A stretch of 64,000 nucleotides of DNA from a virus. Positions 1-64,000 of this stretch are shown piece by piece. The notes under the pieces were generated by a model, which was not told the origin of the DNA, ran no database searches, and saw only the letters and a program-made list of their open reading frames with translations. The DNA lies in IMG/VR virus record IMGVR_UViG_3300036761_001135, positions 32,001-96,000 of that record, one strand, 5' to 3'. Each line of letters begins with the position of its first letter. Positions within the stretch are counted from its first letter, which is position 1. Both the position numbers and the translations under genes were made by a program.

Positions 1-584
1 ATGGCGGCGAAGTTGGGCACGAACTACGGGTGCGGTGAGGCGGGGGTCGAGTTGGCGTATCATATCCTGGAGGACGAGCGCGACAGGTTGCAGTTGGGTA
101 GTATTTCAGATCCGCTGGTAAAGTCGGTCGTGATCTTTTTGGGCAAGCAGGGGGTGCTGCCAGCGTTTTCGTGGCCGTATATGGATCGATGACGGAACGC
201 GTCGATGTTCAATCGAGTGGTGGTCACGTTGGTTTTGGGTGGGACGAGTGCGCGGTCCATGGCGGTAGCCCGGACGATACGCATGTTCGAGAGGATGGAG
301 GCGTTGCGCTGGGTGGGGGATGCGCGGGTTACTCGGATATTGCGTGGCAGGCATGGATCGGCCATCATTATTTCTGGCGTGTTCATTGGGATGGAGTGGC
401 GTTCGGTGAGGGATCTGGCCAGGCATTGCGCGACGCGGCATGACTGTTGGGTTGTCGCGTTGTTTTGGGACATGACGGCTCAGGATGGCTGTGAGTTCAA
501 TGCTCAGACGTTCCTACCGAAAGGATTTTCATAATGGCGTGCATGGCAAACAATCTTCTCGACGTGATGAGGGGCGGAGAGATA

Positions 585-764
585 ATGAAGGTCCGTCGGT
601 CCGAGTTGACCGTTGGTGACTCTACACCGTTGATAGAGGGCTATATTTACGAGGTCATACCATGTGACAATAGCGACCTTTCGGATACGGATCTGCGCGT
701 CGTTCGACTTGGTGACGACGATCCGCGTTGGGGTCTGTTTTCACGGTCGTTGGAGGAGTTATGA
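585..764 (+). CDS. hypothetical protein
   Basis: GGAG RBS before ATG 585; stop overlaps the next start (ATGA). Confidence 0.5.
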   Translation: MKVRRSELTVGDSTPLIEGYIYEVIPCDNSDLSDTDLRVVRLGDDDPRWGLFSRSLEEL

Positions 765-1021
765 ATGCTGGAGAGCGGCATGTTTGGGCGGGCGTTTTCG
801 TGCATGAGTTTTTGGCCGCGTGTGCCGATCCGCCTGCGTTTGTGATGAACTCCGAGAAGACGTTGGAAGAGTTCGAGATCGACGCGGCAGAAAACGCGGC
901 GGAGATCGCGGAGCATGCTGTAAAGTGCATGCGATTGGCGCAGAAGCAGTGCGAGGAGAATTTCGGCATGGAGAGCGACGTGACGCGGATGCTGAACATC
1001 ATGTTGGGTTTGATCGATTGA
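761..1021 (+). CDS. hypothetical protein
   Basis: GGAGGAG RBS; ATGA coupling with upstream ORF. Confidence 0.6.
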   Translation: MNAGERHVWAGVFVHEFLAACADPPAFVMNSEKTLEEFEIDAAENAAEIAEHAVKCMRLAQKQCEENFGMESDVTRMLNIMLGLID

Positions 1022-1051
1022 AGAACGAGTCGAGCGGTGTCACCTGGCTTG

Positions 1052-1082
1052 GTTGACAAATCATAAACATGGGTGGTAAATC
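1052..1082 (+). promoter_or_regulatory. sigma70-like promoter
   Basis: GTTGACAAA ... GGTAAATC; near-identical to the element at 4838. Confidence 0.65.
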
Positions 1083-1128
1083 GGTGGGCGTGGCGGGTGG
1101 CTACGGCAGTGCCGATTTGGAGAAGCCG

Positions 1129-1470
1129 ATGACGACTTATCTCGACAGGTTGCTCACGAGTGAGAATGTAGATCTGAGGATCTGGCCGGAGTATTACGCG
1201 GCGGTGTTGGAGGGGACCAAGAGGTTCGAGGTGAGGTTGGACGACCGGGACTATCAGGTGGGCAAGGTGTACTGGCTACGGGAGTGGGTGCCTGCGGTTG
1301 CGCGGTGTGCCGAGGGCATATTGGGCCAGGATGATTCGCACTACACGGGGAGGAGTGTGATTGTGGTGATCAGCTACGTGTTGCGGGACGTGCCTGGGTT
1401 GGCGTCGGGCTACTGCGTATGGGGATTCCACATACTGGAGAGCAGGTGCGAGCCAGGATCTTCAAGATGA
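1129..1470 (+). CDS. ASCH/DUF3850-like protein
   Basis: motif YYAAVLEGTKRFEVRLDDRDYQVG..LREW..YTGR. Confidence 0.8.
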   Translation: MTTYLDRLLTSENVDLRIWPEYYAAVLEGTKRFEVRLDDRDYQVGKVYWLREWVPAVARCAEGILGQDDSHYTGRSVIVVISYVLRDVPGLASGYCVWGFHILESRCEPGSSR

Positions 1471-1532
1471 GTTGGAACGTAGTAGGTTGATCTGGCGTTC
1501 GGCCTGTGGAAGGGTTAGGATGCCTTGTTGCG

Positions 1533-1552
1533 ACGCGAACCTGGGTTCGCGT
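1533..1552. promoter_or_regulatory. dispersed 20-bp palindrome copy 1
   Basis: ACGCGAACCTGGGTTCGCGT, upstream of ORF 1569. Confidence 0.8.
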
Positions 1553-1568
1553 GTTGATGGAGGAAGCG

Positions 1569-1976
1569 ATGTTCAGTTGCACTCGGTACGAGACCAAGCA
1601 GATTCAAGAGGGGCTGGCGATGAGCGTGACGCGGGTATACCCCAACGGGTGCCCACACGAGGTCGGAAGCCAGATTGTGTTCACGTCGAAGTATCTGACT
1701 GCCAATGACGGGGAGGTGCCGTTCGCGGTGGGTGTGCTCGTGTCGATCCGCCCTATCACCATCGACCAGATGATCCATACGGACCAGTATGCTCAGATGG
1801 ACGGATTTCCCAACGCCCATGCCTGGGAGCAGCACTTCCGCAACGTGCTCTATCCTGGAATCGGGATGGAATCTAAGCTGTATCGACTTCAATTCAGACT
1901 TGAGGAAATGGAGCGGGACATCTCCCGCCTCGCGCCGCGTTCGGAGCCGGAGAACGAGACCGTTGAGGTAGGTTGA
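1569..1976 (+). CDS. ASCH-like protein
   Basis: SIRPITIDQMIHTDQYAQMDGF resembles the ASCH C-terminal motif; GGAGG RBS. Confidence 0.55.
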   Translation: MFSCTRYETKQIQEGLAMSVTRVYPNGCPHEVGSQIVFTSKYLTANDGEVPFAVGVLVSIRPITIDQMIHTDQYAQMDGFPNAHAWEQHFRNVLYPGIGMESKLYRLQFRLEEMERDISRLAPRSEPENETVEVG

Positions 1977-2001
1977 CAAACCATACCTAGCGGATTAAAA
2001 C
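1972..2001 (+). promoter_or_regulatory. sigma70-like promoter
   Basis: GTTGACAAA, TTGACA-17 bp-TAAAAC. Confidence 0.55.
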
Positions 2002-2018
2002 GCGGCAGGAGGTGACTC

Positions 2019-2915
2019 ATGATCGGAGATGTCATGCAGGCGGCAACACGCCAATTGTGTGGTGAGATTTCAACGCGTGTTGCGGACACGTTGATTGAGA
2101 AGATGCGGCGACCTGGACGCCCGTATATCGCGGATGTCTCGTCGATGGACGTTTGGTTTGCGGCATCGGACGTTCACAACCTGTGTCCGCGTCTCTACGC
2201 GATGGCCATGCAAGAGGGTGGCGTCATGCGGGAAGAGGTGGATGCCGAGACGCTGTTCAATTTCGCGGTGGGCACGGCTTATCATAGGGCCTTCCAGGAC
2301 GAGATGCTTCCAGCGGGCCTTGCTGGCGTCTTCCAGGGGTGTTGGAAGCGCGAGTTGAATGGGGTGTTGGAGAAGTCAGAGGGGGCTACCCACGGGCCTC
2401 ATACAGAGCGAGGGTGGGGTCCGAAGCCAGAGGGTGATTACTGGGAGTTCCAAGAGCCCAAGGGCCGTGTTGCTGATTTTCGATTGGTTGGCAAGTGGGA
2501 CGGGGTGCTCGCGTGGCCGGACGCGCCGCACGAGGTGCTGGAGCTGAAGTCGATCCGGGAGGAATTGTTTGGTCATGTGAATCCGCATGCGGGCGGGAAG
2601 CCGATGGTCGCGCATTTGCGTCAGGTGCAAGCCTACATGTGGATGAGCGGTTTGGAGCGTGCGCGGATCGTCTATGTGCGCAAGGGCGCTGGGTCGCTTA
2701 GGGAGAGCATTGCGGAGCACGTCGTGGCGCGTGACGAGGCGGCTATCGAATGCTTACAGGTGGATTTGACAGCCTGCATGTCGGCAGTGAGTGGGGCCAC
2801 GAGGGGCGAGGCGTTTCCTGCGAAGTTGACCGAGTGTCGAATCAAGAGTGATCCTCGGGCGCGAAAGTGCGTCTGTCGAGATGCCTGTTTTGCTGCGGCG
2901 AAGGCCGGGAAATGA
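2019..2915 (+). CDS. Cas4/RecB-like PD-(D/E)xK exonuclease
   Basis: CPR near N-terminus, GTAYH, GKWDG..ELKS, QVQAY, C-terminal Cys cluster. Confidence 0.75.
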   Translation: MIGDVMQAATRQLCGEISTRVADTLIEKMRRPGRPYIADVSSMDVWFAASDVHNLCPRLYAMAMQEGGVMREEVDAETLFNFAVGTAYHRAFQDEMLPAGLAGVFQGCWKRELNGVLEKSEGATHGPHTERGWGPKPEGDYWEFQEPKGRVADFRLVGKWDGVLAWPDAPHEVLELKSIREELFGHVNPHAGGKPMVAHLRQVQAYMWMSGLERARIVYVRKGAGSLRESIAEHVVARDEAAIECLQVDLTACMSAVSGATRGEAFPAKLTECRIKSDPRARKCVCRDACFAAAKAGK

Positions 2916-3529
2916 AATGCTATCTGGGCCTAGACCTGTCGCTCACGGGGGCTGGGATCGTCGTGCTGAACGAGGCAGGGCAGGTTTTGCGGAGTGAGGT
3001 TGTTGGTTACAAATTGGATCGACAATCGACTCCGCGCGACAAGATCGAGCGCATCATTTTCATTGCGTCGCGGGTAATCAGCGTGGTGAAGGCGGTGAAC
3101 GTGGTCAACGATACAGGAGAGATCGAGTGGGAGGCGGGGGTGGAGCACTACGCCTTCCATCAGGGCGGTGCGGTGGCAGACCTCGGAGAGATCAACGGGG
3201 TGGTCAAGACGCAGCTTTGGTTGGCGTACAACATCGCGCCACGGGTCGTTGTGGTATCGAGCGCGCGGAAGCTTGTCATGGGCAAGGGAAACGTTAAGAA
3301 GGACAGGATCATCCCGCTTCTTAAAGAGCGCGGGTTGGTCTTTGACAACCATAACATAGCGGACGCTTACGTGATTGCGGAGGCGTTACGCCGGAGGTGT
3401 GACGATGACGGTAGCAGCGAAAGAAAACCAAGGGCTCATCGTGCTAGGAAGGGAACAGCCGGAGGAGGAAGGCGTGTGCGAGCATGCCGAGATCCGCAAA
3501 CAAGTTTTAAATTTGAGGGATCGAAGTGA
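2912..3529 (+). CDS. RuvC-like Holliday junction resolvase
   Basis: YLGLDLSLTGAG, VEHY, LGEINGVVK, GKGNVKKD, NIADAY. Confidence 0.85.
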   Translation: MKCYLGLDLSLTGAGIVVLNEAGQVLRSEVVGYKLDRQSTPRDKIERIIFIASRVISVVKAVNVVNDTGEIEWEAGVEHYAFHQGGAVADLGEINGVVKTQLWLAYNIAPRVVVVSSARKLVMGKGNVKKDRIIPLLKERGLVFDNHNIADAYVIAEALRRRCDDDGSSERKPRAHRARKGTAGGGRRVRACRDPQTSFKFEGSK

Positions 3530-4283
3530 CGAGGATTCCTGGGCGTTGGCGGACACGCTGATCCAGGTGTTCAACGGCTCCTACTACAAGCTGTGGGGGT
3601 TCACGAATTGGACGGAATACGTGACCAATGAGCTGGATTTCACGATCCGCAAGGCGCAGTACCTGATTCGCACACAGGAGTGGCTGACCAAGCTCCCGAA
3701 GAACGTGCAGGTGTGGATTCGCCAGCTTGGGTGGCGCAAGGCGCGCATGTTGGTTGGCATCGTGACGGCCGAGAACGCGGCGGAGTGGAAGGCGCGGATC
3801 GGGACGGAATGTTCGACGATGCAGCTAGACGAGATGTTGCATCAAAATGCCGTGGAAGCTGCCAATGATCCAGACGGGAAGGGTGCGGATGCTGGTAGCG
3901 AGCGTCAGCCGAATTACAACCTGGGTCGCCCGAATCCGCAACAGAGGCAGAACATGGATCGAGCGGAAGAGCGTGCGGCTGTGATTGCGGAGTGCGAGCA
4001 GACCAAGGATCGCAAGGCATATTTGTGGGATCTGATTGCGACGGATTTCCTGGCGACAAACAGTGGAATTCGCACGGTGCAGGAGTACCTGTCGAAGATC
4101 GAGACGACGTTGGGCTTGAAGCTGATTGCCATTGATGATCGGAAAGGTCTCACGGTCATTCATGGCGCGGCGACGTTGGATCTGTTTGCAGACTCGGAAG
4201 ATGAAGAAGAGGAAGAAGGGGAAGATGTTGTCGATCCTGGTATAGCCGCTGTCGATACGGATCTTTCCGCGAGTGCTTCGTGA
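3405..4283 (+). CDS. hypothetical, possibly DNA-binding protein
   Basis: GGAGG RBS; YKLWGFTNWTEYVTNELDFTIRKAQYLI helical motif; acidic tail. Confidence 0.65.
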   Translation: MTVAAKENQGLIVLGREQPEEEGVCEHAEIRKQVLNLRDRSDEDSWALADTLIQVFNGSYYKLWGFTNWTEYVTNELDFTIRKAQYLIRTQEWLTKLPKNVQVWIRQLGWRKARMLVGIVTAENAAEWKARIGTECSTMQLDEMLHQNAVEAANDPDGKGADAGSERQPNYNLGRPNPQQRQNMDRAEERAAVIAECEQTKDRKAYLWDLIATDFLATNSGIRTVQEYLSKIETTLGLKLIAIDDRKGLTVIHGAATLDLFADSEDEEEEEGEDVVDPGIAAVDTDLSASAS

Positions 4284-4396
4284 ACTACTGCCGAACGACG
4301 TTGATTCTGGATTGAATTCTCGATAACAATAGAGGGGAGGAGTACACTGACCGTGCGGTTCTATGTGCTGCATTTGATTGCCAAAAGGAGGTCTAG

Positions 4397-4831
4397 ATGC
4401 CAGGGGACAATACGCCGATAAATCCGGTGGAAGAGGTGTCGGGCGTATACCGTTTGCCGCAGTACCCTTACGCTGCCCCCTACTATCCTCAGCATCATGA
4501 GCCTGCGATTAGCAAGGATTCGTGGGTGCGGATCGTCATGTGGATCATCCCGATCATTTTCACGGCGGGGGCTCTGTTTGTGAGCGTGAAGACCATGACG
4601 CAGCGGCAGGACGATCAGGAGTCGGCGTTGCGGGTGGAGATGGATCGCAGCACCAAGCTCGAATCCGAGCAGCGAATCATGCAATCCACGGTACAGGCGA
4701 TTTCGCAGCAGCAGGATCGGATCGTGAACAAGGTCGAGGTCATCGACGACAAGATGAATGAGCAGAGGTCGCAATTGTCTGCGATTGGCGAGCGAATTGG
4801 GGTGAGAGTTTCCGGTGGACGTGATCGATAG
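4397..4831 (+). CDS. membrane-anchored coiled-coil protein (holin-like?)
   Basis: AGGAGG RBS; one hydrophobic segment then coiled coil. Confidence 0.6.
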   Translation: MPGDNTPINPVEEVSGVYRLPQYPYAAPYYPQHHEPAISKDSWVRIVMWIIPIIFTAGALFVSVKTMTQRQDDQESALRVEMDRSTKLESEQRIMQSTVQAISQQQDRIVNKVEVIDDKMNEQRSQLSAIGERIGVRVSGGRDR

Positions 4832-4837
4832 CAGTCA

Positions 4838-4868
4838 GTTGACAAATTATCTATTGGGGTGGTAAATC
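4838..4868 (+). promoter_or_regulatory. sigma70-like promoter
   Basis: GTTGACAAAT..GGGTGGTAAATCGGT shared with 1052. Confidence 0.65.
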
Positions 4869-4876
4869 GGTTTGCA

Positions 4877-5125
4877 GATCATGGTCGAGGTGGCTATGGT
4901 ACGTCGTCTTTAGGCGACGGTAATCGAACTGGACAGAACTGGATTGATGTCTATTCAGTTGTTTTTGGATCTAGGCGCGGGGCGTCTCGCGTTGCGAAAA
5001 CCGGCTGCAATGGTGCAGTTGATTCGCGGCGCTGGAAGTTGTGCTGGTGGCCGAAAACGAACATTGTGCGTCGGCGTTAGTTGGCGTGCTTAGGCCCTGC
5101 GCCTAGTCCGCTTTGGTTTGTGATC
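4877..5125 (+). ncRNA. candidate structured ncRNA
   Basis: directly after a promoter, no convincing ORF; stems 4902-09/4912-19, 4937-44/4953-60, 4971-83/5094-5106; 5' and 3' ends can pair. Confidence 0.45.
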
Positions 5126-5167
5126 ATTCCCTTTCGATGGGGAGTGCAGGTTGGATAAGGTGGATGT

Positions 5168-5407
5168 GTGAAGAAGCGATGTTGCTCGACCTGTAAGTGG
5201 TGGCTGTCGTTGGACGAAACGGTTCGTCGGAAGCTAGATCCTCCACGGCATCGTTTTGGGACATGCGCGTTCAATTCCTATGTGGAGCACGGGCCGGGAG
5301 TTTTTCGGGAACTTCAAGAGTGGCGCTCGCCGGGGAGTGTGTGTAATTCGTTTGCCATGCGACAACTGCTACAGGAAGAACGGATCGATGAAGGGAGAAA
5401 GCCATGA
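5168..5407 (+). CDS. small Cys-rich hypothetical protein
   Basis: CxxCxWW..GxC..C..F pattern. Confidence 0.55.
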   Translation: MKKRCCSTCKWWLSLDETVRRKLDPPRHRFGTCAFNSYVEHGPGVFRELQEWRSPGSVCNSFAMRQLLQEERIDEGRKP

Positions 5408-5595
5408 GCAGAGGTAGAGATTGTACGGTGCATCATCATGCGTGTGATTGCCGCGAGGAGAAGTTTGCCGAGCTTGCGGCAGAGCGGGACAAGTTGCTGA
5501 TCGAGGTTGGAGCGCTCAGGCTAGAGGTTGCAAAATTGAAAGCCATCATCGTGATGGACACAGAAAAGCTTGTCGAGATGATCGTAAAACGCTGA
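5404..5595 (+). CDS. hypothetical protein
   Basis: CTVHHHACDCRE plus coiled coil; ATGA coupling. Confidence 0.6.
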   Translation: MSRGRDCTVHHHACDCREEKFAELAAERDKLLIEVGALRLEVAKLKAIIVMDTEKLVEMIVKR

Positions 5596-5608
5596 TCGGA
5601 GCGGCGAG

Positions 5609-6022
5609 ATGAAGGGAAAAAAGACGGACCTACTTTATTCCGCTCCGCTCGATCCTCCGACTTTGAATGTGGAGGTTGGAGGCGTGGGAACGGCGTTGAC
5701 CGTGGCGACGATCTGCACGTTGTGCATTGGGATTGGCGTGGGGTTTGTCTTCGGAATGAACGTCTACGGGTGCCCTTGGATCATGGATCGGTCGGTGGTC
5801 AATGACGTGTGCCAGTGTCCTGACTATGTCGAGATGCCGGAGCAGGGGAAGTCTCCGTCTTCGGCGTTGTTGTCTGTGATATCGGATATTGGAAGGCCCC
5901 CAAAGGTGGGCTTGGAAGATCGACACGGCTGCACATTGATGGTGTTGCTTGCTAAGCAGGATGGAACGAGGTCATGGGTGGACACGTTGACGCGATGTAC
6001 ACCGCGAGGGAGGCGAGAATGA
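5609..6022 (+). CDS. hypothetical membrane protein
   Basis: one hydrophobic segment; operon packing. Confidence 0.5.
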   Translation: MKGKKTDLLYSAPLDPPTLNVEVGGVGTALTVATICTLCIGIGVGFVFGMNVYGCPWIMDRSVVNDVCQCPDYVEMPEQGKSPSSALLSVISDIGRPPKVGLEDRHGCTLMVLLAKQDGTRSWVDTLTRCTPRGRRE

Positions 6023-6342
6023 GCGCCGTTTCATGTTGTGGATGGCTGGTCTTGATATGTGTTTTTTGCGCTGGGTGCGGGAGGACGGTGCGGCGTTTGG
6101 AGGCGGAGAACGCGATACTTCGCATCCAACTTTTAGAGGACAACAATATCCGGGATTCACTTCTGGACTATTGCGAGAACGAGCGCTTGTCGCTGTTGGT
6201 CGCGTGCAGCACGGACGACGAGGCGTTGGATTTCGAGGGCGATGAATTTTGCTTGGAGTGCGAGGCGTGCGTGCAGGACTGCCTCACGGCGGGGAGCGAT
6301 ACGGATGAGAGAAAGATCGATGAAAATCCATATCGTGAGTAG
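6019..6342 (+). CDS. hypothetical protein, possible lipoprotein
   Basis: hydrophobic N-terminus ending FCAG-C; GGAGG RBS. Confidence 0.5.
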   Translation: MSAVSCCGWLVLICVFCAGCGRTVRRLEAENAILRIQLLEDNNIRDSLLDYCENERLSLLVACSTDDEALDFEGDEFCLECEACVQDCLTAGSDTDERKIDENPYRE

Positions 6343-6373
6343 TGGTCAGGTAGCCAAGGAAAGTAGGTAGAGG

Positions 6374-6706
6374 ATGCGAGAATCCTATCAGGGTAAGCCG
6401 CCGTTTGTTGCTGGTAGTGAGACCTCGGAGCAGGCAGCGGAGTCGATGACGGCCTGTTCGGCGACGATTCGAGAGCGTGTCTTCCGATATATTTACGAAT
6501 CTGGAACCAATGGATCGACTTGTGACGAGGCAGAGGCTGCTTTGATGTGTACGCACCAGACGGTGAGCGCCCAGATTTGGGAGATGTCGAATCGTCATTG
6601 GATTTTGGATAGCGGACGCAGGCGGAAGACGCGGAACAAACGAGATGCGGTGGTGTGGGTGGCGGCAGAACGTCCGAAATCTGCGCAGTTGTCGTTGTTG
6701 CAATGA
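6374..6706 (+). CDS. winged-helix DNA-binding protein
   Basis: RVFRYI..GSTCDEAEAAL..HQTVSAQIWEM..WILDSGRRRKT. Confidence 0.7.
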   Translation: MRESYQGKPPFVAGSETSEQAAESMTACSATIRERVFRYIYESGTNGSTCDEAEAALMCTHQTVSAQIWEMSNRHWILDSGRRRKTRNKRDAVVWVAAERPKSAQLSLLQ

Positions 6707-7467
6707 CGAAGTGGCCTGCCAGCGAGACGGATGTTGCTCAGCCGGTTGTGGCGTGGTTGAGGGCGGGTGGCTGGGACGTGTACCAGGAGGTGCGGCAGGG
6801 GCGTGGAGAGCGCTCGTGTGACATCGTGGCGACGCGTGGTCCGTTAGTTTGGGCGGTTGAGGTCAAGGTGCAGTTTGGGATCGAGGTGTTGGAGCAGGCG
6901 ATCTACTGGTCGCAGTACGCGAATTATGCGTCTGTCGCGGTTCCTCAAAAAAGCTCCAAAAGAGGAAACGGTGTGGTGTACCGATTGGCGTTGAGTCATT
7001 GGGGCATCGGGGTATTCGAGGTTGGGGATCCGTCTAAAATGCTATGGCGCGAGGCTGGGATTGAGAACCCAGCCTTGATGGTGAAGCATGAGAGATGTCC
7101 CGTGTTGCATCGCCGTGTACGCGCGGCGGAGATGCGGACGTGGTTGTACGAGGAGCAGAAGACGTATCTCGCGGCCGGGACGGCTTGCGGTGGCGGATGG
7201 AGCCCGTACAAGCAGACGTGTCAGGCTTTACGCGATCAGGTGCGCCAGCATCCTGGGTGTACTTTGCGGGAGGCCATTGTCGGGCGCGAGGTGAGGACTG
7301 GCGAGGATGGAACCGTGGACTATGGGTGGCCTGGAATCAAGCACCATTACCGCGTGGATAGCACGGCGATTAGTTCCCTGAAGGTATGGTTGGAGAAGGG
7401 CAAGGTGCCCGGTGTGCGGTTGGAGTACGAGGGAAGACATGTGCGATTGTACCCACAGAAGGAGTAG
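6703..7467 (+). CDS. PD-(D/E)xK nuclease-family protein
   Basis: VYQEV..CDIVA..AVEVK..LEQA. Confidence 0.65.
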   Translation: MTKWPASETDVAQPVVAWLRAGGWDVYQEVRQGRGERSCDIVATRGPLVWAVEVKVQFGIEVLEQAIYWSQYANYASVAVPQKSSKRGNGVVYRLALSHWGIGVFEVGDPSKMLWREAGIENPALMVKHERCPVLHRRVRAAEMRTWLYEEQKTYLAAGTACGGGWSPYKQTCQALRDQVRQHPGCTLREAIVGREVRTGEDGTVDYGWPGIKHHYRVDSTAISSLKVWLEKGKVPGVRLEYEGRHVRLYPQKE

Positions 7468-7470
7468 GAA

Positions 7471-7851
7471 ATGGACCTAAGACATTGGGGAATTTTCTCA
7501 GACGAGCCAAAATCACTATTCCAAAAGGTATTATTCTGCCTGGTCTTCATGCTTCTAGCCGGTCTTTTGACGCTGGGGATCTTGAACATTGTGAGTTTTG
7601 TAAGGGGGGAGAGGTTTGGTTGGCCATTTGTTGGTAATGGCGAGATTGGTACGGACACTGACACGGATACAGAGGTCAATCTGATTGATTTCACTCGGTA
7701 TTACACGGATAAAAACGAAAGAGCGCGGATTCGTCTGAGGTGTGTGTCTGGGTATGAATTTGTGACCTATGACAGCAATGTCGGGGCGAACATGGTCCAG
7801 GTGATCGGCATCAATGGGAACGGGGTGCGTTGCAAGGAAGATCCGTACTGA
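7471..7851 (+). CDS. hypothetical membrane protein
   Basis: N-terminal TM segment; lower GC. Confidence 0.55.
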   Translation: MDLRHWGIFSDEPKSLFQKVLFCLVFMLLAGLLTLGILNIVSFVRGERFGWPFVGNGEIGTDTDTDTEVNLIDFTRYYTDKNERARIRLRCVSGYEFVTYDSNVGANMVQVIGINGNGVRCKEDPY

Positions 7852-7870
7852 CGGGGCAAGGAGGCGCGGA

Positions 7871-8059
7871 ATGCGGGCGAAGGATCTAGTAGAAATGCTG
7901 ATGGAGCATCCCGAGTGGAACGTATCCGTGTCCGTGGACATCTCGCGTGGGGAGCACGACTGGCAGTTGCGGGCCTTTGGCGAGATCCTGGAGTTGATGA
8001 ACGATAACGGGGCCTTCGTGATTCTCTGCGAGGGTGCCACGAACAAGGAGATTCTGTGA
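7871..8059 (+). CDS. hypothetical protein
   Basis: AGGAGG RBS. Confidence 0.55.
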   Translation: MRAKDLVEMLMEHPEWNVSVSVDISRGEHDWQLRAFGEILELMNDNGAFVILCEGATNKEIL

Positions 8060-8274
8060 TGGGACGAAGGAAGACCGGAATGGAGCGGGAAGAGAAGCGG
8101 ATCAAGAGGTCGGCGGAGTCGAAGGTGGCGAGGAAGCAGCGGGTTGTGGCGAGCCGTCGCCGGATGACTCCCATGAAGGCGTTGACTCCGACGCGTGGGA
8201 TCGATCCGCCGGAGCCTGGGACACAGGGGGTCGAAGTTGTTGCGGGCAATCCGGCAGTGGAGAGTGACAGATGA
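8059..8274 (+). CDS. hypothetical basic protein
   Basis: AGGAG RBS; coupled start/stop. Confidence 0.45.
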   Translation: MGRRKTGMEREEKRIKRSAESKVARKQRVVASRRRMTPMKALTPTRGIDPPEPGTQGVEVVAGNPAVESDR

Positions 8275-8603
8275 GCGGCGGTCATTTTCAATACAAGCAA
8301 CATTATTTCGACGACGTGGCTGAGGAGATCGAGCGCCTAGTGCGGGACAACGACAAGGTTCCCTCGGATGAGGACTGTTACCGTTATGATCCTGACGAGT
8401 CGCGTGGGTACGGGTTTGGGCCGGAGGTGATCGCGCGATTTCGGGAGGCGGCGGCCACCTGTCGGCGGGCGGCGATCATGGCCCAGCGGGTGGACTGGCT
8501 GGTGTCGTCGGATGACGGGCCGGATAGTTTTTTGGAGCGTTGGGACATAGAGTTGGCCAAGTTGGCTGAAAAAGAGAAACCCAAGGATGGCGAGGTGATG
8601 TGA
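8271..8603 (+). CDS. conserved phage hypothetical protein
   Basis: MSGGHFQY..RVDWLVSSDDGPDSF motif. Confidence 0.7.
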   Translation: MSGGHFQYKQHYFDDVAEEIERLVRDNDKVPSDEDCYRYDPDESRGYGFGPEVIARFREAAATCRRAAIMAQRVDWLVSSDDGPDSFLERWDIELAKLAEKEKPKDGEVM

Positions 8604-8992
8604 TGTCAGATGAGAAGAAGATTTTCGCGGAGTGGTATTCGTTGGGCGCGCAGGAGTTATCGCAGGGCACGGTCGAGACGCGGGCGATGCTGGTGCCTGG
8701 GGCGGGCGTGTTGGTGCAGATCGAAGCGCGGACAGCGGGGGGGCGCAACTCGCTCGCGGCCCAGTGGTTGCCGGGCGTGGTGATCTACGAGGGGCGGCTG
8801 GTCGGGGACAAGTGGGCGGAGCGGTTGATGCAGGTGCTGACGGGGGCGCGTCCTAACATGGTTCCTCCACTTCCACCACCGCCACCGTTGAATCTCATAC
8901 CGGAGGGGAGTACGAAGCCGATAGAGGCTCCCCCAGAGCCGAAGAAGAAGCTGCGTGCGGCTCTGAAACGGATTAAGTCGGCGGACGCATGA
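8603..8992 (+). CDS. hypothetical protein
   Basis: coupled ORF with Pro-rich linker. Confidence 0.55.
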   Translation: MSDEKKIFAEWYSLGAQELSQGTVETRAMLVPGAGVLVQIEARTAGGRNSLAAQWLPGVVIYEGRLVGDKWAERLMQVLTGARPNMVPPLPPPPPLNLIPEGSTKPIEAPPEPKKKLRAALKRIKSADA

Positions 8993-9405
8993 CGTTCACG
9001 ATCCCTCCAAAGGCGAACCCAGGTTCGCGTGTGATCTACGTCTGCCATCCCTACAGCGACGATCCGGTGGGCAATGTTGAGAGCATCAAGCGGTGGTGCC
9101 AGTGGATTACGATGCAAGGGGCAGTGCCGTTGGCGCCGCAGTTGTTCATTCCGCAGTACGTCAGCGAGCAGCATCAGCGGGACGTGGCCATGGCGCATTG
9201 TCTGGCTCTCATTGGGCATTGCGACGAGATGTATGTTTTCTATCCGAAGAACGACTGGTACGACTTCCGGTGCTCGCCGGGACAACAGGCGGAGATCGAA
9301 CGGGCGCGAGCCCTGTGGGGCGATCAGCCGCGCATCTTCCACATCTGGGGGACGCCACAGGGCGAGAAGGAGATCGGCGGGGATGACCGAGCAGAACAAA
9401 AGTAG
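8989..9405 (+). CDS. nucleoside deoxyribosyltransferase-like (DUF4406-type) protein
   Basis: IYVCHPYS..PLAPQL..CDEMYV..SPGQQAEIERA. Confidence 0.7.
   Translation: MTFTIPPKANPGSRVIYVCHPYSDDPVGNVESIKRWCQWITMQGAVPLAPQLFIPQYVSEQHQRDVAMAHCLALIGHCDEMYVFYPKNDWYDFRCSPGQQAEIERARALWGDQPRIFHIWGTPQGEKEIGGDDRAEQK
9011..9030. promoter_or_regulatory. dispersed palindrome copy 2 (intragenic)
   Basis: AGGCGAACCCAGGTTCGCGT. Confidence 0.8.
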
Positions 9406-9850
9406 CGAGGCCGGGCTGACGTCGGTGCTGGCGTGGGGGTTTGCCCCGCCGGGTACGACGGCGTGGCGGGGCTGGGAAGCGTGGCGATGGGTGCCCATTC
9501 GTAACGCCAGTTGGCGCCAGGCCACGAACGGATCGTTCTTGGTAGAGATACAGGGCGTGATCGACGGGGACCACCGCGATTGGGTGTCGGAGACATTGGA
9601 AAAGTTCATGTCCGGCGTCGAGTTCGATGCGATCTGGGGCGGGCGCCTCATGGCCATTTGCGCACAGGTGGGGCGGCATCGGGACATCCTGGGACAGTGC
9701 ATCGATCATGATCCGCCGCAGTTGACGCACTACCTGTTGACCGAACCGCTCGTCGTGCGTCGCAAATTGCCGCCGTCCGATGTCCCGTTCATGTTCAGCG
9801 AAGTGGACATCGTGGTGAGCAATGTGATCCCGTCGCCGGGCGAGGGGTAG
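9383..9850 (+). CDS. hypothetical protein
   Basis: fills operon gap. Confidence 0.5.
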   Translation: MTEQNKSSEAGLTSVLAWGFAPPGTTAWRGWEAWRWVPIRNASWRQATNGSFLVEIQGVIDGDHRDWVSETLEKFMSGVEFDAIWGGRLMAICAQVGRHRDILGQCIDHDPPQLTHYLLTEPLVVRRKLPPSDVPFMFSEVDIVVSNVIPSPGEG

Positions 9851-9857
9851 GTTCGAG

Positions 9858-10250
9858 ATGGAAGACGAGCAGGCGTGGGCGCGGCATTGGGAGATCTATC
9901 CGGTGGCGGACAGTGTCGCCATTTGTCGCCAGTGTGAGGCGTCGGCGGCGAAGCGTCGGGTAGGGCGCATACAGATTCGGGCGAGGATGCGCGACGTGGC
10001 GGTGCGGGATACGGACGAGGGGGTGTACTGCGAGGACTGTTATTCCGCGTTGCCGCCGTGTCCGGTGTGCGGGGTGGCCCCCACGTCGCATGCGGAGTAT
10101 CCGTGCGCGGCGTGTGCGGTCGCGCTGGACGTATCCTGCCTGGTCGCCAGCGGGTGCCGGGTGGCGTCCTCGGTGTATCGGGGGTGGTCCCAGCGGCGCA
10201 AGCATGACGCGCCGTCCAGCCGTCACCATCGGCGGCAGGGCGGCTACTGA
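9858..10250 (+). CDS. Cys-rich zinc-finger-like protein
   Basis: four CxxC pairs. Confidence 0.5.
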   Translation: MEDEQAWARHWEIYPVADSVAICRQCEASAAKRRVGRIQIRARMRDVAVRDTDEGVYCEDCYSALPPCPVCGVAPTSHAEYPCAACAVALDVSCLVASGCRVASSVYRGWSQRRKHDAPSSRHHRRQGGY

Positions 10251-10265
10251 AAAAGAGGGTGGCGG

Positions 10266-11630
10266 ATGGCCAAGAAGAACAGCGGACAGCAACCCTTGTT
10301 GGGGTTGAGTGCGACAGGGACGCGGCTGATCTGGGGGGACTGCGTGCAGGTCATGCGGGGCCTGGAGGAGGCCAGCGTGGACGCGGTGGTCTGCGACCCG
10401 CCCTACGGACTAAAATTTATGGGGAAGGATTTCGATAAGTTAGGGGACGGGCCGGGGCAGCAGGCGTGGCACCAGGCGTGGGCGGTCGAGGCGCTGCGGG
10501 TGCTGAAGCCGGGCGGGCACCTGATCGCATTTGGTGGGACGCGGACCTATCATCGGATGGCGTGTGCGGTGGAGGACGCTGGGTTCGAGATGAGGGACAG
10601 CTTGATGTATGTGTACGGAGCTGGATTTCCTAAGAGCCTTGACGTGAGTAAGGCGTTGGACAAGATGGCCGGAGCGGAGCGCGAGGTGGTTGGACGGTCA
10701 GATCATCATGTGTCTGGCAAGGAGAACCAGCGTACCGAAGGGCTGTGCGGATCGAGCACTTTTCAGGAGACAGTGGGAATGGGGGCGTTCGTGACTGCCC
10801 CCGCCACGCCCGAGGCGCAGGCATGGGAGGGATATGGCACGGCGCTGAAACCCTCATACGAGCCCGCTATCCACGCGGTGAAGCCTGGGGCGGCGGAGGA
10901 TCGCGGGGTGGCCTACGACGCGGCGGTGCTAGCGAGGAAGCCGCTCCAGGGGACGGTGGCGCGGAACGTCCTTGCGCATGGGGTTGGGGCCTTGAACATC
11001 GACGGGTGCCGCGTGGGGACAGAGGGGGGCGGGACGCACTGTACGAATCGCGGGCCTAACGGGCAGTGTTTGGGGCACAAGAACGCGGGGCAGTCGACGA
11101 GCGGGGAGACGTTCCATGGGCCTGACACCGAGGGGGGCCGCTGGCCGCCCAATGTGCTGACGGACGGCAGTGACGCCGTGGTGGCGGGGTTCCCGGATTG
11201 TGATGGCGCATCTAGCAACGGAAGAAAAGGGAATCCGCACGTTAATTGTTACGGGGATTATGGGGCTCAAGCGCAGGTTCCAGGACGAAACGACAGCGGC
11301 AGTGCGGCCCGGTTCTTCCCGGCGTTCCCGATCACCCCAGCGGACGCCTGCTTCTACTACACGTCCAAGGCGGGCGGCGCGGATCGGGCCTACGGCAACA
11401 CGCATCCGACGGTGAAGCCGGTGGACTTGATGAGATGGCTTGTCAGACTTGTGACTCGCAAGGGCGGCCTGGTCCTGGACCCGTTCTGCGGCAGCGGGAG
11501 TACGGGGTTGGCGTGTGGGGCGGAGGGCCTGCGGTTCATCGGGATCGAGCGGGAGCGGGCGTATGCGGAGATCGCGCAGCGGCGGTTGATGCTGACTGAG
11601 ATTGAAGTGGGACCGGGAGGGTCTGAATGA
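10266..11630 (+). CDS. DNA N6-adenine/N4-cytosine methyltransferase (beta class)
   Basis: DPPY, HPTVKP, LDPFCGSGSTG, GIE. Confidence 0.93.
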   Translation: MAKKNSGQQPLLGLSATGTRLIWGDCVQVMRGLEEASVDAVVCDPPYGLKFMGKDFDKLGDGPGQQAWHQAWAVEALRVLKPGGHLIAFGGTRTYHRMACAVEDAGFEMRDSLMYVYGAGFPKSLDVSKALDKMAGAEREVVGRSDHHVSGKENQRTEGLCGSSTFQETVGMGAFVTAPATPEAQAWEGYGTALKPSYEPAIHAVKPGAAEDRGVAYDAAVLARKPLQGTVARNVLAHGVGALNIDGCRVGTEGGGTHCTNRGPNGQCLGHKNAGQSTSGETFHGPDTEGGRWPPNVLTDGSDAVVAGFPDCDGASSNGRKGNPHVNCYGDYGAQAQVPGRNDSGSAARFFPAFPITPADACFYYTSKAGGADRAYGNTHPTVKPVDLMRWLVRLVTRKGGLVLDPFCGSGSTGLACGAEGLRFIGIERERAYAEIAQRRLMLTEIEVGPGGSE

Positions 11631-12406
11631 CAGGAGGGCGGAGGATGGATAGGCAGACAACGGGGTTGATTGCGGATGGGCGGCAGCGCCCGTTCGTAGT
11701 GATTGAGGGTGCGGATGGCGCGGGGACCACGACACAGGTTAAATCCCTTGGGTGCCAGATCGCCGTGATGCGGGATTCGGATGTTCGTGCGGTGTCCACG
11801 CGGTTGCCGACCGATGGCGAGATCGGGCGGTTGCTGCGGGCGATGTTGCGGGGCGAGCGCCCGACATGGGGGTGGCAGGTGCAGACGCACCTCTTCTGCG
11901 CGGATCGCTGCCTGCATGTGGCCGATGTGGTGGACCCCGCGCTGGGGATCGGCCCCAAGGCGTGGGCGCAACCAGCGGGCGTGCTCCTGGACCGCTATGG
12001 GTACTCGACGGCGGTGTACCAGGGCCTCCAGGCGATGGCGATGGGGGGCGGTTCGTATCACGGGTGGCGCGTTGTGGATTGGGCATTGTTCCTGATGCGG
12101 CAGATGCAAATCGAGCCGGGCTGGCGGGCACCAGATCTTGCGGTGCTTCTCGATGTCGATCTGTCGGAAGCGGAACGGCGGCGAGAGGCTAGGGCGGGGA
12201 CCGTGGAGATGTTTGATGGGGAGACATTCCAAGGCGCTGTCGTCCAGGCGTACCGGGATCTGTGGGCGGAATTGCAGGAGCGGCCGGGGAGCACGCGCTA
12301 CGTAGTCGTGGACGGGAACCAGCCGGTCGAAGCTGTCACAGAGCAGATCATGCAGGCGGCGTGGCCGCTGTTCAAGGGGTGCGAGCCGTGTGCGGTGACG
12401 TTCTAA
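11627..12406 (+). CDS. tmk: thymidylate kinase
   Basis: IEGADGAGTTTQ, LFCADR, DRYGYSTAVYQG, PDLAVLLDV. Confidence 0.88.
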   Translation: MTGGRRMDRQTTGLIADGRQRPFVVIEGADGAGTTTQVKSLGCQIAVMRDSDVRAVSTRLPTDGEIGRLLRAMLRGERPTWGWQVQTHLFCADRCLHVADVVDPALGIGPKAWAQPAGVLLDRYGYSTAVYQGLQAMAMGGGSYHGWRVVDWALFLMRQMQIEPGWRAPDLAVLLDVDLSEAERRREARAGTVEMFDGETFQGAVVQAYRDLWAELQERPGSTRYVVVDGNQPVEAVTEQIMQAAWPLFKGCEPCAVTF

Positions 12407-12419
12407 CAGGAGGTTGCAA

Positions 12420-13436
12420 ATGTTGAATCGAGAGTTGATCTTGCACCATGACGATCTGGACGGGGCGGCGAGCGCGGCTATCGTGATGCACCATGCCCAC
12501 TGGCGCAGGGGCGGGGACGTGGTGGCGCGTCCGATCCGGTACGGGGAGAACGTGCAGGCGGTGTTGGATGCCATGGGGGACGAGTTTGACCGGGTGTTCC
12601 TGGTGGACTGGTCCCCACAGGGGGCGGGGGCCATCGAGGCATTGTATGAGCGACTGGGATCGCGGCTTGTGTGGATCGATCACCATGCGGCGGCGATCCA
12701 GGGCTATCGCGCCAGTGACGGGGGATTGGGCGGCCTGATCAACGGCGTGAGGATGTCCGAGGCCGACGGCCGTCCGTTGGCCGCGTGCGAGCTGGCGTGG
12801 ATCTATTGCTGGACTCCGCAGATACGTGAGACGTTGGCGTGGCCTCGGTGGCTGACCCTGATTGGCGACTGGGACACCTGGCGGCATGCCAAGATCCCGG
12901 ACAGTCCTGCGCCGGACATCAAGCGGTACTTCGACCAGTTCGGCATCGACGAGATGCGCGAGCAACTGGAGGCGCTGGTGAACAAGACGGTGCTCGTGGA
13001 CAGTCAAGTCCTCGTCTTCCAAGCAGCGGACGAGCGGGCGGTCACGCAGATGGTCGACGTGGGGCGGCTCTTCGGGCGTTACGAGCGGGCGCAGGACGCG
13101 GAGTTGATGCGGGCGCGGGCATTCGAGGCGACGTTCGACGGCATCCCGGCGATTATTGCCAATCAGGAGTTCCGGGGCAGCATGCGTTTCCAGTCGGTCT
13201 ATGACCAGAATCGGCACCGACTCATGGTCGGGTTCGCATACGACAATACGAACGTCTGGGCGGTGAGCCTGTACTCGGAGGATCCGAATATCGACTGCGG
13301 CGTGCTCTGCCATCGGCTGGGCCAGGCAGGCCCCGTGGGGAGCGGGGGCGGGCACCGGGTCACGGGTGGGTTCCAGACATCGTGGGATCATCTGCGTTCG
13401 CTGATCGTCCGGGCGGATGGCAAGCTCGTATTCTGA
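12420..13436 (+). CDS. DHH-family phosphoesterase
   Basis: HHDDLDG, VD, IDHH, GGGH. Confidence 0.88.
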   Translation: MLNRELILHHDDLDGAASAAIVMHHAHWRRGGDVVARPIRYGENVQAVLDAMGDEFDRVFLVDWSPQGAGAIEALYERLGSRLVWIDHHAAAIQGYRASDGGLGGLINGVRMSEADGRPLAACELAWIYCWTPQIRETLAWPRWLTLIGDWDTWRHAKIPDSPAPDIKRYFDQFGIDEMREQLEALVNKTVLVDSQVLVFQAADERAVTQMVDVGRLFGRYERAQDAELMRARAFEATFDGIPAIIANQEFRGSMRFQSVYDQNRHRLMVGFAYDNTNVWAVSLYSEDPNIDCGVLCHRLGQAGPVGSGGGHRVTGGFQTSWDHLRSLIVRADGKLVF

Positions 13437-13450
13437 CCCGCACCTCTCCG

Positions 13451-13480
13451 GTTGACAAACCCAAGGCGACGCGGTAAATT
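13451..13480 (+). promoter_or_regulatory. sigma70-like promoter
   Basis: TTGACA-17 bp-TAAATT. Confidence 0.7.
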
Positions 13481-13524
13481 AATAGGGATCGCGGCGGCTG
13501 ATCGTCGCGCGGACCGGAGGGCTC

Positions 13525-15879
13525 ATGGACAACGAAAAGATCGAAATCGCGGAACGGTTGCGCTTTGCGGCGGCGGCCTTGGCGAGCGTCTGCGACGGCG
13601 CGCGCAAACAGGATCAGGTCGGCTTTAGCGCGTCGGATACCTCCTATGGGCGGGCCATCGCGGCCACCCCGGCGGATCAATGGACCGAGGCGGATCTGGT
13701 CGCGGTGAGCGACATGCTGGGCCACTACCGGGGCCAGTTGGCGGCCTACGGGGTGGACTGCGATTCCCTGCCGCGCGTGATCAGGACCGTGCCGGTCGAC
13801 CGGCACGCCAACTACGAATCCTTCAAGACGCGAGCGGCGGCGGCGGAGCGAACTCGGGTTCGCGCGGCCTACGCGGCGGGGACGGCGAGTCGCATGCGGG
13901 TGCGCGAGGTGGCGGACTACCTGGCCTGGGTGGACCGGCGCACGGTCTGTTTCGTGAGTCCGAAGAACGATACGTTGATCGCGGCGATCAAGGCACTGCC
14001 TGGTCGGCGGCGTTGGAACGGCGAGGCCCGGCAATGGGAGGCGGAGCTGTCGGCGGAGAACGCGAAGTCGCTACCGGCGATTTTCGCGCGGTTCGATTTC
14101 GTCGTGAGCGATGCGGACTTGGCGACGATCCATGCATCGGCGCAGGCGAATCCGGCGGCGCATGCGGCTCCAGTGGCAGTCGGACCGGACCACGTTTCCA
14201 TCGAGGGGGATCGGATCGTGTTGCGCGTTCCCTACAACCCCGAGGCGACGACGGCGCTCAAGGACGCGCTGCCAGGGCGACGCTGGGATGCAGCGAACAA
14301 GGTCTGGACGGCGCCTGCCACGGCTGAGGCAGCCAAGGCGGTAGAGGCGTTGGCGGCGCGGTTTGGGTGGCGTCTAGGGGCCAGCGCGAAGCCTCTGTGG
14401 GCGATGCGGGTGGAAGCGGATCGCTTCCGGGCGGCGAGCAAGGCGTCGGACGCGGAGATCGACCTTCGAGGTCTGCGGTCAGACGCGGTTCCTTATCCGT
14501 ATCAGAAGGCGGGGGTGGTCTACACGACGTCCAAGCGTCGGGTGCTGATCGCGGACGAAATGGGAATCGGAAAATCATTACAGGCCCTTATGACGGCATC
14601 GCAGTTGGACGCCTGGCCTTGTCTGGTCGTGGCTCCGAAGGCGGTCTTGAGGCAATGGGCGCGGGAGGTCGGGAAGTTCCTGGAAGGGCGCACAGCGAGC
14701 ATTGTAGGGCTCAAGGGGACGGCGAAGCGGCTGGCCAAACACGGGATGGTCGCGGGCATGGGCGGGGACGTTGTGGTCATCAACTACGACATCCTGGGCA
14801 GGCATCTCGATGCGCTGCGGGCGCACGGATTCCGGTCGCTGGTCGTGGACGAAGGCCACTACATCAAGAGCCGCAAGACTGCGCGTTTTAAGGCGGTTAA
14901 GGAGCTGTCGGGGATGCCGGATCTGGCCTGCACGCTGCTGTTGACAGGCACGCCCGTATTGAACCGGCCCATCGAGTTGGTCGCCCAACTGGACGTGTTG
15001 GGTCAGCTTGATTCGTTTGGCGGGTTCATGCCGTTTTCCAAGCGCTATGCGAACGCTCACGAGACGAAATACGGCTGGGACATGACCGGATCGTCCAACC
15101 TGGACGAGCTGAACCGGCTGCTGCGGGAGCGCTGCATGATCCGGCGGGAGAAGGCGGACGTGCTGGCCGAGCTTCCCGCCCTGCGGCGGACCGTGGTCCC
15201 GGTCGAGGTCGATGATCCGCGTGCTTACGAGAGAGCCATGAACGACATTGTGGCTTGGATGGCGGCGAACCGGGGATCGCTCCCGTCCGAGGCGGCCTAT
15301 CGCGCTGAGATGCTGGTTCGGGTCGAGGGATTGCGACAGCTCGCGGCGCAGGGAAAGTACGCGAACGGGGTGGCCTGGGTACAGGAATGGCTTGAGGCGG
15401 CGGAGGGGCAGAAGCTGGTCCTATTCGCGCATCATCGGAACATCCAAGAGCGGCTGCTGGCGGACCTGTCTGAGTACGGCGCGGTGTCGATCAGCGGCGG
15501 GGACGCGGACGCAGCGCGGGACGCGGCGGTACAGCGGTTCTGGGCGGACCCGACCTGTCGCGTGATCGTGTGCAGCCTCAAGGCGGCGAGCGTCGGGCTG
15601 AATTTGCAGGCGGCGAGCAACGTGGCTTTTTTCGAGTTCGGCTGGCACGCGGGAGACATGGACCAGGCGGAAGCGCGCTGCCATCGCATCGGGGTGCAGG
15701 GGGCTGTCACGGCTTATTGGCTAGTCGGGGAGGACACGTTCGACGAGGACATGGTCGCGTTGATCGAGGACAAGAGGGCGGTAGCTCATGCGGCGGTGAG
15801 TGGAGGAGAGGTTGCTCCGCAGACAGACGTTGTGTCCTGGTTCGAGCGTTTGGCGGCGCGCAAGGGTGCCATGGATTGA
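13525..15879 (+). CDS. SNF2/HARP-like helicase
   Basis: ADEMGIGKS, DEGH, LTGTP, GLNLQ, QAEARCHRIG; two N-terminal HARP-like repeats (LPGRRRWN, LPGRRWD). Confidence 0.92.
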   Translation: MDNEKIEIAERLRFAAAALASVCDGARKQDQVGFSASDTSYGRAIAATPADQWTEADLVAVSDMLGHYRGQLAAYGVDCDSLPRVIRTVPVDRHANYESFKTRAAAAERTRVRAAYAAGTASRMRVREVADYLAWVDRRTVCFVSPKNDTLIAAIKALPGRRRWNGEARQWEAELSAENAKSLPAIFARFDFVVSDADLATIHASAQANPAAHAAPVAVGPDHVSIEGDRIVLRVPYNPEATTALKDALPGRRWDAANKVWTAPATAEAAKAVEALAARFGWRLGASAKPLWAMRVEADRFRAASKASDAEIDLRGLRSDAVPYPYQKAGVVYTTSKRRVLIADEMGIGKSLQALMTASQLDAWPCLVVAPKAVLRQWAREVGKFLEGRTASIVGLKGTAKRLAKHGMVAGMGGDVVVINYDILGRHLDALRAHGFRSLVVDEGHYIKSRKTARFKAVKELSGMPDLACTLLLTGTPVLNRPIELVAQLDVLGQLDSFGGFMPFSKRYANAHETKYGWDMTGSSNLDELNRLLRERCMIRREKADVLAELPALRRTVVPVEVDDPRAYERAMNDIVAWMAANRGSLPSEAAYRAEMLVRVEGLRQLAAQGKYANGVAWVQEWLEAAEGQKLVLFAHHRNIQERLLADLSEYGAVSISGGDADAARDAAVQRFWADPTCRVIVCSLKAASVGLNLQAASNVAFFEFGWHAGDMDQAEARCHRIGVQGAVTAYWLVGEDTFDEDMVALIEDKRAVAHAAVSGGEVAPQTDVVSWFERLAARKGAMD
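13846..13865. promoter_or_regulatory. degenerate palindrome copy (intragenic)
   Basis: GAGCGAACTCGGGTTCGCGC. Confidence 0.5.
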
Positions 15880-15929
15880 GAATGCGTTTTGTGCTCTTAT
15901 TTTTTAGTTGCTACTCTTCCTATACCTAT

Positions 15930-16016
15930 GTTGACAAACAAATTTCACGGTGATAAGCATGCGGACATCGGATCGCAGCAACGATTGCTGCTTCACGAGC
16001 GAACCTGGGTTCGCGT
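15930..16016 (+). promoter_or_regulatory. promoter, hairpin and palindrome copy 3 upstream of the RAMP-like gene
   Basis: GTTGACAAAC at 15930; GCAGCAA/TTGCTGC hairpin 15975-15991; GAGCGAACCTGGGTTCGCGT 15997-16016. Confidence 0.7.
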
Positions 16017-16027
16017 AGAGGTGTCAC

Positions 16028-16837
16028 ATGGCGAAGGAAGAAAAAGTTGGCGTTACGACTAAGTTCAAACCGTTTGTTGATATTAGATTTTTGCGAGTGC
16101 GCATCCAGGGCACGGACACGTTGATCGTGCATTCGTGGTCGGAGAAGGCGATCACGGAAATCCTTGGCAAGCAGATGAAGGTGCCCAAGGGGGCCAAGGG
16201 GGAGCGCGATCCTGAGATGGATTTCGAGGCGGGCAAGTATTACGACGTTAATGGTCGTGAGGCTTTCCCGGTGACGGCGGTCAAGAACTCGATGATCACG
16301 GCGGTCAGCTCGGTTGGGGAGATGAAGAAGACCAACATGAGGCAGGCGTTTTTTGTCTGGGGTATTGAGGACAAGGAGCGCGCTACGATCTTGTTGACGT
16401 CGGGTGAGCCTGCGGTTGGAACGATGCGGGCGGACATGGTTCGGCTTGGTGGGCCTGGGAACGCGGCGGACATCCGATTTCGGCCGGAGTATCCCGACTG
16501 GATGACTGACATCATCATCGAGTACAACGCGTTGGTTGTATCAAAAGACCAGATCGTGAATCTTTTAAACATGGCTGGCTACGGGGTGGGAATCTTCGAG
16601 TGGAGACCAGAAAAAGACGGTTACTATGGTCGTTACTTCGTGACTGAGGCAGAGGACATTACGGAACGTCCACAGTGGGTGAAGGCGACTTCATATCTGC
16701 GCAAGGGCGAGATGGATATCCAGACGATCTTGCGGGCTTTGCGGGACAAGAAGGCGGTTTCTGGGACAGAGGTTGTGAACAAGAACAAGAAGGGCAAGAA
16801 GGTCGTCGAGGAGACTGAAGACGATCTGGAGGCATAG
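16028..16837 (+). CDS. RAMP/Cas7-like RNA-binding protein (VIPR-like effector)
   Basis: N-terminal strand RVRIQGTDTLIVH, FPVTAVKNSM helix, DIRFRPEYPDW, C-terminal glycine-rich loop AGYGVGIFEWRPEKDGYYGRY; directly upstream of the pentamer array. Confidence 0.7.
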   Translation: MAKEEKVGVTTKFKPFVDIRFLRVRIQGTDTLIVHSWSEKAITEILGKQMKVPKGAKGERDPEMDFEAGKYYDVNGREAFPVTAVKNSMITAVSSVGEMKKTNMRQAFFVWGIEDKERATILLTSGEPAVGTMRADMVRLGGPGNAADIRFRPEYPDWMTDIIIEYNALVVSKDQIVNLLNMAGYGVGIFEWRPEKDGYYGRYFVTEAEDITERPQWVKATSYLRKGEMDIQTILRALRDKKAVSGTEVVNKNKKGKKVVEETEDDLEA

Positions 16838-16883
16838 CCTCTTTCAAAGGGTCGGGGTCGCCGCTTAGTAGGGAGGCGATCCA

Positions 16884-17960
16884 GTCCAGGCAAGGCAGGA
16901 GCGGGAGGCGAGGATAGGAGAGGCCGGGGAAGGCGTGGCAGGAATGGCACGGGCAGTACGGGATAGGTGCGGCCAGGATTGGCAGGGCAGGAACGGCTTG
17001 GCGCGGATCGGACTGGTTGTTTATGGATCGGAGAGGCAGGAATGGCGGTGCCTGGAGAGCCGAGGAGGGGTATGGAGGGTTGAGGAACGGCAGGAGTGGA
17101 AAGTTAAGGCGTGTGGAGGTCGGGCCGGGACTGGCGAGGCAGGAGAGGTTGGCATGGATTGTCACGGCGCGGATCGGCAGGAAAGGTCTGGCTTGGATAG
17201 TCGGGTCACGGATTGGCAGGCGAGGCGGGGACCGGCGGGGAGAGGCGCAGAGAGGCAGGATTGGATCGGTGCGGAACGGTGTGTCGTGGCATGGCAGGCA
17301 TGGCAGTGTCGGGAATGGGTTGGTAGGGAAAGGCGCGGCTGGGCAGGAATGGCCAGGACGCGACGGGAGGGGCGAGTGGTGGTGCGGAATGGCAAGGCAG
17401 GCGAGTCTGGGAGCGGTGTGGTGAGTTGTGGAATGGAGTGGACTGGAAGGCAGGATAGGTGAGGCGCGTTCTGGCCTGGGTAGGTCGGGATTGGCGAGGC
17501 AGGATAGGTTGGGTCCGAACGGGCGCGTCGTGGGGTGGGATGGCAAGGCAGGTATGGCAAGGCTAGGACTGGCGAGTTGAGGAGTGGAAGGGGGAGGCAG
17601 GCGGGGATAGGTCTGGAGGGGATAGGCGAGGTTTGGAAGGGATTGGCAGGAGAGGATAGGCAAGGCCAGGCATGTTGTGGGATGGCAGGGACTGGCAGGA
17701 TTGGCACGGAATGGTCGGGTGGCGTCTGGTGTGGTAAGGCGAGGATTGGCAGGCGTGTTGCGGCAAGGCTCGGACGGATGGACTGGGCAGGGCAGGTTGG
17801 GAGTGGGATGGATTGGATTGTTGAGGCCGGGCTGGAGAGGCCAGGTGGGACACGGTGGGAATGGGCTGGGCCAGGATTGGCTGGAATGGTGGGGTATGGA
17901 GGGCCAGGGTGGCGCTGGGCAAGGAAGCTTCTGGCGTGTCAGGAGTGGAAAGGTCTGTAG
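16884..17960 (+). repeat. array of GG(A/C/T)NN pentamers in ~22 units separated by GGCA delimiters (putative guide-RNA array)
   Basis: GGCA at 16894, 16937, 16986, 17035, 17089, 17138, 17176, 17215, 17254, 17293, 17342, 17396, 17449, 17498, 17547, 17596, 17645, 17694, 17748, 17791; degenerate GGCT at 17830, 17879; units mostly 35, 45 or 50 nt. Confidence 0.9.
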
Positions 17961-17965
17961 GGGTG

Positions 17966-18053
17966 CCGCTCGTCATGGAGCGGAAGCGTCTGTAGGAGTT
18001 CGAAACGCAGCAGGGCTGGCATCTCTAGGGGTGCCGGCCCTGTCCTGCCTTGC
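17966..18053 (+). other. structured array trailer with anti-delimiter
   Basis: hairpins 17966-17983 and 18011-18042; TCCTGCCTTGC 18043-18053 is the reverse complement of GCAAGGCAGGA 16890-16900. Confidence 0.6.
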
Positions 18054-18080
18054 GTAAAGAACTTGTGGTATACAGCATCC

Positions 18081-18536
18081 ATGAGCAACAAACCTGCAAC
18101 CCAAGAAGGTTCCATGCAGTGGGGGCTCTCGCCAGAAGGTGCCGTGTTCAGCGAAGATTTCGAGGGCTGGCTTTGGATCCCAGTGGATCGACTCATCGTG
18201 ATCGACCAGTGCCAGAATCGTGATCAGTATTCTACCTGGGCCACCCCCTCATGGCAGGGAATCTCCATCTGCGGAGTGCATCACACAGACCAAGATGAAA
18301 AAATCGACCGGTTCGTAAAAGCATGCCTCCACGGTCCCATCTTGCTACAACCAAAACGACTGTGCGCCGTCCGTAGCGTATCCTCAGAAAAACCGCCAAC
18401 CAACGTCATGGTGCTCGATCACATCTCCGTCGTGAAAATACGAAAATCCCCCTTCATCGACCGACTCTATAGCGACATGGACCTGATAGGACGACTCCTA
18501 TCCCTACACACAAACATCCCAACCCCGATCTCTTGA
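18081..18536 (+). CDS. hypothetical protein
   Basis: 151-codon ORF; A/C-rich, unlike neighbours; no clear RBS. Confidence 0.4.
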   Translation: MSNKPATQEGSMQWGLSPEGAVFSEDFEGWLWIPVDRLIVIDQCQNRDQYSTWATPSWQGISICGVHHTDQDEKIDRFVKACLHGPILLQPKRLCAVRSVSSEKPPTNVMVLDHISVVKIRKSPFIDRLYSDMDLIGRLLSLHTNIPTPIS

Positions 18537-18680
18537 CAAACTTGTCGCACAAAGCCTAATTTCAATGCACGCTCTAAGCTGTAGCGGTCCCAACCATAGA
18601 CCGCATTGATGTACAAGGCTGAAAAAGATGACCCGTGTCACGATGAATATGATATATCATATTACTGTATCGAGGGGACC

Positions 18681-19427
18681 ATGAGCAAAGCGGTCCCATA
18701 CTCAAAACTCAAGAAGATGCGCTGCCATAGAGAAGTCTATGAAAGACTGTGCGCTGGTTATCCCTTCCCAGAGGTGGCTAGGTTTATTCAAGAGGACGAA
18801 GGCGAGTACCTAGACGTAGGTCGCCGATCCCTCATTGAAATATTGCGCGACTATTCCGAACGCGAAATCGTCGGTGTAGATCTGATCGCACCACGCTTGC
18901 CGCATTTGATCGTGAAGGCACAAAAGGAATTCAGTGACCGATTGGAGGATCTCCGTCGCCTGGAGCGAGCCTACGAGGCGTTGTTGTACAGATTCGATAT
19001 GTCCCATGGTGCGGAGCGGCGCAACGGCAGGGTGAACGCGGACGTAGACCGGCAGGCCAAGGTCTTGATGGACTATGTGTCCAAGATGCACGACATCAAG
19101 ATGGATTTGGGGCTCACGGGGTCGCGTGATCTTGGCACGTTGACGGTGAGTGCAGAGCGTCTGGCAGAGATTCGGGACAAGTACGGCGAGGGTGCGGCGC
19201 GTGCCTTTGGAGATCCGGTCTCACGAGCCAAAGTTCTTGGTCTGTTGAAGCGTGTGATGCGCATTTCGGAAGACTCTGGCATCGACGATGCGGACGTTGA
19301 AGAGGCGAACCTGGGTTCGCGTGACGATCCCGAACTTTATGAGGACGCCATAGAGGCCGAATATTGTGAGGCGACTACCCCAAAATCGACTAGCGAGAGT
19401 GCCGAACAAGATTCGGAAGACAGATGA
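18681..19427 (+). CDS. putative terminase small subunit
   Basis: helical protein overlapping the terL start (ATGA); TTGACA at 18533 upstream; identity inferred from position. Confidence 0.6.
   Translation: MSKAVPYSKLKKMRCHREVYERLCAGYPFPEVARFIQEDEGEYLDVGRRSLIEILRDYSEREIVGVDLIAPRLPHLIVKAQKEFSDRLEDLRRLERAYEALLYRFDMSHGAERRNGRVNADVDRQAKVLMDYVSKMHDIKMDLGLTGSRDLGTLTVSAERLAEIRDKYGEGAARAFGDPVSRAKVLGLLKRVMRISEDSGIDDADVEEANLGSRDDPELYEDAIEAEYCEATTPKSTSESAEQDSEDR
19303..19322. promoter_or_regulatory. palindrome copy 4 (intragenic)
   Basis: AGGCGAACCTGGGTTCGCGT. Confidence 0.8.
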
Positions 19428-22400
19428 TCGTAACAGGCAACAATGGTCGTCGCAGAAGCATTAGGACGACCAGCGAGGACGTGTTGTCGTTCGAGGATGG
19501 GTACGCCCTATGCACACCAGAGGAGCGCGCCTTAGTCCATGCTTTGTTGAGCGATGACCACCCAAACGATGCGGCGAAGCTCAGTTTGGAGTTGAACGAT
19601 TCGCTCTATCAGCGGCCATTGGTGCCGATCCAGCAGTTCATCGAAGATCCTTATTACCTTGGGGACTCCATGATGACTCTGTATCCGGCGTTAAAGCAGG
19701 ATATTATTGACCTTTTTGCGGCTCCATACAGGGAAGTCGTGCTCACGGGCTCCATCGGCGCGGGCAAGAATTTTTTGGCATCTGCGGCGATTTGCCGAAT
19801 TTTGTACGAGCTGTCCTGCCTGAAGAACCCACAGATGACGTTTGGGATGTCTCCTGGTACAGAGATGGTGATCATGCTGATCTCGAAGAACCTCGTCTTA
19901 GCCCGCGAGGTGATGAAGACCAGCATCGACGACAAGGTGAAGCTCAGCCCGTACTTTATGCAGCACTTCACCCCCAAGTTCTCGACCGACTACACGCTGT
20001 TTCCCAACAACATCCGCATGACCATCGGAAGCTATGGGGCAGAGCGTGCCTTGGGAGCGAATATTTTTAGCTGCATGCTGGACGAATGTCTCAGTGGTTC
20101 AGCATGGTTGCAAATAAAAATAAATATTGATTTTTGCGCTGGTTTGTGCGATACAATCGGCATGTCCGTTGGTGATTTGTGGGCAATGGGGCCTTCGGAT
20201 CGTGACGGGTTGCTGGTTGAAGCGCTGGACCATGTGACGGGTCGGCAGACGTGGACGCCGTTTCGGATGCGGCTATCCACGGTGCAACCGTTGGTACGGA
20301 TTGAAGCCGAGGCGAACCCAGGTTCGTGTCGAGCCATCGAGCCTTCCCTTGAACATCCTGTATTGGTGCGGCGCGGCGACTGGCTAGTTTATGTCCCGGC
20401 GATTGAGATCAGCGTCGGGGATGAAGTGGCTTGGAGGCGCGACGATGGCGAAAAAGGGCGAGACACTGAGCGAGGAGATGAAGGCACGTCTATCGGAGGC
20501 GGCGAGCCAGCGGACTGGCGAACTCAATCCATTCTGGGGGAAGACGCACAGCGAGGAGATTCGAGCTTTGTTTGCGGAGAACGCGCGGAAGCAGTGGACG
20601 GGGACGCACCAAAGCGAGGAGACAAAGGCGAAGAGATCGGCATCTTTGAAGGGGCGCGTCATGTCTGCGGAGACGCGGGCAAAGATGGCAGCTTCGGCAA
20701 AGGCACGTTGTACGCCGGAGTGGCGTGCGAAGAAGTCGGCAGAGATGCAGGAACGTGTTGCAGCAGGGCTGGGACCGACGCCACCAATTCAACCTGCCGG
20801 GCCAGATCATCCGTTGAGTGGGAAGCCGAAGACGGAACAGCATCGACAGGCGTTGAGCGCGGCGAGGCTAGGGTTGCCGGGCCATGCGCACACCGAGGAG
20901 TCGCGGGACAAGATTTCGGCGGGGAACGTGCAGGCGATCAAAGATCGGGTGCGGTCATACCGCTACCATGTGTCATCGCCGGATGGCGGGGTGGTTCCAT
21001 GCCGGACGGAGAACGAAGGTCGTTTGGCGCTCCACCTATGTGCGGAGAAGAATGTAACAGCGGTCGTTGGCGAAGATCATATGACGTGGGTGCCATACAG
21101 CATAAACGGACAAAATCGGTTGACAGTGGGAGACTTTCTTGTGACGAGGGACGACGGGGTGCAGGTTTTGGTGGAAGGAAAAGACCCAACGTCCATGTAC
21201 AACCAGCGTACAATGGCGCGCATAGAGGCGCTGTGGAAGTGGAGTCAGGAGAACAGGGTTCTGTTTATTCTTGCGATCAATGGGAAGCCATTCCCAAGCG
21301 TATGGACAGGCCCATTTGTGGACAAATTTCTCATGGACCATCTGTTTTATCAACGACAACGTGTAATCAGGAGGAGGGTCAACTCTGTTGTAATTTCTCC
21401 TTGCGGAACGATTGTGCCGTGCAAAACGGAGATGGAACGGGCGCTGGCGAGATGTTTGTGTATGGAACCTGGAGTTGCCAGTGTGGTTGGAACGGATCGG
21501 ACAGGGTCGATTCCGTACACCACGAGCGGACGAGTGCATCATGTGGAGCCAGGTTTCATGGTGACGCGGTCGGACGGGGTCATTGTCGTTGTGGAGGTGG
21601 AGACGGCATCTGGTCTGTATCGAGAGAAAGACAGGGCGCGGTTGGAGGCATTGTGGGCGTGGTGCCAGGAGCACAAGACGCCGTTTGTGTTGGCTATCAA
21701 CGAAAAGGGGTTCCCGAGCGTATGGACGGGGCCGTTTGTGACGGAAGAGTTCATGGAGAGCGTGCGGCAACGTCGCGTGCGCTTTCGCACCATGCAGACG
21801 GTCGATACCTTGGAGGTTGCCGTGCCGAGTGTTTGCGAGTTGACGACCTGCCTACAGAGTACCGACTCGTTCGCGTGATCTCGACGCGCCTGTTGCCGGC
21901 CGAGCAGACCTACAGCATCGAGACGGACTGCAAGACGTTTGTGGCTGACGGATGCGTGGTCCACAACACCAACTTCCCGCCCAAGAGAAGTGCTCAGCAG
22001 ATTAACCAGACGTTTGGCAAGAAGCTGACGGCGGCCAACTTTGACATCGTGGAGAAGGTGTACCGATCCATGCTGCGGCGCATCAAGTCGCGCTTCCAGA
22101 TCGCTGGCGGCGACTTTCCGGGCATGGTCATCATGGTGTCTTCGGCGGCGACCTTGGACAGCTTCACAGAGCGCAAGTTGAGGGACGCGCGTCGAGACCC
22201 AACTGTGTTCGTTCGAGATCACACGGCGTGGACATCGAAGCCCAGGGATCATTTTTGTGGTAAATGGTTCTACGTGCTGTGTTCAAAATCCAGCCTTCGG
22301 TCTCGTATTCTCGAAGAGGGCGAGTACAACGAGATCACGCAGGAGTTTTTGCAGGAAAACAATGCGTGGATGATCGAAGTGCCGATTGAGTATAGGGAGG

Positions 22401-24649
22401 ACTTCGAGTCCAACCTTGAGGACTCCTTGCGAGACATCGCGGGCGTGTCCACGCAGGCCATCTCGGCTTTCTTCCAGAGGGTGGATGCCATCGACGCCTG
22501 CATAGTGGATCGTCCGCATCCATTCTCCAGCGAGGTCTGGGTGGCTGGGTCGCCGGCGACGTTCACTTGGGATACGCTATGTCGGAAGATCGAGCGGAGA
22601 CTGCCGGGTGGATTTGTAGAAGCCGCATGGGCACCGAAGGAATCTCCAAGCCATCCTCGTTGGATTCATATTGATACTTCCATCAGTGGGGACTGCGTGA
22701 CGGCGGATACGCTGGTGGCAACCCCGGCTGGGAACGTTCGCATTGATTCCATCGTTGCGGGAACTCCTGTGTATAGTCTGGGTGCAGACGGAAAGTTCAC
22801 GGTTGCCACTGCGACGAATCCTGGTCTGAAACGGCGGGAGTCGCCGTTGGTACGTGTCGTGACAGATGGGGGATCGATTCGGTGTACGCCCGATCACAAG
22901 TTCATGTTGCGTGATGGAACATATTGCGAGGCCAGGCTTTTGCGGGATGGAGATTCGTTGATGCCACTGTACAGGCGTTGTTCAGCTAAGCATCCTGGAC
23001 GTCGCGGGGGTGGAGGGTACGAGGAAATTTATCAGCCTGCGTCAGAGCGGTATGCGGCAGCTCATCGTGCGGTGGCGGAATATAAGATAGGTAGATTGCT
23101 AACTGAAGACGAGTGCGTTCACCATGTGGGAACCGAGAATCCAGACAATAAGTTAGACAACCGGCCAGAGAATCTGGAGGTGATGGCGAAGCGGGACCAC
23201 TGGCGTTTACACCAGACGCTGATTGTCGCCTACAACAAAAGTGAGCGGCATCGTGCCTGGGCTCGGGAGTGGGGGCTATGGTCTTGCACGCATCCGACGC
23301 CTGCCATGGTGGAGGCGCGTCGTCGGAATGGGAGTGCGCGGTGCCGATTGATCAATGCTGGGGAATCGAACCCATCCAAGCTGGAGAAAAATAGGAAGCG
23401 ATTTGGGGACATGGTGCGGGAGCGGCATGCCAATGGTTTGTGTACGGAGAACTACAAGAATTTTAAAAGACCTGAAGTACGTGAGAAAACTCGTGCGGCG
23501 GTGTCGATTTCCAGTCGAAATCGCCAATGGAGCGATGAGAGCCGACGCAAGTTATCCATTCGCCGACAGGAATACTTGGCCAGGGTTGCCTCGGGGGAAA
23601 TCGAACAGAAGCCGGTTAGCGCGGAGACACGGGCTAAGATGTCTGCGTCGCGTCGTGGCAAGACATGGACAGATCAGGCTAGAACGAATCATATGGCTTC
23701 CTTGAAGCAACAGGAGTGGACAGAAGAGAGCCGGGCTAAGATAGCAGACGCCAATAGAAACCGCGTGTGGAGTGAGGAGAGCCGTCAGAAATGTGCAGAG
23801 GCACAACGGAGACGGCATGAGAAGAAGCAGTCACAGCGGGAGATTAAGAATCACAAGGTTTTGCGGGTGGAGGATGCGGGCCATGAGGATGTGTATTGCC
23901 TGACGGTGGACGGTGAGCACAACTTCGTGGTGGTGTTTGGCGAGGATCGATTTTCGTCTGGGGTTGTGATCCACAACAGCACAGGATTCGTGATGGGGCG
24001 GATAGAAAGATGGGTAGAGGTAGTGCGCCGTGACGGGGACGGCCATGCCTATACGGACACCGCGCCTTATTACGTCATCGAGGTGCTTCTGTGCATTCGG
24101 CCTCCGACCGGCGATCAAATCTACATGCCGGATTTGAGAAGGCTGGTTTACGAATTGCAGGCGCATGGTTTTCCTATCCATGGGTTTTCGTCAGATTCAT
24201 TCCAAGCCGTGGAAATGCACCAACAGATTCGGCGGCACGGAATCCATACCGAGCTGATTTCGATGGACCGCATCATAGATCCCTATGAGGAGTTGAAGTC
24301 GGCAATTTATGAAAAAAGGATTGAGTATTACGGGTATACTCCATTGCTTCAAGAACTAAGATCGCTTGAGTATGATCGTGTAAAAGGAAAAATAGACCAT
24401 CCTCGTCATGCCAGTAAGGACGTTGCCGATGCATTGGCTGGCGTGGTCTGGGGCCTTCGCCAACAGGCCGCTCGCTTGCCGTGGGCTGCGGATGCTGATA
24501 CACCAATAAGAGCGGTCGGTCATGAGCATGGCTGGGTGAGCGACATGATCCCAGCGGAGGACGTGGATCTCGAAGATGTGAGGTTAACTCGCAGGACGGG
24601 TGCCGCCGCATTAGATATCATGCTCCCATTTTTCATAGGAGATGACTGA
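19424..24649 (+). CDS. terL: terminase large subunit with two inteins (mature ~686 aa)
   Basis: Walker A GSIGAGK, Walker B CMLDE, nuclease HIDTSISGD, KIDHP..SKDVADALAG; upstream of portal. Confidence 0.92.
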   Translation: MIVTGNNGRRRSIRTTSEDVLSFEDGYALCTPEERALVHALLSDDHPNDAAKLSLELNDSLYQRPLVPIQQFIEDPYYLGDSMMTLYPALKQDIIDLFAAPYREVVLTGSIGAGKNFLASAAICRILYELSCLKNPQMTFGMSPGTEMVIMLISKNLVLAREVMKTSIDDKVKLSPYFMQHFTPKFSTDYTLFPNNIRMTIGSYGAERALGANIFSCMLDECLSGSAWLQIKINIDFCAGLCDTIGMSVGDLWAMGPSDRDGLLVEALDHVTGRQTWTPFRMRLSTVQPLVRIEAEANPGSCRAIEPSLEHPVLVRRGDWLVYVPAIEISVGDEVAWRRDDGEKGRDTERGDEGTSIGGGEPADWRTQSILGEDAQRGDSSFVCGERAEAVDGDAPKRGDKGEEIGIFEGARHVCGDAGKDGSFGKGTLYAGVACEEVGRDAGTCCSRAGTDATNSTCRARSSVEWEAEDGTASTGVERGEARVAGPCAHRGVAGQDFGGERAGDQRSGAVIPLPCVIAGWRGGSMPDGERRSFGAPPMCGEECNSGRWRRSYDVGAIQHKRTKSVDSGRLSCDEGRRGAGFGGRKRPNVHVQPAYNGAHRGAVEVESGEQGSVYSCDQWEAIPKRMDRPICGQISHGPSVLSTTTCNQEEGQLCCNFSLRNDCAVQNGDGTGAGEMFVYGTWSCQCGWNGSDRVDSVHHERTSASCGARFHGDAVGRGHCRCGGGDGIWSVSRERQGAVGGIVGVVPGAQDAVCVGYQRKGVPERMDGAVCDGRVHGERAATSRALSHHADGRYLGGCRAECLRVDDLPTEYRLVRVISTRLLPAEQTYSIETDCKTFVADGCVVHNTNFPPKRSAQQINQTFGKKLTAANFDIVEKVYRSMLRRIKSRFQIAGGDFPGMVIMVSSAATLDSFTERKLRDARRDPTVFVRDHTAWTSKPRDHFCGKWFYVLCSKSSLRSRILEEGEYNEITQEFLQENNAWMIEVPIEYREDFESNLEDSLRDIAGVSTQAISAFFQRVDAIDACIVDRPHPFSSEVWVAGSPATFTWDTLCRKIERRLPGGFVEAAWAPKESPSHPRWIHIDTSISGDCVTADTLVATPAGNVRIDSIVAGTPVYSLGADGKFTVATATNPGLKRRESPLVRVVTDGGSIRCTPDHKFMLRDGTYCEARLLRDGDSLMPLYRRCSAKHPGRRGGGGYEEIYQPASERYAAAHRAVAEYKIGRLLTEDECVHHVGTENPDNKLDNRPENLEVMAKRDHWRLHQTLIVAYNKSERHRAWAREWGLWSCTHPTPAMVEARRRNGSARCRLINAGESNPSKLEKNRKRFGDMVRERHANGLCTENYKNFKRPEVREKTRAAVSISSRNRQWSDESRRKLSIRRQEYLARVASGEIEQKPVSAETRAKMSASRRGKTWTDQARTNHMASLKQQEWTEESRAKIADANRNRVWSEESRQKCAEAQRRRHEKKQSQREIKNHKVLRVEDAGHEDVYCLTVDGEHNFVVVFGEDRFSSGVVIHNSTGFVMGRIERWVEVVRRDGDGHAYTDTAPYYVIEVLLCIRPPTGDQIYMPDLRRLVYELQAHGFPIHGFSSDSFQAVEMHQQIRRHGIHTELISMDRIIDPYEELKSAIYEKRIEYYGYTPLLQELRSLEYDRVKGKIDHPRHASKDVADALAGVVWGLRQQAARLPWAADADTPIRAVGHEHGWVSDMIPAEDVDLEDVRLTRRTGAAALDIMLPFFIGDD
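20310..20329. promoter_or_regulatory. palindrome copy 5 (inside intein 1)
   Basis: AGGCGAACCCAGGTTCGTGT. Confidence 0.78.
20445..21878 (+). CDS. endonuclease nested in the +1 frame of intein 1 (NUMOD3-like repeats plus two TnsA-like PD-(D/E)xK domains)
   Basis: own GGAGG RBS; HSEE, SEETKAK, SAETRAKM, HTEESRDKIS repeats; GDFLV..VEGK; duplicated FPSVWTGPFV. Confidence 0.82.
   Translation: MAKKGETLSEEMKARLSEAASQRTGELNPFWGKTHSEEIRALFAENARKQWTGTHQSEETKAKRSASLKGRVMSAETRAKMAASAKARCTPEWRAKKSAEMQERVAAGLGPTPPIQPAGPDHPLSGKPKTEQHRQALSAARLGLPGHAHTEESRDKISAGNVQAIKDRVRSYRYHVSSPDGGVVPCRTENEGRLALHLCAEKNVTAVVGEDHMTWVPYSINGQNRLTVGDFLVTRDDGVQVLVEGKDPTSMYNQRTMARIEALWKWSQENRVLFILAINGKPFPSVWTGPFVDKFLMDHLFYQRQRVIRRRVNSVVISPCGTIVPCKTEMERALARCLCMEPGVASVVGTDRTGSIPYTTSGRVHHVEPGFMVTRSDGVIVVVEVETASGLYREKDRARLEALWAWCQEHKTPFVLAINEKGFPSVWTGPFVTEEFMESVRQRRVRFRTMQTVDTLEVAVPSVCELTTCLQSTDSFA
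22694..23977 (+). mobile_element. intein 2 in TerL (428 aa) with in-frame HNH and NUMOD3-like repeats
   Basis: GD|CVTADT..CTPDHKF..HRAVAE..VHH..NKLDNRPENL..VYCLTVDGEHNF..IHN|S. Confidence 0.92.
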
Positions 24650-24650
24650 A

Positions 24651-26369
24651 ATGGGCTGGACGGACACTGTCAAAAAGTTCTTCAGCCGTGACACGACTGG
24701 GAAGGTGTCCGAGCTGGCGAGGGGATCGTCTGGCGAGAACATCATGCCGCAGATGGGGCCAGGCGCTCCAAACTCTGGCATGGGCGGGGCGTACCAGCAG
24801 CTTTCCACCATGCTCTCTGTCGATGCCGATCTCATGCTTCGGTATTCCGACTATGAAAACATGGACGATTACCCGGAAATCAGCGCGGCGTTGGACATCT
24901 ATGCCGACGACGCGACGATCACGGATGCCGTGCATGGGCGGGTGATTTGGGCCACATCGAAAGACAAGATCGTCCGGGACATCATTAACGACCTGCTCCA
25001 TCGGCGCATTCGAATCGAAGAGGACATTTGGGTTGCGATTCGGACGATGGGAAAATACGGAAACATTTTCTGTGAAGTGATCGTGAACGAGAAGGGGGTG
25101 TTGGGCCTAAATTGGCTGCCACCTCCTACCATGCGTCGCATTATCGACGGTCGCGGAAACTTGGTTGGGTTTGTCCAGGATCCTTCGGGGATGTTTGCGT
25201 TCAACATTGCGACGCGTGATGACCTAGAAAAATTGCGTGTGAAACGCGATGGATCTAGCGCGGTCTTTTTCTATCCTTGGGAGGTTGTGCATTGGAGGCT
25301 TCGAGGGAAGCAGATGCGCGCCCTGTATGGCCACTCACTATTGGACTCGGCGAGGTGGATTTGGAAGCGCTTGATCATGCTGGAGGACTCCAGTCTGGTC
25401 TGCAAGCTCACCAAGTCGCCGTCGAGGTTTGCCTTCTACGTTGACACCGGGGAGATGCCGCCGCGAGAGGCGCGGGCCATGGTCGATGAGGTACGGCGTC
25501 GCTATAAGAAGAAGCGGATCGTCGATCCGTCCACAGGAAAACTAGACTTTAGAATAAATCCCATAGCACAGGACGAAGACATCTTTATCCCGACGCGGGC
25601 TGGAAAAGAGGCTTCTCGCGTTGAGGTGCTTTCCGGGCCTGACTACGACGACACCAATGTGCTTGGGTATTTTTTGAAGAAGTTGTACGCGGCGATCCGT
25701 ATTCCACCGCAGTATCTCGGCGGGACAGAGACGACAAATCGTGCTGCTCTTACTCAGGAAGACGTGCAATTCGCGCGCTTGGAATTGCGCATACAGCACG
25801 AGTTTGTGAGCGGTTTATCGCAGGTGGTGCGCGTGCATCTAGCGGCGCTCAACATCGACCCTGATTCTGTGCAGTGGGATCTGCGTATGCCGGCACCGAG
25901 CAGCATTTTCGAGATGCAGCAGATCGAGGTGTGGAACGCGCGAGCTGCATTGGCTGCGGCATTGCGAGACTTCTTCACGATGCCGTGGATTGTTGCGAAC
26001 ATCTTCCACATGTCCGAGGAAGACGCGCTGTTTGCGACCGAGGCCAAGAAGAATGAGGACGAGGCGACTGCAATGGCTCAGGCGCAGGTACAGGCTGAAA
26101 TCATGCAGAAGTTCCCAGAGCTAGGCCCGATGGGTGCCATGGGTGCCATGGGAGTGCCGCCCGAGGGAGAGCAGGGGCAGGCTGGGGCGTATGAGGACGT
26201 GCGGAAGGAGATCCGGCGTGTGTTGGCCGAGAACAGCGGAAGCAACAACGAGGTTTTGCGGCTTTTGAATCGTATTGAGCCTGCTTTGAATCGGGTTGAG
26301 CGGAAAGTGCTCAGCTCAAATCGAGCGGAGAATGCGCGGGGCCAAAACCGGGTCATGATTGCGAGGTGA
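24651..26369 (+). CDS. portal protein (T4 gp20-like)
   Basis: YPEISAALDIYADD, EDSSLV..PSRFAFYVDTG, DEDIFIPTRAG, KLYAAIRIP. Confidence 0.92.
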   Translation: MGWTDTVKKFFSRDTTGKVSELARGSSGENIMPQMGPGAPNSGMGGAYQQLSTMLSVDADLMLRYSDYENMDDYPEISAALDIYADDATITDAVHGRVIWATSKDKIVRDIINDLLHRRIRIEEDIWVAIRTMGKYGNIFCEVIVNEKGVLGLNWLPPPTMRRIIDGRGNLVGFVQDPSGMFAFNIATRDDLEKLRVKRDGSSAVFFYPWEVVHWRLRGKQMRALYGHSLLDSARWIWKRLIMLEDSSLVCKLTKSPSRFAFYVDTGEMPPREARAMVDEVRRRYKKKRIVDPSTGKLDFRINPIAQDEDIFIPTRAGKEASRVEVLSGPDYDDTNVLGYFLKKLYAAIRIPPQYLGGTETTNRAALTQEDVQFARLELRIQHEFVSGLSQVVRVHLAALNIDPDSVQWDLRMPAPSSIFEMQQIEVWNARAALAAALRDFFTMPWIVANIFHMSEEDALFATEAKKNEDEATAMAQAQVQAEIMQKFPELGPMGAMGAMGVPPEGEQGQAGAYEDVRKEIRRVLAENSGSNNEVLRLLNRIEPALNRVERKVLSSNRAENARGQNRVMIAR

Positions 26370-26372
26370 TTC

Positions 26373-27233
26373 ATGTATGCGAGGTCACAAGATTTACAGA
26401 AATGGTTGGTAGGAAGCTCCGAAGAGCTTCTCGACCGCGTGACTGAGGCGGTGGCGCATGCGGTTGGTTTTGATGTGGAGTTGATTGCCACGAAGAGCGA
26501 TTGCGCTCTGTTTAGAGATCAGTCTGGAAGGCTTTCCGAGGCGGTGTTCACTATGCGTGATGGTGTAGTGGAGGACGTTGAGATCCGGCGCGATCCTGTT
26601 CCTGTGTACGAGGAGGCGCAACTTCCCCGGCTGGTCTCGGACGAGTTGCGGGATATCACAGCGGGTCTGTTGCATGGGAAGCCGGTGACGCGAACCCAGG
26701 TTCGTGCCTTGGCTGGGATCTTACATGCCGACGAGGACTACTGGCTAGGCGACGTGCTTGCGCGCATGGACCAGGCCATATTGGCGGAGGATGCCGATCA
26801 CTGGCATACTGCCTACCAGGCGAACCATGAGAAGATCCGCACGGCGATGTGGGGGTCTATCCGGGAGCTGGAGGCGCGTATTCCGAAGACGGCGTATGCC
26901 AAATTGCCTGCTGGTCGGCTATCGGAGTTTTCTGGAGAGCTAGATGAGTCGCTTGGGATCGTTTCAAACCGCCTAATGGAGATTGTTGACGGAATCTCTA
27001 GCTTGGTGTTTGATAATGATAATGGGTTCTATGGTGCCATCCGCGAGTCGTTGATTGCTGAAGCGCAGCTCATCCATGGGCTGCTCGCCAAGGCCGTAAA
27101 GTTGATGCGCGCGGAAGATCTTGAGCGTATGGCGGTGGCCCATGATCGACTGTGCGGGCGAGCGAAAACCATGGAAGTAGTGGCTGCCTACTTGATGGGG
27201 CGGTCCAAGAAAGGCGCGGAGGAGACGAAATGA
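26373..27233 (+). CDS. putative head assembly protein
   Basis: between portal and protease. Confidence 0.65.
   Translation: MYARSQDLQKWLVGSSEELLDRVTEAVAHAVGFDVELIATKSDCALFRDQSGRLSEAVFTMRDGVVEDVEIRRDPVPVYEEAQLPRLVSDELRDITAGLLHGKPVTRTQVRALAGILHADEDYWLGDVLARMDQAILAEDADHWHTAYQANHEKIRTAMWGSIRELEARIPKTAYAKLPAGRLSEFSGELDESLGIVSNRLMEIVDGISSLVFDNDNGFYGAIRESLIAEAQLIHGLLAKAVKLMRAEDLERMAVAHDRLCGRAKTMEVVAAYLMGRSKKGAEETK
26688..26707. promoter_or_regulatory. palindrome copy 6 (intragenic)
   Basis: ACGCGAACCCAGGTTCGTGC. Confidence 0.75.
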
Positions 27234-28126
27234 AGAACAGGTACAGCACGAACACCCTGCAAGAGGATCTGAATTCTCTCGGTATTGGTGGCCTGAACGA
27301 AGACGTCATGGCATCCGTGGCGTTGGGCGTGCCGCTGGCCGAGAAAGCCTGCGCTCGTGACATGGACGACGAGGAGGATGACGACGAAGAGGACGAGGAC
27401 GGCGAGGACTACGAGGAGTCGAAGCACGACCCCATGGACGGTCCGTTCGTCACTCACACTCTGTTCGACCGTATCATGGCCTTGCCGTTCGAGCGATTGG
27501 ACGAAGAGGACATCGAGCGCGTGATCGAAGGCTTGAAGACCAAGCGCATCCCGCGCAACATCCCGGGCATCCAGGAGCGTGCGGAAGAGGTGGCTTCGGA
27601 TCTGTTGGAGCGTGTGAAGACCATCATCAAGGCAGGCAAGCGGGCGCGTATCAATGTCAGCAACTCGCCGGAGGCAAAGAAGCTGCGTCGTGAGCGTCGC
27701 CTGACCTACAAGAAAAAGAAAACCAAGATCAATCGTCGTGCAAGGATCACCGCACGCAAGGCTCCGGGCAAGCGCGCTGCTCTCAAGACCGCGATGGCGC
27801 ACCAACGCATGGGCGACAGCCAGTCCTTCGCCGTCGAGCTGGAGCACATCCTGCACGAGCACGAGGAACGGGACATGGGCGTGCGCGATGAGATCTTGAT
27901 CCGTCTCGACCGGATCATCGATCTCGTTGCCGAAGAGTTCAACGACGAGGCCGTGGTGGAAGTGTTCGAGGAGGCCGTGGAGTCTCTGTCTGCTTCCTAT
28001 GCAGCCGGTCGTCTGGACGAGGATGTCATGGACGCGGACGCCTTCCTGACGGAGCTACGTCCGATCATGGCGTTGGTCTCGAAATCGCTGGACCGACTGG
28101 ACACGGTCGGATCGGGAAACTGCTAA
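27230..28126 (+). CDS. prohead core-like protein; probable -1 frameshift extension to 28323
   Basis: GGAGGAG RBS; acidic tract plus Lys/Arg-rich segment; G GGA AAC at 28114-28120 with downstream pseudoknot. Confidence 0.7.
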   Translation: MKNRYSTNTLQEDLNSLGIGGLNEDVMASVALGVPLAEKACARDMDDEEDDDEEDEDGEDYEESKHDPMDGPFVTHTLFDRIMALPFERLDEEDIERVIEGLKTKRIPRNIPGIQERAEEVASDLLERVKTIIKAGKRARINVSNSPEAKKLRRERRLTYKKKKTKINRRARITARKAPGKRAALKTAMAHQRMGDSQSFAVELEHILHEHEERDMGVRDEILIRLDRIIDLVAEEFNDEAVVEVFEEAVESLSASYAAGRLDEDVMDADAFLTELRPIMALVSKSLDRLDTVGSGNC

Positions 28127-28336
28127 GGGGCCACCTGGGCGAGGGTGGCCAGAGACGCCGGACGGGGACGACCTCCGGGCGGTTGGAGCTGATGGGTTAC
28201 GAGTCGGTGAAGAAGGCCGCGCGTCTGAGCGGGAACAAGACGGATCGCAGGGTATCACCAGAGGCCCGGCGGAAATCGGAGCGCAATCCCTTGGCGCGAA
28301 CAGGACTTCAGCGGAAGCGCTGAGGAGGGTGATAAG

Positions 28337-31132
28337 ATGCCGCAGTTACTGATCGAAACCAGCAAGCCCGTTGCGTTCCAGATGACCGAGGCTCGTGCGG
28401 CCAAGGGTTCGGGCAAGCTTGTGGCGCGTGGCGAGTTCGGTCGGGTCGGCGTACCGACGCAGAACGGTCGTCGCTATTCCGAGTCGTTGATGAACCGCGA
28501 GATCAAGCGTCTCAATGAGGATCTCAAGTCGAGGCGTGTGCTCGGAGAACTCGATCATCCGTGCCTGACATCGGACGACTTCCGGGTGCTCACATCGGAT
28601 GGATGGAAGGCATTCCGGGACGTGCATGTTGGGGATCGTGTTTGGTCGCGTGTGTCGGGAAAGGCAGTGCTATCTGACGTCACAGGAATCACGGACGAGC
28701 CGTATGACGGGCCTGCATATCATGTAAACGGGCGCAGCATGGATGCGACGTTTACTCCTGCGCACCGCTTCTTGTTGGTGAAGCGACCAGACCGCATGGG
28801 CCATGGGGCAGAGGAGGAGTTCGTTCCTCTTGCGGAGATTGCGGCGCACCCGGAGCGGTTCGGGCACCATGCCGTGCCAAAGACGGCGGAGTTCTGTTCG
28901 GAGGCCATGCCGCAGGTGACGATTCCTGGCGTGCAGGCCAAGCGGCTGGCGTCGTGCAAGAACGATGTGTCGCAGCCGTTGGTGCTAGATTCCTCATTGT
29001 TTGCGGCGTTCATGGGCATATATCTCGCGGAGGGATCTTGCTCGGCGGAAAGCTCGGACAACTACGACGTTCACATCTCGCAGAAGACGTCGTGGAGCAA
29101 ACAGTTCATCTACAACGAGGTGCTTTCCAAGTTCCCGGAAGAGTTGGAGTGGCGCGAGGTAAACGGTGGGTACGCGCTGGCTGACCAGCGGCTATACGCC
29201 TATCTGAATGCGCTTGGAAATATGTACACCAAGCGTGTCCCGGACGAGGCCAAGCGACTGGACGCGGATAGCTTGCGCGAGATGTTGTTCTGGTTCTGCA
29301 TCGGGGACGGCCGCATGGTGGCGAGTGGCGCTTCCAAGAAGGCGGAGATGACCCCGGATGGACAGACGACAAAGGAGGCGCTAGCGGAGACGTTGCGTGA
29401 GGGGCATATCCCCTTCACGAGACAGGATGCCTTCTCGGTATCCGAGGGCCTCGTCCGCGATTTGCACGAGTGCCTGGTGAGGGCTGGCGGTGCGGGCAGC
29501 ATTATGAAGATCGATCCTGACCAGGATTACGAGTACGCGGGTCGTACTATTCTGGCGGAGAATAAGGTGCCGTTGTACCAGTTGCACATCTGCCAATCGG
29601 CGAACGTGTGGATGGACCCGCGCCACCTGGCAGTTGAGTCGGTGCATCACACGGGCGGTATCTACTGCCTGAGTACGACGCATGGGTCGTTCTACATGGA
29701 GCAGGGCGGCCACGCTTTCTGGACGGGGAACAGCGATGGCAAGACCTCGTTGAAGCGGGTCAGTCACGTCATCACGGACCTGTGGATCGAGAAGGGCCTG
29801 GTCATGGGCGAGGCCGAGATCCTGAACACGCCGGAGGGGAAGACCTTGAAGGCGTTGATCGAGGCGCAGATCCCAATCGGCGTGTCGTCACGCGGGTTCG
29901 GCAGCACCAAGCCAGCGGCAGATGAGGCGGAGGATGTGCAGGACGACTTCCTGCTGAAGACCTACGATTTCGTGGCGGACCCGGCGGTGAAGACGGCCAT
30001 CCCCAATATCACCATGGAGTCCGTGGACGATCCCACGGCGGCGCAGATGTTCTTGGCGGAGTTCCCGGACGTGGCGACGCAGATCCAGGAGGCGGCGGCG
30101 CAGGATGCGTTGTCCAAGGCCAAGGACAAGGTGACCTCTGGGTTGGAGGCGGCGGTGCAGGCGGCCGAGAAGCGCGTGCGCGTCGAGATGACGGAAGCGT
30201 TTGAGAAGAACCTGGCGCAGTCGCTGATCGAGGTGCGTGAGGATCTTGGCAACCAACTCCGCGAGGAGTACGCGACCGATCCGGCTGTTGGTGCGGCGAA
30301 GGCTGTCTTGGCGCAGATCGCTGAGATGGTTGGATCGTATCGCCAGCATCCAGACGAGGCGGCGGTACGGGATGCGTTGCGGGCTAAGGATCTGGAGGTG
30401 GCCGAGCGCACGCAAGAGCGGGACGAGGCGATTGATCTGGGCACGCGGGCAGCGGTGTTGCTGCATGTGGAGCGCAAGATCAGCGGGCACCCGATGGCAG
30501 AGGCCGTGCGGGCGCTGATGCACGGCGTACAGGTCACGTCGATCATGGACGTTGACGCGAAGTTGGCGGCCATCATGGAGAACCTACCAGAGCAACCGGC
30601 TGTGGATGTGATCCCGACCGGGCCATCGGAGGACGAGGTTCAGCTACGGGAAGAGAACGCGACACTGCGCGGCGAAATCAAGCTGGTGCAGGCAAAGGCG
30701 GAGTCGTTGGACGAGAAGTTGAGACGTGTTGTAGAGCTGACAAAACGGGCAGACGACCGCTTGGCGGAGTCCGATGCTCGGGCCGAGAAGGCAGAGGCGC
30801 TGTTGGAAGAGGCGCAAGAACGCGCCGTTCAGGCAGAGCTAGACGCCTACAAGGCCAGCAAGGTTGCAGGGATGGTGAACAGTTCGAGTGTGTTGGGTCT
30901 GTTGGAGGACGTCTCCTCCAGGGCCGATGTGGACAAGGTCGTGGCGAAACACGGGGCCATGGAGATCTCGGATCCGCTCTTGCGAGAGATGCGTAGATCG
31001 CTACAACGCGGTCATGGCGACGAGCAGGAGTTGACCGAGGACCGGCAGCCGCAGGGTGGTCGAGTGCGAGGTTCCGACGACTTCGGAAATTCGTTTGACA
31101 TCATGCGGAAACTTGCTGGGTACAACAACTGA
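28337..31132 (+). CDS. prohead protease (T4 gp21-like) fused to scaffold-like coiled coil, with intein
   Basis: NGRRY, GELDHP, VSHVIT, NTPEGK, GVSSRG, DFVADPA; long coiled-coil C-terminus. Confidence 0.9.
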   Translation: MPQLLIETSKPVAFQMTEARAAKGSGKLVARGEFGRVGVPTQNGRRYSESLMNREIKRLNEDLKSRRVLGELDHPCLTSDDFRVLTSDGWKAFRDVHVGDRVWSRVSGKAVLSDVTGITDEPYDGPAYHVNGRSMDATFTPAHRFLLVKRPDRMGHGAEEEFVPLAEIAAHPERFGHHAVPKTAEFCSEAMPQVTIPGVQAKRLASCKNDVSQPLVLDSSLFAAFMGIYLAEGSCSAESSDNYDVHISQKTSWSKQFIYNEVLSKFPEELEWREVNGGYALADQRLYAYLNALGNMYTKRVPDEAKRLDADSLREMLFWFCIGDGRMVASGASKKAEMTPDGQTTKEALAETLREGHIPFTRQDAFSVSEGLVRDLHECLVRAGGAGSIMKIDPDQDYEYAGRTILAENKVPLYQLHICQSANVWMDPRHLAVESVHHTGGIYCLSTTHGSFYMEQGGHAFWTGNSDGKTSLKRVSHVITDLWIEKGLVMGEAEILNTPEGKTLKALIEAQIPIGVSSRGFGSTKPAADEAEDVQDDFLLKTYDFVADPAVKTAIPNITMESVDDPTAAQMFLAEFPDVATQIQEAAAQDALSKAKDKVTSGLEAAVQAAEKRVRVEMTEAFEKNLAQSLIEVREDLGNQLREEYATDPAVGAAKAVLAQIAEMVGSYRQHPDEAAVRDALRAKDLEVAERTQERDEAIDLGTRAAVLLHVERKISGHPMAEAVRALMHGVQVTSIMDVDAKLAAIMENLPEQPAVDVIPTGPSEDEVQLREENATLRGEIKLVQAKAESLDEKLRRVVELTKRADDRLAESDARAEKAEALLEEAQERAVQAELDAYKASKVAGMVNSSSVLGLLEDVSSRADVDKVVAKHGAMEISDPLLREMRRSLQRGHGDEQELTEDRQPQGGRVRGSDDFGNSFDIMRKLAGYNN
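28562..29731 (+). mobile_element. intein 3 (390 aa, LAGLIDADG-type) in prohead protease
   Basis: HP|CLTSDD..TPAHRF..GIYLAEGS..FCIGDG..IYCLS..WTGN|S. Confidence 0.9.
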
Positions 31133-31155
31133 CAGACACACAGGAGACAATAGAC

Positions 31156-32766
31156 ATGCAAGCTCGAAACATCGTGGAAGAAGACGGCAAGCGGACCGTG
31201 TTCGACGAGTCCTACGGCAAGGTGTGCGAGGCGCGTTGGGCGAAGATTTTGCAGCCCATGAACGAGCGCGATCCAATCAACAGCCACTACGTGCGGCGCT
31301 GCACGGCGATCATCATGGAGAACGAGATGGACCACATCAAGTCTCTCCATGAGGACACCCTCAGCACCAACGCAGGCGCGTTCACGAAGTACGTGTTCCC
31401 GGTTCTTCGCCGGGTGTTCCCGAACCTGATCGCCAACCAACTCGTCTCGGTGCAGCCGATGACCGCTCCCGTGGGCGGAATCTTCTACTACGAGAAGAAG
31501 TACGACGACCGCAAGGGCACCAAGATCCCGCAGTACGGCATCACCAACGCTCCGTACAACATGGCCTATGACGGCCAGTTGGCGGCGGGCGACAACATCA
31601 ACCAGAACTTCGCCCGCATGTACTCCTCGGAGTACGTGGACTACGACGTCATCTGCACGCAAGCGACCGCCGTGGCCTCTCTTTCGAACGTGGGAGCCAA
31701 CTGCCGCCTGCCCGAGTGGAAGCCGATGCGCGCCCCGGGCGTGGACGGACAGCGCACGTTCTACACCAAGCTCTACTACCGCGTGCTCAACCACGCGGGC
31801 ACACTGCCCATCGACATCGTGGCCACCCTCGACCCGACCGGCCTGACCAGCAACCTCGTTGACCAGTACGGGGCCACCGTGGGCACGGTTACCGTGGGAA
31901 CCGGAGCCTGGACCCTCAACGCCAAGGACGAGACCGGCGTAGCCTCGACCTTCACACCAAGCACCGTGATCTACGCGCAGTATTTCGTGAACTTCGAGCA
32001 AGCTGGCTACACCAGCGGTTCTGAGATCCCGAGCATCAGCTTGGACATCGCTCTTCACACCGTGAAGGCCGAGAGCCGCAAGCTGAAGGCTCGCTGGAGC
32101 GTCGAGGCAGTGGACGACATGCGCGCTCTGCATGGGATGGACGCCGAGACCGAACTGGTCGGAACCTTCGCCAACGAGGTCATGCTGGAGACGGACCGCG
32201 AGATCGTGGACGCCCTCGTGACCGGCGCCAAGTTCGCCGCGACCTACACCTACTCGTACTCGGCCGGTTCCCAGGGCGAGATCGAGACCATCCGCAACCT
32301 GCTGACCAAGATCAGCGCCGTGGCGGCCTCCATCCACACCGCGTCCGGTCGCGCTCCGGCCAACTTCATCGTGGTGTCTCCGAGCATCGGCGCATTGCTC
32401 GACCAGCTCTCGACCCATGGTGACTTCGCCAGCATCGAGCAGAACGTGCAGAGCCCGACCTATGGGCCGATCACGTCCGACTTCGGCATCGCTCGTATCG
32501 GCACCCTGCTCAAGCGCTTCGCGGTCTACCAAGACCCCTACATGACCGCCAACAAGGTGCTCATAGGACTCAAGGGCAACAACTTCCTGGATGCCGGGTT
32601 CGTGTACGCACCGTACATCCCACTCCAGGTCACCCCGACCTTCATGGATCCAAACGACTTCACGTTCCGAAAGGGCGTCAGAACCCGATTTGCCTCCAAG
32701 ATGCTACGCCCGGAATACTACGGCGTCATCACCTGCTCCGGCCTCCCCGCTGTGACCGTCGTCTGA
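31156..32766 (+). CDS. major capsid protein (T4 gp23-like)
   Basis: VQPMTAPVG, AESRKLKARWSVEA..HGMDAETEL, YAPYIPL, DPNDF..TRF; C-ending codon bias. Confidence 0.95.
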   Translation: MQARNIVEEDGKRTVFDESYGKVCEARWAKILQPMNERDPINSHYVRRCTAIIMENEMDHIKSLHEDTLSTNAGAFTKYVFPVLRRVFPNLIANQLVSVQPMTAPVGGIFYYEKKYDDRKGTKIPQYGITNAPYNMAYDGQLAAGDNINQNFARMYSSEYVDYDVICTQATAVASLSNVGANCRLPEWKPMRAPGVDGQRTFYTKLYYRVLNHAGTLPIDIVATLDPTGLTSNLVDQYGATVGTVTVGTGAWTLNAKDETGVASTFTPSTVIYAQYFVNFEQAGYTSGSEIPSISLDIALHTVKAESRKLKARWSVEAVDDMRALHGMDAETELVGTFANEVMLETDREIVDALVTGAKFAATYTYSYSAGSQGEIETIRNLLTKISAVAASIHTASGRAPANFIVVSPSIGALLDQLSTHGDFASIEQNVQSPTYGPITSDFGIARIGTLLKRFAVYQDPYMTANKVLIGLKGNNFLDAGFVYAPYIPLQVTPTFMDPNDFTFRKGVRTRFASKMLRPEYYGVITCSGLPAVTVV

Positions 32767-32883
32767 TAGAAATCCACTGACATTTCAATAGGTTATGCGC
32801 ATGGAAACACCTGGCGCAGCCTCTATTGCATTCGTGTTCGTTTACGTTTGACAACTATTTGTCAACTATAGTACCATTGCAAA

Positions 32884-34548
32884 ATGGAACATACGCTTGT
32901 AAAACGGGATGGACAGTCTGGAGGCGTGCGTCTGGTGGTTCTGGATCTGGAGCAGCCCGAGGTGGTGGAGCGACTTGCCAACGGGATTATGGTGGATCCT
33001 GGATGTGTCTATGTGTTCTCGGATGAGTGGGCAGATCGGCGGGTGGCATGTGAAGCGTTCGTGCGAGCGCGAGCGGGGCGGTTTGAGCGTCGCTTGGGTG
33101 CGCGTCAGTGTGTGGTGCGCGAGGTGGAGAAGATGGAGGCGCGTGTCTTCCTGGACGCATTTCATATCCAGGGGGCGAATCATCTTGCCCTTGTCGTGTT
33201 CGGCCTATTCGTTGAGGCGGAGTTGGTCGGGGTGTTGTCGCTGGGGCGGCACCATCGACAGGGCCAGGAGCGGCGGGTCGTGTTGGATCGGTTGTGCTTC
33301 CGAGATGGGGTACAGGTGATCGGTGGGTCATCGCGGATGCTGGATCGGGCTCGTGCCTGGGCGGAGGCGCATGGCTATGACGAGATTTTAAGCTTTAGTG
33401 ATAACCGCTTGACGCCGGGCGTGGTGTACGACCGCCTTGGGTTCACGGTAGATGCCAGTTGCCGTCCCGATTATTTCTATGTGCAAGATGGGCGGCGCAT
33501 ATCGAAGCAGAGCCAGCGGAAGCGGGCTAGCGGGTGCCCGGATGGGATGACGGAGCGATCCTGGGCACAGGCGCGTGGGTTGGTGCGTTGTTACGATGCG
33601 GGGAAGGTGAGGTGGTTACTTCCGTTGCGACCGTCATCGCATCCGACACAACAGCAGGACAATTCGGAGCAGGCTGCGCGGTCCAATGCGGCGGGCATTA
33701 GTGGAAGTGACATCCACATGCGAGGGTACTTTCATTCGAAAAAGCTTGGAGGCGATGTGTATTTTGGATCGTCTTACGAGTTGCGGTGTCTGTTTGAGTT
33801 GGATGGCGATCCAGACGTGCAAACCTTCCGACGTTGTGAGGCATTTCAGACGCCAAAGGGACGGTGGCGTGCTCCAGATTTGTGGATCGAGCGACGAGAT
33901 GGTCGCAAGGAGATTTGGGAGGTTAAGCCGTCTGTCATGGTGGATATGCCACGAGCGCGCTTACAGATTGCTGATACGGCGTTGTATGCGGTGAGCATTG
34001 GCGTTTGTTTTCGCGTGTGGACGGAACGGGACAGCGCGTTGGGAGAGGATGGCCGGATCATCGGATGGGCGCGTGAGTACCTGTCGCGTCAGCAGGGGGA
34101 TACTACTTACGAGGAGCGGAACCAGCGGACGCGAAAGGCGATTCGAGAGCGCCACTATGCGAAGGAGCAGGCTGCCTCGGTGGTGGTGCATTGTGATTAC
34201 TGCCAGGCCGATCACACGGTGCTGCCGCGCACTTACGCCCGGAACGTGGCCAAGCACGATGGGGCATATGTGTGCGAGGCCATGGCGGGGCATATTGGGG
34301 GAAGCAAGCCAAAGGACCACTTGAAGGTGACGAACCCATACGCGGAGGAAGGAAAGAAGAAATGTAGTATGTGTGAGCAGATACTTTCGATGGATAAATT
34401 TCAAAAACGGAAGGCATCATGGGATGGTCTTAGTGCGGCATGCAAGCCGTGCTTGCGTGCGTATGACGCGGTTAGGTATCAGAAGAGAACGCACGCGAAC
34501 CTGGGTTCGCCTGTAGAGGAGATCGCATGCGATTTGCATGGAGCATGA
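32884..34548 (+). CDS. free-standing putative homing endonuclease (Hef/Mom-like domain, TnsA-like nuclease, Zn fingers)
   Basis: FHIQG..LDRLC..GGSSRML..SFSD..YDRLGF..YDAG; GYFHSKK..SSYEL..PDLW..EVKP; CxxC pairs. Confidence 0.7.
   Translation: MEHTLVKRDGQSGGVRLVVLDLEQPEVVERLANGIMVDPGCVYVFSDEWADRRVACEAFVRARAGRFERRLGARQCVVREVEKMEARVFLDAFHIQGANHLALVVFGLFVEAELVGVLSLGRHHRQGQERRVVLDRLCFRDGVQVIGGSSRMLDRARAWAEAHGYDEILSFSDNRLTPGVVYDRLGFTVDASCRPDYFYVQDGRRISKQSQRKRASGCPDGMTERSWAQARGLVRCYDAGKVRWLLPLRPSSHPTQQQDNSEQAARSNAAGISGSDIHMRGYFHSKKLGGDVYFGSSYELRCLFELDGDPDVQTFRRCEAFQTPKGRWRAPDLWIERRDGRKEIWEVKPSVMVDMPRARLQIADTALYAVSIGVCFRVWTERDSALGEDGRIIGWAREYLSRQQGDTTYEERNQRTRKAIRERHYAKEQAASVVVHCDYCQADHTVLPRTYARNVAKHDGAYVCEAMAGHIGGSKPKDHLKVTNPYAEEGKKKCSMCEQILSMDKFQKRKASWDGLSAACKPCLRAYDAVRYQKRTHANLGSPVEEIACDLHGA
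34493..34512. promoter_or_regulatory. palindrome copy 7
   Basis: ACGCGAACCTGGGTTCGCCT. Confidence 0.8.
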
Positions 34549-34799
34549 CTGAGGACGGGGCGCATACCGCTCCTTTGGGGGAATGGGCGGATGCTGGTCG
34601 AATTGAATTTCGTGTGTCCCATGATCCGAACGGCATGAAGTGGCGGATGGATGGGCATATTCACGGGCTGTCGTCGCGGCCGATCAAGATACTGCATGCG
34701 GTTCCTGACGATGGAATGATCTCGTTGGATTCGGTGTTGGAGGCATTCAAGTCGATGTGCGAGCGAGACGTTTTGATCCACGCGGCTTCTCCCTACTGA
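34545..34799 (+). CDS. hypothetical protein
   Basis: ATGA coupling. Confidence 0.45.
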   Translation: MTEDGAHTAPLGEWADAGRIEFRVSHDPNGMKWRMDGHIHGLSSRPIKILHAVPDDGMISLDSVLEAFKSMCERDVLIHAASPY

Positions 34800-35007
34800 C
34801 CGCCTCGAAAACGGAATAGTTATTGGATATTCGTCTGGCTATATTCAAAATCTCGGGGTCGAAAAAAACCGAGCGGATAGATATGCAGAAATCCTTGGGT
34901 AGAATTCGATGTCTTTGACCGCGAGGCGTGGATGCGGTAGACTGCTTGTGACGGCCTGCTTTGGTGACCTACCGTGCGGTGAATATCCTCGGACATACCC
35001 CGCATTG

Positions 35008-35033
35008 CTCCCGCCTTCGGGCGGGAGGTCTTT
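35008..35033 (+). terminator. hairpin, possible terminator
   Basis: CTCCCGCC-TTCG-GGCGGGAG followed by GTCTTT. Confidence 0.5.
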
Positions 35034-35100
35034 GTAACACCTTTGACCTTCGAAGTTGAACAAGCTACTATGTTGTAGATAGCAACCAGGAGGTGTTCTC

Positions 35101-35478
35101 ATGGCGAAGTATATGTTGCGACGGGGCATGACGCGTCTTCCAATAGATGGCATCCGGGAAATTCAGCGCGAGGACTTGCCACCGTTGAAGCAGGGAGAGA
35201 CCGTGATATTCGAGCCTGGCATGGTAGTGGAGACGGATCTCGACTTCGGGCCATGGGTAGAGGACGGCACGTTGGAGTGTGTGCGTGAGAACGGGGATCC
35301 TCCGCGCCCGACCCGTCCGGCACCAGCCGTGGTCGTCAAGCAGGAGACCGTGACTCCGATGCCTGCATTTGTGCAGGTGGAGGTGGTGAAAGAGGAAGCA
35401 GCGGGAGAGACTGCGGCGGAAGATTCTTCGAGTGATTCCACCAACGAGGAGACGCCTCGCAGGCGCCGTCGTCAATGA
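35101..35478 (+). CDS. hypothetical protein
   Basis: AGGAGG RBS. Confidence 0.65.
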   Translation: MAKYMLRRGMTRLPIDGIREIQREDLPPLKQGETVIFEPGMVVETDLDFGPWVEDGTLECVRENGDPPRPTRPAPAVVVKQETVTPMPAFVQVEVVKEEAAGETAAEDSSSDSTNEETPRRRRRQ

Positions 35479-36143
35479 CAATGCATCACAAGAGACGCGT
35501 GGATGGGGCGGTTCAGGCGGGAAGTCTTGGGATTGGCGAGACGGTCGAAGTGCGCACGCGCATGGGCCAGATTGTGGCGCGTGGAGACGTGTGTGCTATG
35601 ACGCCTTTTGGAGTGACGATCCGAGAGGACGGCACGAGCCACAAGTTCTACATGGCCGAGTATTTCCTATTCTTCCCGGAAGAGCCTGTGCTGCCTGAAG
35701 TCGCTGCGAATATGATCGTGGATGCGCATCCTGACGCACGAGTTCGCGCTCGTCTGGGACGTATGTTCGAGCAGGGCGCGGAGAAGCCTACAAAGGGCGC
35801 TCAACAGATTGACGATGAAGAGGGCGATGACGAAGAGGAAGATGCCGAACCGGAGGAAACTGAGACACCGGCGCAGAAATCCATAGCAAACGACACGTCG
35901 TCTGTGGACGTAGAAAAGCTGCCTCCTGACATCAAGAAAGCTGTCCAAGTCGTTCAGAAGTTGGATGCCGATCAATTGAACTATATCCTAGCGCAGACGG
36001 GGCAGTCGTTGATGAGTGCGTTGCGGAGGAATGGTGTGAGCGAATCGGATCTGCACGGGTTAGTGCAGAAGGCGCAAAACGCTGTGTACCGCATCCTGAC
36101 GGGCAAGTCCTCTCGGGAGTGGAAGAAGGCGGCGGGAGAATAG
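35475..36143 (+). CDS. hypothetical virion-module protein
   Basis: coupled ORF in structural operon. Confidence 0.65.
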   Translation: MTMHHKRRVDGAVQAGSLGIGETVEVRTRMGQIVARGDVCAMTPFGVTIREDGTSHKFYMAEYFLFFPEEPVLPEVAANMIVDAHPDARVRARLGRMFEQGAEKPTKGAQQIDDEEGDDEEEDAEPEETETPAQKSIANDTSSVDVEKLPPDIKKAVQVVQKLDADQLNYILAQTGQSLMSALRRNGVSESDLHGLVQKAQNAVYRILTGKSSREWKKAAGE

Positions 36144-36147
36144 CACC

Positions 36148-36876
36148 ATGCAAAACGTCCAGACTGATGCGGAGCTGCGAGTGTGGATCAAGCGTCGTTT
36201 GGGCGATGGCATAGTTTGCGTGGAACTCACTGACGAGCAGTTGGACGTCAACATTCAGATGTCCAAAGATTTCTGGCGCGCGTGGGTAGGCCAGGCGAAG
36301 ATGATCTACCTTCAGGCGACTGGGGTAAGCGAGTACGCCGAGTCGCTCATTGGACCAGATGTCGATAGCGTGGCAGAGGTCGTTTTCCCTGTGCATGACG
36401 ACTTGACGCGGATGTTTTCCTGGGCCGACGTCGAGGTGAATCCGTACACATGGGTTTACTCTGGATACGGTGGTTATGCGGCGCTTGTGCAGTTGATGCA
36501 GTACCGTGAGATGGGGAACCGCGTGATAAGCGCTGACCTGGACTGGGAGTGGGATCGAGCGCGTCGTGTTCTAATGCTGACCCCGCCACTGAACACGAAC
36601 TTGAACGGCCAACGGGTTGGCGTCGTTTACATTTCGACAGAAGTCGATATGACGAAGATGAGCAACTCGGAGTATTGGCTATTTCGTGAGTACGCGCTTG
36701 TGCAGTCGATGAAGACGTTGGGCATGATTCGCATGAAGTATTCGGACAAGCCGAGCGCCACCGGATCGTTTTCCATGGACGGCGACTCGTTGTACGCGAA
36801 CGCCGATGTGCGCGAGAAGGAACTGGAAGAGAAAATCCGTCAGTTGCAGTCGCCCGTCGGGTTTTGGACTGCGTAG
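36148..36876 (+). CDS. neck protein (T4 gp13-like)
   Basis: WIKRRLG..VELTDEQL; EYAL..LGMIRMKY..MDGDSL. Confidence 0.8.
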   Translation: MQNVQTDAELRVWIKRRLGDGIVCVELTDEQLDVNIQMSKDFWRAWVGQAKMIYLQATGVSEYAESLIGPDVDSVAEVVFPVHDDLTRMFSWADVEVNPYTWVYSGYGGYAALVQLMQYREMGNRVISADLDWEWDRARRVLMLTPPLNTNLNGQRVGVVYISTEVDMTKMSNSEYWLFREYALVQSMKTLGMIRMKYSDKPSATGSFSMDGDSLYANADVREKELEEKIRQLQSPVGFWTA

Positions 36877-36887
36877 AGGAGGTCCGC

Positions 36888-37829
36888 ATGATCAAGTACG
36901 TGGGACAATTGAACGATTCGTTGGCGGCCATGGCCGGTTGCATGTCGAGAGAAGAGCGGAAGATGCTTGGCATCGATCCCAGCACGAAACAGGACGATGT
37001 CTTGCGGCATGGAGCGGCCAAGTATATCGCGGAAGACGCCATTGCGGCATCGCAGCAGCTCGCACCGTTGTCTGCTTCCAGATCCGTGCCTCGCAAGGAT
37101 CTGCGGCCGTGGCAGGGCAAGGAGAGCGACGGCGAGATCATGTTCAACTTCGAGTCTGCCACGGACGCTCAAGACCTGTACGATTTCGTACTGGAGACCG
37201 GGCTACTCACGCCGGGCGAGGTGAAGCTCTACATGAGCGAGCACCAGACCAGCGTGCATTTCGCGCCGAGCGTATTGGTGCAGAAGCCCGAGATCATCCA
37301 GATGGCGTTGATTTCCTATCACGAGAAGGCCACTGAAGAGAGCATCGAGGCCATGGCAGATCTCGTGGAAGACGTGAACGCGATCATGGAGAAGAAGGCG
37401 AAGAGCGGTCGCGGAAGTGCGGAGCCCAAGACGAATCGAGTAGATTTCAATCCGTTCCATGACAAGGGTGGAAATTTCACGTCGCGTGAGGGCACCAAGA
37501 GTGGCGGGTCGTGGTCGGATGGAGCGCATGCCGGAAGTAAGAAATTGGCTGCGTCGAAGAAGGGCAAGAAGCTGCACTTCGTGGCTACCAAGTTGCCGTG
37601 CGGTCGGTCGGCTCGTGACGTGAGCAAAGACATCCGTTGTTGGGACGGTCGCACCGTGGGTGGCAAGCTTGCGTCGGTATCGAAAAAGTCATCGCGTGAC
37701 AGCAGTGATCGTTTGATGCCGGGCGTCAAGGAAGGGTTTACCCTCGCGGATCTGGACATCGTCAACGAGTGCCGGGCGATGTACGGCATCAAGACGCGTC
37801 TTTCCGAGGGATGGATGCGCGGAAGGTAG
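36888..37829 (+). CDS. hypothetical virion protein
   Basis: GGAGG RBS; NPFHDKGGNFTS motif. Confidence 0.65.
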   Translation: MIKYVGQLNDSLAAMAGCMSREERKMLGIDPSTKQDDVLRHGAAKYIAEDAIAASQQLAPLSASRSVPRKDLRPWQGKESDGEIMFNFESATDAQDLYDFVLETGLLTPGEVKLYMSEHQTSVHFAPSVLVQKPEIIQMALISYHEKATEESIEAMADLVEDVNAIMEKKAKSGRGSAEPKTNRVDFNPFHDKGGNFTSREGTKSGGSWSDGAHAGSKKLAASKKGKKLHFVATKLPCGRSARDVSKDIRCWDGRTVGGKLASVSKKSSRDSSDRLMPGVKEGFTLADLDIVNECRAMYGIKTRLSEGWMRGR

Positions 37830-37832
37830 GAG

Positions 37833-38396
37833 ATGACCGCTCTTTACGGTCCCGAGTGTTGTCCGACCGAGTTGGCCTACCTTCGATCCCTGGAGGCAGA
37901 GCGCATCGCGTTATCGGGGCCGACCTGCGAGTATTACTCCTTGAACCGTGGGCGAAATGTGGACCCATTGTATGGCGAGCCGAACAACGATCCGCTGTAC
38001 GGTGGGCATGATCCGCGAGGGTCTGATCAGCACCATCCGACGTCGTGGAACTTCTCGCCACAAGTGACGAAGGGGGAAGCTCCGGTGATGTTCCCGTGCG
38101 CGGTGGAGTACCAGGAGGCGGAAGGTCGCCAGCCTTCCGTGCGCGAGGAGGGCAAGGTCGTCGAGTACGACGCGACTTGCTGCATCGCTCTGGACCACTG
38201 GGAGGGGGCCTTGAAGGGGCGGACATTCGCGGGTCGCATACCCAAGGAGGGGGACGTGATCTACGTGTTCAACCTGTGGTGGGACGTCGTGAACGCGGGG
38301 TCGGCGGGGAACATCCTGGGGTCGGCGCAATTCGTGGGGTTCAAGTTGATGCTCAAGCGCCGGTCGAAGTTCGTACCGGAGCGCAAGGTAGGCTGA
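37833..38396 (+). CDS. head closure/neck protein (gp14-like)
   Basis: VDPLYGE, IPKEGDVI; position. Confidence 0.65.
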   Translation: MTALYGPECCPTELAYLRSLEAERIALSGPTCEYYSLNRGRNVDPLYGEPNNDPLYGGHDPRGSDQHHPTSWNFSPQVTKGEAPVMFPCAVEYQEAEGRQPSVREEGKVVEYDATCCIALDHWEGALKGRTFAGRIPKEGDVIYVFNLWWDVVNAGSAGNILGSAQFVGFKLMLKRRSKFVPERKVG

Positions 38397-38412
38397 TTGC
38401 TGCATCATAGGG

Positions 38413-38790
38413 GTGGCCATGTTGAACGAGAAGATCATAAAGCTGGAAATTGAGAACGGGTTGAGCGCTGTGTGCGCGTGGTGCGAGCATCACTGGGCTA
38501 CGTTGCGCGAGGGCGCGACGCCTGGCTGTCAGCAGAAGGATTGCGGTGGGCCTTTAAAGGGTCGGGCGTTCCCTTTCTATAAGGGGCCTAGACCTAATCT
38601 GGCATCGTACTGTTTTATCTGTGGCAATGACGCGGATTTGTCTGTTGAGTTCAGTGGACGAGGGCATGTTGGATGCTGTGCAATTCACGAGGTGCAGTTG
38701 CGAAAGATGTTGAGCCGGTCTGGTCATCCGGTGGTGGTTCGAGAGCGGATTGTGCCGGTGGTTGCCGCGCCTGTGGATTCTGAAGGATGA
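38413..38790 (+). CDS. Cys-rich hypothetical protein
   Basis: CxxC motifs. Confidence 0.55.
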   Translation: MAMLNEKIIKLEIENGLSAVCAWCEHHWATLREGATPGCQQKDCGGPLKGRAFPFYKGPRPNLASYCFICGNDADLSVEFSGRGHVGCCAIHEVQLRKMLSRSGHPVVVRERIVPVVAAPVDSEG

Positions 38791-39650
38791 AGAAGCTGCG
38801 CTTTAGCCGTCCGCCTTTATCGACGATGTCTCCGACCCCAACTTTTTACAACCTGTCTCAGACCGTCGAGACGTACAACAACGTCGTCGCCAAGCTTCCA
38901 CAGCGTGTCGAGCGCGGGAGGTTTCTCTTTCTGGCGATGATGGCTGGATTCCTACGGGAACGCATTCGGAGGAGATCTCCGAAGGTGATGATAAACGGAC
39001 AGGAACGCGAGTACGCTGAGGACTTGAGGCTGGCTGTGGTGTCTGGGGCTCCTGACGGCATGGACATCTTGGCGATCTATTTCGACAGCGAGACAGAGAC
39101 GTTGACAGAGGAGACATCTGGGAAGACGGCGTTGTACATTCTTCCGCATCGCACGTCGCCCGAGTGGGTGAGCGTGCTCACGAGATGGGGGCCATGGCCA
39201 GCAGAGATATTGCCTGTGGCGTTGGAATCCAGGCATGCGAAGGTGGTATCCAGGAAGGGGAGGCCGGACGAGATGCGCGCTTTGAAGGCGAGACTGGGTC
39301 GCCGGCGTGCTGAGATCTTGAGAGAGCTGGAAGAAGCGGGTGCGGAAAATCCTCGCATGGAGAGCACCATGCACGGTGTTGGGATGGTAGTGCGACAGGA
39401 TATTTCTCACGCGGTTTTGCGTCGTGAATTTGGGATGGATGGTGCGGAGCCAAGGGCGCATTGGCGTCCGGCTTTGCGCGAGGTTGTGGAGGCAGTGCCG
39501 GCGGCCATGGATAGATTCAATCGCTATATAATCTCGGGGAAGGAGAATGCGTTCTTGTTGCCAGACATAGGGGATCATATTACGATAAGTCAGTTGCAGG
39601 ATGGCGTGTCGTTTATGGGAGAGATCGCGCCGTTCGTGCCAAAACGCTGA
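38787..39650 (+). CDS. putative neck/tail-joining protein
   Basis: EFG..PRAHWRPA motif; position. Confidence 0.55.
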   Translation: MKKLRFSRPPLSTMSPTPTFYNLSQTVETYNNVVAKLPQRVERGRFLFLAMMAGFLRERIRRRSPKVMINGQEREYAEDLRLAVVSGAPDGMDILAIYFDSETETLTEETSGKTALYILPHRTSPEWVSVLTRWGPWPAEILPVALESRHAKVVSRKGRPDEMRALKARLGRRRAEILRELEEAGAENPRMESTMHGVGMVVRQDISHAVLRREFGMDGAEPRAHWRPALREVVEAVPAAMDRFNRYIISGKENAFLLPDIGDHITISQLQDGVSFMGEIAPFVPKR

Positions 39651-39663
39651 AGGAGATGCACAG

Positions 39664-39843
39664 ATGACTCATGGGATGGACAAGTTGACGGCATTGAATC
39701 ACACACTGGGCGATGTGGAGAACGAATTGCTACGGCGGCGGGTAGACCAAATGGACGTATCTCTGAGCCATGCCGTGGACGTGATCGATCAACTCGCGGC
39801 GGATGGCCATGTGGAGATCTGTCCGTGTGACGAAGAGGACTAG
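39664..39843 (+). CDS. hypothetical protein
   Basis: AGGAG RBS. Confidence 0.5.
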   Translation: MTHGMDKLTALNHTLGDVENELLRRRVDQMDVSLSHAVDVIDQLAADGHVEICPCDEED

Positions 39844-39850
39844 GGATAGC

Positions 39851-39870
39851 AGGCGAACCCAGGTTCGCGT
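39851..39870. promoter_or_regulatory. palindrome copy 8 (intergenic)
   Basis: AGGCGAACCCAGGTTCGCGT abutting RBS. Confidence 0.8.
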
Positions 39871-39881
39871 GAGGTGGCTGT

Positions 39882-40568
39882 GTGACGATTATTGGCACCG
39901 TTAGTTTGCGCGATTGGGATGCTGGAATCCCGTTGACGCTGGAAGCCGAGATCGCCACCTATCCTGTGGACGGGGAAGACAGACCAATTCATGTGATACG
40001 AATTCCTGGGGTGGATTCGGAGCTGGCCCACCTGGACGGGCGCGTGCCGGTTTTGTTTCACACACCAGAGGACGCCTACCAGGACTTCTTGCTGCCCTGC
40101 ATTACCGTCAAGCGCAACGACATGACCCCCGCGTTCGACAGGCACCCCTGGTACACCTGGGTGGCGCGTGGTCCTGCCAAAGGGGCGAAGGTGGTCGTGT
40201 TGCCGGACGGTAGGCGCGGATACGACCGCTATGAGAACCAATGGAGGGCCACCCAATTCGATATCACATATGACGTGCAGGTGATGGCGCGGCGGCAGGC
40301 GGAGTCGAACCCCATGCTGCAATATGTGTTGCGCCATTTTTTGCCGCCGTCGTTCATTTTCAAGGTTGTTGACAGTATAGGGGATGTGCGGGAATATGAC
40401 GCTGTAGATGTTAGTGTTTCGGAAACGTCGGAGCTGGCCGACATTGGTGACAGGACGGTGGGATGGACCATCTCTTTCACAGTGCGCGCGGAAATCGACC
40501 TCCACGACCCTGTGGAGGCACCTGCCGTTCAATCTGTGGATGTGACTTACGCGAGATACCGTCCGTGA
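39882..40568 (+). CDS. tail completion/terminator-like protein
   Basis: LPCITV, FDITYDVQV, ISFTVRAEID; upstream of sheath. Confidence 0.65.
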   Translation: MTIIGTVSLRDWDAGIPLTLEAEIATYPVDGEDRPIHVIRIPGVDSELAHLDGRVPVLFHTPEDAYQDFLLPCITVKRNDMTPAFDRHPWYTWVARGPAKGAKVVVLPDGRRGYDRYENQWRATQFDITYDVQVMARRQAESNPMLQYVLRHFLPPSFIFKVVDSIGDVREYDAVDVSVSETSELADIGDRTVGWTISFTVRAEIDLHDPVEAPAVQSVDVTYARYRP

Positions 40569-40578
40569 GGAGGCGCTA

Positions 40579-41031
40579 GTGGCGTGGTATTATTTTTCTG
40601 GTAACGTCGTGAAGTCGATTCCGGTATCGCGCACCAAATCCGTAGCTGTGCGGCCACATTCCAAGGTCGAGATTTTAGAGGTTACGCAGGAAGTGCAAGC
40701 GATGCTCAGTGCTGGCATCCTGAAGCGCACGGGCAAGCCGCTGGGTTCCGTGTCGATGGAGGATGCCCCCCCTGTGCCGCGCGTGCATTTGCGAGATGTG
40801 CTTCCCCCATCTTCTTTGGCCCAGAACTTTGCTGAGAAAGGCGTGACATCGTCCGCGACGATGCCGCCTCGCAAGCCGTTGGGGTCTCCTGAATTCACCG
40901 TGCATGAGTTGTCGGTGGAGGGGGTTATTGTTGCGCCCGAGAGCAGGGGCGAAGATGCTGCCGTGTTGCCGGTTGAAGAAGTTGTCGAGGACAATGAGCG
41001 CGCGAAGTCGAAACGGCGGCGCGGCCAGTAG
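40579..41031 (+). CDS. hypothetical protein
   Basis: GGAGG RBS with GTG start. Confidence 0.6.
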   Translation: MAWYYFSGNVVKSIPVSRTKSVAVRPHSKVEILEVTQEVQAMLSAGILKRTGKPLGSVSMEDAPPVPRVHLRDVLPPSSLAQNFAEKGVTSSATMPPRKPLGSPEFTVHELSVEGVIVAPESRGEDAAVLPVEEVVEDNERAKSKRRRGQ

Positions 41032-41061
41032 GCCGGGCTTGCGGACAACACGGAGCAGATC

Positions 41062-44000
41062 ATGGAATTCACCTATCCGGGCGTCTATATCAAAGAGATT
41101 CCGAGCGGTCCGGGGCCGATCACTGGCGTTACGACGTCCAACATGGGGCTCATTGGGTTTACCACCCGAGGGCCTGTCGATCAGCCTGTCCTGGTAACAA
41201 GCTTCCAGGAGTTCACAACGAAGTTTGGCACTTTCACGGAGAAGGGTCTTGCGCCGACCATGGCGTATGCCTTCTTCCAGAACAGTGGCCAGCGCATGTA
41301 CATGGTGCGCGTATGCCATGACGACGCTGCGAAGTCCCTGTGGGATTACGAGATCGATCAGACCGGCGAGATTCTTGGAATCACGGCGGTCCCGAGCGGA
41401 CTGTACGATCTCCAACTCGACCACATGCCTGTCAAGGAGACCGTCCCTGGCAGCGTGACGATCACCTTCCCGAACGCGTCGGTCCCTGGAAACACCAACG
41501 TGTTTCGGGATGACGGAGCCGGATCTTTCGTTTCGGTTGGCGCGGGATCTGGTGGCTCTGGGTCCATCGACTACGTGACCGGCGAGGTGTCGATCCAGTT
41601 GGCGGTTCCCGGTGAGTTCACCGGAGCGCCGAACTCGATCACGGCGGCTTACACGTATCGCGTCTTGCGCTTCGAGATGAAGTGGCCGGGCGTGGTCGGC
41701 GACAACTTCCGCGTGCAACTCCAGAACGGCAGCGACGACTACATGGTCTCCGCACAGGCCAGGTGGACGCGGCATACCGCAGTTGTGCAGGAAGACCTAA
41801 ACGGCGATCCGCTGAATCGATCCTGGTCCACGTTGGAGACATTCGCGGACGTGGTGCTCGACGATCCGACCAGCAAGAACTACATCGTGCTCGTCATGAA
41901 CGATGCGATCAACGGGTCGCAGTACGTTCGCGTCACGGACTACGGCAATCAGATCAATCCGCCGGAGCTGGCAGGCGATGCCATCACGGGCGAGGATCTC
42001 TCGTCGATGCAGCAGCACAGCGATGGATCTGGCACCGTGCCGGCCGCTTACGACGGTGTTTGGAAGGGCTGGAAGTACATCCTCGCCAACGAGGTATCTC
42101 CGACCACGTTGAAGGCGGAGTTCCAATTCGTCGAGGGCAATCCGTCGAGCCCTGGAGGCCCGCTGGCGCTGTCCATCGGAATTGGCGCGAGCCCGGCTTC
42201 GGCGGTTCCGATCCTCACCTGGCAGCAGGCGGCGGTGGATGCGAACAGCGTCCAAATCACCTGCACGCTGACGGGAGCGGGAGCCACCACGTTGACCGAC
42301 GACGGTGCTTCGCACATCATGTCCGGCGCGACCCAGGTCGGCACGGTGAACTACACGACCGGAGCCATCGTTCTCGACATCACGCCCATGGCGGACACCT
42401 TCGTGGCGAACAGCCCGCTGCTTCTGGATTGCGTCTATGCGCAGCCTGTGACGGTGGGAGACGACGGACAGGGCAATGCGTACATCGTCGATCCGGCGTT
42501 GCTGACCCCGCCGCTCGTTGGCGTCCCCGGGAAGTTCCAACTCAACGCCTCTGGCACGAACACCATCGACTATGACTCGGGCGAGCTGACTCTCACCTGG
42601 AAGATTTCCGGGAATCCCGGTGCTGGTCCTTGCGGCGTGGCGACCTCGCCCACGGCAGCGGCCAAGGTCGGCGCAGTTGGCCCCTACAACCTGAACACGG
42701 GCAACTCCTTCTCGGTCAAGGTGAACGGTGCTGGCGCGGTGGCGGTGGCCTTCACGGGCACGAAGGCGACTCGGGTTGGCGGTGCGGTGTTCCCGATTGT
42801 CGCCACGACGGGCGGCGAGAACTGCACCATCGTGATCGACGGAAACTCCTACGTAGTCACGGCGGGCGCGGGACTCACGCTGGCCCTGGAGATCGCCAAC
42901 CTAATCAACGGCGTGATCTCCGGCGGTAGCGCGGTGGAGACCGGCGGCGGCACGGGCGTGGATATCAAGTCCGACAGCGCGGGCACGGGATCGTCGGTGC
43001 AGATCATCGCGGGGTCTCCGAACCTGGCGACGCTCATCGGGCATACGGCGGGCACCACGGCTGGCACGGGCAACGTGGCCAACATCGACGCGGTGTTGAA
43101 CACAGAGGTGAAGGCGGCGGTGGAGCTGGCGACCACGGCGGACGTGACGGCCAACATCGACGGGTCGTTCACGATCACGTCTCCGACCACAGGCGTTCTT
43201 TCCGAGCTGGACTTCACGGTGGGCCTGACGGCGTTGGGCATCACGGTAGAGACCATCAACGGAACGGACGGCTTTGGTGGCGGCCAGACGGCGGACTACT
43301 ACACCGTTCCACAGAGCAGCATCTTGGGCCTGCTTGATGGCGGATCGGACGGCAGCGCCACGGATTCGGACGACATCGTGAGCCCGCTACTCGCGGCGGA
43401 CATGCGAGCCCTGTACAGCTTTGGCCAGGTGGATGAGTTGATGCAGCTTGTGGCTGCGGATTTCCAGACGGATACCTACGTCATCGACACCTTGCTCACC
43501 TACGCCGAGTTGATGAAGGACAAGTTCGTCATCGGGTCGGTGCCATTTGGCATGGAGTACCAGACGGCTGTGACCTGGAAGCGGTTCACCTTGAATCGCT
43601 ACTCCAGCTTTGGAGCGATCTACTACCCCCACGTCAAGATCCGCGACCCGCTCACGGGCACCAACGTAGACGTGCCACCGGGCGGCCACGTTGCGGGCGT
43701 CTATGCTCGCACCGATGCGGCGAAGAACGTGGGCAAGGCTCCGGCGGGCATCGAGGACGGGGCGCTGGCATGGGCCACGGGCCTGGAGTACACGTTGACT
43801 CCTGCGCAGGTGGGCGTGTTGAACGAGAACAAGATCAACTGCCTTGTGCAGTGGCCGCAGACGGGACGTGTGGTTTGGGGCGCGCGGTCACTGGATGCTT
43901 CCGGCGGTGAGTGGCCGTACCTCCAGATGCGGCGCTTGTTCATGTTCGTGGAGAAGAGCGTCTTCAAATCGACACACGTTCATGTCTTCAAGAACAACGG

Positions 44001-44235
44001 GCCACAACTTTGGAACGACATCAGTACGCAGTTGGTGACGTTCTTGGCTGGCCTCCAGCAGGGCGGCTACTTCGCGGGGAATACCCCGGAGGAATCGTTC
44101 TTTGTGGTGTGCAATCGCACCAACAACCCGCAGAACACGGTCGATCAGGGCATCGTGTACTGCGACGTTGGCATCGCAGCGAACAAGCCGGCGGAATTCT
44201 TGGTCTTCAGGTTCTCACAAAAAAGTTTGAAGTAA
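41062..44235 (+). CDS. tail sheath protein
   Basis: YPGVYIKE, FFQNSG, YYPH, PPGGHVAG, KAPAG, VWGARSL, RRL, KPAEF. Confidence 0.95.
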   Translation: MEFTYPGVYIKEIPSGPGPITGVTTSNMGLIGFTTRGPVDQPVLVTSFQEFTTKFGTFTEKGLAPTMAYAFFQNSGQRMYMVRVCHDDAAKSLWDYEIDQTGEILGITAVPSGLYDLQLDHMPVKETVPGSVTITFPNASVPGNTNVFRDDGAGSFVSVGAGSGGSGSIDYVTGEVSIQLAVPGEFTGAPNSITAAYTYRVLRFEMKWPGVVGDNFRVQLQNGSDDYMVSAQARWTRHTAVVQEDLNGDPLNRSWSTLETFADVVLDDPTSKNYIVLVMNDAINGSQYVRVTDYGNQINPPELAGDAITGEDLSSMQQHSDGSGTVPAAYDGVWKGWKYILANEVSPTTLKAEFQFVEGNPSSPGGPLALSIGIGASPASAVPILTWQQAAVDANSVQITCTLTGAGATTLTDDGASHIMSGATQVGTVNYTTGAIVLDITPMADTFVANSPLLLDCVYAQPVTVGDDGQGNAYIVDPALLTPPLVGVPGKFQLNASGTNTIDYDSGELTLTWKISGNPGAGPCGVATSPTAAAKVGAVGPYNLNTGNSFSVKVNGAGAVAVAFTGTKATRVGGAVFPIVATTGGENCTIVIDGNSYVVTAGAGLTLALEIANLINGVISGGSAVETGGGTGVDIKSDSAGTGSSVQIIAGSPNLATLIGHTAGTTAGTGNVANIDAVLNTEVKAAVELATTADVTANIDGSFTITSPTTGVLSELDFTVGLTALGITVETINGTDGFGGGQTADYYTVPQSSILGLLDGGSDGSATDSDDIVSPLLAADMRALYSFGQVDELMQLVAADFQTDTYVIDTLLTYAELMKDKFVIGSVPFGMEYQTAVTWKRFTLNRYSSFGAIYYPHVKIRDPLTGTNVDVPPGGHVAGVYARTDAAKNVGKAPAGIEDGALAWATGLEYTLTPAQVGVLNENKINCLVQWPQTGRVVWGARSLDASGGEWPYLQMRRLFMFVEKSVFKSTHVHVFKNNGPQLWNDISTQLVTFLAGLQQGGYFAGNTPEESFFVVCNRTNNPQNTVDQGIVYCDVGIAANKPAEFLVFRFSQKSLK

Positions 44236-44258
44236 ATCAACAGGTTAGGAGCGAAAAT

Positions 44259-44750
44259 ATGAGCGAGATTCGTCGAATCCCCCAAGTCCTGTTGCAGGCT
44301 GTGAACAATGGCGGCAGCGTCAGTGGTGTGGCCCCCGGCGGAGGGGCGATGGTGGACAGCGGCGAGACTCTGTTCAGCGGGCAGTACCGCAAGTGGACCG
44401 CCTGTGCGGTGGCTGGGTTGTTCCAACTGCCGGCCGTGTTGAATTATGGTTGGCGGTTGGAGCGCTTGGTATGGAGCCTGCCGGGCGTAGGCGGGATCAA
44501 GGTCAACCTGATCGATGATGATGCCGTGTCCTACGAACTGGCCGCGATCACGGCGGTGGCGGGCCAGTACACCCCGCAGGAGAACGGCGGGTTGCTCGTG
44601 CTTCCTGGGTGGGCGATTCAGGTGGTTGGCACGAACGCCCTGTCGGGCGCGGGCCGGCTGGTCGCGTTCGCGTCGTCGGGTTGGCGGACGGACGCATTTG
44701 AAGTCAAAGTGTTGGGCGAGGGCTTGCTCCCTCCGCCTAAGCAGCCGTAG
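44259..44750 (+). CDS. hypothetical virion protein
   Basis: AGGAG RBS; between sheath and tube. Confidence 0.6.
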   Translation: MSEIRRIPQVLLQAVNNGGSVSGVAPGGGAMVDSGETLFSGQYRKWTACAVAGLFQLPAVLNYGWRLERLVWSLPGVGGIKVNLIDDDAVSYELAAITAVAGQYTPQENGGLLVLPGWAIQVVGTNALSGAGRLVAFASSGWRTDAFEVKVLGEGLLPPPKQP

Positions 44751-44768
44751 GGCGGCGAGGAGAATACG

Positions 44769-45308
44769 ATGCGCGCAGCAGTAGACGATCTGATGCAGGG
44801 ATTCCGATTCCACGTCCGTGGCAAGAACCGCGATGGCAAGGATCTTCTCCAGCCTGGGTTCATCCGTGGTGCGGAAGGCGGCGAGCCGTTCGAGGGCGGG
44901 GCAGAGGCAGGGTTCCAGAGCGTGACCTTGCCCGAGCTGTCGTTGGAGCCGGTGGAGTACCGTGAGGGCACCTTCACCTGGACGCAGAAGTACCCTGGCC
45001 CCCCGACCGTGAGCGACTGCACGCTGATGCGCGGCATCGCCAAGAAGGACACCGCGTTCTTCGACTGGGTTTACGGGGCAGTGACGGGCGTCGAGTACCG
45101 CATGGACGTCACGATCTGGCATTACCAGAGGGCAGAGATGGGCAGCGCATCGAAGTCGGCGACCAGTACCGACATGCGGCGGGTACTTTGCCACAACTGC
45201 GCTCCGACGCGGGCCAAGCCGGCGGCGGATTTCGATTCGATGTCTGGCGAGGTATCGCTGGCCGAGGTGGACTTCGCGTTGGAGAGCTTCGAACTGCTGA
45301 CCAAATAG
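44769..45308 (+). CDS. tail tube protein (gp19-like) 1
   Basis: GFQSVTLPE, EYREG, KYPG, TLMRG, FFDW. Confidence 0.85.
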   Translation: MRAAVDDLMQGFRFHVRGKNRDGKDLLQPGFIRGAEGGEPFEGGAEAGFQSVTLPELSLEPVEYREGTFTWTQKYPGPPTVSDCTLMRGIAKKDTAFFDWVYGAVTGVEYRMDVTIWHYQRAEMGSASKSATSTDMRRVLCHNCAPTRAKPAADFDSMSGEVSLAEVDFALESFELLTK

Positions 45309-45347
45309 AACACGAGGCGGCGGGCGAGGAGGCCGCGTGATACCCCC

Positions 45348-45911
45348 ATGCCGAGTCGCCATCCATTGGAAGATCTGCTTCAGTCCTACCGCTTTTGGCT
45401 GGTAGACATGATCCCTTCCTCGACGTTTCCGTTCTACGTGATGGGAGCCCCTATCATGGGATTCCAGTCGATCACGATGCCGGAGGTGACGCTTGAGGTG
45501 GACGAGATCAAGCAGGTCAATTCCATGTACAAGCGGTACGCCTACAGCGGCGGGAGTGTGGGACAGATCACGCTAACGCGAGGTGCGCGGGCGTATGACG
45601 ACACGTTCATGATGTGGGTAGAGCGGGCGATTCGTGGGTACGACATGGTGCCGCGCAACCTGCTGCTGTTGCAGTACACGAACATCAACGTGGCGAACGC
45701 CATGGGGGTGAGTGTGGACCTGCCCGTGGCCATTGAGGCGTGGGAGGTTGCGCAGTTCCTGCCGGGCCGAGCTTGGTTGCTGTGGGACGTGATACCGATC
45801 CGCTACAAGGCGGGGTCGGACCTGGACGCGATGACGGGGGATGTGAGCATTATGGAACTCGATGTGCAAGCTCACGCGGTGAACGAGTTCGCTTTACTAA
45901 GCGTGACGTGA
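45348..45911 (+). CDS. tail tube protein (gp19-like) 2
   Basis: GFQSITMPE, ITLTRG, IPIRYKAGSDLDA. Confidence 0.8.
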   Translation: MPSRHPLEDLLQSYRFWLVDMIPSSTFPFYVMGAPIMGFQSITMPEVTLEVDEIKQVNSMYKRYAYSGGSVGQITLTRGARAYDDTFMMWVERAIRGYDMVPRNLLLLQYTNINVANAMGVSVDLPVAIEAWEVAQFLPGRAWLLWDVIPIRYKAGSDLDAMTGDVSIMELDVQAHAVNEFALLSVT

Positions 45912-45921
45912 GGAGGACGTG

Positions 45922-47454
45922 ATGAGACGACTGATTAAGAGACTCAACCATCTGATGGCTTCCGCGAGAGAGATTCAATACGAGGGCAAGGGCGAGAAGG
46001 CGGCGGCGGAAGAAGCCAGGCGCATCGTCAATCTCCTTTCCGTCATGATGGAGCAGGCTGGGTACGAGATTGAGTATTCGTCGAAGGCCGACGAGTGGGT
46101 GGTGTGGGTCGATGGGAAGACCGGCGGTGCTGTGACGCTGTGGAAGAACCCCAAGGGCGACTGGCAGTTGATCAGCGGCGTGCCGGAGATGGCCAAGCTG
46201 AGCAAGAAGCCGTATTCGCACAAGATCGACTTGCTCCGCGATCCGAAGCGCAAGGAGAACCGGGAGGCGTTGCGGTCTGCGACCTTGATAGCCGGAAAGA
46301 TCATGGACAAGACGCGGGATGGGACGCTGACCACGGACTTCTCGCCCAAGTTTTCGACGGCGATACGGGCACGCAAGGACATGGTGGATCCTGGCGGGGC
46401 ATCGGCGATGGGCGAAGAGATGGCGTTTGACATGCACAAGCAGGCCAAGGCGCTGTACCTCAAGGGCTGGGACGAGCACCCGAGCCCGAATGGCAAGCGG
46501 ACGGCCTACGGGCGGACCTTCAAGTTGGGGTCAGTTGACGTGCCGCTGCGCATTATCCAGGAGGACGATGCGGGGAAGGCGTGGCGCGTAGACCGCAAGG
46601 GGCTGCCCACCTGGGAGGCGATGTTTGACGGCAAGGAGTTCAAGTCGGCGGCAGCGGCGGGGCAGGCTGTAGCCGGTTGGTGGAAGCAGGTCGAGGCGGC
46701 ATTCGAGAAGTTGACCAAGGATGGGTACAGAGCGCACGAGGCGGCCTTCAAGGCGCTGTCCAAGGTACGGGAAGAGGACGTGGCGCGGGAGGGGCGAGCG
46801 GAGCTGCCCGAGGCCGAGGAGATGCTCTACGTGGACCAGCAGGCGGGGTTGGCAGTGGGGCAGACCATCGAGCGGGACAACTTACGCATGCACCGCTTCA
46901 ATTCCAGCCTGCGCGTGACGGACGTCACCAATGCGGGGAAGCGTGGCAAGAAGTGTCCCGAGTTCGCCCTGTACAACCTGGACTACGGCCAGCGCGATCC
47001 CAAGGACGTGGCGAAGATCAACGAGGCTTTGAAGGCCATCGTGAAGGCGAAGACCTACGCGCAGGCGGTGGCCATCGCCCGTGGGGTAGCGGCGAAGGAT
47101 TCGCAGCGTGGGATGTCGTTTGCGAGTATTGAGGAGCGCGATCTTCGCGGGGTAGACGTGGAGCCCATGGCTCCGTCTGCTGGGTCCGCGATCCAAGTCG
47201 AGACGCCCACGTTCACGCTGAAGGCGTCGCGCACGGAGTTCGACGTGATGGAGAAGCCACGACCGGGCACGGACGGCCAGGACGTGACGGCGGTGATTCC
47301 GCCGGTGGGCGGCGCGAAGAAGACGGCGATTGCGCGGTTCTATGCGTGGGTGGGATCGCACCAGGCGGAGATCAAGGGCATGACGTTCCGGGAGCTGCTG
47401 CGGGCGATGGCGGCAGCGGATCTGGACTATCACGCTTTTAGCATGTTGGACTGA
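45922..47454 (+). CDS. leader-bearing putative internal head protein
   Basis: MRRLIKRL leader; AGGAGG RBS. Confidence 0.7.
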   Translation: MRRLIKRLNHLMASAREIQYEGKGEKAAAEEARRIVNLLSVMMEQAGYEIEYSSKADEWVVWVDGKTGGAVTLWKNPKGDWQLISGVPEMAKLSKKPYSHKIDLLRDPKRKENREALRSATLIAGKIMDKTRDGTLTTDFSPKFSTAIRARKDMVDPGGASAMGEEMAFDMHKQAKALYLKGWDEHPSPNGKRTAYGRTFKLGSVDVPLRIIQEDDAGKAWRVDRKGLPTWEAMFDGKEFKSAAAAGQAVAGWWKQVEAAFEKLTKDGYRAHEAAFKALSKVREEDVAREGRAELPEAEEMLYVDQQAGLAVGQTIERDNLRMHRFNSSLRVTDVTNAGKRGKKCPEFALYNLDYGQRDPKDVAKINEALKAIVKAKTYAQAVAIARGVAAKDSQRGMSFASIEERDLRGVDVEPMAPSAGSAIQVETPTFTLKASRTEFDVMEKPRPGTDGQDVTAVIPPVGGAKKTAIARFYAWVGSHQAEIKGMTFRELLRAMAAADLDYHAFSMLD

Positions 47455-47466
47455 AGGAGCACGGCC

Positions 47467-48243
47467 ATGACGACCATGAACGATCTGTTTGAGAGCATGG
47501 AGACTGCCCAGGATGAGGCGGAGTTCTTCGATGCGATCCTTGAGGCCGACGACGATCTCCTGGACGAGGTGTTCGACGAGGAAGACGTGGAGCGCCTGGA
47601 GATCTTTGCCCAGCTCATTGGTGCGGCAGAGGCCGGGGCGCTATCCGAAGACCAGGACGACATGTTGGAGGGTTTTCGGAGTTGGATGGCCAAGAAGAAG
47701 ACGCAGATTGCGGGCAAGCTGCCGCCGGGCGCGAAGATGGTGTTCGGCAAGATCGTGAAGGGCGGCAAGGTGGTGGGGGGAGCGGCCAAGAAGGCCGTGG
47801 CGGGGGCGCAGAAGGCGGTCCAGAAGGGTGTGGCGGCCAAGCGGGCGGTGCAGGGCGCGGCGTATCGGTTCACGGACGCGGGCAAGAAGGCCCATGCGGC
47901 GGCGAAGAAGGTGGCGGACACCAAGGGGCGCAAGGCGGGGGACGCGGCGTGGAAGGCTTCCAGGGAAACCTACAAGAAGCACATCAAGGGTGGCGAGAGC
48001 CATACCTATGCCACGGCGCAGGCGCAGAAGGCTGCGTCCCGATTCGGCGGGGAAAAGTCGAAGGCGAAGGCCAAGCCGACCGCTCCTGTGGAGGTCGAAA
48101 AACCCAAGCCGAAGGCTGGGAAGGGCACTCGGAAGAAGACGTCGGTTGCTCCACCCCCTGCGGCAGAGGCACCAGTGAAGAAGACGCGGAAGCGCAAGCC
48201 GAAGATGGAAGACGTGTTTGCCTATGTGCAGGCCGAAGCATAG
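47467..48243 (+). CDS. leader-bearing Lys/Ala-rich protein
   Basis: MTTMNDLFE leader, acidic N-terminus, K/A-rich C-terminus. Confidence 0.75.
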   Translation: MTTMNDLFESMETAQDEAEFFDAILEADDDLLDEVFDEEDVERLEIFAQLIGAAEAGALSEDQDDMLEGFRSWMAKKKTQIAGKLPPGAKMVFGKIVKGGKVVGGAAKKAVAGAQKAVQKGVAAKRAVQGAAYRFTDAGKKAHAAAKKVADTKGRKAGDAAWKASRETYKKHIKGGESHTYATAQAQKAASRFGGEKSKAKAKPTAPVEVEKPKPKAGKGTRKKTSVAPPPAAEAPVKKTRKRKPKMEDVFAYVQAEA

Positions 48244-48263
48244 ACGCGAACCTGGGTTCGCCT
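48244..48263. promoter_or_regulatory. palindrome copy 9 (intergenic)
   Basis: ACGCGAACCTGGGTTCGCCT. Confidence 0.8.
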
Positions 48264-48273
48264 GGAGGATGAT

Positions 48274-48588
48274 ATGACGACGATGCGGACACTGATCGGG
48301 CGGTTGGAAGAGGGTTCGGATCTGACCGAGCGTGCGGAGATCTTGATCAAGGGCGATATGCAGGCGGTCAAGAAGAGCATCATAGATGCCGTCATGGACA
48401 AGATTGCCATGTCTGGCGTGTATCTCGTGGTGGAAATCAGCCACGACGGCAAGCGGTTTAAGGTGTCTGGAACGGTTAGCGGGGTGGCGGATTTTATTGC
48501 TAGATCCAAGCCTCCGGTTGAGGATGTCAAGATCGTGGAGATCTCGACGGATCGCAACTGGACGCGGAGCAAAGCCGAAGAGGTGTGA
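48274..48588 (+). CDS. leader-bearing hypothetical protein
   Basis: MTTMRTLIGRLEE. Confidence 0.7.
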   Translation: MTTMRTLIGRLEEGSDLTERAEILIKGDMQAVKKSIIDAVMDKIAMSGVYLVVEISHDGKRFKVSGTVSGVADFIARSKPPVEDVKIVEISTDRNWTRSKAEEV

Positions 48589-48591
48589 CCC

Positions 48592-49185
48592 ATGACGACG
48601 ATGCGACGACTATCCGGCCTGTTGACCGAGGCGACCATGAAGCGGCAGGGCCAGATCTTGCCGACCGAGCAGCGGGACTACGGGTACTTCGGGCGGATCG
48701 AGTTCCGGTTTGAAAATGCGGACGAGATCTGGGCGGAGACGTTTCGCATGATCATGTCTGAGATGCCAGACGTATCTTCGGCGGCGATTCGGAACTACCT
48801 GGACTCGAAGAGTGGGATGAACTTTGGCGATCTGGTGGCGGCGGAATTGAAGGACACGTTGCCGACCCCGGATACGGCTGCGTATGGCCGGGTGTTCAAT
48901 CCCAGGATGGCGGACGTGAAGCGCATCGTGGCGTCTGTGTTTGGAAAAACTGCCTGGGTACGGAAGCACATCGAGGCGTATGCCAAGGACCAGGACAGCA
49001 CCACCAGCGGGACGATGTCGGACATTGGCCGGTGGGTGAACGCCGCTGTCGATGCGTTTGAGCTAGCACAGGACCAGGAGAAGAAGAAGAACTGGAAACA
49101 GCGGGATGCGGCTCTGCACAGCTTGCAGAAGGCGGCGGACCAGTTGCTTACAACGTCCCGTGCTTGGATGGCGCAGCGTAGGTAA
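48592..49185 (+). CDS. leader-bearing hypothetical protein (paralog A)
   Basis: MTTMRRL..LTE; RQGQILPTE; SRAWMAQRR. Confidence 0.75.
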   Translation: MTTMRRLSGLLTEATMKRQGQILPTEQRDYGYFGRIEFRFENADEIWAETFRMIMSEMPDVSSAAIRNYLDSKSGMNFGDLVAAELKDTLPTPDTAAYGRVFNPRMADVKRIVASVFGKTAWVRKHIEAYAKDQDSTTSGTMSDIGRWVNAAVDAFELAQDQEKKKNWKQRDAALHSLQKAADQLLTTSRAWMAQRR

Positions 49186-49200
49186 CAGGCAGCGGAGTAG

Positions 49201-49220
49201 ACACGAACCTGGGTTCGCCT
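49201..49220. promoter_or_regulatory. palindrome copy 10 (intergenic)
   Basis: ACACGAACCTGGGTTCGCCT. Confidence 0.8.
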
Positions 49221-49233
49221 GAAGGAGATCGGC

Positions 49234-49854
49234 ATGGGAAATCTAGGACGGCTAGGCATTCGATTGATGAACGAGTCCTACGGGATCTTTTCGAATGCAA
49301 AAGTGGTGCGCCAGGGGCAGATTCTTCCGACGGAGAATACGTTTAATGGGTACTACGGCGCTCTGGACCATGTGTTGGGGGATATGAAGGCTGCGACCCG
49401 CGTTTGGAACGAGACGTTTTCGATTCTCATATCGGCATATCCAGATGTCGATTCTCAATCCATCAGGGATTTCCTTGATGGAGATGGTGGCCGTCGCTTG
49501 GGAGATGTCGTGATCGACGGATTCATTGACAACATGGGTGCCGCCTATGATTCGCTGGATGAGCATCCGGTCATCGCTCCCGAAGCTGCACGCATGAAGA
49601 GAATGCTATCGGCAGAGATCGCCAGACAGAAGTGGATTTCGAAGGAACTGGAACAATCTCCAATGAGTTCCACAAATGGTTCTTTGAAGAGCGTGGAGTC
49701 AGTGTTGGATCGGGCGAACTACGTTTGGGATGTGGTTAGGTCAGAGGAACAGAAGAAAAACTGGAAAGAGCGAGACAAGGCCATGCACGATCTTCAGAAG
49801 ACGGCAGATGTGCTGTCCACTGTTTCTCGGGCCTGGATGGCACAGAGGAGGTAG
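49234..49854 (+). CDS. hypothetical protein (paralog B of 48592)
   Basis: RQGQILPTE; SRAWMAQRR. Confidence 0.75.
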   Translation: MGNLGRLGIRLMNESYGIFSNAKVVRQGQILPTENTFNGYYGALDHVLGDMKAATRVWNETFSILISAYPDVDSQSIRDFLDGDGGRRLGDVVIDGFIDNMGAAYDSLDEHPVIAPEAARMKRMLSAEIARQKWISKELEQSPMSSTNGSLKSVESVLDRANYVWDVVRSEEQKKNWKERDKAMHDLQKTADVLSTVSRAWMAQRR

Positions 49855-49858
49855 GGCT

Positions 49859-50197
49859 ATGACGACAATGCGAGACATTTTTGAGTCAGTTAGGTACATG
49901 CGTATCTTGAATTTATTGGGTGGTATTGAGGGTTTGGAGTCGGCCATCAAGGCGTCGAATTTCCAGGAGATGGCTGGGAGTCCAGGTGTTGAATTCAGGT
50001 TTGTCGTAGCGAACAAGAGCGGACATGCCACCATCTTCTGGCAGGACATGGCACCGAAGGGGGGGTACTACGTGATTGAGCTACGGAAGTCGGTGTCGTC
50101 CAGTGAGCCCTATGATGTTGGGGATCGGATATCCGAGGGGGACTTGCGGAAAGAATTTTACAAAATGGTAGGTGTGCCAGCGCCTAAACAAGGCTAA
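49859..50197 (+). CDS. leader-bearing hypothetical protein
   Basis: MTTMRDIFES; GAGGAGG RBS. Confidence 0.7.
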   Translation: MTTMRDIFESVRYMRILNLLGGIEGLESAIKASNFQEMAGSPGVEFRFVVANKSGHATIFWQDMAPKGGYYVIELRKSVSSSEPYDVGDRISEGDLRKEFYKMVGVPAPKQG

Positions 50198-50218
50198 CCG
50201 ATGAGCGGAGGCAGTGTC

Positions 50219-50524
50219 ATGACGAAAATGAGATCATTGATTGGAGAATTGTCAGAGGTTGTTTCGCCAATGAGGAAATCAGCTTTTACAAAAATGATCA
50301 ACAAAGGAGACAGGGGTGACGTTGTCATCTTGGATTTTGATTCCATACGAAGGCTGGAAACTAACTGCAACAAACTTGCAGATCAAATCAGTGAATTGAA
50401 AGACATTGTTCATGACGGAGTAGATTCTAATGATGCAGCGCAGATGCGAAAATACAAGATGTTGTTTAAGGATATGAAGGATGTGAAGGTTGAGATGGAT
50501 GTATTATGGAGTGCGTTGCTTTGA
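50219..50524 (+). CDS. leader-bearing hypothetical protein
   Basis: MTKMRSLIGELSE; AT-rich. Confidence 0.7.
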   Translation: MTKMRSLIGELSEVVSPMRKSAFTKMINKGDRGDVVILDFDSIRRLETNCNKLADQISELKDIVHDGVDSNDAAQMRKYKMLFKDMKDVKVEMDVLWSALL

Positions 50525-50543
50525 TCTATTCTGAGGTGATATT

Positions 50544-50711
50544 ATGACGACGATGTGGGACATATTCGAGGCGATATCGAAGAAGATCGGTCCCGACAAG
50601 TTTGAGTTCAAGGGCAAGAAGGGTCACTGGCGCACGGTGCGTGGGAGCCAGGTCTTCTTTCCAGATGACGGGTCTGAGCCCATGGGCCTTCCGAAGGCCA
50701 TGCGGAGGTAG
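50544..50711 (+). CDS. leader-bearing 55-aa protein (absent from the ORF track)
   Basis: MTTMWDIFEA..GHWRTVRGSQVFF; GAGG RBS. Confidence 0.65.
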   Translation: MTTMWDIFEAISKKIGPDKFEFKGKKGHWRTVRGSQVFFPDDGSEPMGLPKAMRR

Positions 50712-50719
50712 GGTCACTG

Positions 50720-51157
50720 ATGGATGAACGGGCACAGGTTGCGGCGGGTCTCTTGGATCGCGTGCGGGCGATGCTGCGGGAGCGTCGCCTGACGGCTAAG
50801 GAGGCCCCACAGCCGCGCCCGAGCCAGGGGGCTGCTCGTGCTACGGCTCGCTTATGGGCGCCGCTTCTGGGGACGAACAAGCGCCCTGTGGGGGAGGTGC
50901 GCGTGGTGGTCATCGTGCCGAACGATCCGGCGGAGGCGGCGGACGTGCATGTGCGGTGGTCGCGGGCGGGCTTTGGGTTCTGGTACGTGAAGACGGCGGA
51001 CGTGGGGGTGGTGGGGGAGGCCGAGGACGCGGACCTCGCAGCGGTGGAGATGATCCTGACGGCGGTGGGCTGGACGGCGTCGGGATCGGTCCCGTTGCGG
51101 TCGATGAATATGATGTTCCCCAAGGTGCGCCGGAGCGTGAGCGACGTAGCGCGATAA
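50720..51157 (+). CDS. hypothetical protein
   Basis: fills operon. Confidence 0.6.
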   Translation: MDERAQVAAGLLDRVRAMLRERRLTAKEAPQPRPSQGAARATARLWAPLLGTNKRPVGEVRVVVIVPNDPAEAADVHVRWSRAGFGFWYVKTADVGVVGEAEDADLAAVEMILTAVGWTASGSVPLRSMNMMFPKVRRSVSDVAR

Positions 51158-51167
51158 GGAGTGAGCC

Positions 51168-51623
51168 ATGGCAACGATGCGAACATTGGTGAAGGACATG
51201 AGGGCGCTGGTCGAGGGCGGCGTGGTAGAGGAACGTGGCCACATGGGCCTGTCCGAGGGACGGATCGACGAGGCCAGCATCTACTCCAAGGGTTCGTGGA
51301 TGATGTACGAGCAGCAGGCGCAGGAGATGTTTCTGAAGGCTGCGATTCCAGGAATCGAGAAGCTTGCGGGTAGCAAGGGAGACGTCAAGGTGGAGGTGTC
51401 TGGTTCCACCGTGATGTTAACCTACGATGGTGAAGACGCCAGCGATTTCTCACTGGAGTTCACGGCCTACATGAGAATCAACGAGCGAACTGTCGATATA
51501 GGCGCGACGGTCGTGAGCGCACAGGTAAAGGGCCAGAAGTTGCCCATGAAGACGATCCAGAAGGGCGACGTCACGCCACAGGATGTGGTTAATATGTTTG
51601 CGGACGTGTTCGGAAGACATTGA
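51168..51623 (+). CDS. leader-bearing hypothetical protein
   Basis: MATMRTLVKDMRALVE. Confidence 0.72.
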   Translation: MATMRTLVKDMRALVEGGVVEERGHMGLSEGRIDEASIYSKGSWMMYEQQAQEMFLKAAIPGIEKLAGSKGDVKVEVSGSTVMLTYDGEDASDFSLEFTAYMRINERTVDIGATVVSAQVKGQKLPMKTIQKGDVTPQDVVNMFADVFGRH

Positions 51624-51665
51624 TATATTGTTAAATTCGGCGATTGAACTGTGAAAGAGTGAATC

Positions 51666-52250
51666 ATGGCAACGATGCGAACCTTATTCGAGGCGGTCGA
51701 GGAGCGGGAGTGGATCTTGGATCGTCCCTGGACGGTGGGGGCGTCGGCGTATCAGGCAGCCTTGAACGTCCATGAGCCGTGGGTCGCCGAGATCAGTCCG
51801 ATGCAGTACGCGCACATGAGCAAGAGTGCCAAGGCGCAGTACGACAAGAAGCGGGCGGGGGAGTGGGAGGCGTCGGCGGCGGCGAAGGACAAGTGGCGGC
51901 AGGCGGTGTTGCAGGCGTTTGCCGAGGGGAAGTTCCAGCGCAAGGACGCGGACGTACATCCTGACGCCGACATGGCGATCTTCCTGGCGCAGCAGGCGGC
52001 GGAGAAGGCGGTTGCGGCGGCGCAGGCCAAGGAGCGCGGACGGGAGAACGCCATTACGCGGGCCGACCAGGTGAAGGTGGGCGACACGGTCTGGGTGGTG
52101 CTCTCGGGCAGCTACCAGACGGTGACCAAGGTCTCGCAGAAGTCCGTGGTGTTGACGGGCAAGTTCGGGCCGATGAAGGTCACGATGTCGGAGAAGTCGC
52201 CGCAGTTGAACTGGAAGAGCTACAATGACCTGCACGGCAAGCAGGGATAG
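51666..52250 (+). CDS. leader-bearing hypothetical protein
   Basis: MATMRTLFEAVEE; C-terminal SH3-like segment VKVGDTV. Confidence 0.72.
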   Translation: MATMRTLFEAVEEREWILDRPWTVGASAYQAALNVHEPWVAEISPMQYAHMSKSAKAQYDKKRAGEWEASAAAKDKWRQAVLQAFAEGKFQRKDADVHPDADMAIFLAQQAAEKAVAAAQAKERGRENAITRADQVKVGDTVWVVLSGSYQTVTKVSQKSVVLTGKFGPMKVTMSEKSPQLNWKSYNDLHGKQG

Positions 52251-52259
52251 GATAGGAAC

Positions 52260-52670
52260 ATGACGATGAGAACCTTGATCGAGCAGATCGAGCGGGAGAT
52301 GGAAGAGGCGGGCGACCTGCCGGAACATCTTCAAAGCGAAGGTTTCGTCGGATGGGGCAACCTAGAGCAAGGGTTGCCAGTCATAGATCCCAGCCGTTTC
52401 AATACACTAGACAAGACCTATAAATTGCTAGACAAAACGATAAAACCACTTGAGAAACTACATCGAGAAATTGTAAAGGCTAAAGATGAGCTGAAAGATT
52501 ACAATCCAAAGGCATATCGTCATGGCGAAAGTGATACGTTGATGTATAATGCAATGTCGCATTTGTCATATCTTGGAGATGCGACAATGAAACATATAAG
52601 TCTAGTCTATGATGTCTTGATGATCTTGCATAAGGCTGGAGAGGCTGCGATGCCACAACCGAGGGATTGA
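52260..52670 (+). CDS. leader-bearing hypothetical protein
   Basis: MTMRTLIEQIE. Confidence 0.72.
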   Translation: MTMRTLIEQIEREMEEAGDLPEHLQSEGFVGWGNLEQGLPVIDPSRFNTLDKTYKLLDKTIKPLEKLHREIVKAKDELKDYNPKAYRHGESDTLMYNAMSHLSYLGDATMKHISLVYDVLMILHKAGEAAMPQPRD

Positions 52671-52688
52671 GAAATACAGGAGAGAGCC

Positions 52689-52955
52689 ATGACGATGCGC
52701 GCCTTGATCGAGCAGTTGGAGCAGATGGCCATGTTGGAAGATGTGGCAAAGCTAGTACGCATGACATCGACGATTAGGATTGCTGTCGTCAAGGAAGGCC
52801 AGATTGTTGGCTGGTATCGAAGTATAAAAGTGGCGTCAAGACATGGCAAAGAGTTGTACTCAGTTTTGATTGATTCTCTGATTCCAGGGAAAGATCCTGA
52901 CAAGATTTCATCCTATGTAATCGCCAAGGATGTACCGGCTTGGGACCAAGATTGA
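52689..52955 (+). CDS. leader-bearing hypothetical protein
   Basis: MTMRALIEQLE. Confidence 0.72.
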   Translation: MTMRALIEQLEQMAMLEDVAKLVRMTSTIRIAVVKEGQIVGWYRSIKVASRHGKELYSVLIDSLIPGKDPDKISSYVIAKDVPAWDQD

Positions 52956-52966
52956 GAGGTTAGGTG

Positions 52967-53383
52967 ATGACGATGCGCACCCTGATCGAGCGGTTTGAAG
53001 GGATCATGGAGGCCCGCAGTGCGAATGTCGCCATCAGGCAGATAGCGGAGTTGTCCATGGAAATTCGTGCGATCCCGCGTGTTCGATCCAACGAGATTGC
53101 GCTTGAGGACAGGAACACGGCGGAGGACGTCTATCGCAATGCCCGGCGGATCGCCGACCGAGTCTTTTCCGGTCTCCTGGACGTTGGGAACGACGAGCTT
53201 GCCCACGAAATTGAGGACATAGCTACCGACATGGATGCCGCTTACAAGGCGTTCGAGTCGGCGTGGATGAGGGTGCGAAAGGCTGGCACCACGGCATCGG
53301 ATCCATCTGCTGTGGTGGAGAGTTATGAGCGTCTACGGGGGCAGGTGGATCGTTTGAAGAAAGCCATTGGAGGGATCGGATGA
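52967..53383 (+). CDS. leader-bearing hypothetical protein
   Basis: MTMRTLIERFEGIMEAR. Confidence 0.72.
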   Translation: MTMRTLIERFEGIMEARSANVAIRQIAELSMEIRAIPRVRSNEIALEDRNTAEDVYRNARRIADRVFSGLLDVGNDELAHEIEDIATDMDAAYKAFESAWMRVRKAGTTASDPSAVVESYERLRGQVDRLKKAIGGIG

Positions 53384-53988
53384 GGCACTTGATCGAGCGA
53401 ATGGAACGGATCATGGAGGCCCGTGGCACGGAGGTGCTCGTGAAGGAGCTGCCGGACGTGCTGCGCAAGGCGTTGAAGGACGTTGGCTACCGGAGCCGGG
53501 ACATCGCCGTGGTGCCGCAGGCGCTGGTCAGCCTGAACCCCTACGCGGGGGACGGGGAGCGGGGCTTCGCGGTATTGGTGAACTTGTCCACGGGCGCGAC
53601 CAAGACGGTGCAGGGCGACTGGGGCGGGTACAGCCCGGTTGGGAAGCCCTCCATCGACCAGGATCGGGGCGAGCATCCGCTGCCAAGGGACGGCGTGGCC
53701 ATCGTGGGGTCGAGTGGCGGGCGGGGCACCTACGCGACGATTTACGTGCATCCAGACAGCGTGGTGCCGTTGCTGCCGGGGGACGTGGAGATGACGGACC
53801 GCGAGGCGGGCATCCTGCGGAGCATGGCGATGACGTCGAGCTATCGCAAGGAGCTGTTCGCGGACATGAAGGTGCAGACGAGCGAGGTAGACGCGCTGAT
53901 CGAGCGTGGCTGGATTGCACGGAACAAGGCCGGGGCGTTGAGTCTGACAACGGCGGGCAAGAACGCGGCGGCGTCTGCTCACAAGTGA
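53380..53988 (+). CDS. leader-bearing protein with possible C-terminal winged helix
   Basis: MRHLIERMERIMEAR; LIERGWI..LTTAGK. Confidence 0.72.
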   Translation: MRHLIERMERIMEARGTEVLVKELPDVLRKALKDVGYRSRDIAVVPQALVSLNPYAGDGERGFAVLVNLSTGATKTVQGDWGGYSPVGKPSIDQDRGEHPLPRDGVAIVGSSGGRGTYATIYVHPDSVVPLLPGDVEMTDREAGILRSMAMTSSYRKELFADMKVQTSEVDALIERGWIARNKAGALSLTTAGKNAAASAHK

Positions 53989-54000
53989 AAGAGGTAAGAG

Positions 54001-54336
54001 ATGGCACGGAGCATGAAGAGTCTAATCGAGGGAATGCAGAAGATAATGGAGGCCCAGCTTCCCGGAGGGGATCATGGCCGACCAAGAAGAATTGTGAAGA
54101 TGGCAGCGGAACAGATGCAAAGCAGTGAAGGAAAAGATTGGTTACTGCGCGACGAAAGAGGAACATGGGAGAAAGAAGCTACTCGACTTATAGATCAAGT
54201 GAAGGAAAAGGCAGAACAGCACGGGTTGAGTGATTCCGATGTTGATGAGCAGATTGCAACATATTTGTCTATAATGGTTTTGCAGACTCTTATTAATGAT
54301 GCAAAGAAGGGATCAAGGAAAAGAGCAAAGAAGTGA
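54001..54336 (+). CDS. leader-bearing hypothetical protein
   Basis: MKSLIEGMQKIMEA. Confidence 0.7.
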   Translation: MARSMKSLIEGMQKIMEAQLPGGDHGRPRRIVKMAAEQMQSSEGKDWLLRDERGTWEKEATRLIDQVKEKAEQHGLSDSDVDEQIATYLSIMVLQTLINDAKKGSRKRAKK

Positions 54337-54398
54337 ACTTTGGAATATGTCATGAAATTGGACAAGAACGCGGCTTCGGCTGCGCACGGACGGTGAGG

Positions 54399-55757
54399 AT
54401 GGACAGCATGGGTTCACTGATCTTGTTGGTGGAGCATCGCATGCTCACGGAAGAGACAATGGCCGTGACCCCGGCGTTGATTGCCAAGCTGCGTAAAGAC
54501 TTCCTCGTGCTCATGGGCAATGTGTCCAGGGTGGACACGGCAGAGAAGCTGACGACCTTCAGGTTGGGCGTGAAGACATTCAGCGATCTGCTAGAGCGCA
54601 TCATGATCACGGCCAACGAGTATCTGGTAGATGTGGCGCAGTTAGCAGAGTTGAAGTTTGACAATGCGTTGGCGTCGGATGCCCGTTACTTGGCGGACCA
54701 CATGAGCGATGCGTGGAAGCTGCACGAAGAGCTGATCGTGCCTGGACCGAGTTTGGAGTCCCTTGTTCGTGATGCTGCTGGGAATAGCTATCATCTTGGC
54801 ATGGTGAATGAGCGATACCTATCTCGCTTTACGAGTAAGGCGAAGAAGTGGGACAGCGCAGTACGGCGGGTGGCGCCCAAGGCATGGAAGTGGCTTGAGA
54901 GCGCGGCTACGACTGTTGCTAAGGGCGCGGCATATGGTGGACGAGGGGCGCTAAAGATTGATCGCGGCATTGGGACATTGCGTGAAATGGCTGGGTTCAA
55001 GGTGCGGTTGGACGGGTTCGTGGGGAGTGATTTCGAGGTAGAGGGAGTGCAGAAGTTCGAGCGTGGGTTGCAGTTATTCCGCCAGTTGGCGAGCGCTCGA
55101 TTTCCTGCGCTGCTGCGGAACACCACGCCGTTTGTGTTGGTTTTCTCTGGCGATCCTTCCGGTGGAAAAAATGCAGCGGGTTGGACTGCGCAAGCCATTT
55201 TCGTTTCCTCCGCTGGAATGCATAAGGACGCTAAGGGGATCGCACATTTGATGGCCCACGAGCTAGGGCACGGGATCTATCAAAACTACCTGAGTGGTGA
55301 GGCGCAGAACGCTTGGTTCTCGTTCATTAGAGGAAACACGGATCCGATAGATTTGCGGCAAGTTCTCAAGGACATTGGCGATGACGGGTGGATTCATGAG
55401 CCGAACGTCTACAAGTCCGACCCGATTCGGTGGTTGCAGGTTCGCGGGCTAGGTCAGGATAAGCGTTATCGGTTTGAGCGCGGCGAGGACATCCGTCGTT
55501 GGATCGAGGGTGGTGGCGACCCGGTGGTCCAGGTGACACGTCATCAGGTCACGGCCTATGCGAATACGAATCCCGAGGAGGCGTTTTGTGAGGCGCTGGG
55601 GATGCTTGTGGCCTATGGTCCGAAGACGGTGCTCCCAGAGGTGCGCCAGATGCTGGGCCTTTTACTGCCGCAGCTCAAGACCGAGAGCGTTGAGTTGGGC
55701 GCGTTATTGGTGCGGCTAGAATCGGTGGGCAACGCGGCAGTCGCTCACGGACAATGA
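54399..55757 (+). CDS. zincin-like metallopeptidase-domain protein
   Basis: MAHELGH (HExxH) and VTAYANTNPEEAFCE. Confidence 0.7.
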   Translation: MDSMGSLILLVEHRMLTEETMAVTPALIAKLRKDFLVLMGNVSRVDTAEKLTTFRLGVKTFSDLLERIMITANEYLVDVAQLAELKFDNALASDARYLADHMSDAWKLHEELIVPGPSLESLVRDAAGNSYHLGMVNERYLSRFTSKAKKWDSAVRRVAPKAWKWLESAATTVAKGAAYGGRGALKIDRGIGTLREMAGFKVRLDGFVGSDFEVEGVQKFERGLQLFRQLASARFPALLRNTTPFVLVFSGDPSGGKNAAGWTAQAIFVSSAGMHKDAKGIAHLMAHELGHGIYQNYLSGEAQNAWFSFIRGNTDPIDLRQVLKDIGDDGWIHEPNVYKSDPIRWLQVRGLGQDKRYRFERGEDIRRWIEGGGDPVVQVTRHQVTAYANTNPEEAFCEALGMLVAYGPKTVLPEVRQMLGLLLPQLKTESVELGALLVRLESVGNAAVAHGQ

Positions 55758-55805
55758 TCATGGATGGCGAAGCGGCGAATATTCAGCCGTAGAAAGGTGG
55801 ACTCG

Positions 55806-56213
55806 ATGGGACGGAACATGCGGAATCTGATCGATGATATGCAGTCGCTTTTGGAGCGGAGCGGCGTGAGTGCGTCTGTGCAGGTTGGCGAGCGGTACAT
55901 GACCTACACGAAGGAAGGCGACCGCCTTGTCTTCACGACATGGTCGTGGGTTTCCCCGTATTACGGGAAGGTTCCTGCGAAGGATGCGATCTATATCCAT
56001 ACAGAGGGTCGCACGCCAGACGATCTGGACACGCTGATTGATCGGCAGAAGAGTGTTTACGGTTCCAAGCCTGGGCTGAAGAGTTACGAGGGAAAAGAGG
56101 AAGAGTACCCGTACACGACGGGGCGCTACACGGGACCGGACATAGAAGACATCAAGCGCTTGAAGGGCACGACCGTGCGTTTGAGCGACGGGAAGCCCGA
56201 GCCAATCGCATAG
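55806..56213 (+). CDS. leader-bearing hypothetical protein
   Basis: MRNLIDDMQSLLE. Confidence 0.68.
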   Translation: MGRNMRNLIDDMQSLLERSGVSASVQVGERYMTYTKEGDRLVFTTWSWVSPYYGKVPAKDAIYIHTEGRTPDDLDTLIDRQKSVYGSKPGLKSYEGKEEEYPYTTGRYTGPDIEDIKRLKGTTVRLSDGKPEPIA

Positions 56214-56244
56214 GATGAACGACGGTAGGAAGACAGGAGGCCCC

Positions 56245-56913
56245 ATGCAGCCCTCGAACAGCTTGATCGTGAATGGTGAGAAGGTGTCGCTGCCCAAAGC
56301 GGTGTTGGACCTGGGCGTGCGGGGCACCAACTACATCGACGATGAGGAGCCCTGCTTGCGCAACAAGCCGCGCACGGCGAAGGTTTCGCATCTTGTGCTT
56401 CACGAGACGGCTGGGAACAGCGCGACGGGGTGCAAGGACACGTTGCGTGAGAAGAAGCTCGGCGTGCATCTGATCTTGGGCAAGGATGGCCTGCTGTCGT
56501 GTCACGCGGACTTGGCGTTGGACATCTGTTTTCACGGAAACCAGCTCAATTCCACCTCTGTTGGGATCGAGGTTGTGAACGCCTATCGGCCGGAATTCGC
56601 AAGGAAGCCGTGCGGTCCTGTGTTGCCGGCGAATTGGTGGACGTGGGTGCCGCCTGGTCATGCGCGGACCTACCAGGCACCGCTTGGAATCCAGGTGGCG
56701 TGCATTCAAGCGCTGGTTCCTTGGCTGTGCGAATTGATGAAGATCCCATATGTGTTTCCGACGAAGAACTTTAACGCGAAGACACCCAAGATCTCGGGCT
56801 GGAAGGCTCCTCCATTGGGGTGGTACGCGAAGCCAGGACCGGGCGTTGTGGCGCATTCTGATTACAGTTCGCATAGTGACGGCCGTTACCTACTAGAGCA
56901 GTTGATCGTATGA
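56245..56913 (+). CDS. N-acetylmuramoyl-L-alanine amidase (endolysin-like)
   Basis: VLHET, VHLI, FHGN..N..SVGIEVVN, VAHSD..DG. Confidence 0.85.
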   Translation: MQPSNSLIVNGEKVSLPKAVLDLGVRGTNYIDDEEPCLRNKPRTAKVSHLVLHETAGNSATGCKDTLREKKLGVHLILGKDGLLSCHADLALDICFHGNQLNSTSVGIEVVNAYRPEFARKPCGPVLPANWWTWVPPGHARTYQAPLGIQVACIQALVPWLCELMKIPYVFPTKNFNAKTPKISGWKAPPLGWYAKPGPGVVAHSDYSSHSDGRYLLEQLIV

Positions 56914-56924
56914 AAGGGTCGCAC

Positions 56925-57269
56925 ATGGAAACCATGCTGAAGCTGTTCGAGGCGAGGGCCAATGCTGGCGAGCCAGTGGTTGCGGATTTTCGGAAGGCAT
57001 GGGGCGAGATGGAGGAGTGGGCGAGCCAGTTGGGGCGGGCATTGAACCGGGAGATCGGCGGGAAGGCGCGCTTCTTGGGAGGTGTTGGCGTGTCGAGAAC
57101 CGCGCTTGATACGGTGGAGATCTATGTGAATCTGGATACTCCTGGGGAGCGCGAGAAGGATGAGACGTTGCGGCAGGCCATGACCTGGCTGAAGCAGCAC
57201 ACGAAGAGCACCTGGGAGTTGAAGGAGCGCTATGGGAAGCCATCGTTGGTGGCCACATACGATCTCTGA
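56925..57269 (+). CDS. leader-bearing hypothetical protein
   Basis: METMLKLFEAR. Confidence 0.62.
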   Translation: METMLKLFEARANAGEPVVADFRKAWGEMEEWASQLGRALNREIGGKARFLGGVGVSRTALDTVEIYVNLDTPGEREKDETLRQAMTWLKQHTKSTWELKERYGKPSLVATYDL

Positions 57270-57284
57270 AGGGATGCGTTGAGA

Positions 57285-57620
57285 ATGAATTCAAGCGACC
57301 GATTGCGTGCCTTGCTCGACGATTTGCCTCCGGCTCCCCGAAGGGTGGTGCTGTCCGAGGCTGACGAGCGGATAATGCGGTCGTTGCGGACGCAGGGCGA
57401 GCGTGCGGTACGCGGTCGGCTTGTGACGCGCTATCGGTTTGAGGCGGTGGAGAGGCCGCGTGGGATTTCGTTGGTTATGCGGATCGAGGGGCGGCATGCG
57501 ATGTCTGTGGCGCAGCAGCTTGCCAAGCGGTTTGGCATGGCGGAAGATATTGGGAATGCCGAGGTGACCCGCACCGAGCGGGGGGCCGTGTTGGAGCTGC
57601 GGCCACGGGAGACGCGATGA
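57285..57620 (+). CDS. hypothetical protein
   Basis: operon packing. Confidence 0.55.
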   Translation: MNSSDRLRALLDDLPPAPRRVVLSEADERIMRSLRTQGERAVRGRLVTRYRFEAVERPRGISLVMRIEGRHAMSVAQQLAKRFGMAEDIGNAEVTRTERGAVLELRPRETR

Positions 57621-57781
57621 TTGTCGAGGTAAAGAAGATCCAGAGCACGAGGAAGGGTCGAAAATCTTCGGTTGATTTGCGGCGGTCTCGCACGTCGGGT
57701 ATTGTGCCGTTGCCGATATCCATGAGCACCAATGCGCCGTTGCCGGCGGTCCCAGCCACAGGCGGGCCATAGGAGAATCTG

Positions 57782-58117
57782 ATGAACGCGAAAATTTCCA
57801 AGATGAACACCATGCGGAAGATCATGCGCGAGGTTGAGCTGTCGAACGGCGGCGAACCGATGGGCGAGTCCGTGAACGCGGGGCTGATAGACCGCATGGC
57901 GAAGGCCATGTTGAACAGCCCGAAGCTGGACTCGCTGACGGGGCGCATCTTCGACACGGACCAGTTGGAGATGTTCCATGGGTTGATGTTGGAGCCCTTG
58001 CGGGCTCTGATTGCGAAGGCCCTGGACGTCGCCGGCGTGGAGGTTTCCGGTGGCGTGTTGGCCAAGGCAGGCAGGGAAATGAAGAGCGCAGCACGGGGCG
58101 ACATCGGCGTTGAGTAG
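57782..58117 (+). CDS. leader-bearing hypothetical protein
   Basis: NTMRKIMREVE; AGGAG RBS. Confidence 0.68.
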   Translation: MNAKISKMNTMRKIMREVELSNGGEPMGESVNAGLIDRMAKAMLNSPKLDSLTGRIFDTDQLEMFHGLMLEPLRALIAKALDVAGVEVSGGVLAKAGREMKSAARGDIGVE

Positions 58118-58133
58118 ACGCCTGGAGGAAACC

Positions 58134-58463
58134 ATGACGTTACGCAGGTTGGTTCATGACATGCGGCGTGCTCTGGACGAGGGAGCGCCGGAGTTTCGAT
58201 CCGGGCGCGCTGAAGTGGAGCGCTTGATCGACGCCATGCTGTCTGGGTCGCAGGTGTCGCCAAAGGCACAGGCGGTCATCGGCAAGGACGGCGACGTGAA
58301 CGCGCTTGTGGCAGAGCTGCGCCTAGCGCTGTACCCCATCGTCGTACACACCCTGCAAAAGCTCGGCGGTAAGGTGAGCGGGTCGAGCAACGTGAAGGCT
58401 GCCTTGCGCGGCCTGGCCCGGGAGGAGCGCGAGCACCCCCCGAGGCCCGCCGTGGAGCTGTAG
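58134..58463 (+). CDS. leader-bearing hypothetical protein
   Basis: MTLRRLVHDMRRALDE; resembles 57782 (LIDxM). Confidence 0.68.
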   Translation: MTLRRLVHDMRRALDEGAPEFRSGRAEVERLIDAMLSGSQVSPKAQAVIGKDGDVNALVAELRLALYPIVVHTLQKLGGKVSGSSNVKAALRGLAREEREHPPRPAVEL

Positions 58464-58467
58464 GCGA

Positions 58468-58929
58468 CTAGGCGGTCTGGAGGGCAGCGTCGGCGGCGGC
58501 GGCGGTGACTTCGACCACTTCCCCTTTGAACTTGGCAGCGCCCGAGACTTTCGTCTTGGGCAGGCTGTTCTTGACATCCGCGAAGATGGCAGAGATGCGA
58601 CCTTGAGGGTCGTATTCTTCGACGAGCGCCTGGCGATTGGTCTTGTTGACCTTGGCGTCGCCGTTGACGGACTGCTTGGCGAGGTCGGAGATGATCTCGC
58701 AGGCGCGCTCGCGGGTGCATCCGCTCATCTTGAGCGCGATGATGAGGAACTCTTCGGAGAGAAGGCTCGAAGTGGAGGTCTTCTCGGTGTCAGGGGCGAT
58801 CTCCAGTGAGCCGACGATGTGGACGGTGACGTCCACGAGATGTTCGCCCGGGGTGAGGGCGGAGCGGGCGTCTTTGGCGTCCTTGTCTTTGACGGCCTTA
58901 CTGATGGCGATGATACTGGCGTTGTCCAT
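58468..58929 (-). CDS. hypothetical protein
   Basis: AGGAGG RBS; minus-strand promoter TTGACA-17 bp-TAGATT at 59011-58983. Confidence 0.75.
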   Translation of the reverse strand: MDNASIIAISKAVKDKDAKDARSALTPGEHLVDVTVHIVGSLEIAPDTEKTSTSSLLSEEFLIIALKMSGCTRERACEIISDLAKQSVNGDAKVNKTNRQALVEEYDPQGRISAIFADVKNSLPKTKVSGAAKFKGEVVEVTAAAADAALQTA

Positions 58930-59138
58930 ATGAGCCTCCTTGTGCGACCGAGCATCCGCGCCCGGCATCTTGCCTGTCTCTCAATCTAACCGCTCACATT
59001 TGGTTTGTCAACAACTGCGTTTGCGCTTTTTTGGAGAAAAGACTTCCATGAAAACGGAATAGTTATTGGATATTCCTTGGGCGATATGCAAAATCCCGAG
59101 GTCGTCCAGAACAGACCGGATAAATATGCGGGAAAAGG

Positions 59139-59158
59139 GGACGAACCCAGGTTCGTGT
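59139..59158. promoter_or_regulatory. palindrome copy 11
   Basis: GGACGAACCCAGGTTCGTGT. Confidence 0.75.
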
Positions 59159-59451
59159 CAGGCGTCGTCTTCCTCGTCACCGGATTCCTTTCGCGTTAGC
59201 AGGATCGCCGGCCCGGCGATGTAGTCGCCTTCTCGCAGGTAGGGGGCGACGTAGGCGGTGGCCAGCAGGTTGGGTGGCAATCCGTGCAGCTTGCCTTCCT
59301 CGTTGATGCAGAGGATGAGTCCCTCTTGATCCAGCGTGACGAATTCGATGTAGCCGCCCACCAATGATTGCATCTCGTCCAGGTCGAACGAGGCACCTTT
59401 GTTGGGGGTGATCCATGTGGCTTCGCCGGTCACGGGGATGAGTCGTGCCAT
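59158..59451 (-). CDS. DUF3846-like protein
   Basis: LDEMQSLVGGYIE..NEEGKLHGLPPNLLAT. Confidence 0.8.
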   Translation of the reverse strand: MARLIPVTGEATWITPNKGASFDLDEMQSLVGGYIEFVTLDQEGLILCINEEGKLHGLPPNLLATAYVAPYLREGDYIAGPAILLTRKESGDEEDDA

Positions 59452-59503
59452 CTATTTCCTCCCGAGTTGGCGGGCGATCTCTTGGAGCGCCCGGGTTTGG
59501 CTA

Positions 59504-59872
59504 TCAGTCCCATGACAGATCCGTTTGCAGCGCGATGCACGCGCTGACGATCCGCAGGAGGCAGTGGATGCGCTCGCGCTCACGATCTTCTGTGGTCCCA
59601 CAGTCGATGACCGTGCAGCTCTTGTTGTCTGGTCTTTGGACCAGGGATTCCGGTTGGCTGAAGACATCGCGCTTGTTGAGGGCGCGAATCAGGCGCTGGG
59701 CCACGGCCGGCAGGTCGGCCAGTGGGCAGTCGCCACAGCAGTCGTTGGGGAGACCGGCAACGTCCAGCATCCTGGTCGCGTTGACGTTGGCGAAGTTAGC
59801 CCAGTATTCTGGCTCTGGGCCGTACTGACCCTTGACGGTCGGGCACTTTTTGGGTTTGAACGTGACGCTCAT
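59504..59872 (-). CDS. hypothetical protein
   Basis: GGAGG RBS; coupled with upstream ORF. Confidence 0.65.
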   Translation of the reverse strand: MSVTFKPKKCPTVKGQYGPEPEYWANFANVNATRMLDVAGLPNDCCGDCPLADLPAVAQRLIRALNKRDVFSQPESLVQRPDNKSCTVIDCGTTEDRERERIHCLLRIVSACIALQTDLSWD

Positions 59873-60099
59873 GCGGCCTCCTCTGTGGCCGGCAGGAACC
59901 GGCATCCTGGGACTGTGGCCACGATGTCGGCCAGCGTGCCATACCGGATGACCATTGGCTGGTCTTTCCGGTCGTATTCGCCATCGTCGCGGGGGGCGAG
60001 GCACATGTCGTACAGGATCATGCCTTCGGGAATGGCCCAGGCGATGTCGGACTCGTCGCGGTCGTAGATGCTGGCGATGATGGTTTTCTCTACGAGCAT
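59869..60099 (-). CDS. hypothetical protein
   Basis: GGAGG RBS; minus-strand GTTGACAAAC promoter near 60170. Confidence 0.6.
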   Translation of the reverse strand: MLVEKTIIASIYDRDESDIAWAIPEGMILYDMCLAPRDDGEYDRKDQPMVIRYGTLADIVATVPGCRFLPATEEAA

Positions 60100-60263
60100 G
60101 AGAACCTCCCGGCGGCCATCGTTGACCGCCATCTGCCCTAGAATTTAAGGCTGCAATAGCGTTTGTCAACCGCGTTTGCAAGCTGAGTATGCTCGGCGTT
60201 GCAGATTGACAGGATGAGCACATGATGAGTAAGGTTTGAGCATGATATGAGCAAGGGGTGCGC

Positions 60264-60458
60264 ATGCGTCTGAACGTCGAGTGCCAGGATGATGTGTTGG
60301 AAGAGTTTCGCAAGCGGGCAGACGGCCTTGGGCGATCCGTGTCGGACGTGATCCGCGAGTTGATTGTTGGGTGGGTTCGTTCGGAGCGTCGTGCTGAAGC
60401 AGATCGGCTGTCACTGGATGCACAGCTAAAACAAAGATGGAGGAATGGAGATGACTGA
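60264..60458 (+). CDS. ribbon-helix-helix (CopG-like) protein
   Basis: MRLNV..RADGLGRSVSDVIRELI. Confidence 0.7.
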   Translation: MRLNVECQDDVLEEFRKRADGLGRSVSDVIRELIVGWVRSERRAEADRLSLDAQLKQRWRNGDD

Positions 60459-61257
60459 GGAGACAACGACTCTGGCGAAGACGAAGGGGCATCTCATGGA
60501 TGTGTCAGCGGGCATGCTCGCTGTGGAGTTGCCGTGTGGATATCTGGATTCTTCTGGCATAGTGCATCGTGACCTCGTTGTGGGGGAGATGACTGGTTAC
60601 GAGGAGGACTTGTTGGCGGGGAAGGGGCCTATCCTGCCACGTCTGAACCAGATCATCATGAATTGCACGCGTCGCATTGGTGGATTTGAGGACCGATCTC
60701 AGATTGGTGCGGCTGTAAATGGTCTGACCGCGAGTGATCGCATGGTGGCGTTCCTGGCTATCCGGCGGGTGTCGCTCGGGGATTTCTACGACGTGAAGGT
60801 GCAGTGTCCGAACCCAGACTGTCGAGAAGAGGTTCGATATGCTCTGAATCTTGCGGACGTGGAGATTCATGCCATGGAAGATCCTACGCAGCGGGTGTTC
60901 GAGCACACGTTGAAGTCGGGAAGGGTGGTGAGTTGGCACATCATGTCGAGCACGGACGAAGAGTGGCTGACCACCAAGACGAAGAAGTCCAAGGATGACG
61001 TGTTGACGTTGGGCATCATGGCTCGCGTGGACGAAATCAATGGTGTGCCGATCAACCGGGAGAAGGACATTGTTGGGGCCATGGCGTTGCTCAAGGCGTT
61101 ACCCACGCGAGATAGAAACGACATACGTTCTCTGTTTGAGAAACATGAAGGACACGTCGATACGAATGTAGATTTTTCATGTCCTTCATGTGAGCATGAG
61201 TGGAAAGCGGAATTGAATCTGGGGCAGCCCAGTTTTTTCTTCCCATCGGCCTCGTAG
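60451..61257 (+). CDS. tail assembly chaperone / baseplate hub (gp26-like); -1 frameshift extension to 61451
   Basis: LPCGY, EMTGYEED, CPNPDC, CPSC, ends SFFFPSAS; slippery T TTT TTC at 61233-61239. Confidence 0.8.
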   Translation: MTEETTTLAKTKGHLMDVSAGMLAVELPCGYLDSSGIVHRDLVVGEMTGYEEDLLAGKGPILPRLNQIIMNCTRRIGGFEDRSQIGAAVNGLTASDRMVAFLAIRRVSLGDFYDVKVQCPNPDCREEVRYALNLADVEIHAMEDPTQRVFEHTLKSGRVVSWHIMSSTDEEWLTTKTKKSKDDVLTLGIMARVDEINGVPINREKDIVGAMALLKALPTRDRNDIRSLFEKHEGHVDTNVDFSCPSCEHEWKAELNLGQPSFFFPSAS

Positions 61258-61452
61258 AGCACTTGGAGGCGGAGGTCTTCTTCCTAATGGAGCTACAGGG
61301 CGGCACGTATGACAGTGTGATGGCGATGCCCTTCAGCCGACGCAAGCGGTTTGTGGAGCAGAAGCAGAACCTGGAGACGAGCCGTCGGTCCAACGAGGAG
61401 CAGGCAGCGTCCAAAGCGCGTATGCGGGCTCGCACGCGAGGCAGACGGTAGG

Positions 61453-61472
61453 ACGCGAACCCGGGTTCGCGT
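61453..61472. promoter_or_regulatory. palindrome copy 12 (perfect)
   Basis: ACGCGAACCCGGGTTCGCGT abutting the TMP RBS. Confidence 0.82.
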
Positions 61473-61481
61473 GGAGGCATC

Positions 61482-64000
61482 ATGAATCTGCTGGGGATAT
61501 CCTGGGGCATGGGTGCGAGGGACGTCGGCATGAAGGCCGCTGTGGACTCGGCGCAAAAGGGTATTGACAGCCTAAATGAGGGTCTTGAGAAGCAGTCCAA
61601 GATCGCGTCCAAGTCTAAGATTCCGGGATTCCTTGAGGGTTTGAAGCACTTCAACCTGGGGTCCATTGCGCAGTCGGTGCGGGAGATGGCCGGGGACACC
61701 GGAAACCTCACAAACTCATTGGAGGCCATGGGGGTAGCCAACGCGAAGACGGCCAAGCCGTTTGTTGCTGCCATGAACCTGAGCGCGGACGCGGCCCGCA
61801 AGATGGTTGGTCGGATTTCGGGCATGGCAATTGGCATGAACGTTGGTGCGGAGAGCGTGGCCAAGGTGTTCACGGAGTTCAACCGCATGACGCCAGCGGC
61901 CAAGGCGACGTCCAAGGCTCTGGGAATGACAGAGAAGGACTTCGTGAAGTTCAGCGAGACGACCGGGGTCTCGGCGGCGGACCTGAACTCGTCGATCACG
62001 GACCTGACCGGGTCGTGGAACATGGCGCCCGAGAGCGTGGCCAAGTTCCTGAACTCGATGACGGAGCTGGGCAAGAAGACGGGCGTGGGCATGACGCCCA
62101 TCGCCGGGCTGAAGGACAACCTGCAATCCTTGGACGACATCTTCGAGAAGATGCCGCCGGGGCTCCAGCGCACGGGGGCGGAGATCACGGGCCTGGTGGA
62201 GAGTTCCGTGCGGCTGGCGGGCGCCTTTGCGGCGCAGGGGGCCAGCGCAGAGGACGCCACCAAGATGGGCGCGGAGACGGCGAAGATGTTCGCCGAGCAG
62301 TCCACCGAGGTCGAGCGGATGATGAAGACCGGCATGGGCAAGGGCGACATCGCGGAGGCGTCGCCCCTGATCAAGTACCTGACCGGGCTGGGGATCGGCT
62401 TTGAGGAGGCGCGCGGCATCGTGGACGTCGGGTCGCGGGACACCGTGCAGGGCGTCCAGCGGATGCAGGCGGCGTTCACCAAGTACAACGTGAGCGGGGC
62501 GCAGCAGCAGGCCATGCTGTCCGGGCTGAGCGAGGCGATGGGCGAGGGGGTCAAGGGCCTGGGCTACCTGGCGGCGGGTGGGGACAGTGCGGCGGCGTCC
62601 CTCAAGGCCATGTCGGACATCACGGTGACGGGCAAGGACACGCTGAAGAAGTACGGGGACCAGGCGTTCAGTAGTGGGCGCACCTTGCAGGACTCCCTGG
62701 ACCTCATGAAGAGTTCGTTCGAGACGCGGCTGCGCAGCATCGCGCGCAAGGACGTGTCCAGCTTCGTGGGCGACCTGGGCCGGGCGTACAAGCAGGTCGG
62801 GGACGAGACCATCGCGCTGGCGGGAGACAAGAACTGGGGTCCGATTGTGAAGCGCCTGTCGGCGATGCAGCAGTTGGGCGCCAAGGGGCTGTTCATCAAG
62901 ATGGACGGCGGGTCGAACAAGGCTATGGCGCGGTCGTCAGCCATGATTGATGCGGTGGGAGGAGCCTTCGACTCGGTGTCAAAGTCCATGGGTCCGGTGG
63001 TCAGCATCTTCTCTGAGCTGGTGATCGTGGCCGGGCCGCTGCTCAAGGTGTTTGGGAAAATCTTGGCGAGCCCGCTAGGCAAGTTGGGTCTGTGGGGCGG
63101 CGCGATTGCCGGGCTGGCTCTGGGGTTCGACTGGTTATCGAAGTCCGGGGTGAAGCTGTCGGACGTGATGGCCAAGGTGGTGAAGTGGGTGGGCGGCGCG
63201 GCGGGCAACCTGGCGGACTGGCTGGGAAACATGGACTGGGAGGCTATTGGGAAGAAGTTGGGCGACTTCGCGGTGGAGGCGGTGACGTTCATCCCGAAGG
63301 CCATTGCGACATGGGCGAGCGGGGCGGAGTCCAACTCGGCTCTGGCCAATGCGGCCTCGACGCTCATGCAGAACATGGGGAGCGCTCTGTGGGCGGCGGC
63401 TAAGGGTCTGTTCGTGGCGACACGGGAGATTGGTAAGAAGGTCGTTGGGGCAGCATCAGAGTGGTGGAATTCGTGGACGTGGGACGATGTAGCTCCGGCA
63501 TTTGATCGTATGGAGAATAGAATTACAAAATGGTGGCTAGGTCTAAAGAAGAATCCAGAATTTGCGCAGTTTGAACTAGACACGAAGATGTGGTTCACGG
63601 AGACGTGGTGGGCGGCACAAGATGGGATACGCACTCTATTCTCCAAGGTGGGGGATGGAATTAACTCGGCAATTGCTATCCTGAACACGGCTGACTTTGG
63701 CGTGAATTTGGGGAACAAGGTGCGGTCTTTCTTCCAGGAGGGATTGGTTGGCATCGCCACATATGTGCATGAGTCGATGCGTCAGTTCGCTCATGATGCT
63801 CTTAACAGCATGTTGACGGTGGACAGCACGGCGTGGATAGGAAAGTGGTCAACGCTGGTGGCGGAGTTTGTGATCAAGTTTCAAGCGATGATGACGGGCA
63901 TCAAGGATTCGGTCAGCGGATTCATCGCAGGACTGTTCGATCCGAAGGAGACCGCCAAGAACATGGCGAGTTACTTCTTCGAGTTGCTTAAGGCCGTCAT
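61482..64000 (+). CDS. tape measure protein (partial, runs off the window)
   Basis: GGAGG RBS, MNLLGISWGMGARD..., long Ala/Gly-rich helical ORF after the frameshifting chaperone. Confidence 0.82.
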   Translation, partial: MNLLGISWGMGARDVGMKAAVDSAQKGIDSLNEGLEKQSKIASKSKIPGFLEGLKHFNLGSIAQSVREMAGDTGNLTNSLEAMGVANAKTAKPFVAAMNLSADAARKMVGRISGMAIGMNVGAESVAKVFTEFNRMTPAAKATSKALGMTEKDFVKFSETTGVSAADLNSSITDLTGSWNMAPESVAKFLNSMTELGKKTGVGMTPIAGLKDNLQSLDDIFEKMPPGLQRTGAEITGLVESSVRLAGAFAAQGASAEDATKMGAETAKMFAEQSTEVERMMKTGMGKGDIAEASPLIKYLTGLGIGFEEARGIVDVGSRDTVQGVQRMQAAFTKYNVSGAQQQAMLSGLSEAMGEGVKGLGYLAAGGDSAAASLKAMSDITVTGKDTLKKYGDQAFSSGRTLQDSLDLMKSSFETRLRSIARKDVSSFVGDLGRAYKQVGDETIALAGDKNWGPIVKRLSAMQQLGAKGLFIKMDGGSNKAMARSSAMIDAVGGAFDSVSKSMGPVVSIFSELVIVAGPLLKVFGKILASPLGKLGLWGGAIAGLALGFDWLSKSGVKLSDVMAKVVKWVGGAAGNLADWLGNMDWEAIGKKLGDFAVEAVTFIPKAIATWASGAESNSALANAASTLMQNMGSALWAAAKGLFVATREIGKKVVGAASEWWNSWTWDDVAPAFDRMENRITKWWLGLKKNPEFAQFELDTKMWFTETWWAAQDGIRTLFSKVGDGINSAIAILNTADFGVNLGNKVRSFFQEGLVGIATYVHESMRQFAHDALNSMLTVDSTAWIGKWSTLVAEFVIKFQAMMTGIKDSVSGFIAGLFDPKETAKNMASYFFELLKAV

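What the first reader, a model, noticed from the sequence alone, without database searches (positions are those of the whole stretch)
16894..17960. Array grammar: quantised units of 7, 9 or 10 pentamers, unique variable content, degenerate 3' end
Seen: distances between GGCA delimiters give units of 39, 45, 45, 50, 45, 34, 35, 35, 35, 45, 50, 49, 45, 45, 45, 45, 45, 50, 39, 35 and 45 nt, so multiples of 5 or one base short. Pentamer positions 1-2 are nearly always GG (occasional GT, TG, GC), position 3 is mostly A/C/T, and positions 4-5 vary freely. No two units share the same NN string. The last delimiters decay to GGCT and GTCA, like a CRISPR trailer end. Inference: this is information storage (about 14-20 variable nt per unit), not a slippage microsatellite. 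Read forward as codon positions 1-2, many strings look protein-like, e.g. unit 4 AT GG CT GA GA GG AT GG GA AC. How new units are written is unexplained; I see no reverse transcriptase or integrase in the window.
Basis: partly seen in the sequence, partly recalled or inferred. Interest (0 to 1): 0.85.

Follow-up and report, generated by a model that had tools for sequence, protein, structure and literature searches.

The report
Phage VIPR guide-RNA array (staggered type)
The 1.1-kb stretch of GG-phased five-base repeats is the guide-RNA array of a VIPR system, a phage RNA-guided DNA-recognition system first described in a 2026 preprint; it sits next to its Cas7-like protein gene and at least two of its guides appear aimed at genes of sibling phages.

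Summary
About 190-200 GGNNN pentamers are broken by 4-base words, mostly GGCA. True spacings are 39, 44, 49, 54 and 59 nt, always 5n-1.

The array lies 50 nt downstream of a 269-aa gene. Its model has a Cas7/Csm3/Cmr4 fold, and its family profile hits the RAMP ORF inside the VIPR locus of Escherichia phage SUSP1 (E=1e-14). Of 80 bacterial loci encoding a homologue, 70 carry phased GG arrays, always on the gene's strand and often GGCA-delimited. This fits the "staggered, 1-nt overlapping" vrRNA arrays of bioRxiv 10.64898/2026.04.26.720920.

Between related phages, substitutions follow the pentamer phase, not codon phase. Whole units are gained, lost and shuffled.

Under the published 1-nt-skip rule, two guides match sibling phages' genes: 17/18 in the gene upstream of the terminase and 16/18 in vipr. 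Both are in frame with the skipped base at wobble. The carrier's own copies differ at 3 (synonymous Leu/Arg first positions) and 8 positions. Statistical support for these targets is moderate.

Verdict: a new member of a recently described kind. Other first-reader notes of this scan cover the same stretch.

The parts
16028..16837 (+). vipr-like gene: 269-aa RAMP (Cas7-like) protein, PHROG 4652, no Pfam family
   Evidence: AF2 model has pLDDT 84. Foldseek top hits are all Cas7-family chains: Cmr4 6s6b_I E=4e-6, Csm3, type VII Cas7. VIA-align gives Z=10.8 to Csm3/Cmr4. Conserved Gly-rich motif around G184-G201. Family profile hits the SUSP1 VIPR-locus ORF at E=1.1e-14.
16838..16888 (+). short leader with a conserved stem (GTCGCC/GGCGAT; GATCGC/GCGATC in relatives) ending in CAGGCA(A/T)GGCAGG
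   Evidence: Alignment of six phages. An A-to-G change keeps the pair as G-U on the + strand. No terminator lies between the gene and the array.
16889..17960 (+). staggered vrRNA array: about 192 GGNNN pentamers in about 22 units of 6-11 pentamers, separated by 4-base words (18 GGCA)
   Evidence: Same position and grammar in five related IMG/VR phages. Folds no better than shuffles, z=+0.55.
17400..17444 (+). guide unit whose NN string matches the vipr gene of a sibling phage (L004) at 16/18; own vipr differs at 8/18
   Evidence: In frame, skipped base at wobble.
17453..17497 (+). guide unit whose NN string reads Y-(D/E)-A-L-L-Y-R-F-(D/E); it matches the 273-aa gene of sibling phages at 17/18 (L003, L004) or 16/18 (L005, L008)
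17776..17880 (+). two 3'-terminal units that are nearly invariant in all six phage arrays; their few changes fall on pentamer positions 2-3
   Evidence: An IMG/VR search with its NN string gave only chance-level hits.
17940..18062 (+). structured trailer; long hairpin at about 18011-18042, no U tract here
   Evidence: RNA fold -57.9 kcal/mol, z=-4.2, 0 of 200 shuffles as stable. Relatives L004 and L005/L006 have a hairpin followed by a T run at the same place.
18606..19427 (+). 273-aa gene directly upstream of and overlapping the large terminase start (small terminase by position only). It carries the near-self site 18972-18997.
   Evidence: Own site matches guide 17453 at 15/18. The three mismatches are Leu TTG for CTN (twice) and Arg AGA for CGN. 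No Pfam or PHROG family.

Best explanation
The array is the guide-RNA (vrRNA) array of a phage VIPR system, in its 'staggered' form.

Inferred mechanism. It is transcribed on the + strand, probably together with the upstream RAMP gene. It is cut at or next to the GGCA|GG junctions. At these junctions one G is shared by the last pentamer of one guide and the first pentamer of the next, which gives the 5n-1 spacing. The result is about 22 guides of 6-11 pentamers.

Vipr subunits would bind the invariant GG (plus an unpaired third base) of each pentamer and present bases 4-5. Successive NN pairs read double-stranded DNA with one base skipped between them, so a guide reads codon positions 1-2 of a coding target.

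Binding would repress or block the target. At least two guides are aimed at genes of closely related phages: the vipr gene and the gene upstream of the terminase. This points to competition between sibling phages. The carrier's own copies escape through synonymous Leu/Arg first-position changes or through amino-acid divergence.

Shown here: the grammar, the RAMP fold, the homology to the SUSP1 locus ORF, the gene-array association, the pentamer-phased constraint, and the skip-1 matches.

Inferred from the preprint and not tested here: transcription, processing, RNP formation, DNA binding and repression.
For: 1. Published system with the same grammar: GGY/NN pentamers, a Vipr RAMP, a 1-nt skip rule with the skipped base at wobble, staggered arrays with 1-nt overlaps, and NNNGG variants.
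2. The adjacent 269-aa protein has a Cas7/Csm3/Cmr4 fold.
3. Its family profile hits a 201-aa ORF of phage SUSP1 at E=1.1e-14. That ORF has one GGYNN tract upstream and three downstream on its own strand, as the preprint describes for the SUSP1 VIPR locus.
4. 70 of 80 bacterial loci encoding a homologue carry phased GG chains on the gene's strand; none reached the threshold on the opposite strand. Chains abut with a 1-nt overlap and GGCA words in Alphaproteobacteria, Clostridia and mycobacteriophage Saal.
5. The array is conserved in place and grammar in five related phages. Substitutions follow the pentamer phase (33, 109, 229, 131, 156 for positions 1-5) and show no 3-nt periodicity.
6. All guides were scanned against this genome plus the relatives' loci. 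Hits with at least 83% NN match: skip-1 36 against 4.0 in dinucleotide-order shuffles; skip-0 7 against 4.25; skip-2 4 against 4.5; skip-3 2 against 3.25. The 36 are inflated by homologous loci and by guides shared between the window and L002.
7. On non-redundant guides and targets, best hits with at most 1, 2 or 3 mismatches numbered 1, 3 and 15, against 0.08, 0.75 and 8.1 expected.
8. Guide 17453 matches siblings at 17/18 and its own gene at 15/18. All three self-mismatches fall on the only synonymous first-position options.
9. Guide 17400 matches the L004 vipr at 16/18 and its own vipr at 10/18.
10. Relatives have a hairpin plus T run after the array on the + strand. The array body is unstructured and the trailer is structured.
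Against: There are no RNA data for this uncultivated phage, so transcription, processing sites and guide ends are inferred.

There is no ~40-nt invariant 3' tail after each repeat tract, unlike the characterised type II vrRNAs. Position 3 is A in 37% of pentamers, so the motif is GGH/NN or GG/NNN rather than GGY/NN. No recognisable vap gene was found.

Target statistics on non-redundant data are only moderate, roughly p=0.02-0.08 per threshold. Most guides have no identified target. Exact-pattern scans of IMG/VR gave nothing above chance.

The own-gene match of 15/18 (83%) exceeds the preprint's 80% target threshold, whereas the preprint found no self hits at that level.
Confidence: 0.85

Rival explanations
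1. Same VIPR machinery, but used for self-regulation. Partially matched guides such as 17453 (15/18 to its own 273-aa gene) would tune expression of the phage's own packaging genes rather than attack competitors.
For: The own-genome site 18972-18997 matches at 83% NN, in frame, 1 kb downstream of the array. Only 1 of 20 shuffled guides reached 15/18 anywhere in the genome. The array sits at the boundary of the replication and packaging modules.
Against: Sibling phages that lack this guide match it better (17/18, 16/18) than the carriers do. The self mismatches use all three available synonymous escape positions. Guide 17400 has 8 mismatches to its own vipr. Overall the phage's own guides match its own genome no better than shuffles.
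Confidence: 0.08
2. A DNA-level element: a packaging (pac) or terminase recognition region, a G-quadruplex or R-loop-prone origin, or a Chi-like protective array. In this reading the GG phasing serves DNA structure or protein binding rather than an RNA guide.
For: It lies immediately upstream of the terminase-portal module. It is strongly G-rich on one strand (G 49%, C 15%; GC skew 0.55). GG-N3 spacing could in principle form two-tetrad quadruplexes (my inference).
Against: Across 80 bacterial loci and in phages SUSP1 and Saal, the arrays travel with the RAMP gene and on its strand, not with terminase genes. None of these ideas explains near-maximal entropy at positions 4-5 with strict GG phase, the 5n-1 junctions, or the in-frame skip-1 matches.
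Confidence: 0.03
3. A non-guide RNA that acts as a sponge or scaffold for a ring-shaped or period-5 RNA-binding protein (TRAP-like, CsrA-like), or a protein-coding repeat (Gly-rich on +, Pro-rich on -).
For: TRAP binds 11 triplets at about 5-nt spacing (general knowledge). One minus-strand frame is stop-free across all 357 codons of the window's array.
Against: No Rfam family matches. The stop-free minus frame is reached by mononucleotide shuffles (mean longest run 202 codons, maximum 357), and most relatives' minus frames carry stops. Unit indels are 5n-1, not multiples of 3. Substitutions show no codon periodicity. The neighbouring conserved protein is a RAMP, not a TRAP- or CsrA-type protein.
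Confidence: 0.02

Closest known systems
VIPR systems (Viral Interference Programmable Repeat), bioRxiv 10.64898/2026.04.26.720920; characterised type II loci of Escherichia phage SUSP1 and a Pseudomonas fulva prophage
   Same: A phage-encoded single RAMP protein lies next to tandem 5-nt repeats with invariant GG and hypervariable NN on the same strand. NN read as codon positions 1-2 with the skipped base at wobble. Targets lie in competing, related mobile elements, including other VIPR loci. There is no Cas1/Cas2, RT or integrase. The protein family is detectably homologous to the SUSP1 locus ORF.
   Different: The SUSP1-type vrRNAs are separate ~100-nt RNAs, each with 9-16 repeats and a ~40-nt structured tail. 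Here about 22 guides of 6-11 repeats are packed head to tail with only a 4-base GGCA junction. The third base is A/C/T rather than pyrimidine. No vap gene was recognised. One guide matches its own genome at 83%.
'Staggered vrRNA arrays' and NNNGG-type vrRNAs, mentioned in the same preprint (legend of Fig. S18; type-classification methods)
   Same: [quoted passage not shown] That is what the 5n-1 spacing and GGCA|GG junctions show here and in Saal, Rhizobium, Ancylobacter and Clostridiales loci.
   Different: The preprint says only the ribozyme-interspersed and single-vrRNA architectures were confirmed by sRNA-seq; staggered arrays were not. I could not see the figure or the type assignment, so which of the seven types this locus belongs to is unknown.
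Class 1 CRISPR-Cas effector backbones (Cas7/Csm3/Cmr4 on crRNA)
   Same: The protein shares the RAMP fold (Z up to 10.8). The RNA is periodically gripped by a repeated subunit, with some bases kept from pairing. The array holds unique targeting segments.
   Different: The period is 5 nt with 2 pairing bases, not 6 nt with 5. There are no 25-40-nt direct repeats, no cas1/cas2 and no other cas genes. It is phage-borne, and units change by mutation and recombination rather than by polarised spacer acquisition.

Membership tests
VIPR system | Vipr protein with a RAMP fold (RRM core, Gly-rich loop, thumb) | tested here: met
   AF2 model has pLDDT 84. Foldseek top matches are all Cas7-family, E=4e-6 to 1e-4. 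VIA-align Z=10.8, with nearly all of the top 40 being RAMPs. Invariant Gly-rich motif G184...G201. The thumb is inferred only from the conserved-Arg beta-hairpin 132-155 of the model.
VIPR system | Sequence relationship to an experimentally characterised Vipr | tested here: met
   Profile A1 hits SUSP1 28486-29064(-) at E=1.1e-14 over positions 18-202. That ORF has one GGYNN tract upstream and three downstream on its strand, matching the preprint's description. That this ORF is the published Vipr is my inference from that layout.
VIPR system | Tandem pentamer repeats GGY/NN (or the related consensus NNNGG) next to vipr on the same strand | tested here: met
   GG 95%/88%; position 3 not-G; NN entropy 3.84 of 4 bits. 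The gene-array association holds in 70 of 80 homologue loci, with no locus reaching the threshold on the opposite strand.
VIPR system | Invariant structured 3' tail after each repeat tract (type II vrRNAs) | tested here: not met
   Units are separated only by a 4-base word. A single structured trailer follows the whole array. This matches the preprint's 'staggered' architecture instead.
VIPR system | Targets recognised by the 1-nt skip rule, with the skipped base at codon wobble | tested here: met
   Skip-1 gave 36 hits against 4.0 in shuffles; other skips were at background. Non-redundant test: 1, 3 and 15 best hits at up to 1, 2 or 3 mismatches, against 0.08, 0.75 and 8.1 expected. Two in-frame guide-target pairs. 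Support is moderate and computational only.
VIPR system | No self-targeting at 80% NN match or above | tested here: not met
   Guide 17453 matches its own gene at 15/18 = 83%. The mismatches are synonymous recodings, and siblings match better.
VIPR system | vap accessory gene beside vipr | tested here: inconclusive
   A ~165-aa ORF lies between vipr and the array in alphaproteobacterial loci (A2). It has no homologue in this contig. The upstream SNF2 helicase is syntenic only within the phage clade.
VIPR system | vrRNAs expressed, processed and bound by Vipr; RNP binds dsDNA | not testable with these tools
   No RNA or biochemical data exist for this uncultivated phage.
CRISPR-Cas | Array of identical direct repeats of about 25-40 nt with unique spacers, plus the cas1/cas2 adaptation module | tested here: not met
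   The only repeated words are GG and a 4-base junction. There is no Cas1 match in the 168.7-kb contig, while controls ring in 7 of 14 genomes.

The most novel reading that the evidence does not exclude
The array records a codon-level arms race between sibling phages. Guides are aimed at the siblings' vipr and terminase-adjacent genes. The carrier protects its own copies by switching every available six-fold-degenerate codon (Leu CTN to TTG, Arg CGN to AGA). Arrays diversify without any acquisition enzyme, by block transposition, unit gain and loss, and exchange of whole GGCA-bounded units between phages. For example, L002 is 99% identical to this phage in the flanking proteins but has a reordered array and shares units with the more distant L008. 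The relaxed third base and the tail-less, 1-nt-overlapping packing may also mean a processing mechanism different from the characterised type II system.
Probability: 0.45. Interest if true: 0.6.

Novelty: new member of a known kind. Interest (0 to 1): 0.45.

Why it matters
VIPR was described only in 2026 and is proposed as an ancestor of CRISPR RAMP effectors. Its staggered array form has not been verified experimentally.

This locus is a long example (about 22 guides) in a 169-kb uncultivated phage with a T4-type portal. Five related arrays allow comparison.

It offers natural guide-target pairs with a built-in self/non-self contrast: 17/18 in a sibling against 15/18 in the carrier, differing only at synonymous sites. 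That contrast could be used to measure how many NN mismatches the system tolerates.

It also shows that many deposited phage genomes carry unannotated or mis-annotated arrays of this kind, for example mycobacteriophages Saal and Gorge and probably the Gordonia phages that encode Vipr homologues.

Tried and rejected
- Rfam scan of 15500-19500 at E<=1 gave no family.
- blastn and megablast against 50,697 phage records gave only a 61-nt match to the arrays of mycobacteriophages Saal and Gorge. This later turned out to be meaningful.
- Exact 1-nt-skip patterns in IMG/VR:
  - Guides 17698 and 17600 gave 0 hits.
  - The conserved guide 17829 (17 specified bases) gave 13 hits in 4 independent clusters. 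Ten were in one enterobacterial-type lysozyme gene, with the skipped base at codon position 2. I judged this chance.
  - Guide 16985 gave one AT-rich non-coding hit.
  - Guide 17039 gave 4 unrelated clusters, 3 of them in frame. This shows that in-frame chance hits are common, because NN strings look like codons.
  - The interior of guide 17341 hit 4 homologous GC-rich contigs in frame, 19/22 overall. I fetched the complete 62-kb phage (G306) and a relative to look for convergence of other guides. Only 13/14 hits out of codon phase turned up, so this remains a candidate not distinguishable from chance.
- One Rhizobium leucaenae prophage guide, searched in 301 genomes of its family with up to 3 mismatches, gave 0 hits.
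- Extending the related contigs to their full length added no further strong targets.
- The hit of guide 17093/L002-3776 in the L003 terminase gene has its skipped base at codon position 1 and was rejected.
- Self-targeting of the genome as a whole is not above shuffles.
- A vap homologue was not found.
- The preprint's supplementary files are not held, so I could not check whether this Vipr clade or its type is listed.
- No complex prediction was attempted.

Full report
**What is there.**
Window 16889-17960 lies between the stop of a 269-aa gene (16028-16837) and a small ORF (18063-18536). It is G 49% and C 15%.
- G autocorrelation peaks at lag 5 (0.43). Beyond about 25 nt the peaks shift to 5k-1.
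- A register-tracking segmentation shows why. Runs of GGNNN pentamers are interrupted every 6-11 pentamers by a 4-base word. There are 192 pentamers and 28 tetramers, 18 of them GGCA.
- Positions 1-2 are G in 95% and 88% of pentamers. Position 3 avoids G but is otherwise free. Positions 4-5 are near maximal entropy.
- No two units share an NN string.
- The array is unique in the 168,688-bp IMG/VR contig. That contig carries nearly all genes on one strand with a genome-wide GC skew of about 0.2.

**Context.**
- Upstream lie a DNA methylase, thymidylate kinase, DHH phosphoesterase and SNF2 helicase.
- Downstream lie two ORFs without families, an intein-bearing large terminase and a T4-type portal.
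- Five related IMG/VR phages (flanking proteins 62-99% identical) have an array of the same grammar at the same place.
- In three of them the array is followed on the + strand by a hairpin plus T run.
- In the window the trailer 17940-18062 is strongly structured (z=-4.2), while the array body folds no better than shuffles (z=+0.55).

**Identification.**
A literature search found bioRxiv 10.64898/2026.04.26.720920. It describes VIPR systems as follows:
- a phage-encoded RAMP (Vipr) plus vrRNAs made of GGY/NN pentamers;
- the NN pairs read dsDNA with one base skipped, usually the codon wobble;
- natural targets lie in competing phages and in other VIPR loci;
- variants include NNNGG repeats and "staggered arrays" whose vrRNAs overlap by 1 nt.

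I tested the defining features.
- The 269-aa protein's AlphaFold model (pLDDT 84) matches Cas7-family chains almost exclusively: Foldseek E=4e-6 and VIA-align Z=10.8.
- Its family profile hits a 201-aa ORF of phage SUSP1 at E=1.1e-14. That ORF has one GGYNN tract upstream and three downstream on its own strand, the layout published for SUSP1.
- In a scan of 185,579 species genomes, 105 stretches encode a relative. Of the 80 loci kept, 70 carry phased GG chains on the gene's strand; none reached the threshold on the other strand.
- In Rhizobium, Neotabrizicola, Ancylobacter, Sphingomonas, Methylobacterium, a rumen Clostridiales MAG and mycobacteriophage Saal, the chains abut with a 1-nt overlap at GGCA|G.

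The "delimiter" is thus the place where two pentamer registers share one G. This is the staggered architecture.

**Constraint.**
- Between homologous units of the six phage arrays, substitutions by pentamer position are 33, 109, 229, 131, 156.
- In four less dependent array pairs, the pentamer-phase effect has p=0.001-0.012. Coordinate mod 3 shows nothing (p=0.6-0.9).
- No frame is protein-constrained. A stop-free minus frame in the window is a composition effect: shuffles reach it and relatives break it.
- Position 3 changes fastest and positions 4-5 are better kept. This fits a code in which NN, not position 3, specify the target. The position 3 versus 4 versus 5 contrast is only a trend within single pairs (p=0.05-0.26).
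- In the invariant 3' units, the few changes fall on positions 2-3.

**Array dynamics.**
L002 has 99%-identical flanking proteins, yet its array differs.
- The block 17400-17551 of the window sits at the 5' end of the L002 array.
- Six window units (17151-17341) have no counterpart in L002.
- L002 has units otherwise seen in the more distant L008.
- One pair of neighbouring units in the window is an 80% duplicate.
- There is no RT, Cas1 or tyrosine integrase anywhere in the contig.

New content therefore seems to arise by duplication, mutation and recombination at the unit junctions. This last point is inference.

**Targets.**
I scanned all guides of at least 8 pentamers from the six arrays against this genome and the relatives' loci, with arrays masked.
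- Skip-1 gave 36 hits with at least 83% NN match, against 4.0 for shuffles that keep the dinucleotides. Skip-0, -2 and -3 were at background. The 36 include redundant homologous loci.
- With distinct guides and non-redundant targets, the best hits with up to 1, 2 or 3 mismatches were 1, 3 and 15, against 0.08, 0.75 and 8.1 expected. This is moderate support.
- Guide 17453 reads as the peptide YEALLYRFD of the 273-aa gene just downstream.
  - Siblings lacking the guide match at 17/18 (L003, L004) or 16/18 (L005, L008).
  - The two carriers match at 15/18. Their three mismatches are exactly the two Leu codons (TTG for CTN) and the Arg codon (AGA for CGN).
- Guide 17400 matches the vipr gene of L004 at 16/18 (first 16 of 16). 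The carriers' own vipr differs at 8 positions and in the peptide.
- Both sites are in frame with the skipped base at wobble.
- This agrees with an earlier first-reader note on the terminase-adjacent gene. I had first dismissed that note as chance from the own-genome scan alone.
- Most other guides have no target in the data I could reach. Exact-pattern scans of IMG/VR were at chance level.

**Verdict.**

The system is a member of the VIPR family in its staggered form, so it is not categorically new. It differs from the characterised loci in four ways:
- a relaxed third base;
- tail-less packing of about 22 guides;
- no recognisable vap gene;
- a near-self match that seems to be defused by synonymous recoding.

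Transcription, processing and DNA binding remain untested.

Noticed in passing
L105/L106 (Mycobacterium phage Saal NC_023580, about 36,614-36,810) and Gorge NC_051664 36,936-36,997: Cultured mycobacteriophages carry a staggered GGCA|G pentamer array (units of 12 pentamers, 59 nt) directly upstream of a Vipr homologue (Saal gp51). In Saal the array is unannotated. In Gorge it lies under 'gp53 hypothetical protein', probably a spurious ORF call. 27 Mycobacterium and 5 Gordonia phage records encode homologues.
   Followed up: partly
L011-L019, about 4620-5170 of each locus (alignment A2): A conserved ~165-aa ORF sits between the vipr homologue and the array in alphaproteobacterial loci. It reaches no Pfam family threshold and is absent from this phage. 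It is a candidate vap accessory protein.
   Followed up: partly
L117 (G306:C1) 2854-4170, minus strand; site 3956-3987: A complete 62-kb GC-rich IMG/VR phage and three relatives carry an in-frame 19/22 match (interior 18/18) to guide 17341, in a 438-aa ORF of unknown function. It is a candidate natural target, but I could not distinguish it from chance.
   Followed up: yes
window 19424-24649: The large terminase gene is 1741 aa, with an intein splicing domain and HNH/NUMOD3 endonuclease matches. Another follow-up of this scan already covers it.
   Followed up: no
whole contig G000 (168,688 bp): G is 35% and C 24% on the + strand along the whole contig (GC skew about +0.2 in almost every 1-kb window), with nearly all long ORFs on that strand. 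This is an unusually strong and uniform strand asymmetry for a phage.
   Followed up: no
L002 3717-3900 versus L008 5239-5395: Two phages with otherwise different relatedness share identical array units, including an irregular stretch with GGTC and GGCC junctions. This suggests exchange of array cassettes between phages.
   Followed up: partly
window 16889-17960, minus strand: One minus-strand frame is free of stops across the whole array (357 codons). Composition alone explains it, since shuffles reach the same length and most relatives' frames have stops. Gene callers may still annotate a false Pro-rich ORF here.
   Followed up: yes

Follow-up and report, generated by a model that had tools for sequence, protein, structure and literature searches.

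A likely staggered VIPR locus in an uncultured 169-kb sediment phage, with a guide matching the putative small terminase gene of related phages

The window analyzed here, a 64,000-nt stretch of viral DNA (positions 32,001 to 96,000 of IMG/VR record IMGVR_UViG_3300036761_001135), contains what we regard, with considerable confidence, as a VIPR (Viral Interference Programmable Repeat) locus: a vipr gene followed by a guide array, one unit of which (unit 13) is aimed at the putative small terminase gene (terS) of related phages (Table 1). VIPR, a CRISPR-like DNA silencer of phages, was first described in 2026 (bioRxiv 10.64898/2026.04.26.720920), and the system itself is thus not new, the present locus being a rediscovery of it; the earlier note on this DNA, made from the letters alone, had decoded the guides correctly, and the kind of system that it decoded was already in print.

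Table 1. Features of the locus and its surroundings (positions are those of the window).
Feature	Coordinates	Strand	Basis or content
SNF2-family helicase gene, directly 5' of vipr	13525..15879	+	Pfam SNF2-rel_dom, Helicase_C
vipr gene, 269-aa Cas7-like RAMP protein, phrog_4652 family	16028..16837	+	Model, fold search, phmmer
Staggered vrRNA array	16889..17960	+	About 20 units, each GGCA plus 7–11 (mostly 9) GGNNN pentamers
Guide unit 12	17400..17444	+	NN string GA TG GC GT GA GT AT GT CT
Guide unit 13 (flagged in the earlier note)	17453..17497	+	NN string TA GA GC CT CT TA CG TT GA
Putative small terminase gene (terS), 248 aa	18681..19427	+	Positional call
Self near-target of unit 13 in putative terS	18972..18998	+	Codons 98–106, YEALLYRFD, 15/18
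terL with two inteins	19424..24649	+	Pfam Intein_splicing, HNH_3, NUMOD3; weak PHROG terL match

The vipr gene, its array and published counterparts

The array starts directly 3' of the vipr gene, the product of which yielded an AlphaFold model (pLDDT 85) whose best 50 PDB matches in Foldseek were all Csm3/Cmr4/Cas7 subunits (E from 4e-6, probability 1.00), and a phmmer search matched its sequence to PDB entry 36pp_D, the “SUSP1 Vipr protein” (E 0.007). Judging by the model, the protein has the build of a Vipr, a minimal RAMP protein in which an RRM core is joined by a thumb and a loop rich in glycine, and the residues that grip GG in SUSP1 (R138, D177, W178 and R179) have their counterparts in the alignment: R152 is aligned to R138 and E191-W192-R193 to D177-W178-R179, the Asp being replaced by Glu, and SUSP1 H17 is not alignable. 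Across 45 Vipr homologues, R152, E191 and R193 do not vary, and at least 90% of the homologues have W192. GGC-NN arrays also accompany a vipr homologue in two distant actinophages, lying downstream of it in Gordonia phage ODay and upstream in Mycobacterium phage Quico. The SNF2-family helicase gene keeps its position in all relatives, the vipr-less one included, and is probably not VIPR-specific; a 151-aa downstream ORF, found in L001 and G003 only, has neither a recognizable fold nor a usable match in the Atlas, and no vap1-like accessory gene was recognized near vipr.

The array, a 1.1-kb tract with a super-period of 49 nt, is the sole one of its kind in the whole 168,688-nt genome and lies between the replication and packaging genes of the phage, with genes for a DHH protein, the SNF2 helicase and the terminase as its neighbors. 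G makes up 49% of its bases (GC skew of about 0.55), G autocorrelation reaches 0.43 at lag 5, and identity peaks at lag 49. Segmentation returned 18 GGCA punctuations, GGCA alone separating the units, and, over the 192 pentamers, G occupies position 1 in 95% of cases and position 2 in 88%, with position 3 being A in 37%, C in 31%, T in 21% and G in 11%. The units (7–11, mostly nine, pentamers each) have the make-up of vrRNAs, which consist of 9–16 pentamers in tandem, each having a constant GG and two bases free to vary. The tract lacks the direct repeats and unique spacers, as well as the cas operon, of a CRISPR-Cas locus; an Rfam search of the array gave no match, and a promoter and terminator scan returned nothing above shuffles.

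A period-5 array built of GGCA + (GGNNN)n units lies 3' of the homologous vipr gene in all related contigs. The flanking proteins of this phage and L001 are 99–100% identical, yet the array content of the two differs, as expected for fast-evolving guides, and in one relative (L024-27) vipr is gone and so is the bulk of the array, of which the two terminal units remain. The long ORFs running across the array were rejected as coding because unit indels of 39–54 nt between relatives break every frame. Early readings of the tract as a TRAP-like ring-binding RNA, a CsrA sponge, a Rho site (on the C-rich strand), an R-loop origin, a pac site or a G-quadruplex were dropped once the adjacent protein had matched Vipr and the decoding test (see below) had worked. 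The guide array proposed in the earlier note is backed by both the adjacent Vipr RAMP protein and a published system.

Having units without a structured 3' tail, the conserved presence of which marks type II VIPR (here, only GGCA stands between units), the locus was filed under the staggered-array form. With staggered VIPR arrays (10.64898/2026.04.26.720920), it shares being phage-encoded, a Vipr RAMP gene beside a long GG-anchored pentamer tract, and guides that abut with a 1-nt overlap (here GGCA/G) and no structured tail between them; it differs in being large (~20 guides, 1.1 kb), in residing in a 169-kb phage and in sitting at the replication/packaging gene boundary. According to the paper, the architectures that small-RNA sequencing bore out do not include the staggered form (bioRxiv 10.64898/2026.04.26.720920). 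With type II VIPR (Escherichia phage SUSP1, Pseudomonas fulva prophage), for which either strand is targetable and no PAM is required (structures in 10.64898/2026.04.26.720927), the locus shares pairing through positions 4–5 with a 1-nt wobble skip, the R/DW(E)R GG-binding residues, and the choice of rival mobile elements, their vipr genes among them, as targets. SUSP1, however, has separate vrRNAs of ~100 nt with a 3' pseudoknot tail and a strict GGY, as well as a Vipr of 202 aa, whereas the units here are tailless with A as the commonest base at position 3, and the model of the 269-aa Vipr has an additional helix at the C terminus and a tail rich in Lys. The array thus departs from GGY (a pyrimidine at position 3), but, as NNNGG-type consensus variants exist in some VIPR clades (bioRxiv 10.64898/2026.04.26.720920), its relaxed third position amounts to a variant consensus and not to grounds for exclusion. 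The Cas7 backbone (Csm3/Cmr4) of class 1 CRISPR-Cas has the same protein fold and a thumb that periodically interrupts the guide–target duplex; in contrast to class 1 systems, no repeat-spacer array, other cas genes or adaptation module are found here, and the guide repeats every 5 nt, two of its bases being informative for each protomer.

Decoding of the guides and their matches in related phages

In the published VIPR code, pentamer bases 4–5 pair with a target of which every third base is left unread (bioRxiv 10.64898/2026.04.26.720920), which is the same wobble-skipping read that the earlier note had proposed. When 12 register/skip schemes were compared by counting matches in relatives at a score of at least 0.88, positions 4–5 with a 1-nt skip gave eight, and each of the other 11 schemes gave none. 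Unit 13 (GGATA GGTGA GGCGC GTTCT GGCCT GGGTA GGTCG GGATT GGCGA), with GGCA on either side, recurs without change in the 99% relative L001 and is missing from the arrays of more distant relatives. Its nine dinucleotides spell the conserved YEALLYRFD site in frame, the skipped base falling on the codon wobble position. The near-target in the same genome, 1.5 kb away, reads TAC GAG GCG TTG TTG TAC AGA TTC GAT, in the reading frame of the ORF that opens with the ATG at 18681, and its three mismatches to unit 13 are the first bases of the Leu, Leu and Arg codons. The letters, coordinates, frame and 15/18 match reported previously for this pair were all reproduced exactly from the sequence.

The identity of the target gene as terS is a positional call, supported by its place before terL and by Portal_T4: its stop overlaps the start of the terL ORF, and, in relatives, a Portal_T4 gene lies 3' of terL. 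The putative TerS has no family match among Pfam, PHROG and PDB sequences; its model suggests an N-terminal helical domain followed by a long helical hairpin, the YEALLYRFD site falling within a long helix (74–115), and fold searches returned generic coiled-coil/helical hairpins only, with the G20c TerS at E ~4. The terL gene, 3' of the unit 13 target, is probably co-transcribed with the putative terS; in G002 and G004, the three terL exteins are contiguous.

The match of unit 13 to the terS site is better in relatives than at home: 17/18 in G001, G003, L029 and L030, and 16/18 in G002, G004 and L028, vs. 15/18 in this phage, L001 and L024-27. The claim that the homologous gene of related phages is the better target accordingly holds for seven related contigs. 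A perfect match is absent from close relatives, as the first Leu codon is TTR in all of them. The CTN CTN … CGN version anticipated by the earlier note does exist, in one metagenomic terS homologue (L043, 60% identical), which unit 13 matches at 18/18; given the conserved peptide, such a homologue is expected from codon usage (~0.38 per relative), so that it removes a refutation and does not amount to strong support. Two candidates for remote terS relatives, L036 and L037, turned out to be LacI-family regulators matched by chance, as was the single match from an exact IMG/VR scan with the unit 13 pattern, which has in-frame stops and no terS homology; 16 of the 17 exact metagenome matches to this pattern are plainly due to chance.

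How much these matches mean depends on the level at which they are read. At the nucleotide level, 15/18 is ordinary on self, with four such matches among the 21 nine-pentamer windows, and it is reached in the 169-kb self genome by 6.6% of shuffled guides, in line with the earlier statement that a 15/18 nucleotide match alone would not be significant. The 17/18 reached by unit 13 in 166 kb of related phage DNA is equaled by one of 1000 shuffled guides (~0.001). At the amino-acid level, the 9/9 match of unit 13 is the sole one of any unit in both the window and the whole genome, and none was seen in 300 array-wide or 200 within-unit shuffles.

The neighboring unit 12 behaves similarly. It matches the vipr gene of G003 at 16/18 in frame, the first eight dinucleotides being perfect, vs. 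10/18 at the homologous self site, with a shuffled-guide probability of ~0.004, and vipr genes are a target class described in the VIPR literature. Among the 28 exact IMG/VR matches to its eight-dinucleotide core, only the one in G003 falls in a vipr homologue. A one-base skip aligned with the wobble position is thus seen in both pairs, each of them in frame. Exact IMG/VR scans with the unit 14 and unit 16 patterns gave no matches, and the minus-strand match of the unit at 17093 to the relatives' terL region (14–15/18, frame unclear) was treated as chance.

By analogy with SUSP1, each Vipr protomer would hold one GG(N) and expose the two bases that follow it for pairing with the strand of target DNA, from which every third base would be flipped out, and the resulting protein–RNA–DNA filament would block transcription. 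Unit 13 would then most likely serve to silence the terS–terL packaging operon of a co-infecting relative. The sequences and models show the fold and motif of the protein, the architecture of the array, the rule of decoding and the order of the matches; transcription and processing of the array, the silencing of a bound gene and the sparing of self by three mismatched dinucleotides are inferred. The preferred reading has against it that targets were found for only 2 of the ~19 usable units, that close relatives offer no perfect match to unit 13, that pentamer position 3 is often a purine and that terS is named by position.

Self-sparing and rival explanations

The earlier note had further proposed that the guide spares its own genome through synonymous first-position codons. 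All three mismatches are indeed Leu/Arg synonyms, and self-sparing of this kind is plausible as far as the sequences go: under genome codon usage, the three codons that allow escape would all mismatch with a probability of ~0.016. The arms-race signal at the target codons is, however, indistinguishable from background synonymous switching, which is common throughout the gene: TTR/CTN switching occurs in 12 of the 19 conserved Leu columns and AGR/CGN switching in 6 of the 18 conserved Arg columns of the putative terS among relatives. The self match (83%) also still lies above the 80% threshold used for calling targets in the VIPR papers, in whose sets no self match reaches it, and this counts against the preferred reading. 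Solo vrRNAs of VIPR-null phages have been described together with self-sparing guides, which do worse on self than on rival phages (bioRxiv 10.64898/2026.10.15.759431); the vipr-less L024-27 with its two remaining units bears a likeness to the former. The self-sparing described there (10.64898/2026.10.15.759431) operates between diverged vrRNA/vipr sequences, whereas the protein site here is identical in self and rivals, so that only the six-fold-degenerate Leu/Arg codons can differ; that paper is silent on the synonymous route, with no mention of Leu, Arg or “first position”.

The high self match also invites the reading that unit 13 acts on its own gene, with 15/18 giving partial or timed terS–terL repression, i.e., packaging autoregulation instead of interference with kin. 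The proximity of guide and near-target within one genome and the fact that, in this genome, no unit has a perfect match at the amino-acid level other than that of unit 13 to the self terS site speak for it, as does a match exceeding the target-calling cut-off. It nevertheless seems unlikely to us, given that the match is systematically better in relatives (16–18/18), that 6.6% of shuffled guides do as well in the self genome, that published sets lack self matches of at least 80% and published guides do worse on self than on rivals, and that unit 12 likewise prefers the relative over self.

That the VIPR array is real but the unit 13/terS match coincidental, the true target being elsewhere or gone, would be in keeping with the scope of the comparison (~19 units against ~0.5 Mb of sequence), with the plainly chance nature of nearly all exact metagenome matches and of the single IMG/VR one, and with a target having been found for few units only. 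The decoding rule, however, was fixed beforehand by the literature, the shuffled-guide probabilities of both units are low, neither set of shuffles (0/500) yielded a perfect amino-acid-level match, and the matches of both units keep to the reading frame and to the wobble register in genes belonging to one group of relatives, making coincidence decidedly improbable. Least credible, and hardly to be expected, is that the tract is a DNA-level element (packaging site, R-loop/origin region or G-quadruplex tract) or a protein-sponge RNA and not a set of guides: its place just 5' of terS–terL, its extreme GC skew and a GG every 5 nt would fit, but the array travels with the vipr homologue and not with the terminase (lying amid tail genes in ODay and in the early/immunity region in Quico), the protein encoded next to it is a Cas7-like RAMP that carries the Vipr residues for GG binding, and the free bases decode to relatives' genes under the VIPR rule only.

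Implications for VIPR targeting and synonymous escape

Within the preferred reading of a VIPR array with unit 13 aimed at the terS of relatives, a more specific proposal may be put forward tentatively, and we would sooner doubt than accept it: among kin with an identical target protein site, the six-fold codons (Leu TTR/CTN, Arg AGR/CGN, Ser AGY/TCN) would be the sole discriminator between self and rival as well as the sole synonymous escape, the guide being tuned to the rivals' CTN/CGN while its own gene has TTG TTG AGA, and the array would act in kin exclusion against packaging and VIPR genes. If the proposal is true, the published claim that VIPR targets offer no escape without protein change needs a six-fold-codon qualification.

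On the sequence evidence, the VIPR one-base-skip code would extend to the staggered-array form with a relaxed third position, in an uncultured 169-kb sediment phage, and the two natural guide–target pairs (terS and vipr of relatives) provide raw material for mismatch-tolerance tests. There is, moreover, a gap in the published argument that synonymous escape is impossible, as Leu, Arg and Ser codons permit first-position synonymous changes, and all three mismatches between unit 13 and its self site are of precisely this type.

The vipr gene and its pentamer array

The analysis supports placing this locus among the VIPR (Viral Interference Programmable Repeat) systems, the subject of three 2026 preprints (10.64898/2026.04.26.720920; 10.64898/2026.04.26.720927; 10.64898/2026.10.15.759431), which makes the mechanism proposed in an earlier note, based on the sequence alone, one that is already known. 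According to these preprints, the Vipr protein, a RAMP, forms a polymer along a vrRNA of 9-16 GGY-NN pentamers (NNNGG-type variants are also mentioned), the NN bases of which pair with the target DNA, every third target base (mostly the codon wobble position) being skipped; there is no PAM, both strands can be targeted, and binding silences transcription, with rival phages, satellites and the VIPR loci of rivals as natural targets.

The product of the putative Cas7-like gene upstream of the array has no Pfam family, is a member of phrog_4652, and was modelled with 45 homologues at a pLDDT of 85, the best 50 PDB structure matches of the model all being Csm3/Cmr4/Cas7 subunits of type III and type VII CRISPR effectors. 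Its sole sequence match to a solved chain is 36pp_D, “SUSP1 Vipr protein” (E 0.007), in the alignment to which R152 corresponds to R138 and E191-W192-R193 to D177-W178-R179, i.e., to the SUSP1 residues holding the two guanines of the repeat (10.64898/2026.04.26.720927); R152, E191, W192 and R193 are invariant or nearly so across the 45 homologues.

The array (49% G, GC skew ~0.55) is strongly periodic in G at 5 nt (autocorrelation 0.43), has an identity maximum at lag 49, is the sole tract of its type within the 168,688-nt genome, and gave no match in an Rfam search. Dynamic-programming segmentation yielded ~20 units, each consisting of a 4-base GGCA followed by 7-11 (mostly 9) GGNNN pentamers; among the 192 pentamers, G occupies position 1 in 95% and position 2 in 88%, position 3 is A/C/T/G in 37/31/21/11%, and positions 4-5 are free. 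The GGCA|G junctions fit the description of “staggered arrays”, in which the end of one vrRNA is the start of the next with a 1-nt overlap, an architecture not included in the small-RNA sequencing confirmation within the same preprint (10.64898/2026.04.26.720920). ORFs across the array are artefacts, because relatives differ there by unit-sized indels. A 151-aa ORF between the array and terS, found only in L001 and G003 (two related contigs; 44% identity), matched no known family or fold, and its GC skew is negative, unlike that of its surroundings.

Features of the locus and of related loci (window coordinates unless a contig is named)
Feature	Position	Description
vipr	16028-16837	269 aa; phrog_4652, fold model, PDB sequence match
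VIPR-type pentamer array	16889-17960	G content, 5-nt period, segmentation
Unit 12 guide	17400-17444	
Unit 13 guide	17453-17497	GGATA GGTGA GGCGC GTTCT GGCCT GGGTA GGTCG GGATT GGCGA (nine pentamers)
Last regular array units	17780-17878	include non-GG pentamers GACAC, GAATG
151-aa ORF	18081-18536	
Putative terS	from 18681	248 aa; by position
Self site in putative terS	18972-18998	TAC GAG GCG TTG TTG TAC AGA TTC GAT, in frame with ORF from 18681
terL ORF	19424-24649	1741 aa; two inserts, about residues 223-848 and 1091-1517
L001 array	L001 3276-4250	
Two remaining units	L024 4619-4775	also in L025-L027
ODay array	L076 about 3085-3250	adjoins phrog_4652 gene annotated hypothetical protein
Quico array	L077 about 2110-2390	adjoins phrog_4652 gene annotated hypothetical protein

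Probable guide-target pairs

The targeted gene is putatively terS on account of its position: its stop codon overlaps the beginning of terL, which bears inteins (the inserts show intein, HNH and NUMOD3 signatures, and the three exteins are contiguous in relatives G002 and G004), and a T4-type portal follows in relatives. Family and fold searches did not confirm a small-terminase identity; the modelled protein has a helical domain at its N terminus and, at 74-143, a long helical hairpin, with the target codons in the first long helix.

The letters and coordinates of unit 13 and its terS site are as the earlier note had them, with bases 4-5 of the pentamers matching codon positions 1-2 of the self site at 15/18 and the three mismatches falling on the first base of two Leu codons and one Arg codon. 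A score of 15/18 against the self genome is attained by 6.6% of shuffled guides; judged by amino acids, no other 9/9 match exists in the 169-kb genome, and none arose in 500 shuffles. The nonapeptide YEALLYRFD is kept in the closer terS homologues, where unit 13 scores 15/18 (self, L001 and the vipr-less L024-27), 16/18 (G002, L005, G004, L028) or 17/18 (G001, G003, L029, L030), the last being reached by 1 of 1000 shuffled guides in 166 kb of non-self DNA. The exact pattern has 17 matches in the metagenome collection, one of which, in L043, lies in a terS homologue (60% identical) that reads TAC GAA GCG CTT CTG TAC CGC TTT GAT at the homologous codons (18/18). The CTN/CGN version that the earlier note had ascribed to a competitor is therefore present in a relative, and that note's own refuting condition, its absence from all relatives, does not hold. 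A single exact IMG/VR match to the pattern was rejected, being non-homologous and having stops inside.

Unit 12 matches the vipr gene of G003 (L003, 614-640) in frame at 16/18, its first eight dinucleotides perfectly (shuffled-guide probability ~0.004), with lower scores in G001 (14/18), in G002 (13/18) and at the homologous site of the self vipr (10/18); this eight-dinucleotide core has 28 exact IMG/VR matches, of which only that of G003 lies within a vipr homologue. G003 is thus matched by both guides. No target of any other unit was found in the DNA compared, and exact IMG/VR scans of two further units (14 and 16) gave 0 matches.

The decoding rule was assessed by comparing 69 units, each of 9-12 pentamers and drawn from every array, with non-self sequences under 12 schemes combining three registers (positions 4-5, 3-4, 3-5) with four skip lengths (0-3). 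At an identity of at least 0.88, eight hits came from positions 4-5 with a one-base skip and 0 from the other eleven schemes; all eight trace to two adjacent units of the window. The wobble-skipping guide decoding that the earlier note had read from unit 13 is the published VIPR mechanism, and both this independent test of the skip and two guide-target pairs (unit 13/terS and unit 12/vipr) support it.

Array turnover and spread

Related contigs from IMG/VR and other assemblies (L001, G001-G004, L028, L029) share with the window the gene order DHH - SNF2 helicase - vipr - array - terS - terL and the array architecture, at 62-99% (vipr) and 78-100% (terS) identity. Array content is fast-changing: L001 shares units with the window only in part and in a different arrangement, despite flanking proteins that are 99-100% identical, and units 12-14 are confined to these two among the relatives' arrays. 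The last regular units, with their non-GG pentamers, are kept in all relatives (G001-G004, L024, L028, L029), in contrast to the turnover of the remaining ones. An abundant relative, L024-27, is without vipr and retains only the two terminal units, between the SNF2 helicase gene and terS; its resemblance to the published VIPR-null phages with solo vrRNAs (10.64898/2026.10.15.759431) marks it as a candidate for the same class.

In Gordonia phage ODay and Mycobacterium phage Quico, both distantly related actinophages, a phrog_4652 gene is likewise adjoined by an array of GGC-NN pentamers that has GGCAG junctions. Cultured, well-studied phages harbour VIPR loci as well, and the pairing of gene and array is therefore old and general.

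Synonymous codons and a possible sparing of self

Where the peptide is identical, non-wobble positions can differ only in codons for Leu, Arg and Ser, and all three such codons of the YEALLYRFD site do differ between guide and self, the joint chance of TTR, TTR and AGR being ~0.016 by genome codon usage and ~0.04 by that of terS. Self-sparing via synonymous Leu/Arg first bases may reasonably be inferred, and only inferred, because TTR/CTN and AGR/CGN switching is frequent in the terS of relatives (mixed in 12/19 conserved Leu and 6/18 conserved Arg columns), every close relative has TTR for the first Leu of the site, the self codon state is common to the vipr-less relative, and the self match of 83% exceeds the 80% identity used as the calling threshold in the VIPR preprints, in which mismatch tolerance is not quantified. 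These preprints argue that target escape is impossible without protein change and make no mention of six-fold-degenerate codons in that argument; the locus is a natural case for testing precisely this omitted route of escape.

Follow-up and report, generated by a model that had tools for sequence, protein, structure and literature searches.

The window analysed here is a stretch of 64,000 nucleotides of viral DNA (IMG/VR record IMGVR_UViG_3300036761_001135, positions 32,001 to 96,000), in which the gene of the large terminase (TerL) is interrupted by two inteins, at residues 222-848 and 1091-1518 of the precursor. Within the first of them, intein 1, the same strand encodes a second gene in the +1 frame. 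The locus comprises the following features.

19424-24649, plus strand: TerL open reading frame of 1741 aa, with an extein of 686 aa interrupted by the two inteins; a T4-type portal gene follows
20087-21967, plus strand: intein 1 of 627 aa, which follows the Walker-B LDE and has Cys1, a His in block B (LEHP) and a final HN before Thr+1
20087-20446, plus strand: predicted N-terminal Hint lobe, comprising intein residues 1-120, pLDDT 85-95, conserved in the intein alignment
20090-20165, plus strand: AT-rich patch at the start of intein 1, 75 nt in place of the 54 nt of relatives
20432-20436, plus strand: Shine-Dalgarno sequence GGAGG, 8 nt before the nested ATG
20445-21878, plus strand: nested gene of 477 codons in the +1 frame, encoding NUMOD3 repeats and two TnsA-like nuclease domains, under purifying selection
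20445-20945, plus strand: NUMOD3-repeat DNA-binding region, nested residues ~1-167 (Pfam PF07460, 6.4e-15)
20447-21826, plus strand: linker in the TerL frame (intein residues 121-580), with a high content of G, R, A, E and D, predicted to be disordered
20946-21353, plus strand: nuclease domain 1 (nested residues 168-303), whose PD-(D/E)xK set is intact (E191, D230, E244, K246)
21369-21776, plus strand: nuclease domain 2, nested residues 309-444, degenerate (Asp to Gly, Lys to Glu)
21827-21967, plus strand: predicted C-terminal Hint lobe (intein residues 581-627), with VVHN as its last residues and overlapped by the last ~17 codons of the nested gene
22694-23977, plus strand: intein 2, 428 aa, which encodes an HNH plus NUMOD3 endonuclease in frame

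The boundaries of intein 1 can be placed exactly, with MLDE followed by CLSG at one end and VVHN followed by TNFPPK at the other. The Cys encoded at 20087, immediately after MLDE, is invariant among eight aligned inteins, and the alignment also shows invariant H90 and P91 in block B (SLEHPVLV) and invariant H626 and N627 before the TNF of the C-extein. In the AlphaFold (AF2) model, residues 1-120 and 581-627 adopt a canonical Hint fold with pLDDT ~90, while residues 121-580, in the TerL frame, have pLDDT ~30 and no secondary structure; the original prediction, which described normal splicing blocks around an unstructured centre, is thus borne out by the model. Structural comparison with VIA-align placed the model closest to the NrdJ-1 intein (Z 19.5, rmsd 2.0 over 143 residues), followed by the NpuDnaB and VidaL inteins (Z 19.2 and 18.8), and nearly all of the 30 chains with Z of at least 8 are inteins or other domains of the Hint superfamily. 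The Pfam Intein_splicing model gives no match to intein 1. Judged by its motifs and predicted structure, intein 1 is a class 1 Hint-domain intein, and its protein splicing is inferred from the essentiality of TerL and from the purging of stop codons described below.

The AT-rich patch, which occupies the first ~25 intein codons, is peculiar to the window, and the arrangement does not need it; it could impair splicing in this particular phage. A role of the patch as a promoter is unsupported, since a scan of positions 19300-22300 called no sigma-70-like site. A palindrome found genome-wide, CGAACC-NN-GGTTCG, has one copy on the plus strand at 20313-20326, 132 nt upstream of the nested ATG. Intein 2 provides an internal contrast, as its endonuclease is in frame and its two other frames contain 14 and 24 stops. 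It was stated from the sequence that inteins 2 and 3 carry in-frame endonucleases; this holds for the second intein, but only two inteins were found in this TerL.

The product of the nested gene was expected to be a NUMOD3-plus-nuclease protein with its own ribosome binding site, and both parts of this expectation are confirmed by the Pfam match to NUMOD3 and the GGAGG given above, together with a match to Tn7_TnsA-like_N (PF08722) at 29.7 bits against a cut-off of 26.5. Distant relatives, which are free-standing phage genes, reach 37-72 bits for the same family. Foldseek gave TnsA (1t0f/1f1z) as the best fold matches of the nuclease domain, with an E of 1e-5. In a sequence search of the PDB the NUMOD3 region matched the DNA-binding domain of I-TevI (1i3j), this being the only match, with none for the nuclease domain. 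The residues E191, D230, E244 and K246 do not vary among the first nuclease copies of the nested proteins, the extra copies have lost them, and nuclease domain 2 is probably a pseudo-nuclease partner domain. A Tn7-type transposon was considered and rejected: the C-terminal domain of TnsA was not found by Pfam in the nested protein, and no Tn7 gene, such as those of TnsB and TnsC, was seen among the larger neighbours looked at, which are phage genes (helicase, terminase, portal, sheath and others). An EDxHD or Vsr-like motif, as in I-Bth0305I, was also discarded, given that the conserved stretch VGED[QKH]M has no conserved H-D and the active site is of the E/D/ExK type. Neither 3R3P nor Vsr is among the PDB sequence matches listed or the best 50 Foldseek matches, although absence from such lists is no exclusion.

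Searches with the nested protein mostly returned matches to NUMOD3 only, the sole true relative being that of L091, and a paralogue search found no second copy of the nuclease domain elsewhere in the 64-kb window. The 1709-aa protein P0020, with 12 weak stretches, was set aside as an apparently spurious repeat-protein match. In the phage GenBank collection the TerL region has no DNA match, and the protein search recovered only NUMOD3 stretches in unrelated homing endonucleases.

The TerL frame and the nested frame are both free of stops over 1434 nt, as had been noted from the sequence. When the synonymous codons of the nested gene were shuffled (n=20,000), 16.8 TerL-frame stops were expected, the minimum was 6, and none of the 20,000 shuffles reached the zero that is observed. 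The third frame behaves as expected from the same shuffles, with 17 stops against 18.9. In relatives, zero TerL-frame stops compare with 42.9 expected in L091 and 24.6 in L209, whose GC content is 38%. The shuffle test is valid for 14 nested loci, leaving out the rows with automatic open reading frames for L006 and L191; L006 was checked by hand. The purge has a sharp signature of dual coding, namely that a T-ending codon never occurs before AA, AG or GA: there are 0 of 116 such codons in the window, compared with 22.7% T-ending codons among the others, and 0 of 269 in L091.

Selection differs between the two frames. The nested frame has dN/dS of 0.25-0.43, and the TerL frame 1.07-1.34, like the non-coding third frame; all of these estimates are subject to the bias of overlapping frames, and for distant pairs dS is near saturation. 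The amino-acid sequence of the linker is under no purifying selection, and only stops are purged from it, because TerL must be read through. The original prediction had proposed exactly this reason for the open host frame and had named codon shuffling and dN/dS in both frames as ways to check it; the stop purge, the frame-specific dN/dS and the conserved arrangement all speak in its favour. This evidence supports an endonuclease gene that is translated separately and overprints, in the +1 frame, the linker of the intein.

The same arrangement, with the +1 offset and an open TerL frame, is present in ~20 related contigs representing at least 12 distinct lineages. It occurs at the same site in L001, L006, L091/L010, L171, L172, L173, L180, L189 and L191, as well as in L203/204/206, L209, L212, L220, L224, L226 and L229, and in every nested locus examined the number of TerL-frame stops is 0. 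The contigs come from different samples and assemblers, their GC content ranges from 38% to 69%, and the nested proteins share 40-67% identity. The dual-coded stretch, of 1.4 kb in the window, extends up to 2.4 kb in relatives. In the relatives checked, a G-rich, Shine-Dalgarno-like stretch precedes the nested start: TGGAGG in L001, L091, L180 and L220, GGGGGG in L006 and AGAGGA in L209.

The distribution of the element is patchy and does not follow the host gene. In the extein tree, alleles with no intein and alleles with a mini-intein are scattered among full ones, and the intein-free alleles, in which DE is joined directly to TNF, are potential targets of the endonuclease. At least 14 changes between presence and absence are needed on this tree, and branches with good support force 10 of these, although it is a quick tree of the 228 aa of C-extein beside the insertion site and, for that very reason, may be distorted by co-conversion. 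Three sets of identical C-exteins differ in their intein state, and identical exteins with and without the element indicate recent movement. The near-isogenic allele L174 has a mini-intein of 190 aa, in which 1311 nt of the nested gene are missing and frame 0 is kept. Since L174, the only informative mini-intein, retains the ribosome binding site, the ATG and the 3′ tail of the nested gene, derivation by deletion is the best reading of this allele, in preference to an empty site of ancestral type. Judged from this allele, the spacer is seemingly dispensable. The origin of the element by invasion of a mini-intein by a free-standing endonuclease, as first suggested from the sequence, is plausible, given that the distant relatives are free-standing.

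Other readings of the locus have to be weighed. One assembly by itself leaves room for two compensating indels that mask an ordinary in-frame intein endonuclease, and the nested gene occupies exactly the position that such an endonuclease would have. The original prediction had named such indels as what would overturn it. Assembly indels are nevertheless excluded, because the same arrangement recurs in many independent assemblies: the ~20 contigs have the +1 offset in common in spite of their different samples and assemblers, their divergence and their range of GC contents, and a sequencing artefact would predict no specific purge of TerL-frame stops, so that the probability of this reading is negligible. 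Programmed ribosomal frameshifting, by +1 near 20445 and back near 21878, would yield a conventional intein with its endonuclease in frame, and such a product is physically possible with both frames open on one strand. However, frame 0 between the shift sites would then have no need to be open, yet 17-43 expected stops have been purged from it; the conserved Shine-Dalgarno sequence and ATG are the mark of independent initiation, L174 retains frame 0 in an allele that has lost the region, and inspection by eye, local to the nested start, revealed no slippery site. We regard frameshifting as very improbable. NUMOD3 endonucleases are typical of phage group I introns, and the nested gene might accordingly lie in a group I or II intron, or in a bypassed segment, with the frame-0 linker never translated. 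Rfam shows no intron at E of 1 or below in 19000-25000, and with a spliced RNA there would be nothing to gain from keeping stops out of frame 0; removal at the RNA level is extremely improbable.

A reading of a different kind concerns the present state of the nested gene, which in the phage of the window may be a decaying relic, unexpressed or inactive, so that intein 1 would in effect be a mini-intein whose long linker is junk. Decay after fixation is predicted by the homing cycle and deleted alleles such as L174 are known; the degenerate second nuclease domain and the odd N-terminal patch of the window's intein also fit with decay. On the other hand, the nested frame is intact across its 477 codons, its dN/dS is below that of the TerL frame, the catalytic E/D/ExK residues and the Shine-Dalgarno-ATG pair are kept across lineages, and identical exteins with and without the element point to recent movement. 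These observations make a relic unlikely.

The reading that we favour, with considerable confidence, is that intein 1 is a bipartite selfish element that obtains two products from one stretch of 1.4 kb. Frame 0, read straight through, would give a TerL precursor in which the two Hint lobes are joined by a disordered spacer of ~460 aa, whose sequence would be irrelevant provided that it is stop-free. The Hint domain would then excise itself and join MLDE to TNFPPK, restoring the Walker-B region. Ribosomes initiating at the internal GGAGG-N8-ATG would instead read the +1 frame and produce a free-standing homing endonuclease, consisting of NUMOD3 DNA-binding repeats, one putatively active TnsA-like PD-(D/E)xK domain and one degenerate copy. 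In co-infections this endonuclease would cut intein-free TerL alleles, and repair would copy in the intein together with the gene. A wider proposal, for which the odds are in our judgement slightly short of even, is that proteins combining NUMOD3 with a TnsA-like domain are an unrecognised family of homing endonucleases and, in these phages, have become obligate partners of one TerL Walker-B intein through overprinting of its linker. According to this proposal the intein would tolerate any stop-free disordered insert, from 200 to 800 aa or more, and the catalytic domain would have been repeatedly duplicated into up to three inactive copies, maybe built-in dimer partners.

Out-of-frame intein endonucleases are rare and have already been reported, by Gorbalenya in 1998, as cited in later work, and in preprints of the Gogarten laboratory from 2025-26. 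A literature search did not find the TnsA-like nuclease family in this role, and the TnsA-like PD-(D/E)xK nuclease with NUMOD3 joins the short list of out-of-frame types. The locus is an unusually clean natural case of long dual coding, in which one frame is selected for its protein and the other for the absence of stops only. Moreover, one phage group shows the whole life cycle: the coexistence of empty, full and deleted alleles supports the view that the splicing domain comes first and the endonuclease invades later. That a Hint domain can apparently accommodate disordered linkers 460 to 800 aa long is of interest for the engineering of inteins. Phage annotation is affected too, since TerL genes with a nested nuclease are split or missed by gene callers.

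Among the closest known systems are the non-canonical inteins of actinobacteriophages, whose endonuclease uses a different frame or the other strand (Gosselin, Arsenault & Gogarten, bioRxiv 10.1101/2025.01.02.630785). There, as here, the extein frame encodes the splicing lobes, the linker is overprinted by an endonuclease gene of free-standing type, the host genes include TerL and the linker, as read in frame, is predicted to lack structure; the authors also propose that such elements arose when a free-standing endonuclease gene invaded an intein. They report LAGLIDADG and VSR-like (EDxHD) enzymes, both antisense, and an endonuclease VII-like enzyme in frame 3, with no mention of TnsA or NUMOD, whereas the present gene shares the strand of TerL, is read in the +1 frame and combines NUMOD3 with a TnsA-like PD-(D/E)xK domain. 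The hosts are also different, those of the present element being environmental myovirus-like phages with a T4-type portal. In the cyanobacterial dnaX intein a LAGLIDADG endonuclease is out of frame (Phillips, DeSimone & Gogarten, bioRxiv 10.64898/2026.09.14.751524), which according to Phillips et al. was first noted by Gorbalenya. That system shares with ours an overlapping frame under purifying selection, a raised dN/dS in the extein-frame linker and a sporadic distribution in which full, mini and empty alleles coexist. It differs in that the host is a bacterial chromosomal gene and the endonuclease lies in the +2 frame, as compared with a phage TerL gene, a TnsA-like enzyme with tandem degenerate nuclease domains, and a dual-coded stretch that reaches 2.4 kb in relatives.

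In fractured genes, a free-standing GIY-YIG or Vsr-like endonuclease gene lies between the halves of a split intein (Dassa et al. 2009, PMC2677866). Their endonuclease gene is likewise found at the site of the intein endonuclease, its 3′ end overlaps the downstream part of the intein, and a phage terminase is among the hosts. However, the host frame is broken there into two genes whose products are joined by trans-splicing, and the Vsr-type site is D/H/D, in contrast to the canonical E/D/ExK of the nested nuclease. A fractured gene or split intein was rejected for our loci because none of the nested loci examined has a break in the TerL frame, and the intein is therefore contiguous. The ShiLan-type insertion in a phage methylase gene hides an HNH endonuclease lying out of frame in a segment that is stop-free in the host frame (Arsenault et al. 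2025, PMC11855218); having no splicing domain, that insert stays in the host protein, whereas the one described here is flanked by a complete Hint domain. Finally, the nested protein shares the PD-(D/E)xK catalytic fold and PF08722 with TnsA, the endonuclease subunit of the Tn7 transposase (1f1z, 1t0f), and is set apart from it by an N-terminal NUMOD3 array, a typical feature of homing endonucleases like I-TevI.

The large terminase (TerL) gene is followed downstream by a T4-type portal gene; prohead protease and tail sheath genes also belong to this structural module, which is myovirus-like. ORF listing, translation and comparison with relatives gave these features in the TerL region:

19424-24649, TerL ORF, 1741 aa
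20087-21967, intein 1, placed exactly by the junctions ANIFSCMLDE/CLSGSAW and FVADGCVVHN/TNFPPKRS in the TerL translation
20090-20165, AT-rich patch of 75 nt, in place of 54 nt in the related phage loci L174 (near-isogenic) and L001
20432-20436, GGAGG ahead of the nested ATG
20445-21878, nested ORF, +1 frame relative to TerL, with a conserved ATG
22694-23977, intein 2, with an in-frame HNH and NUMOD3 endonuclease

Intein 1 is inserted directly after the Walker-B Asp-Glu. Three inteins had been predicted in this TerL, of which only the two listed were found. In relatives, TerL genes bear up to four (L001 3783-10634; L091 1387-7926; L172 3485-7783), at the P-loop, Walker B, SGD/ and DHPRH/ sites, with HNH, LAGLIDADG or no endonucleases. 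In L001 and L091 the portal gene also holds an intein, and this phage group is an intein hotspot.

The double open frame over the nested ORF is more than chance. When synonymous codons were shuffled within the nested ORF, preserving the protein and its own codon usage, 16.8 stops were expected in the TerL frame (minimum 6); none is observed, and zero was reached in 0 of 20,000 shuffles. The third frame holds 17 stops against 18.9 expected, and the off-frames of intein 2 (428 codons), an internal control, hold 14 and 24. A TerL-frame stop arises where a nested codon ending in T precedes AA, AG or GA; T-ending codons number 0/116 in that position, compared with 22.7% among other codons.

Searches with the nested protein, and with its nuclease domain, led to homologues on contigs from many samples, and a scan of TerL relatives covered 57 further loci. 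In the following loci the intein occupies the identical DE/...HN/TNF site, the nuclease ORF is likewise offset by +1 and no stop interrupts the TerL frame:

L001, L006, L091/L010, L171, L172, L173
L180, L189, L191, L203/204/206
L209, L212, L220, L224, L226, L229

Their nested proteins are 40-67% identical to that of the window. TerL-frame stops are absent everywhere, for expectations from ~4.6-4.8 (L006, L189) to 42.9 in L091, where dual coding extends over 2.4 kb. L209, at 38% GC, has none against 24.6 expected, and 33 in the third frame. The gene callers of the source databases split the TerL genes of this form.

Pfam bears out the reading of the +1 frame as a NUMOD3-plus-nuclease protein, with matches to NUMOD3 (6.4e-15) and Tn7_TnsA-like_N (29.7 bits, cut-off 26.5). 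NUMOD3 repeats make up the N-terminal half, which matches the DNA-binding domain of I-TevI (1i3j). Towards the C-terminus lies a PD-(D/E)xK domain, whose top structural matches are TnsA 1t0f and 1f1z (Foldseek E ~1e-5, probability 1.0), with weaker ones including other PD-(D/E)xK nucleases such as Hjc, EndoMS/NucS and Bax1. E191, D230, E244 and K246 are invariant (CRTxxE ... V[AG]DF ... VEGK). A Vsr-like/EDxHD assignment was rejected, as the motif does not fit, and so was a Tn7 element as the identity of the gene. A second nuclease-domain copy in the window lacks the Asp and Lys. In the 805-aa ORF of L091 (L091 3602-6019, equal to L010 611-3028) a long array of NUMOD3 repeats is joined to three nuclease domains in tandem, only the first intact; its close relative P0006 has one, which points to rapid change in domain number. 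Relatives at greater distance (E 1e-10 to 1e-4) are 220-370 aa long and carry a TnsA-like_N domain C-terminally, and their N-terminal modules vary (HTH, NUMOD3 or DUF7487); in the three contexts inspected (P0017, P0034, P0024) they are free-standing genes in phage-like contigs.

The two frames differ in constraint. Nei-Gojobori dN/dS on codon alignments from four lineages, indicative only since the frames overlap, is 0.25-0.43 in the nested frame and 1.07-1.34 in the TerL frame over the same nucleotides, the latter indistinguishable from the non-coding third frame (1.0-1.3). Purifying selection thus acts on the nested frame and not on the TerL frame, which suggests that the amino acid sequence of the linker (intein residues 121-580) is free, with selection only against stops. 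Gly, Arg, Ala, Glu and Asp are abundant in the linker, which has few hydrophobic residues. As predicted, it appears unstructured in an AlphaFold model of the 627-aa intein built from 8 aligned sequences, with pLDDT ~30 and no secondary structure, while residues 1-120 and 581-627 reach ~90. The confident parts form a modelled Hint fold. Compared with 48,161 PDB chains, it is closest to the NrdJ-1, NpuDnaB and VidaL inteins (Z 19.5, 19.2 and 18.8; rmsd ~2 Å across 135-143 residues); almost all of the 30 chains with Z≥8 are inteins or other Hint-superfamily domains. With its ATG at residue 120 and its stop at residue 598, the nested gene occupies the point where intein endonucleases are canonically inserted; it overlaps the C-lobe by ~17 codons, which accounts for the conservation of the nested proteins' tail.

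Most TerL relatives are intein-free at this site (DE/TNF), 17 have the nested form, and in 4 the intein is a mini-intein (180-190 aa). On a quick tree of 228 aa of the adjoining C-extein, site-adjacent sequence and so indicative only, intein presence or absence requires at least 14 changes, of which well-supported branches force 10, and its scatter is close to that of shuffled labels. Three sets share identical exteins but differ in state: window nested and L174 mini; L001 nested and L179 empty; L217 mini and L215 empty. L174 (IMGVR_UViG_3300033520_000069) has an N-extein identical to that of the window, and its N-terminal Hint lobe matches at 264/270 nt. Its 190-aa mini-intein (4431-5000) retains the Shine-Dalgarno sequence, the ATG and ~40 codons of the 3' end of the nested gene; the 1311 nt between are absent, a deletion in frame for both readings. 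Linker and endonuclease therefore seem dispensable for TerL. The original prediction had an endonuclease invade a mini-intein; this proposal is to be qualified, given that the L174 mini-intein, judging from its remnants, is more readily explained by decay than as the ancestral target.

Taken together, the sequence data are best explained by one stretch of DNA that is translated independently into two products: a read-through TerL precursor, which would splice, and a separately initiated homing endonuclease, which would be aimed at empty alleles. Production by frameshifting, or removal of the segment by RNA splicing, is disfavoured, as neither would need frame 0 open, and a search of 19000-25000 with Rfam gave no intron match at E≤1. 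Assembly error is excluded by conservation of the arrangement across contigs from many samples. That the nested gene is a relic could be argued for the phage of the window, where the AT-rich patch, unique to it and flanked by sequence nearly identical to L174 and L001, adds 7 aa to the first loop of intein 1; a sigma-70 scan called no promoter there. However, purifying selection, intact catalytic residues and recent gain and loss events disfavour a relic.

Other features of the window include a palindrome, CGAACC-NN-GGTTCG, in 12 copies against 0.02 expected:

1536, 9014, 16000, 19306, 20313, 26691
34496, 39854, 48247, 49204, 59142, 61456

Several of these precede ORF starts by 26-120 nt, that of TerL among them, and one lies within intein 1, 132 nt ahead of the nested ATG. 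The palindrome is limited to a close clade (window, L001, L174, L175, L178, L180, L183), being absent from more distant relatives, and may serve its clade as a regulatory or operator site. Elsewhere in the window are:

32884-34548, 554-aa ORF behind the capsid region, matching the Pfam Mom family
41062-44235, tail sheath ORF, 1057 aa
41682-42575, 297-aa ORF in the tail sheath ORF, same strand, another frame

The 554-aa ORF is not a close paralogue of the nested nuclease, whose domain HMM gives no match to it at E≤10. No Pfam family matches the 297-aa ORF, which in GC-rich DNA probably arose by chance.

The observation stands and has good support, although the architecture, an out-of-frame intein endonuclease, is rare and already known. 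An out-of-frame endonuclease gene was reported in the Synechocystis dnaX intein (Gorbalenya 1998, as cited in later papers), and actinobacteriophage inteins, with TerL among the hosts, contain antisense LAGLIDADG, antisense VSR-like and frame-3 endonuclease VII-like genes (bioRxiv 10.1101/2025.01.02.630785). Fractured genes represent a broken-frame version of the arrangement (Dassa et al. 2009, PMC2677866) and ShiLan an intein-less one (Arsenault et al. 2025, PMC11855218). In the accounts read, neither a TnsA-like nor a NUMOD3 enzyme is given this role, and none of the 12 top-ranked literature-search matches combined 'TnsA-like' with inteins or homing endonucleases. The cyanobacterial dnaX intein, for which an out-of-frame endonuclease gene is also reported, shares the frame-specific dN/dS pattern of intein 1 (bioRxiv 10.64898/2026.09.14.751524).
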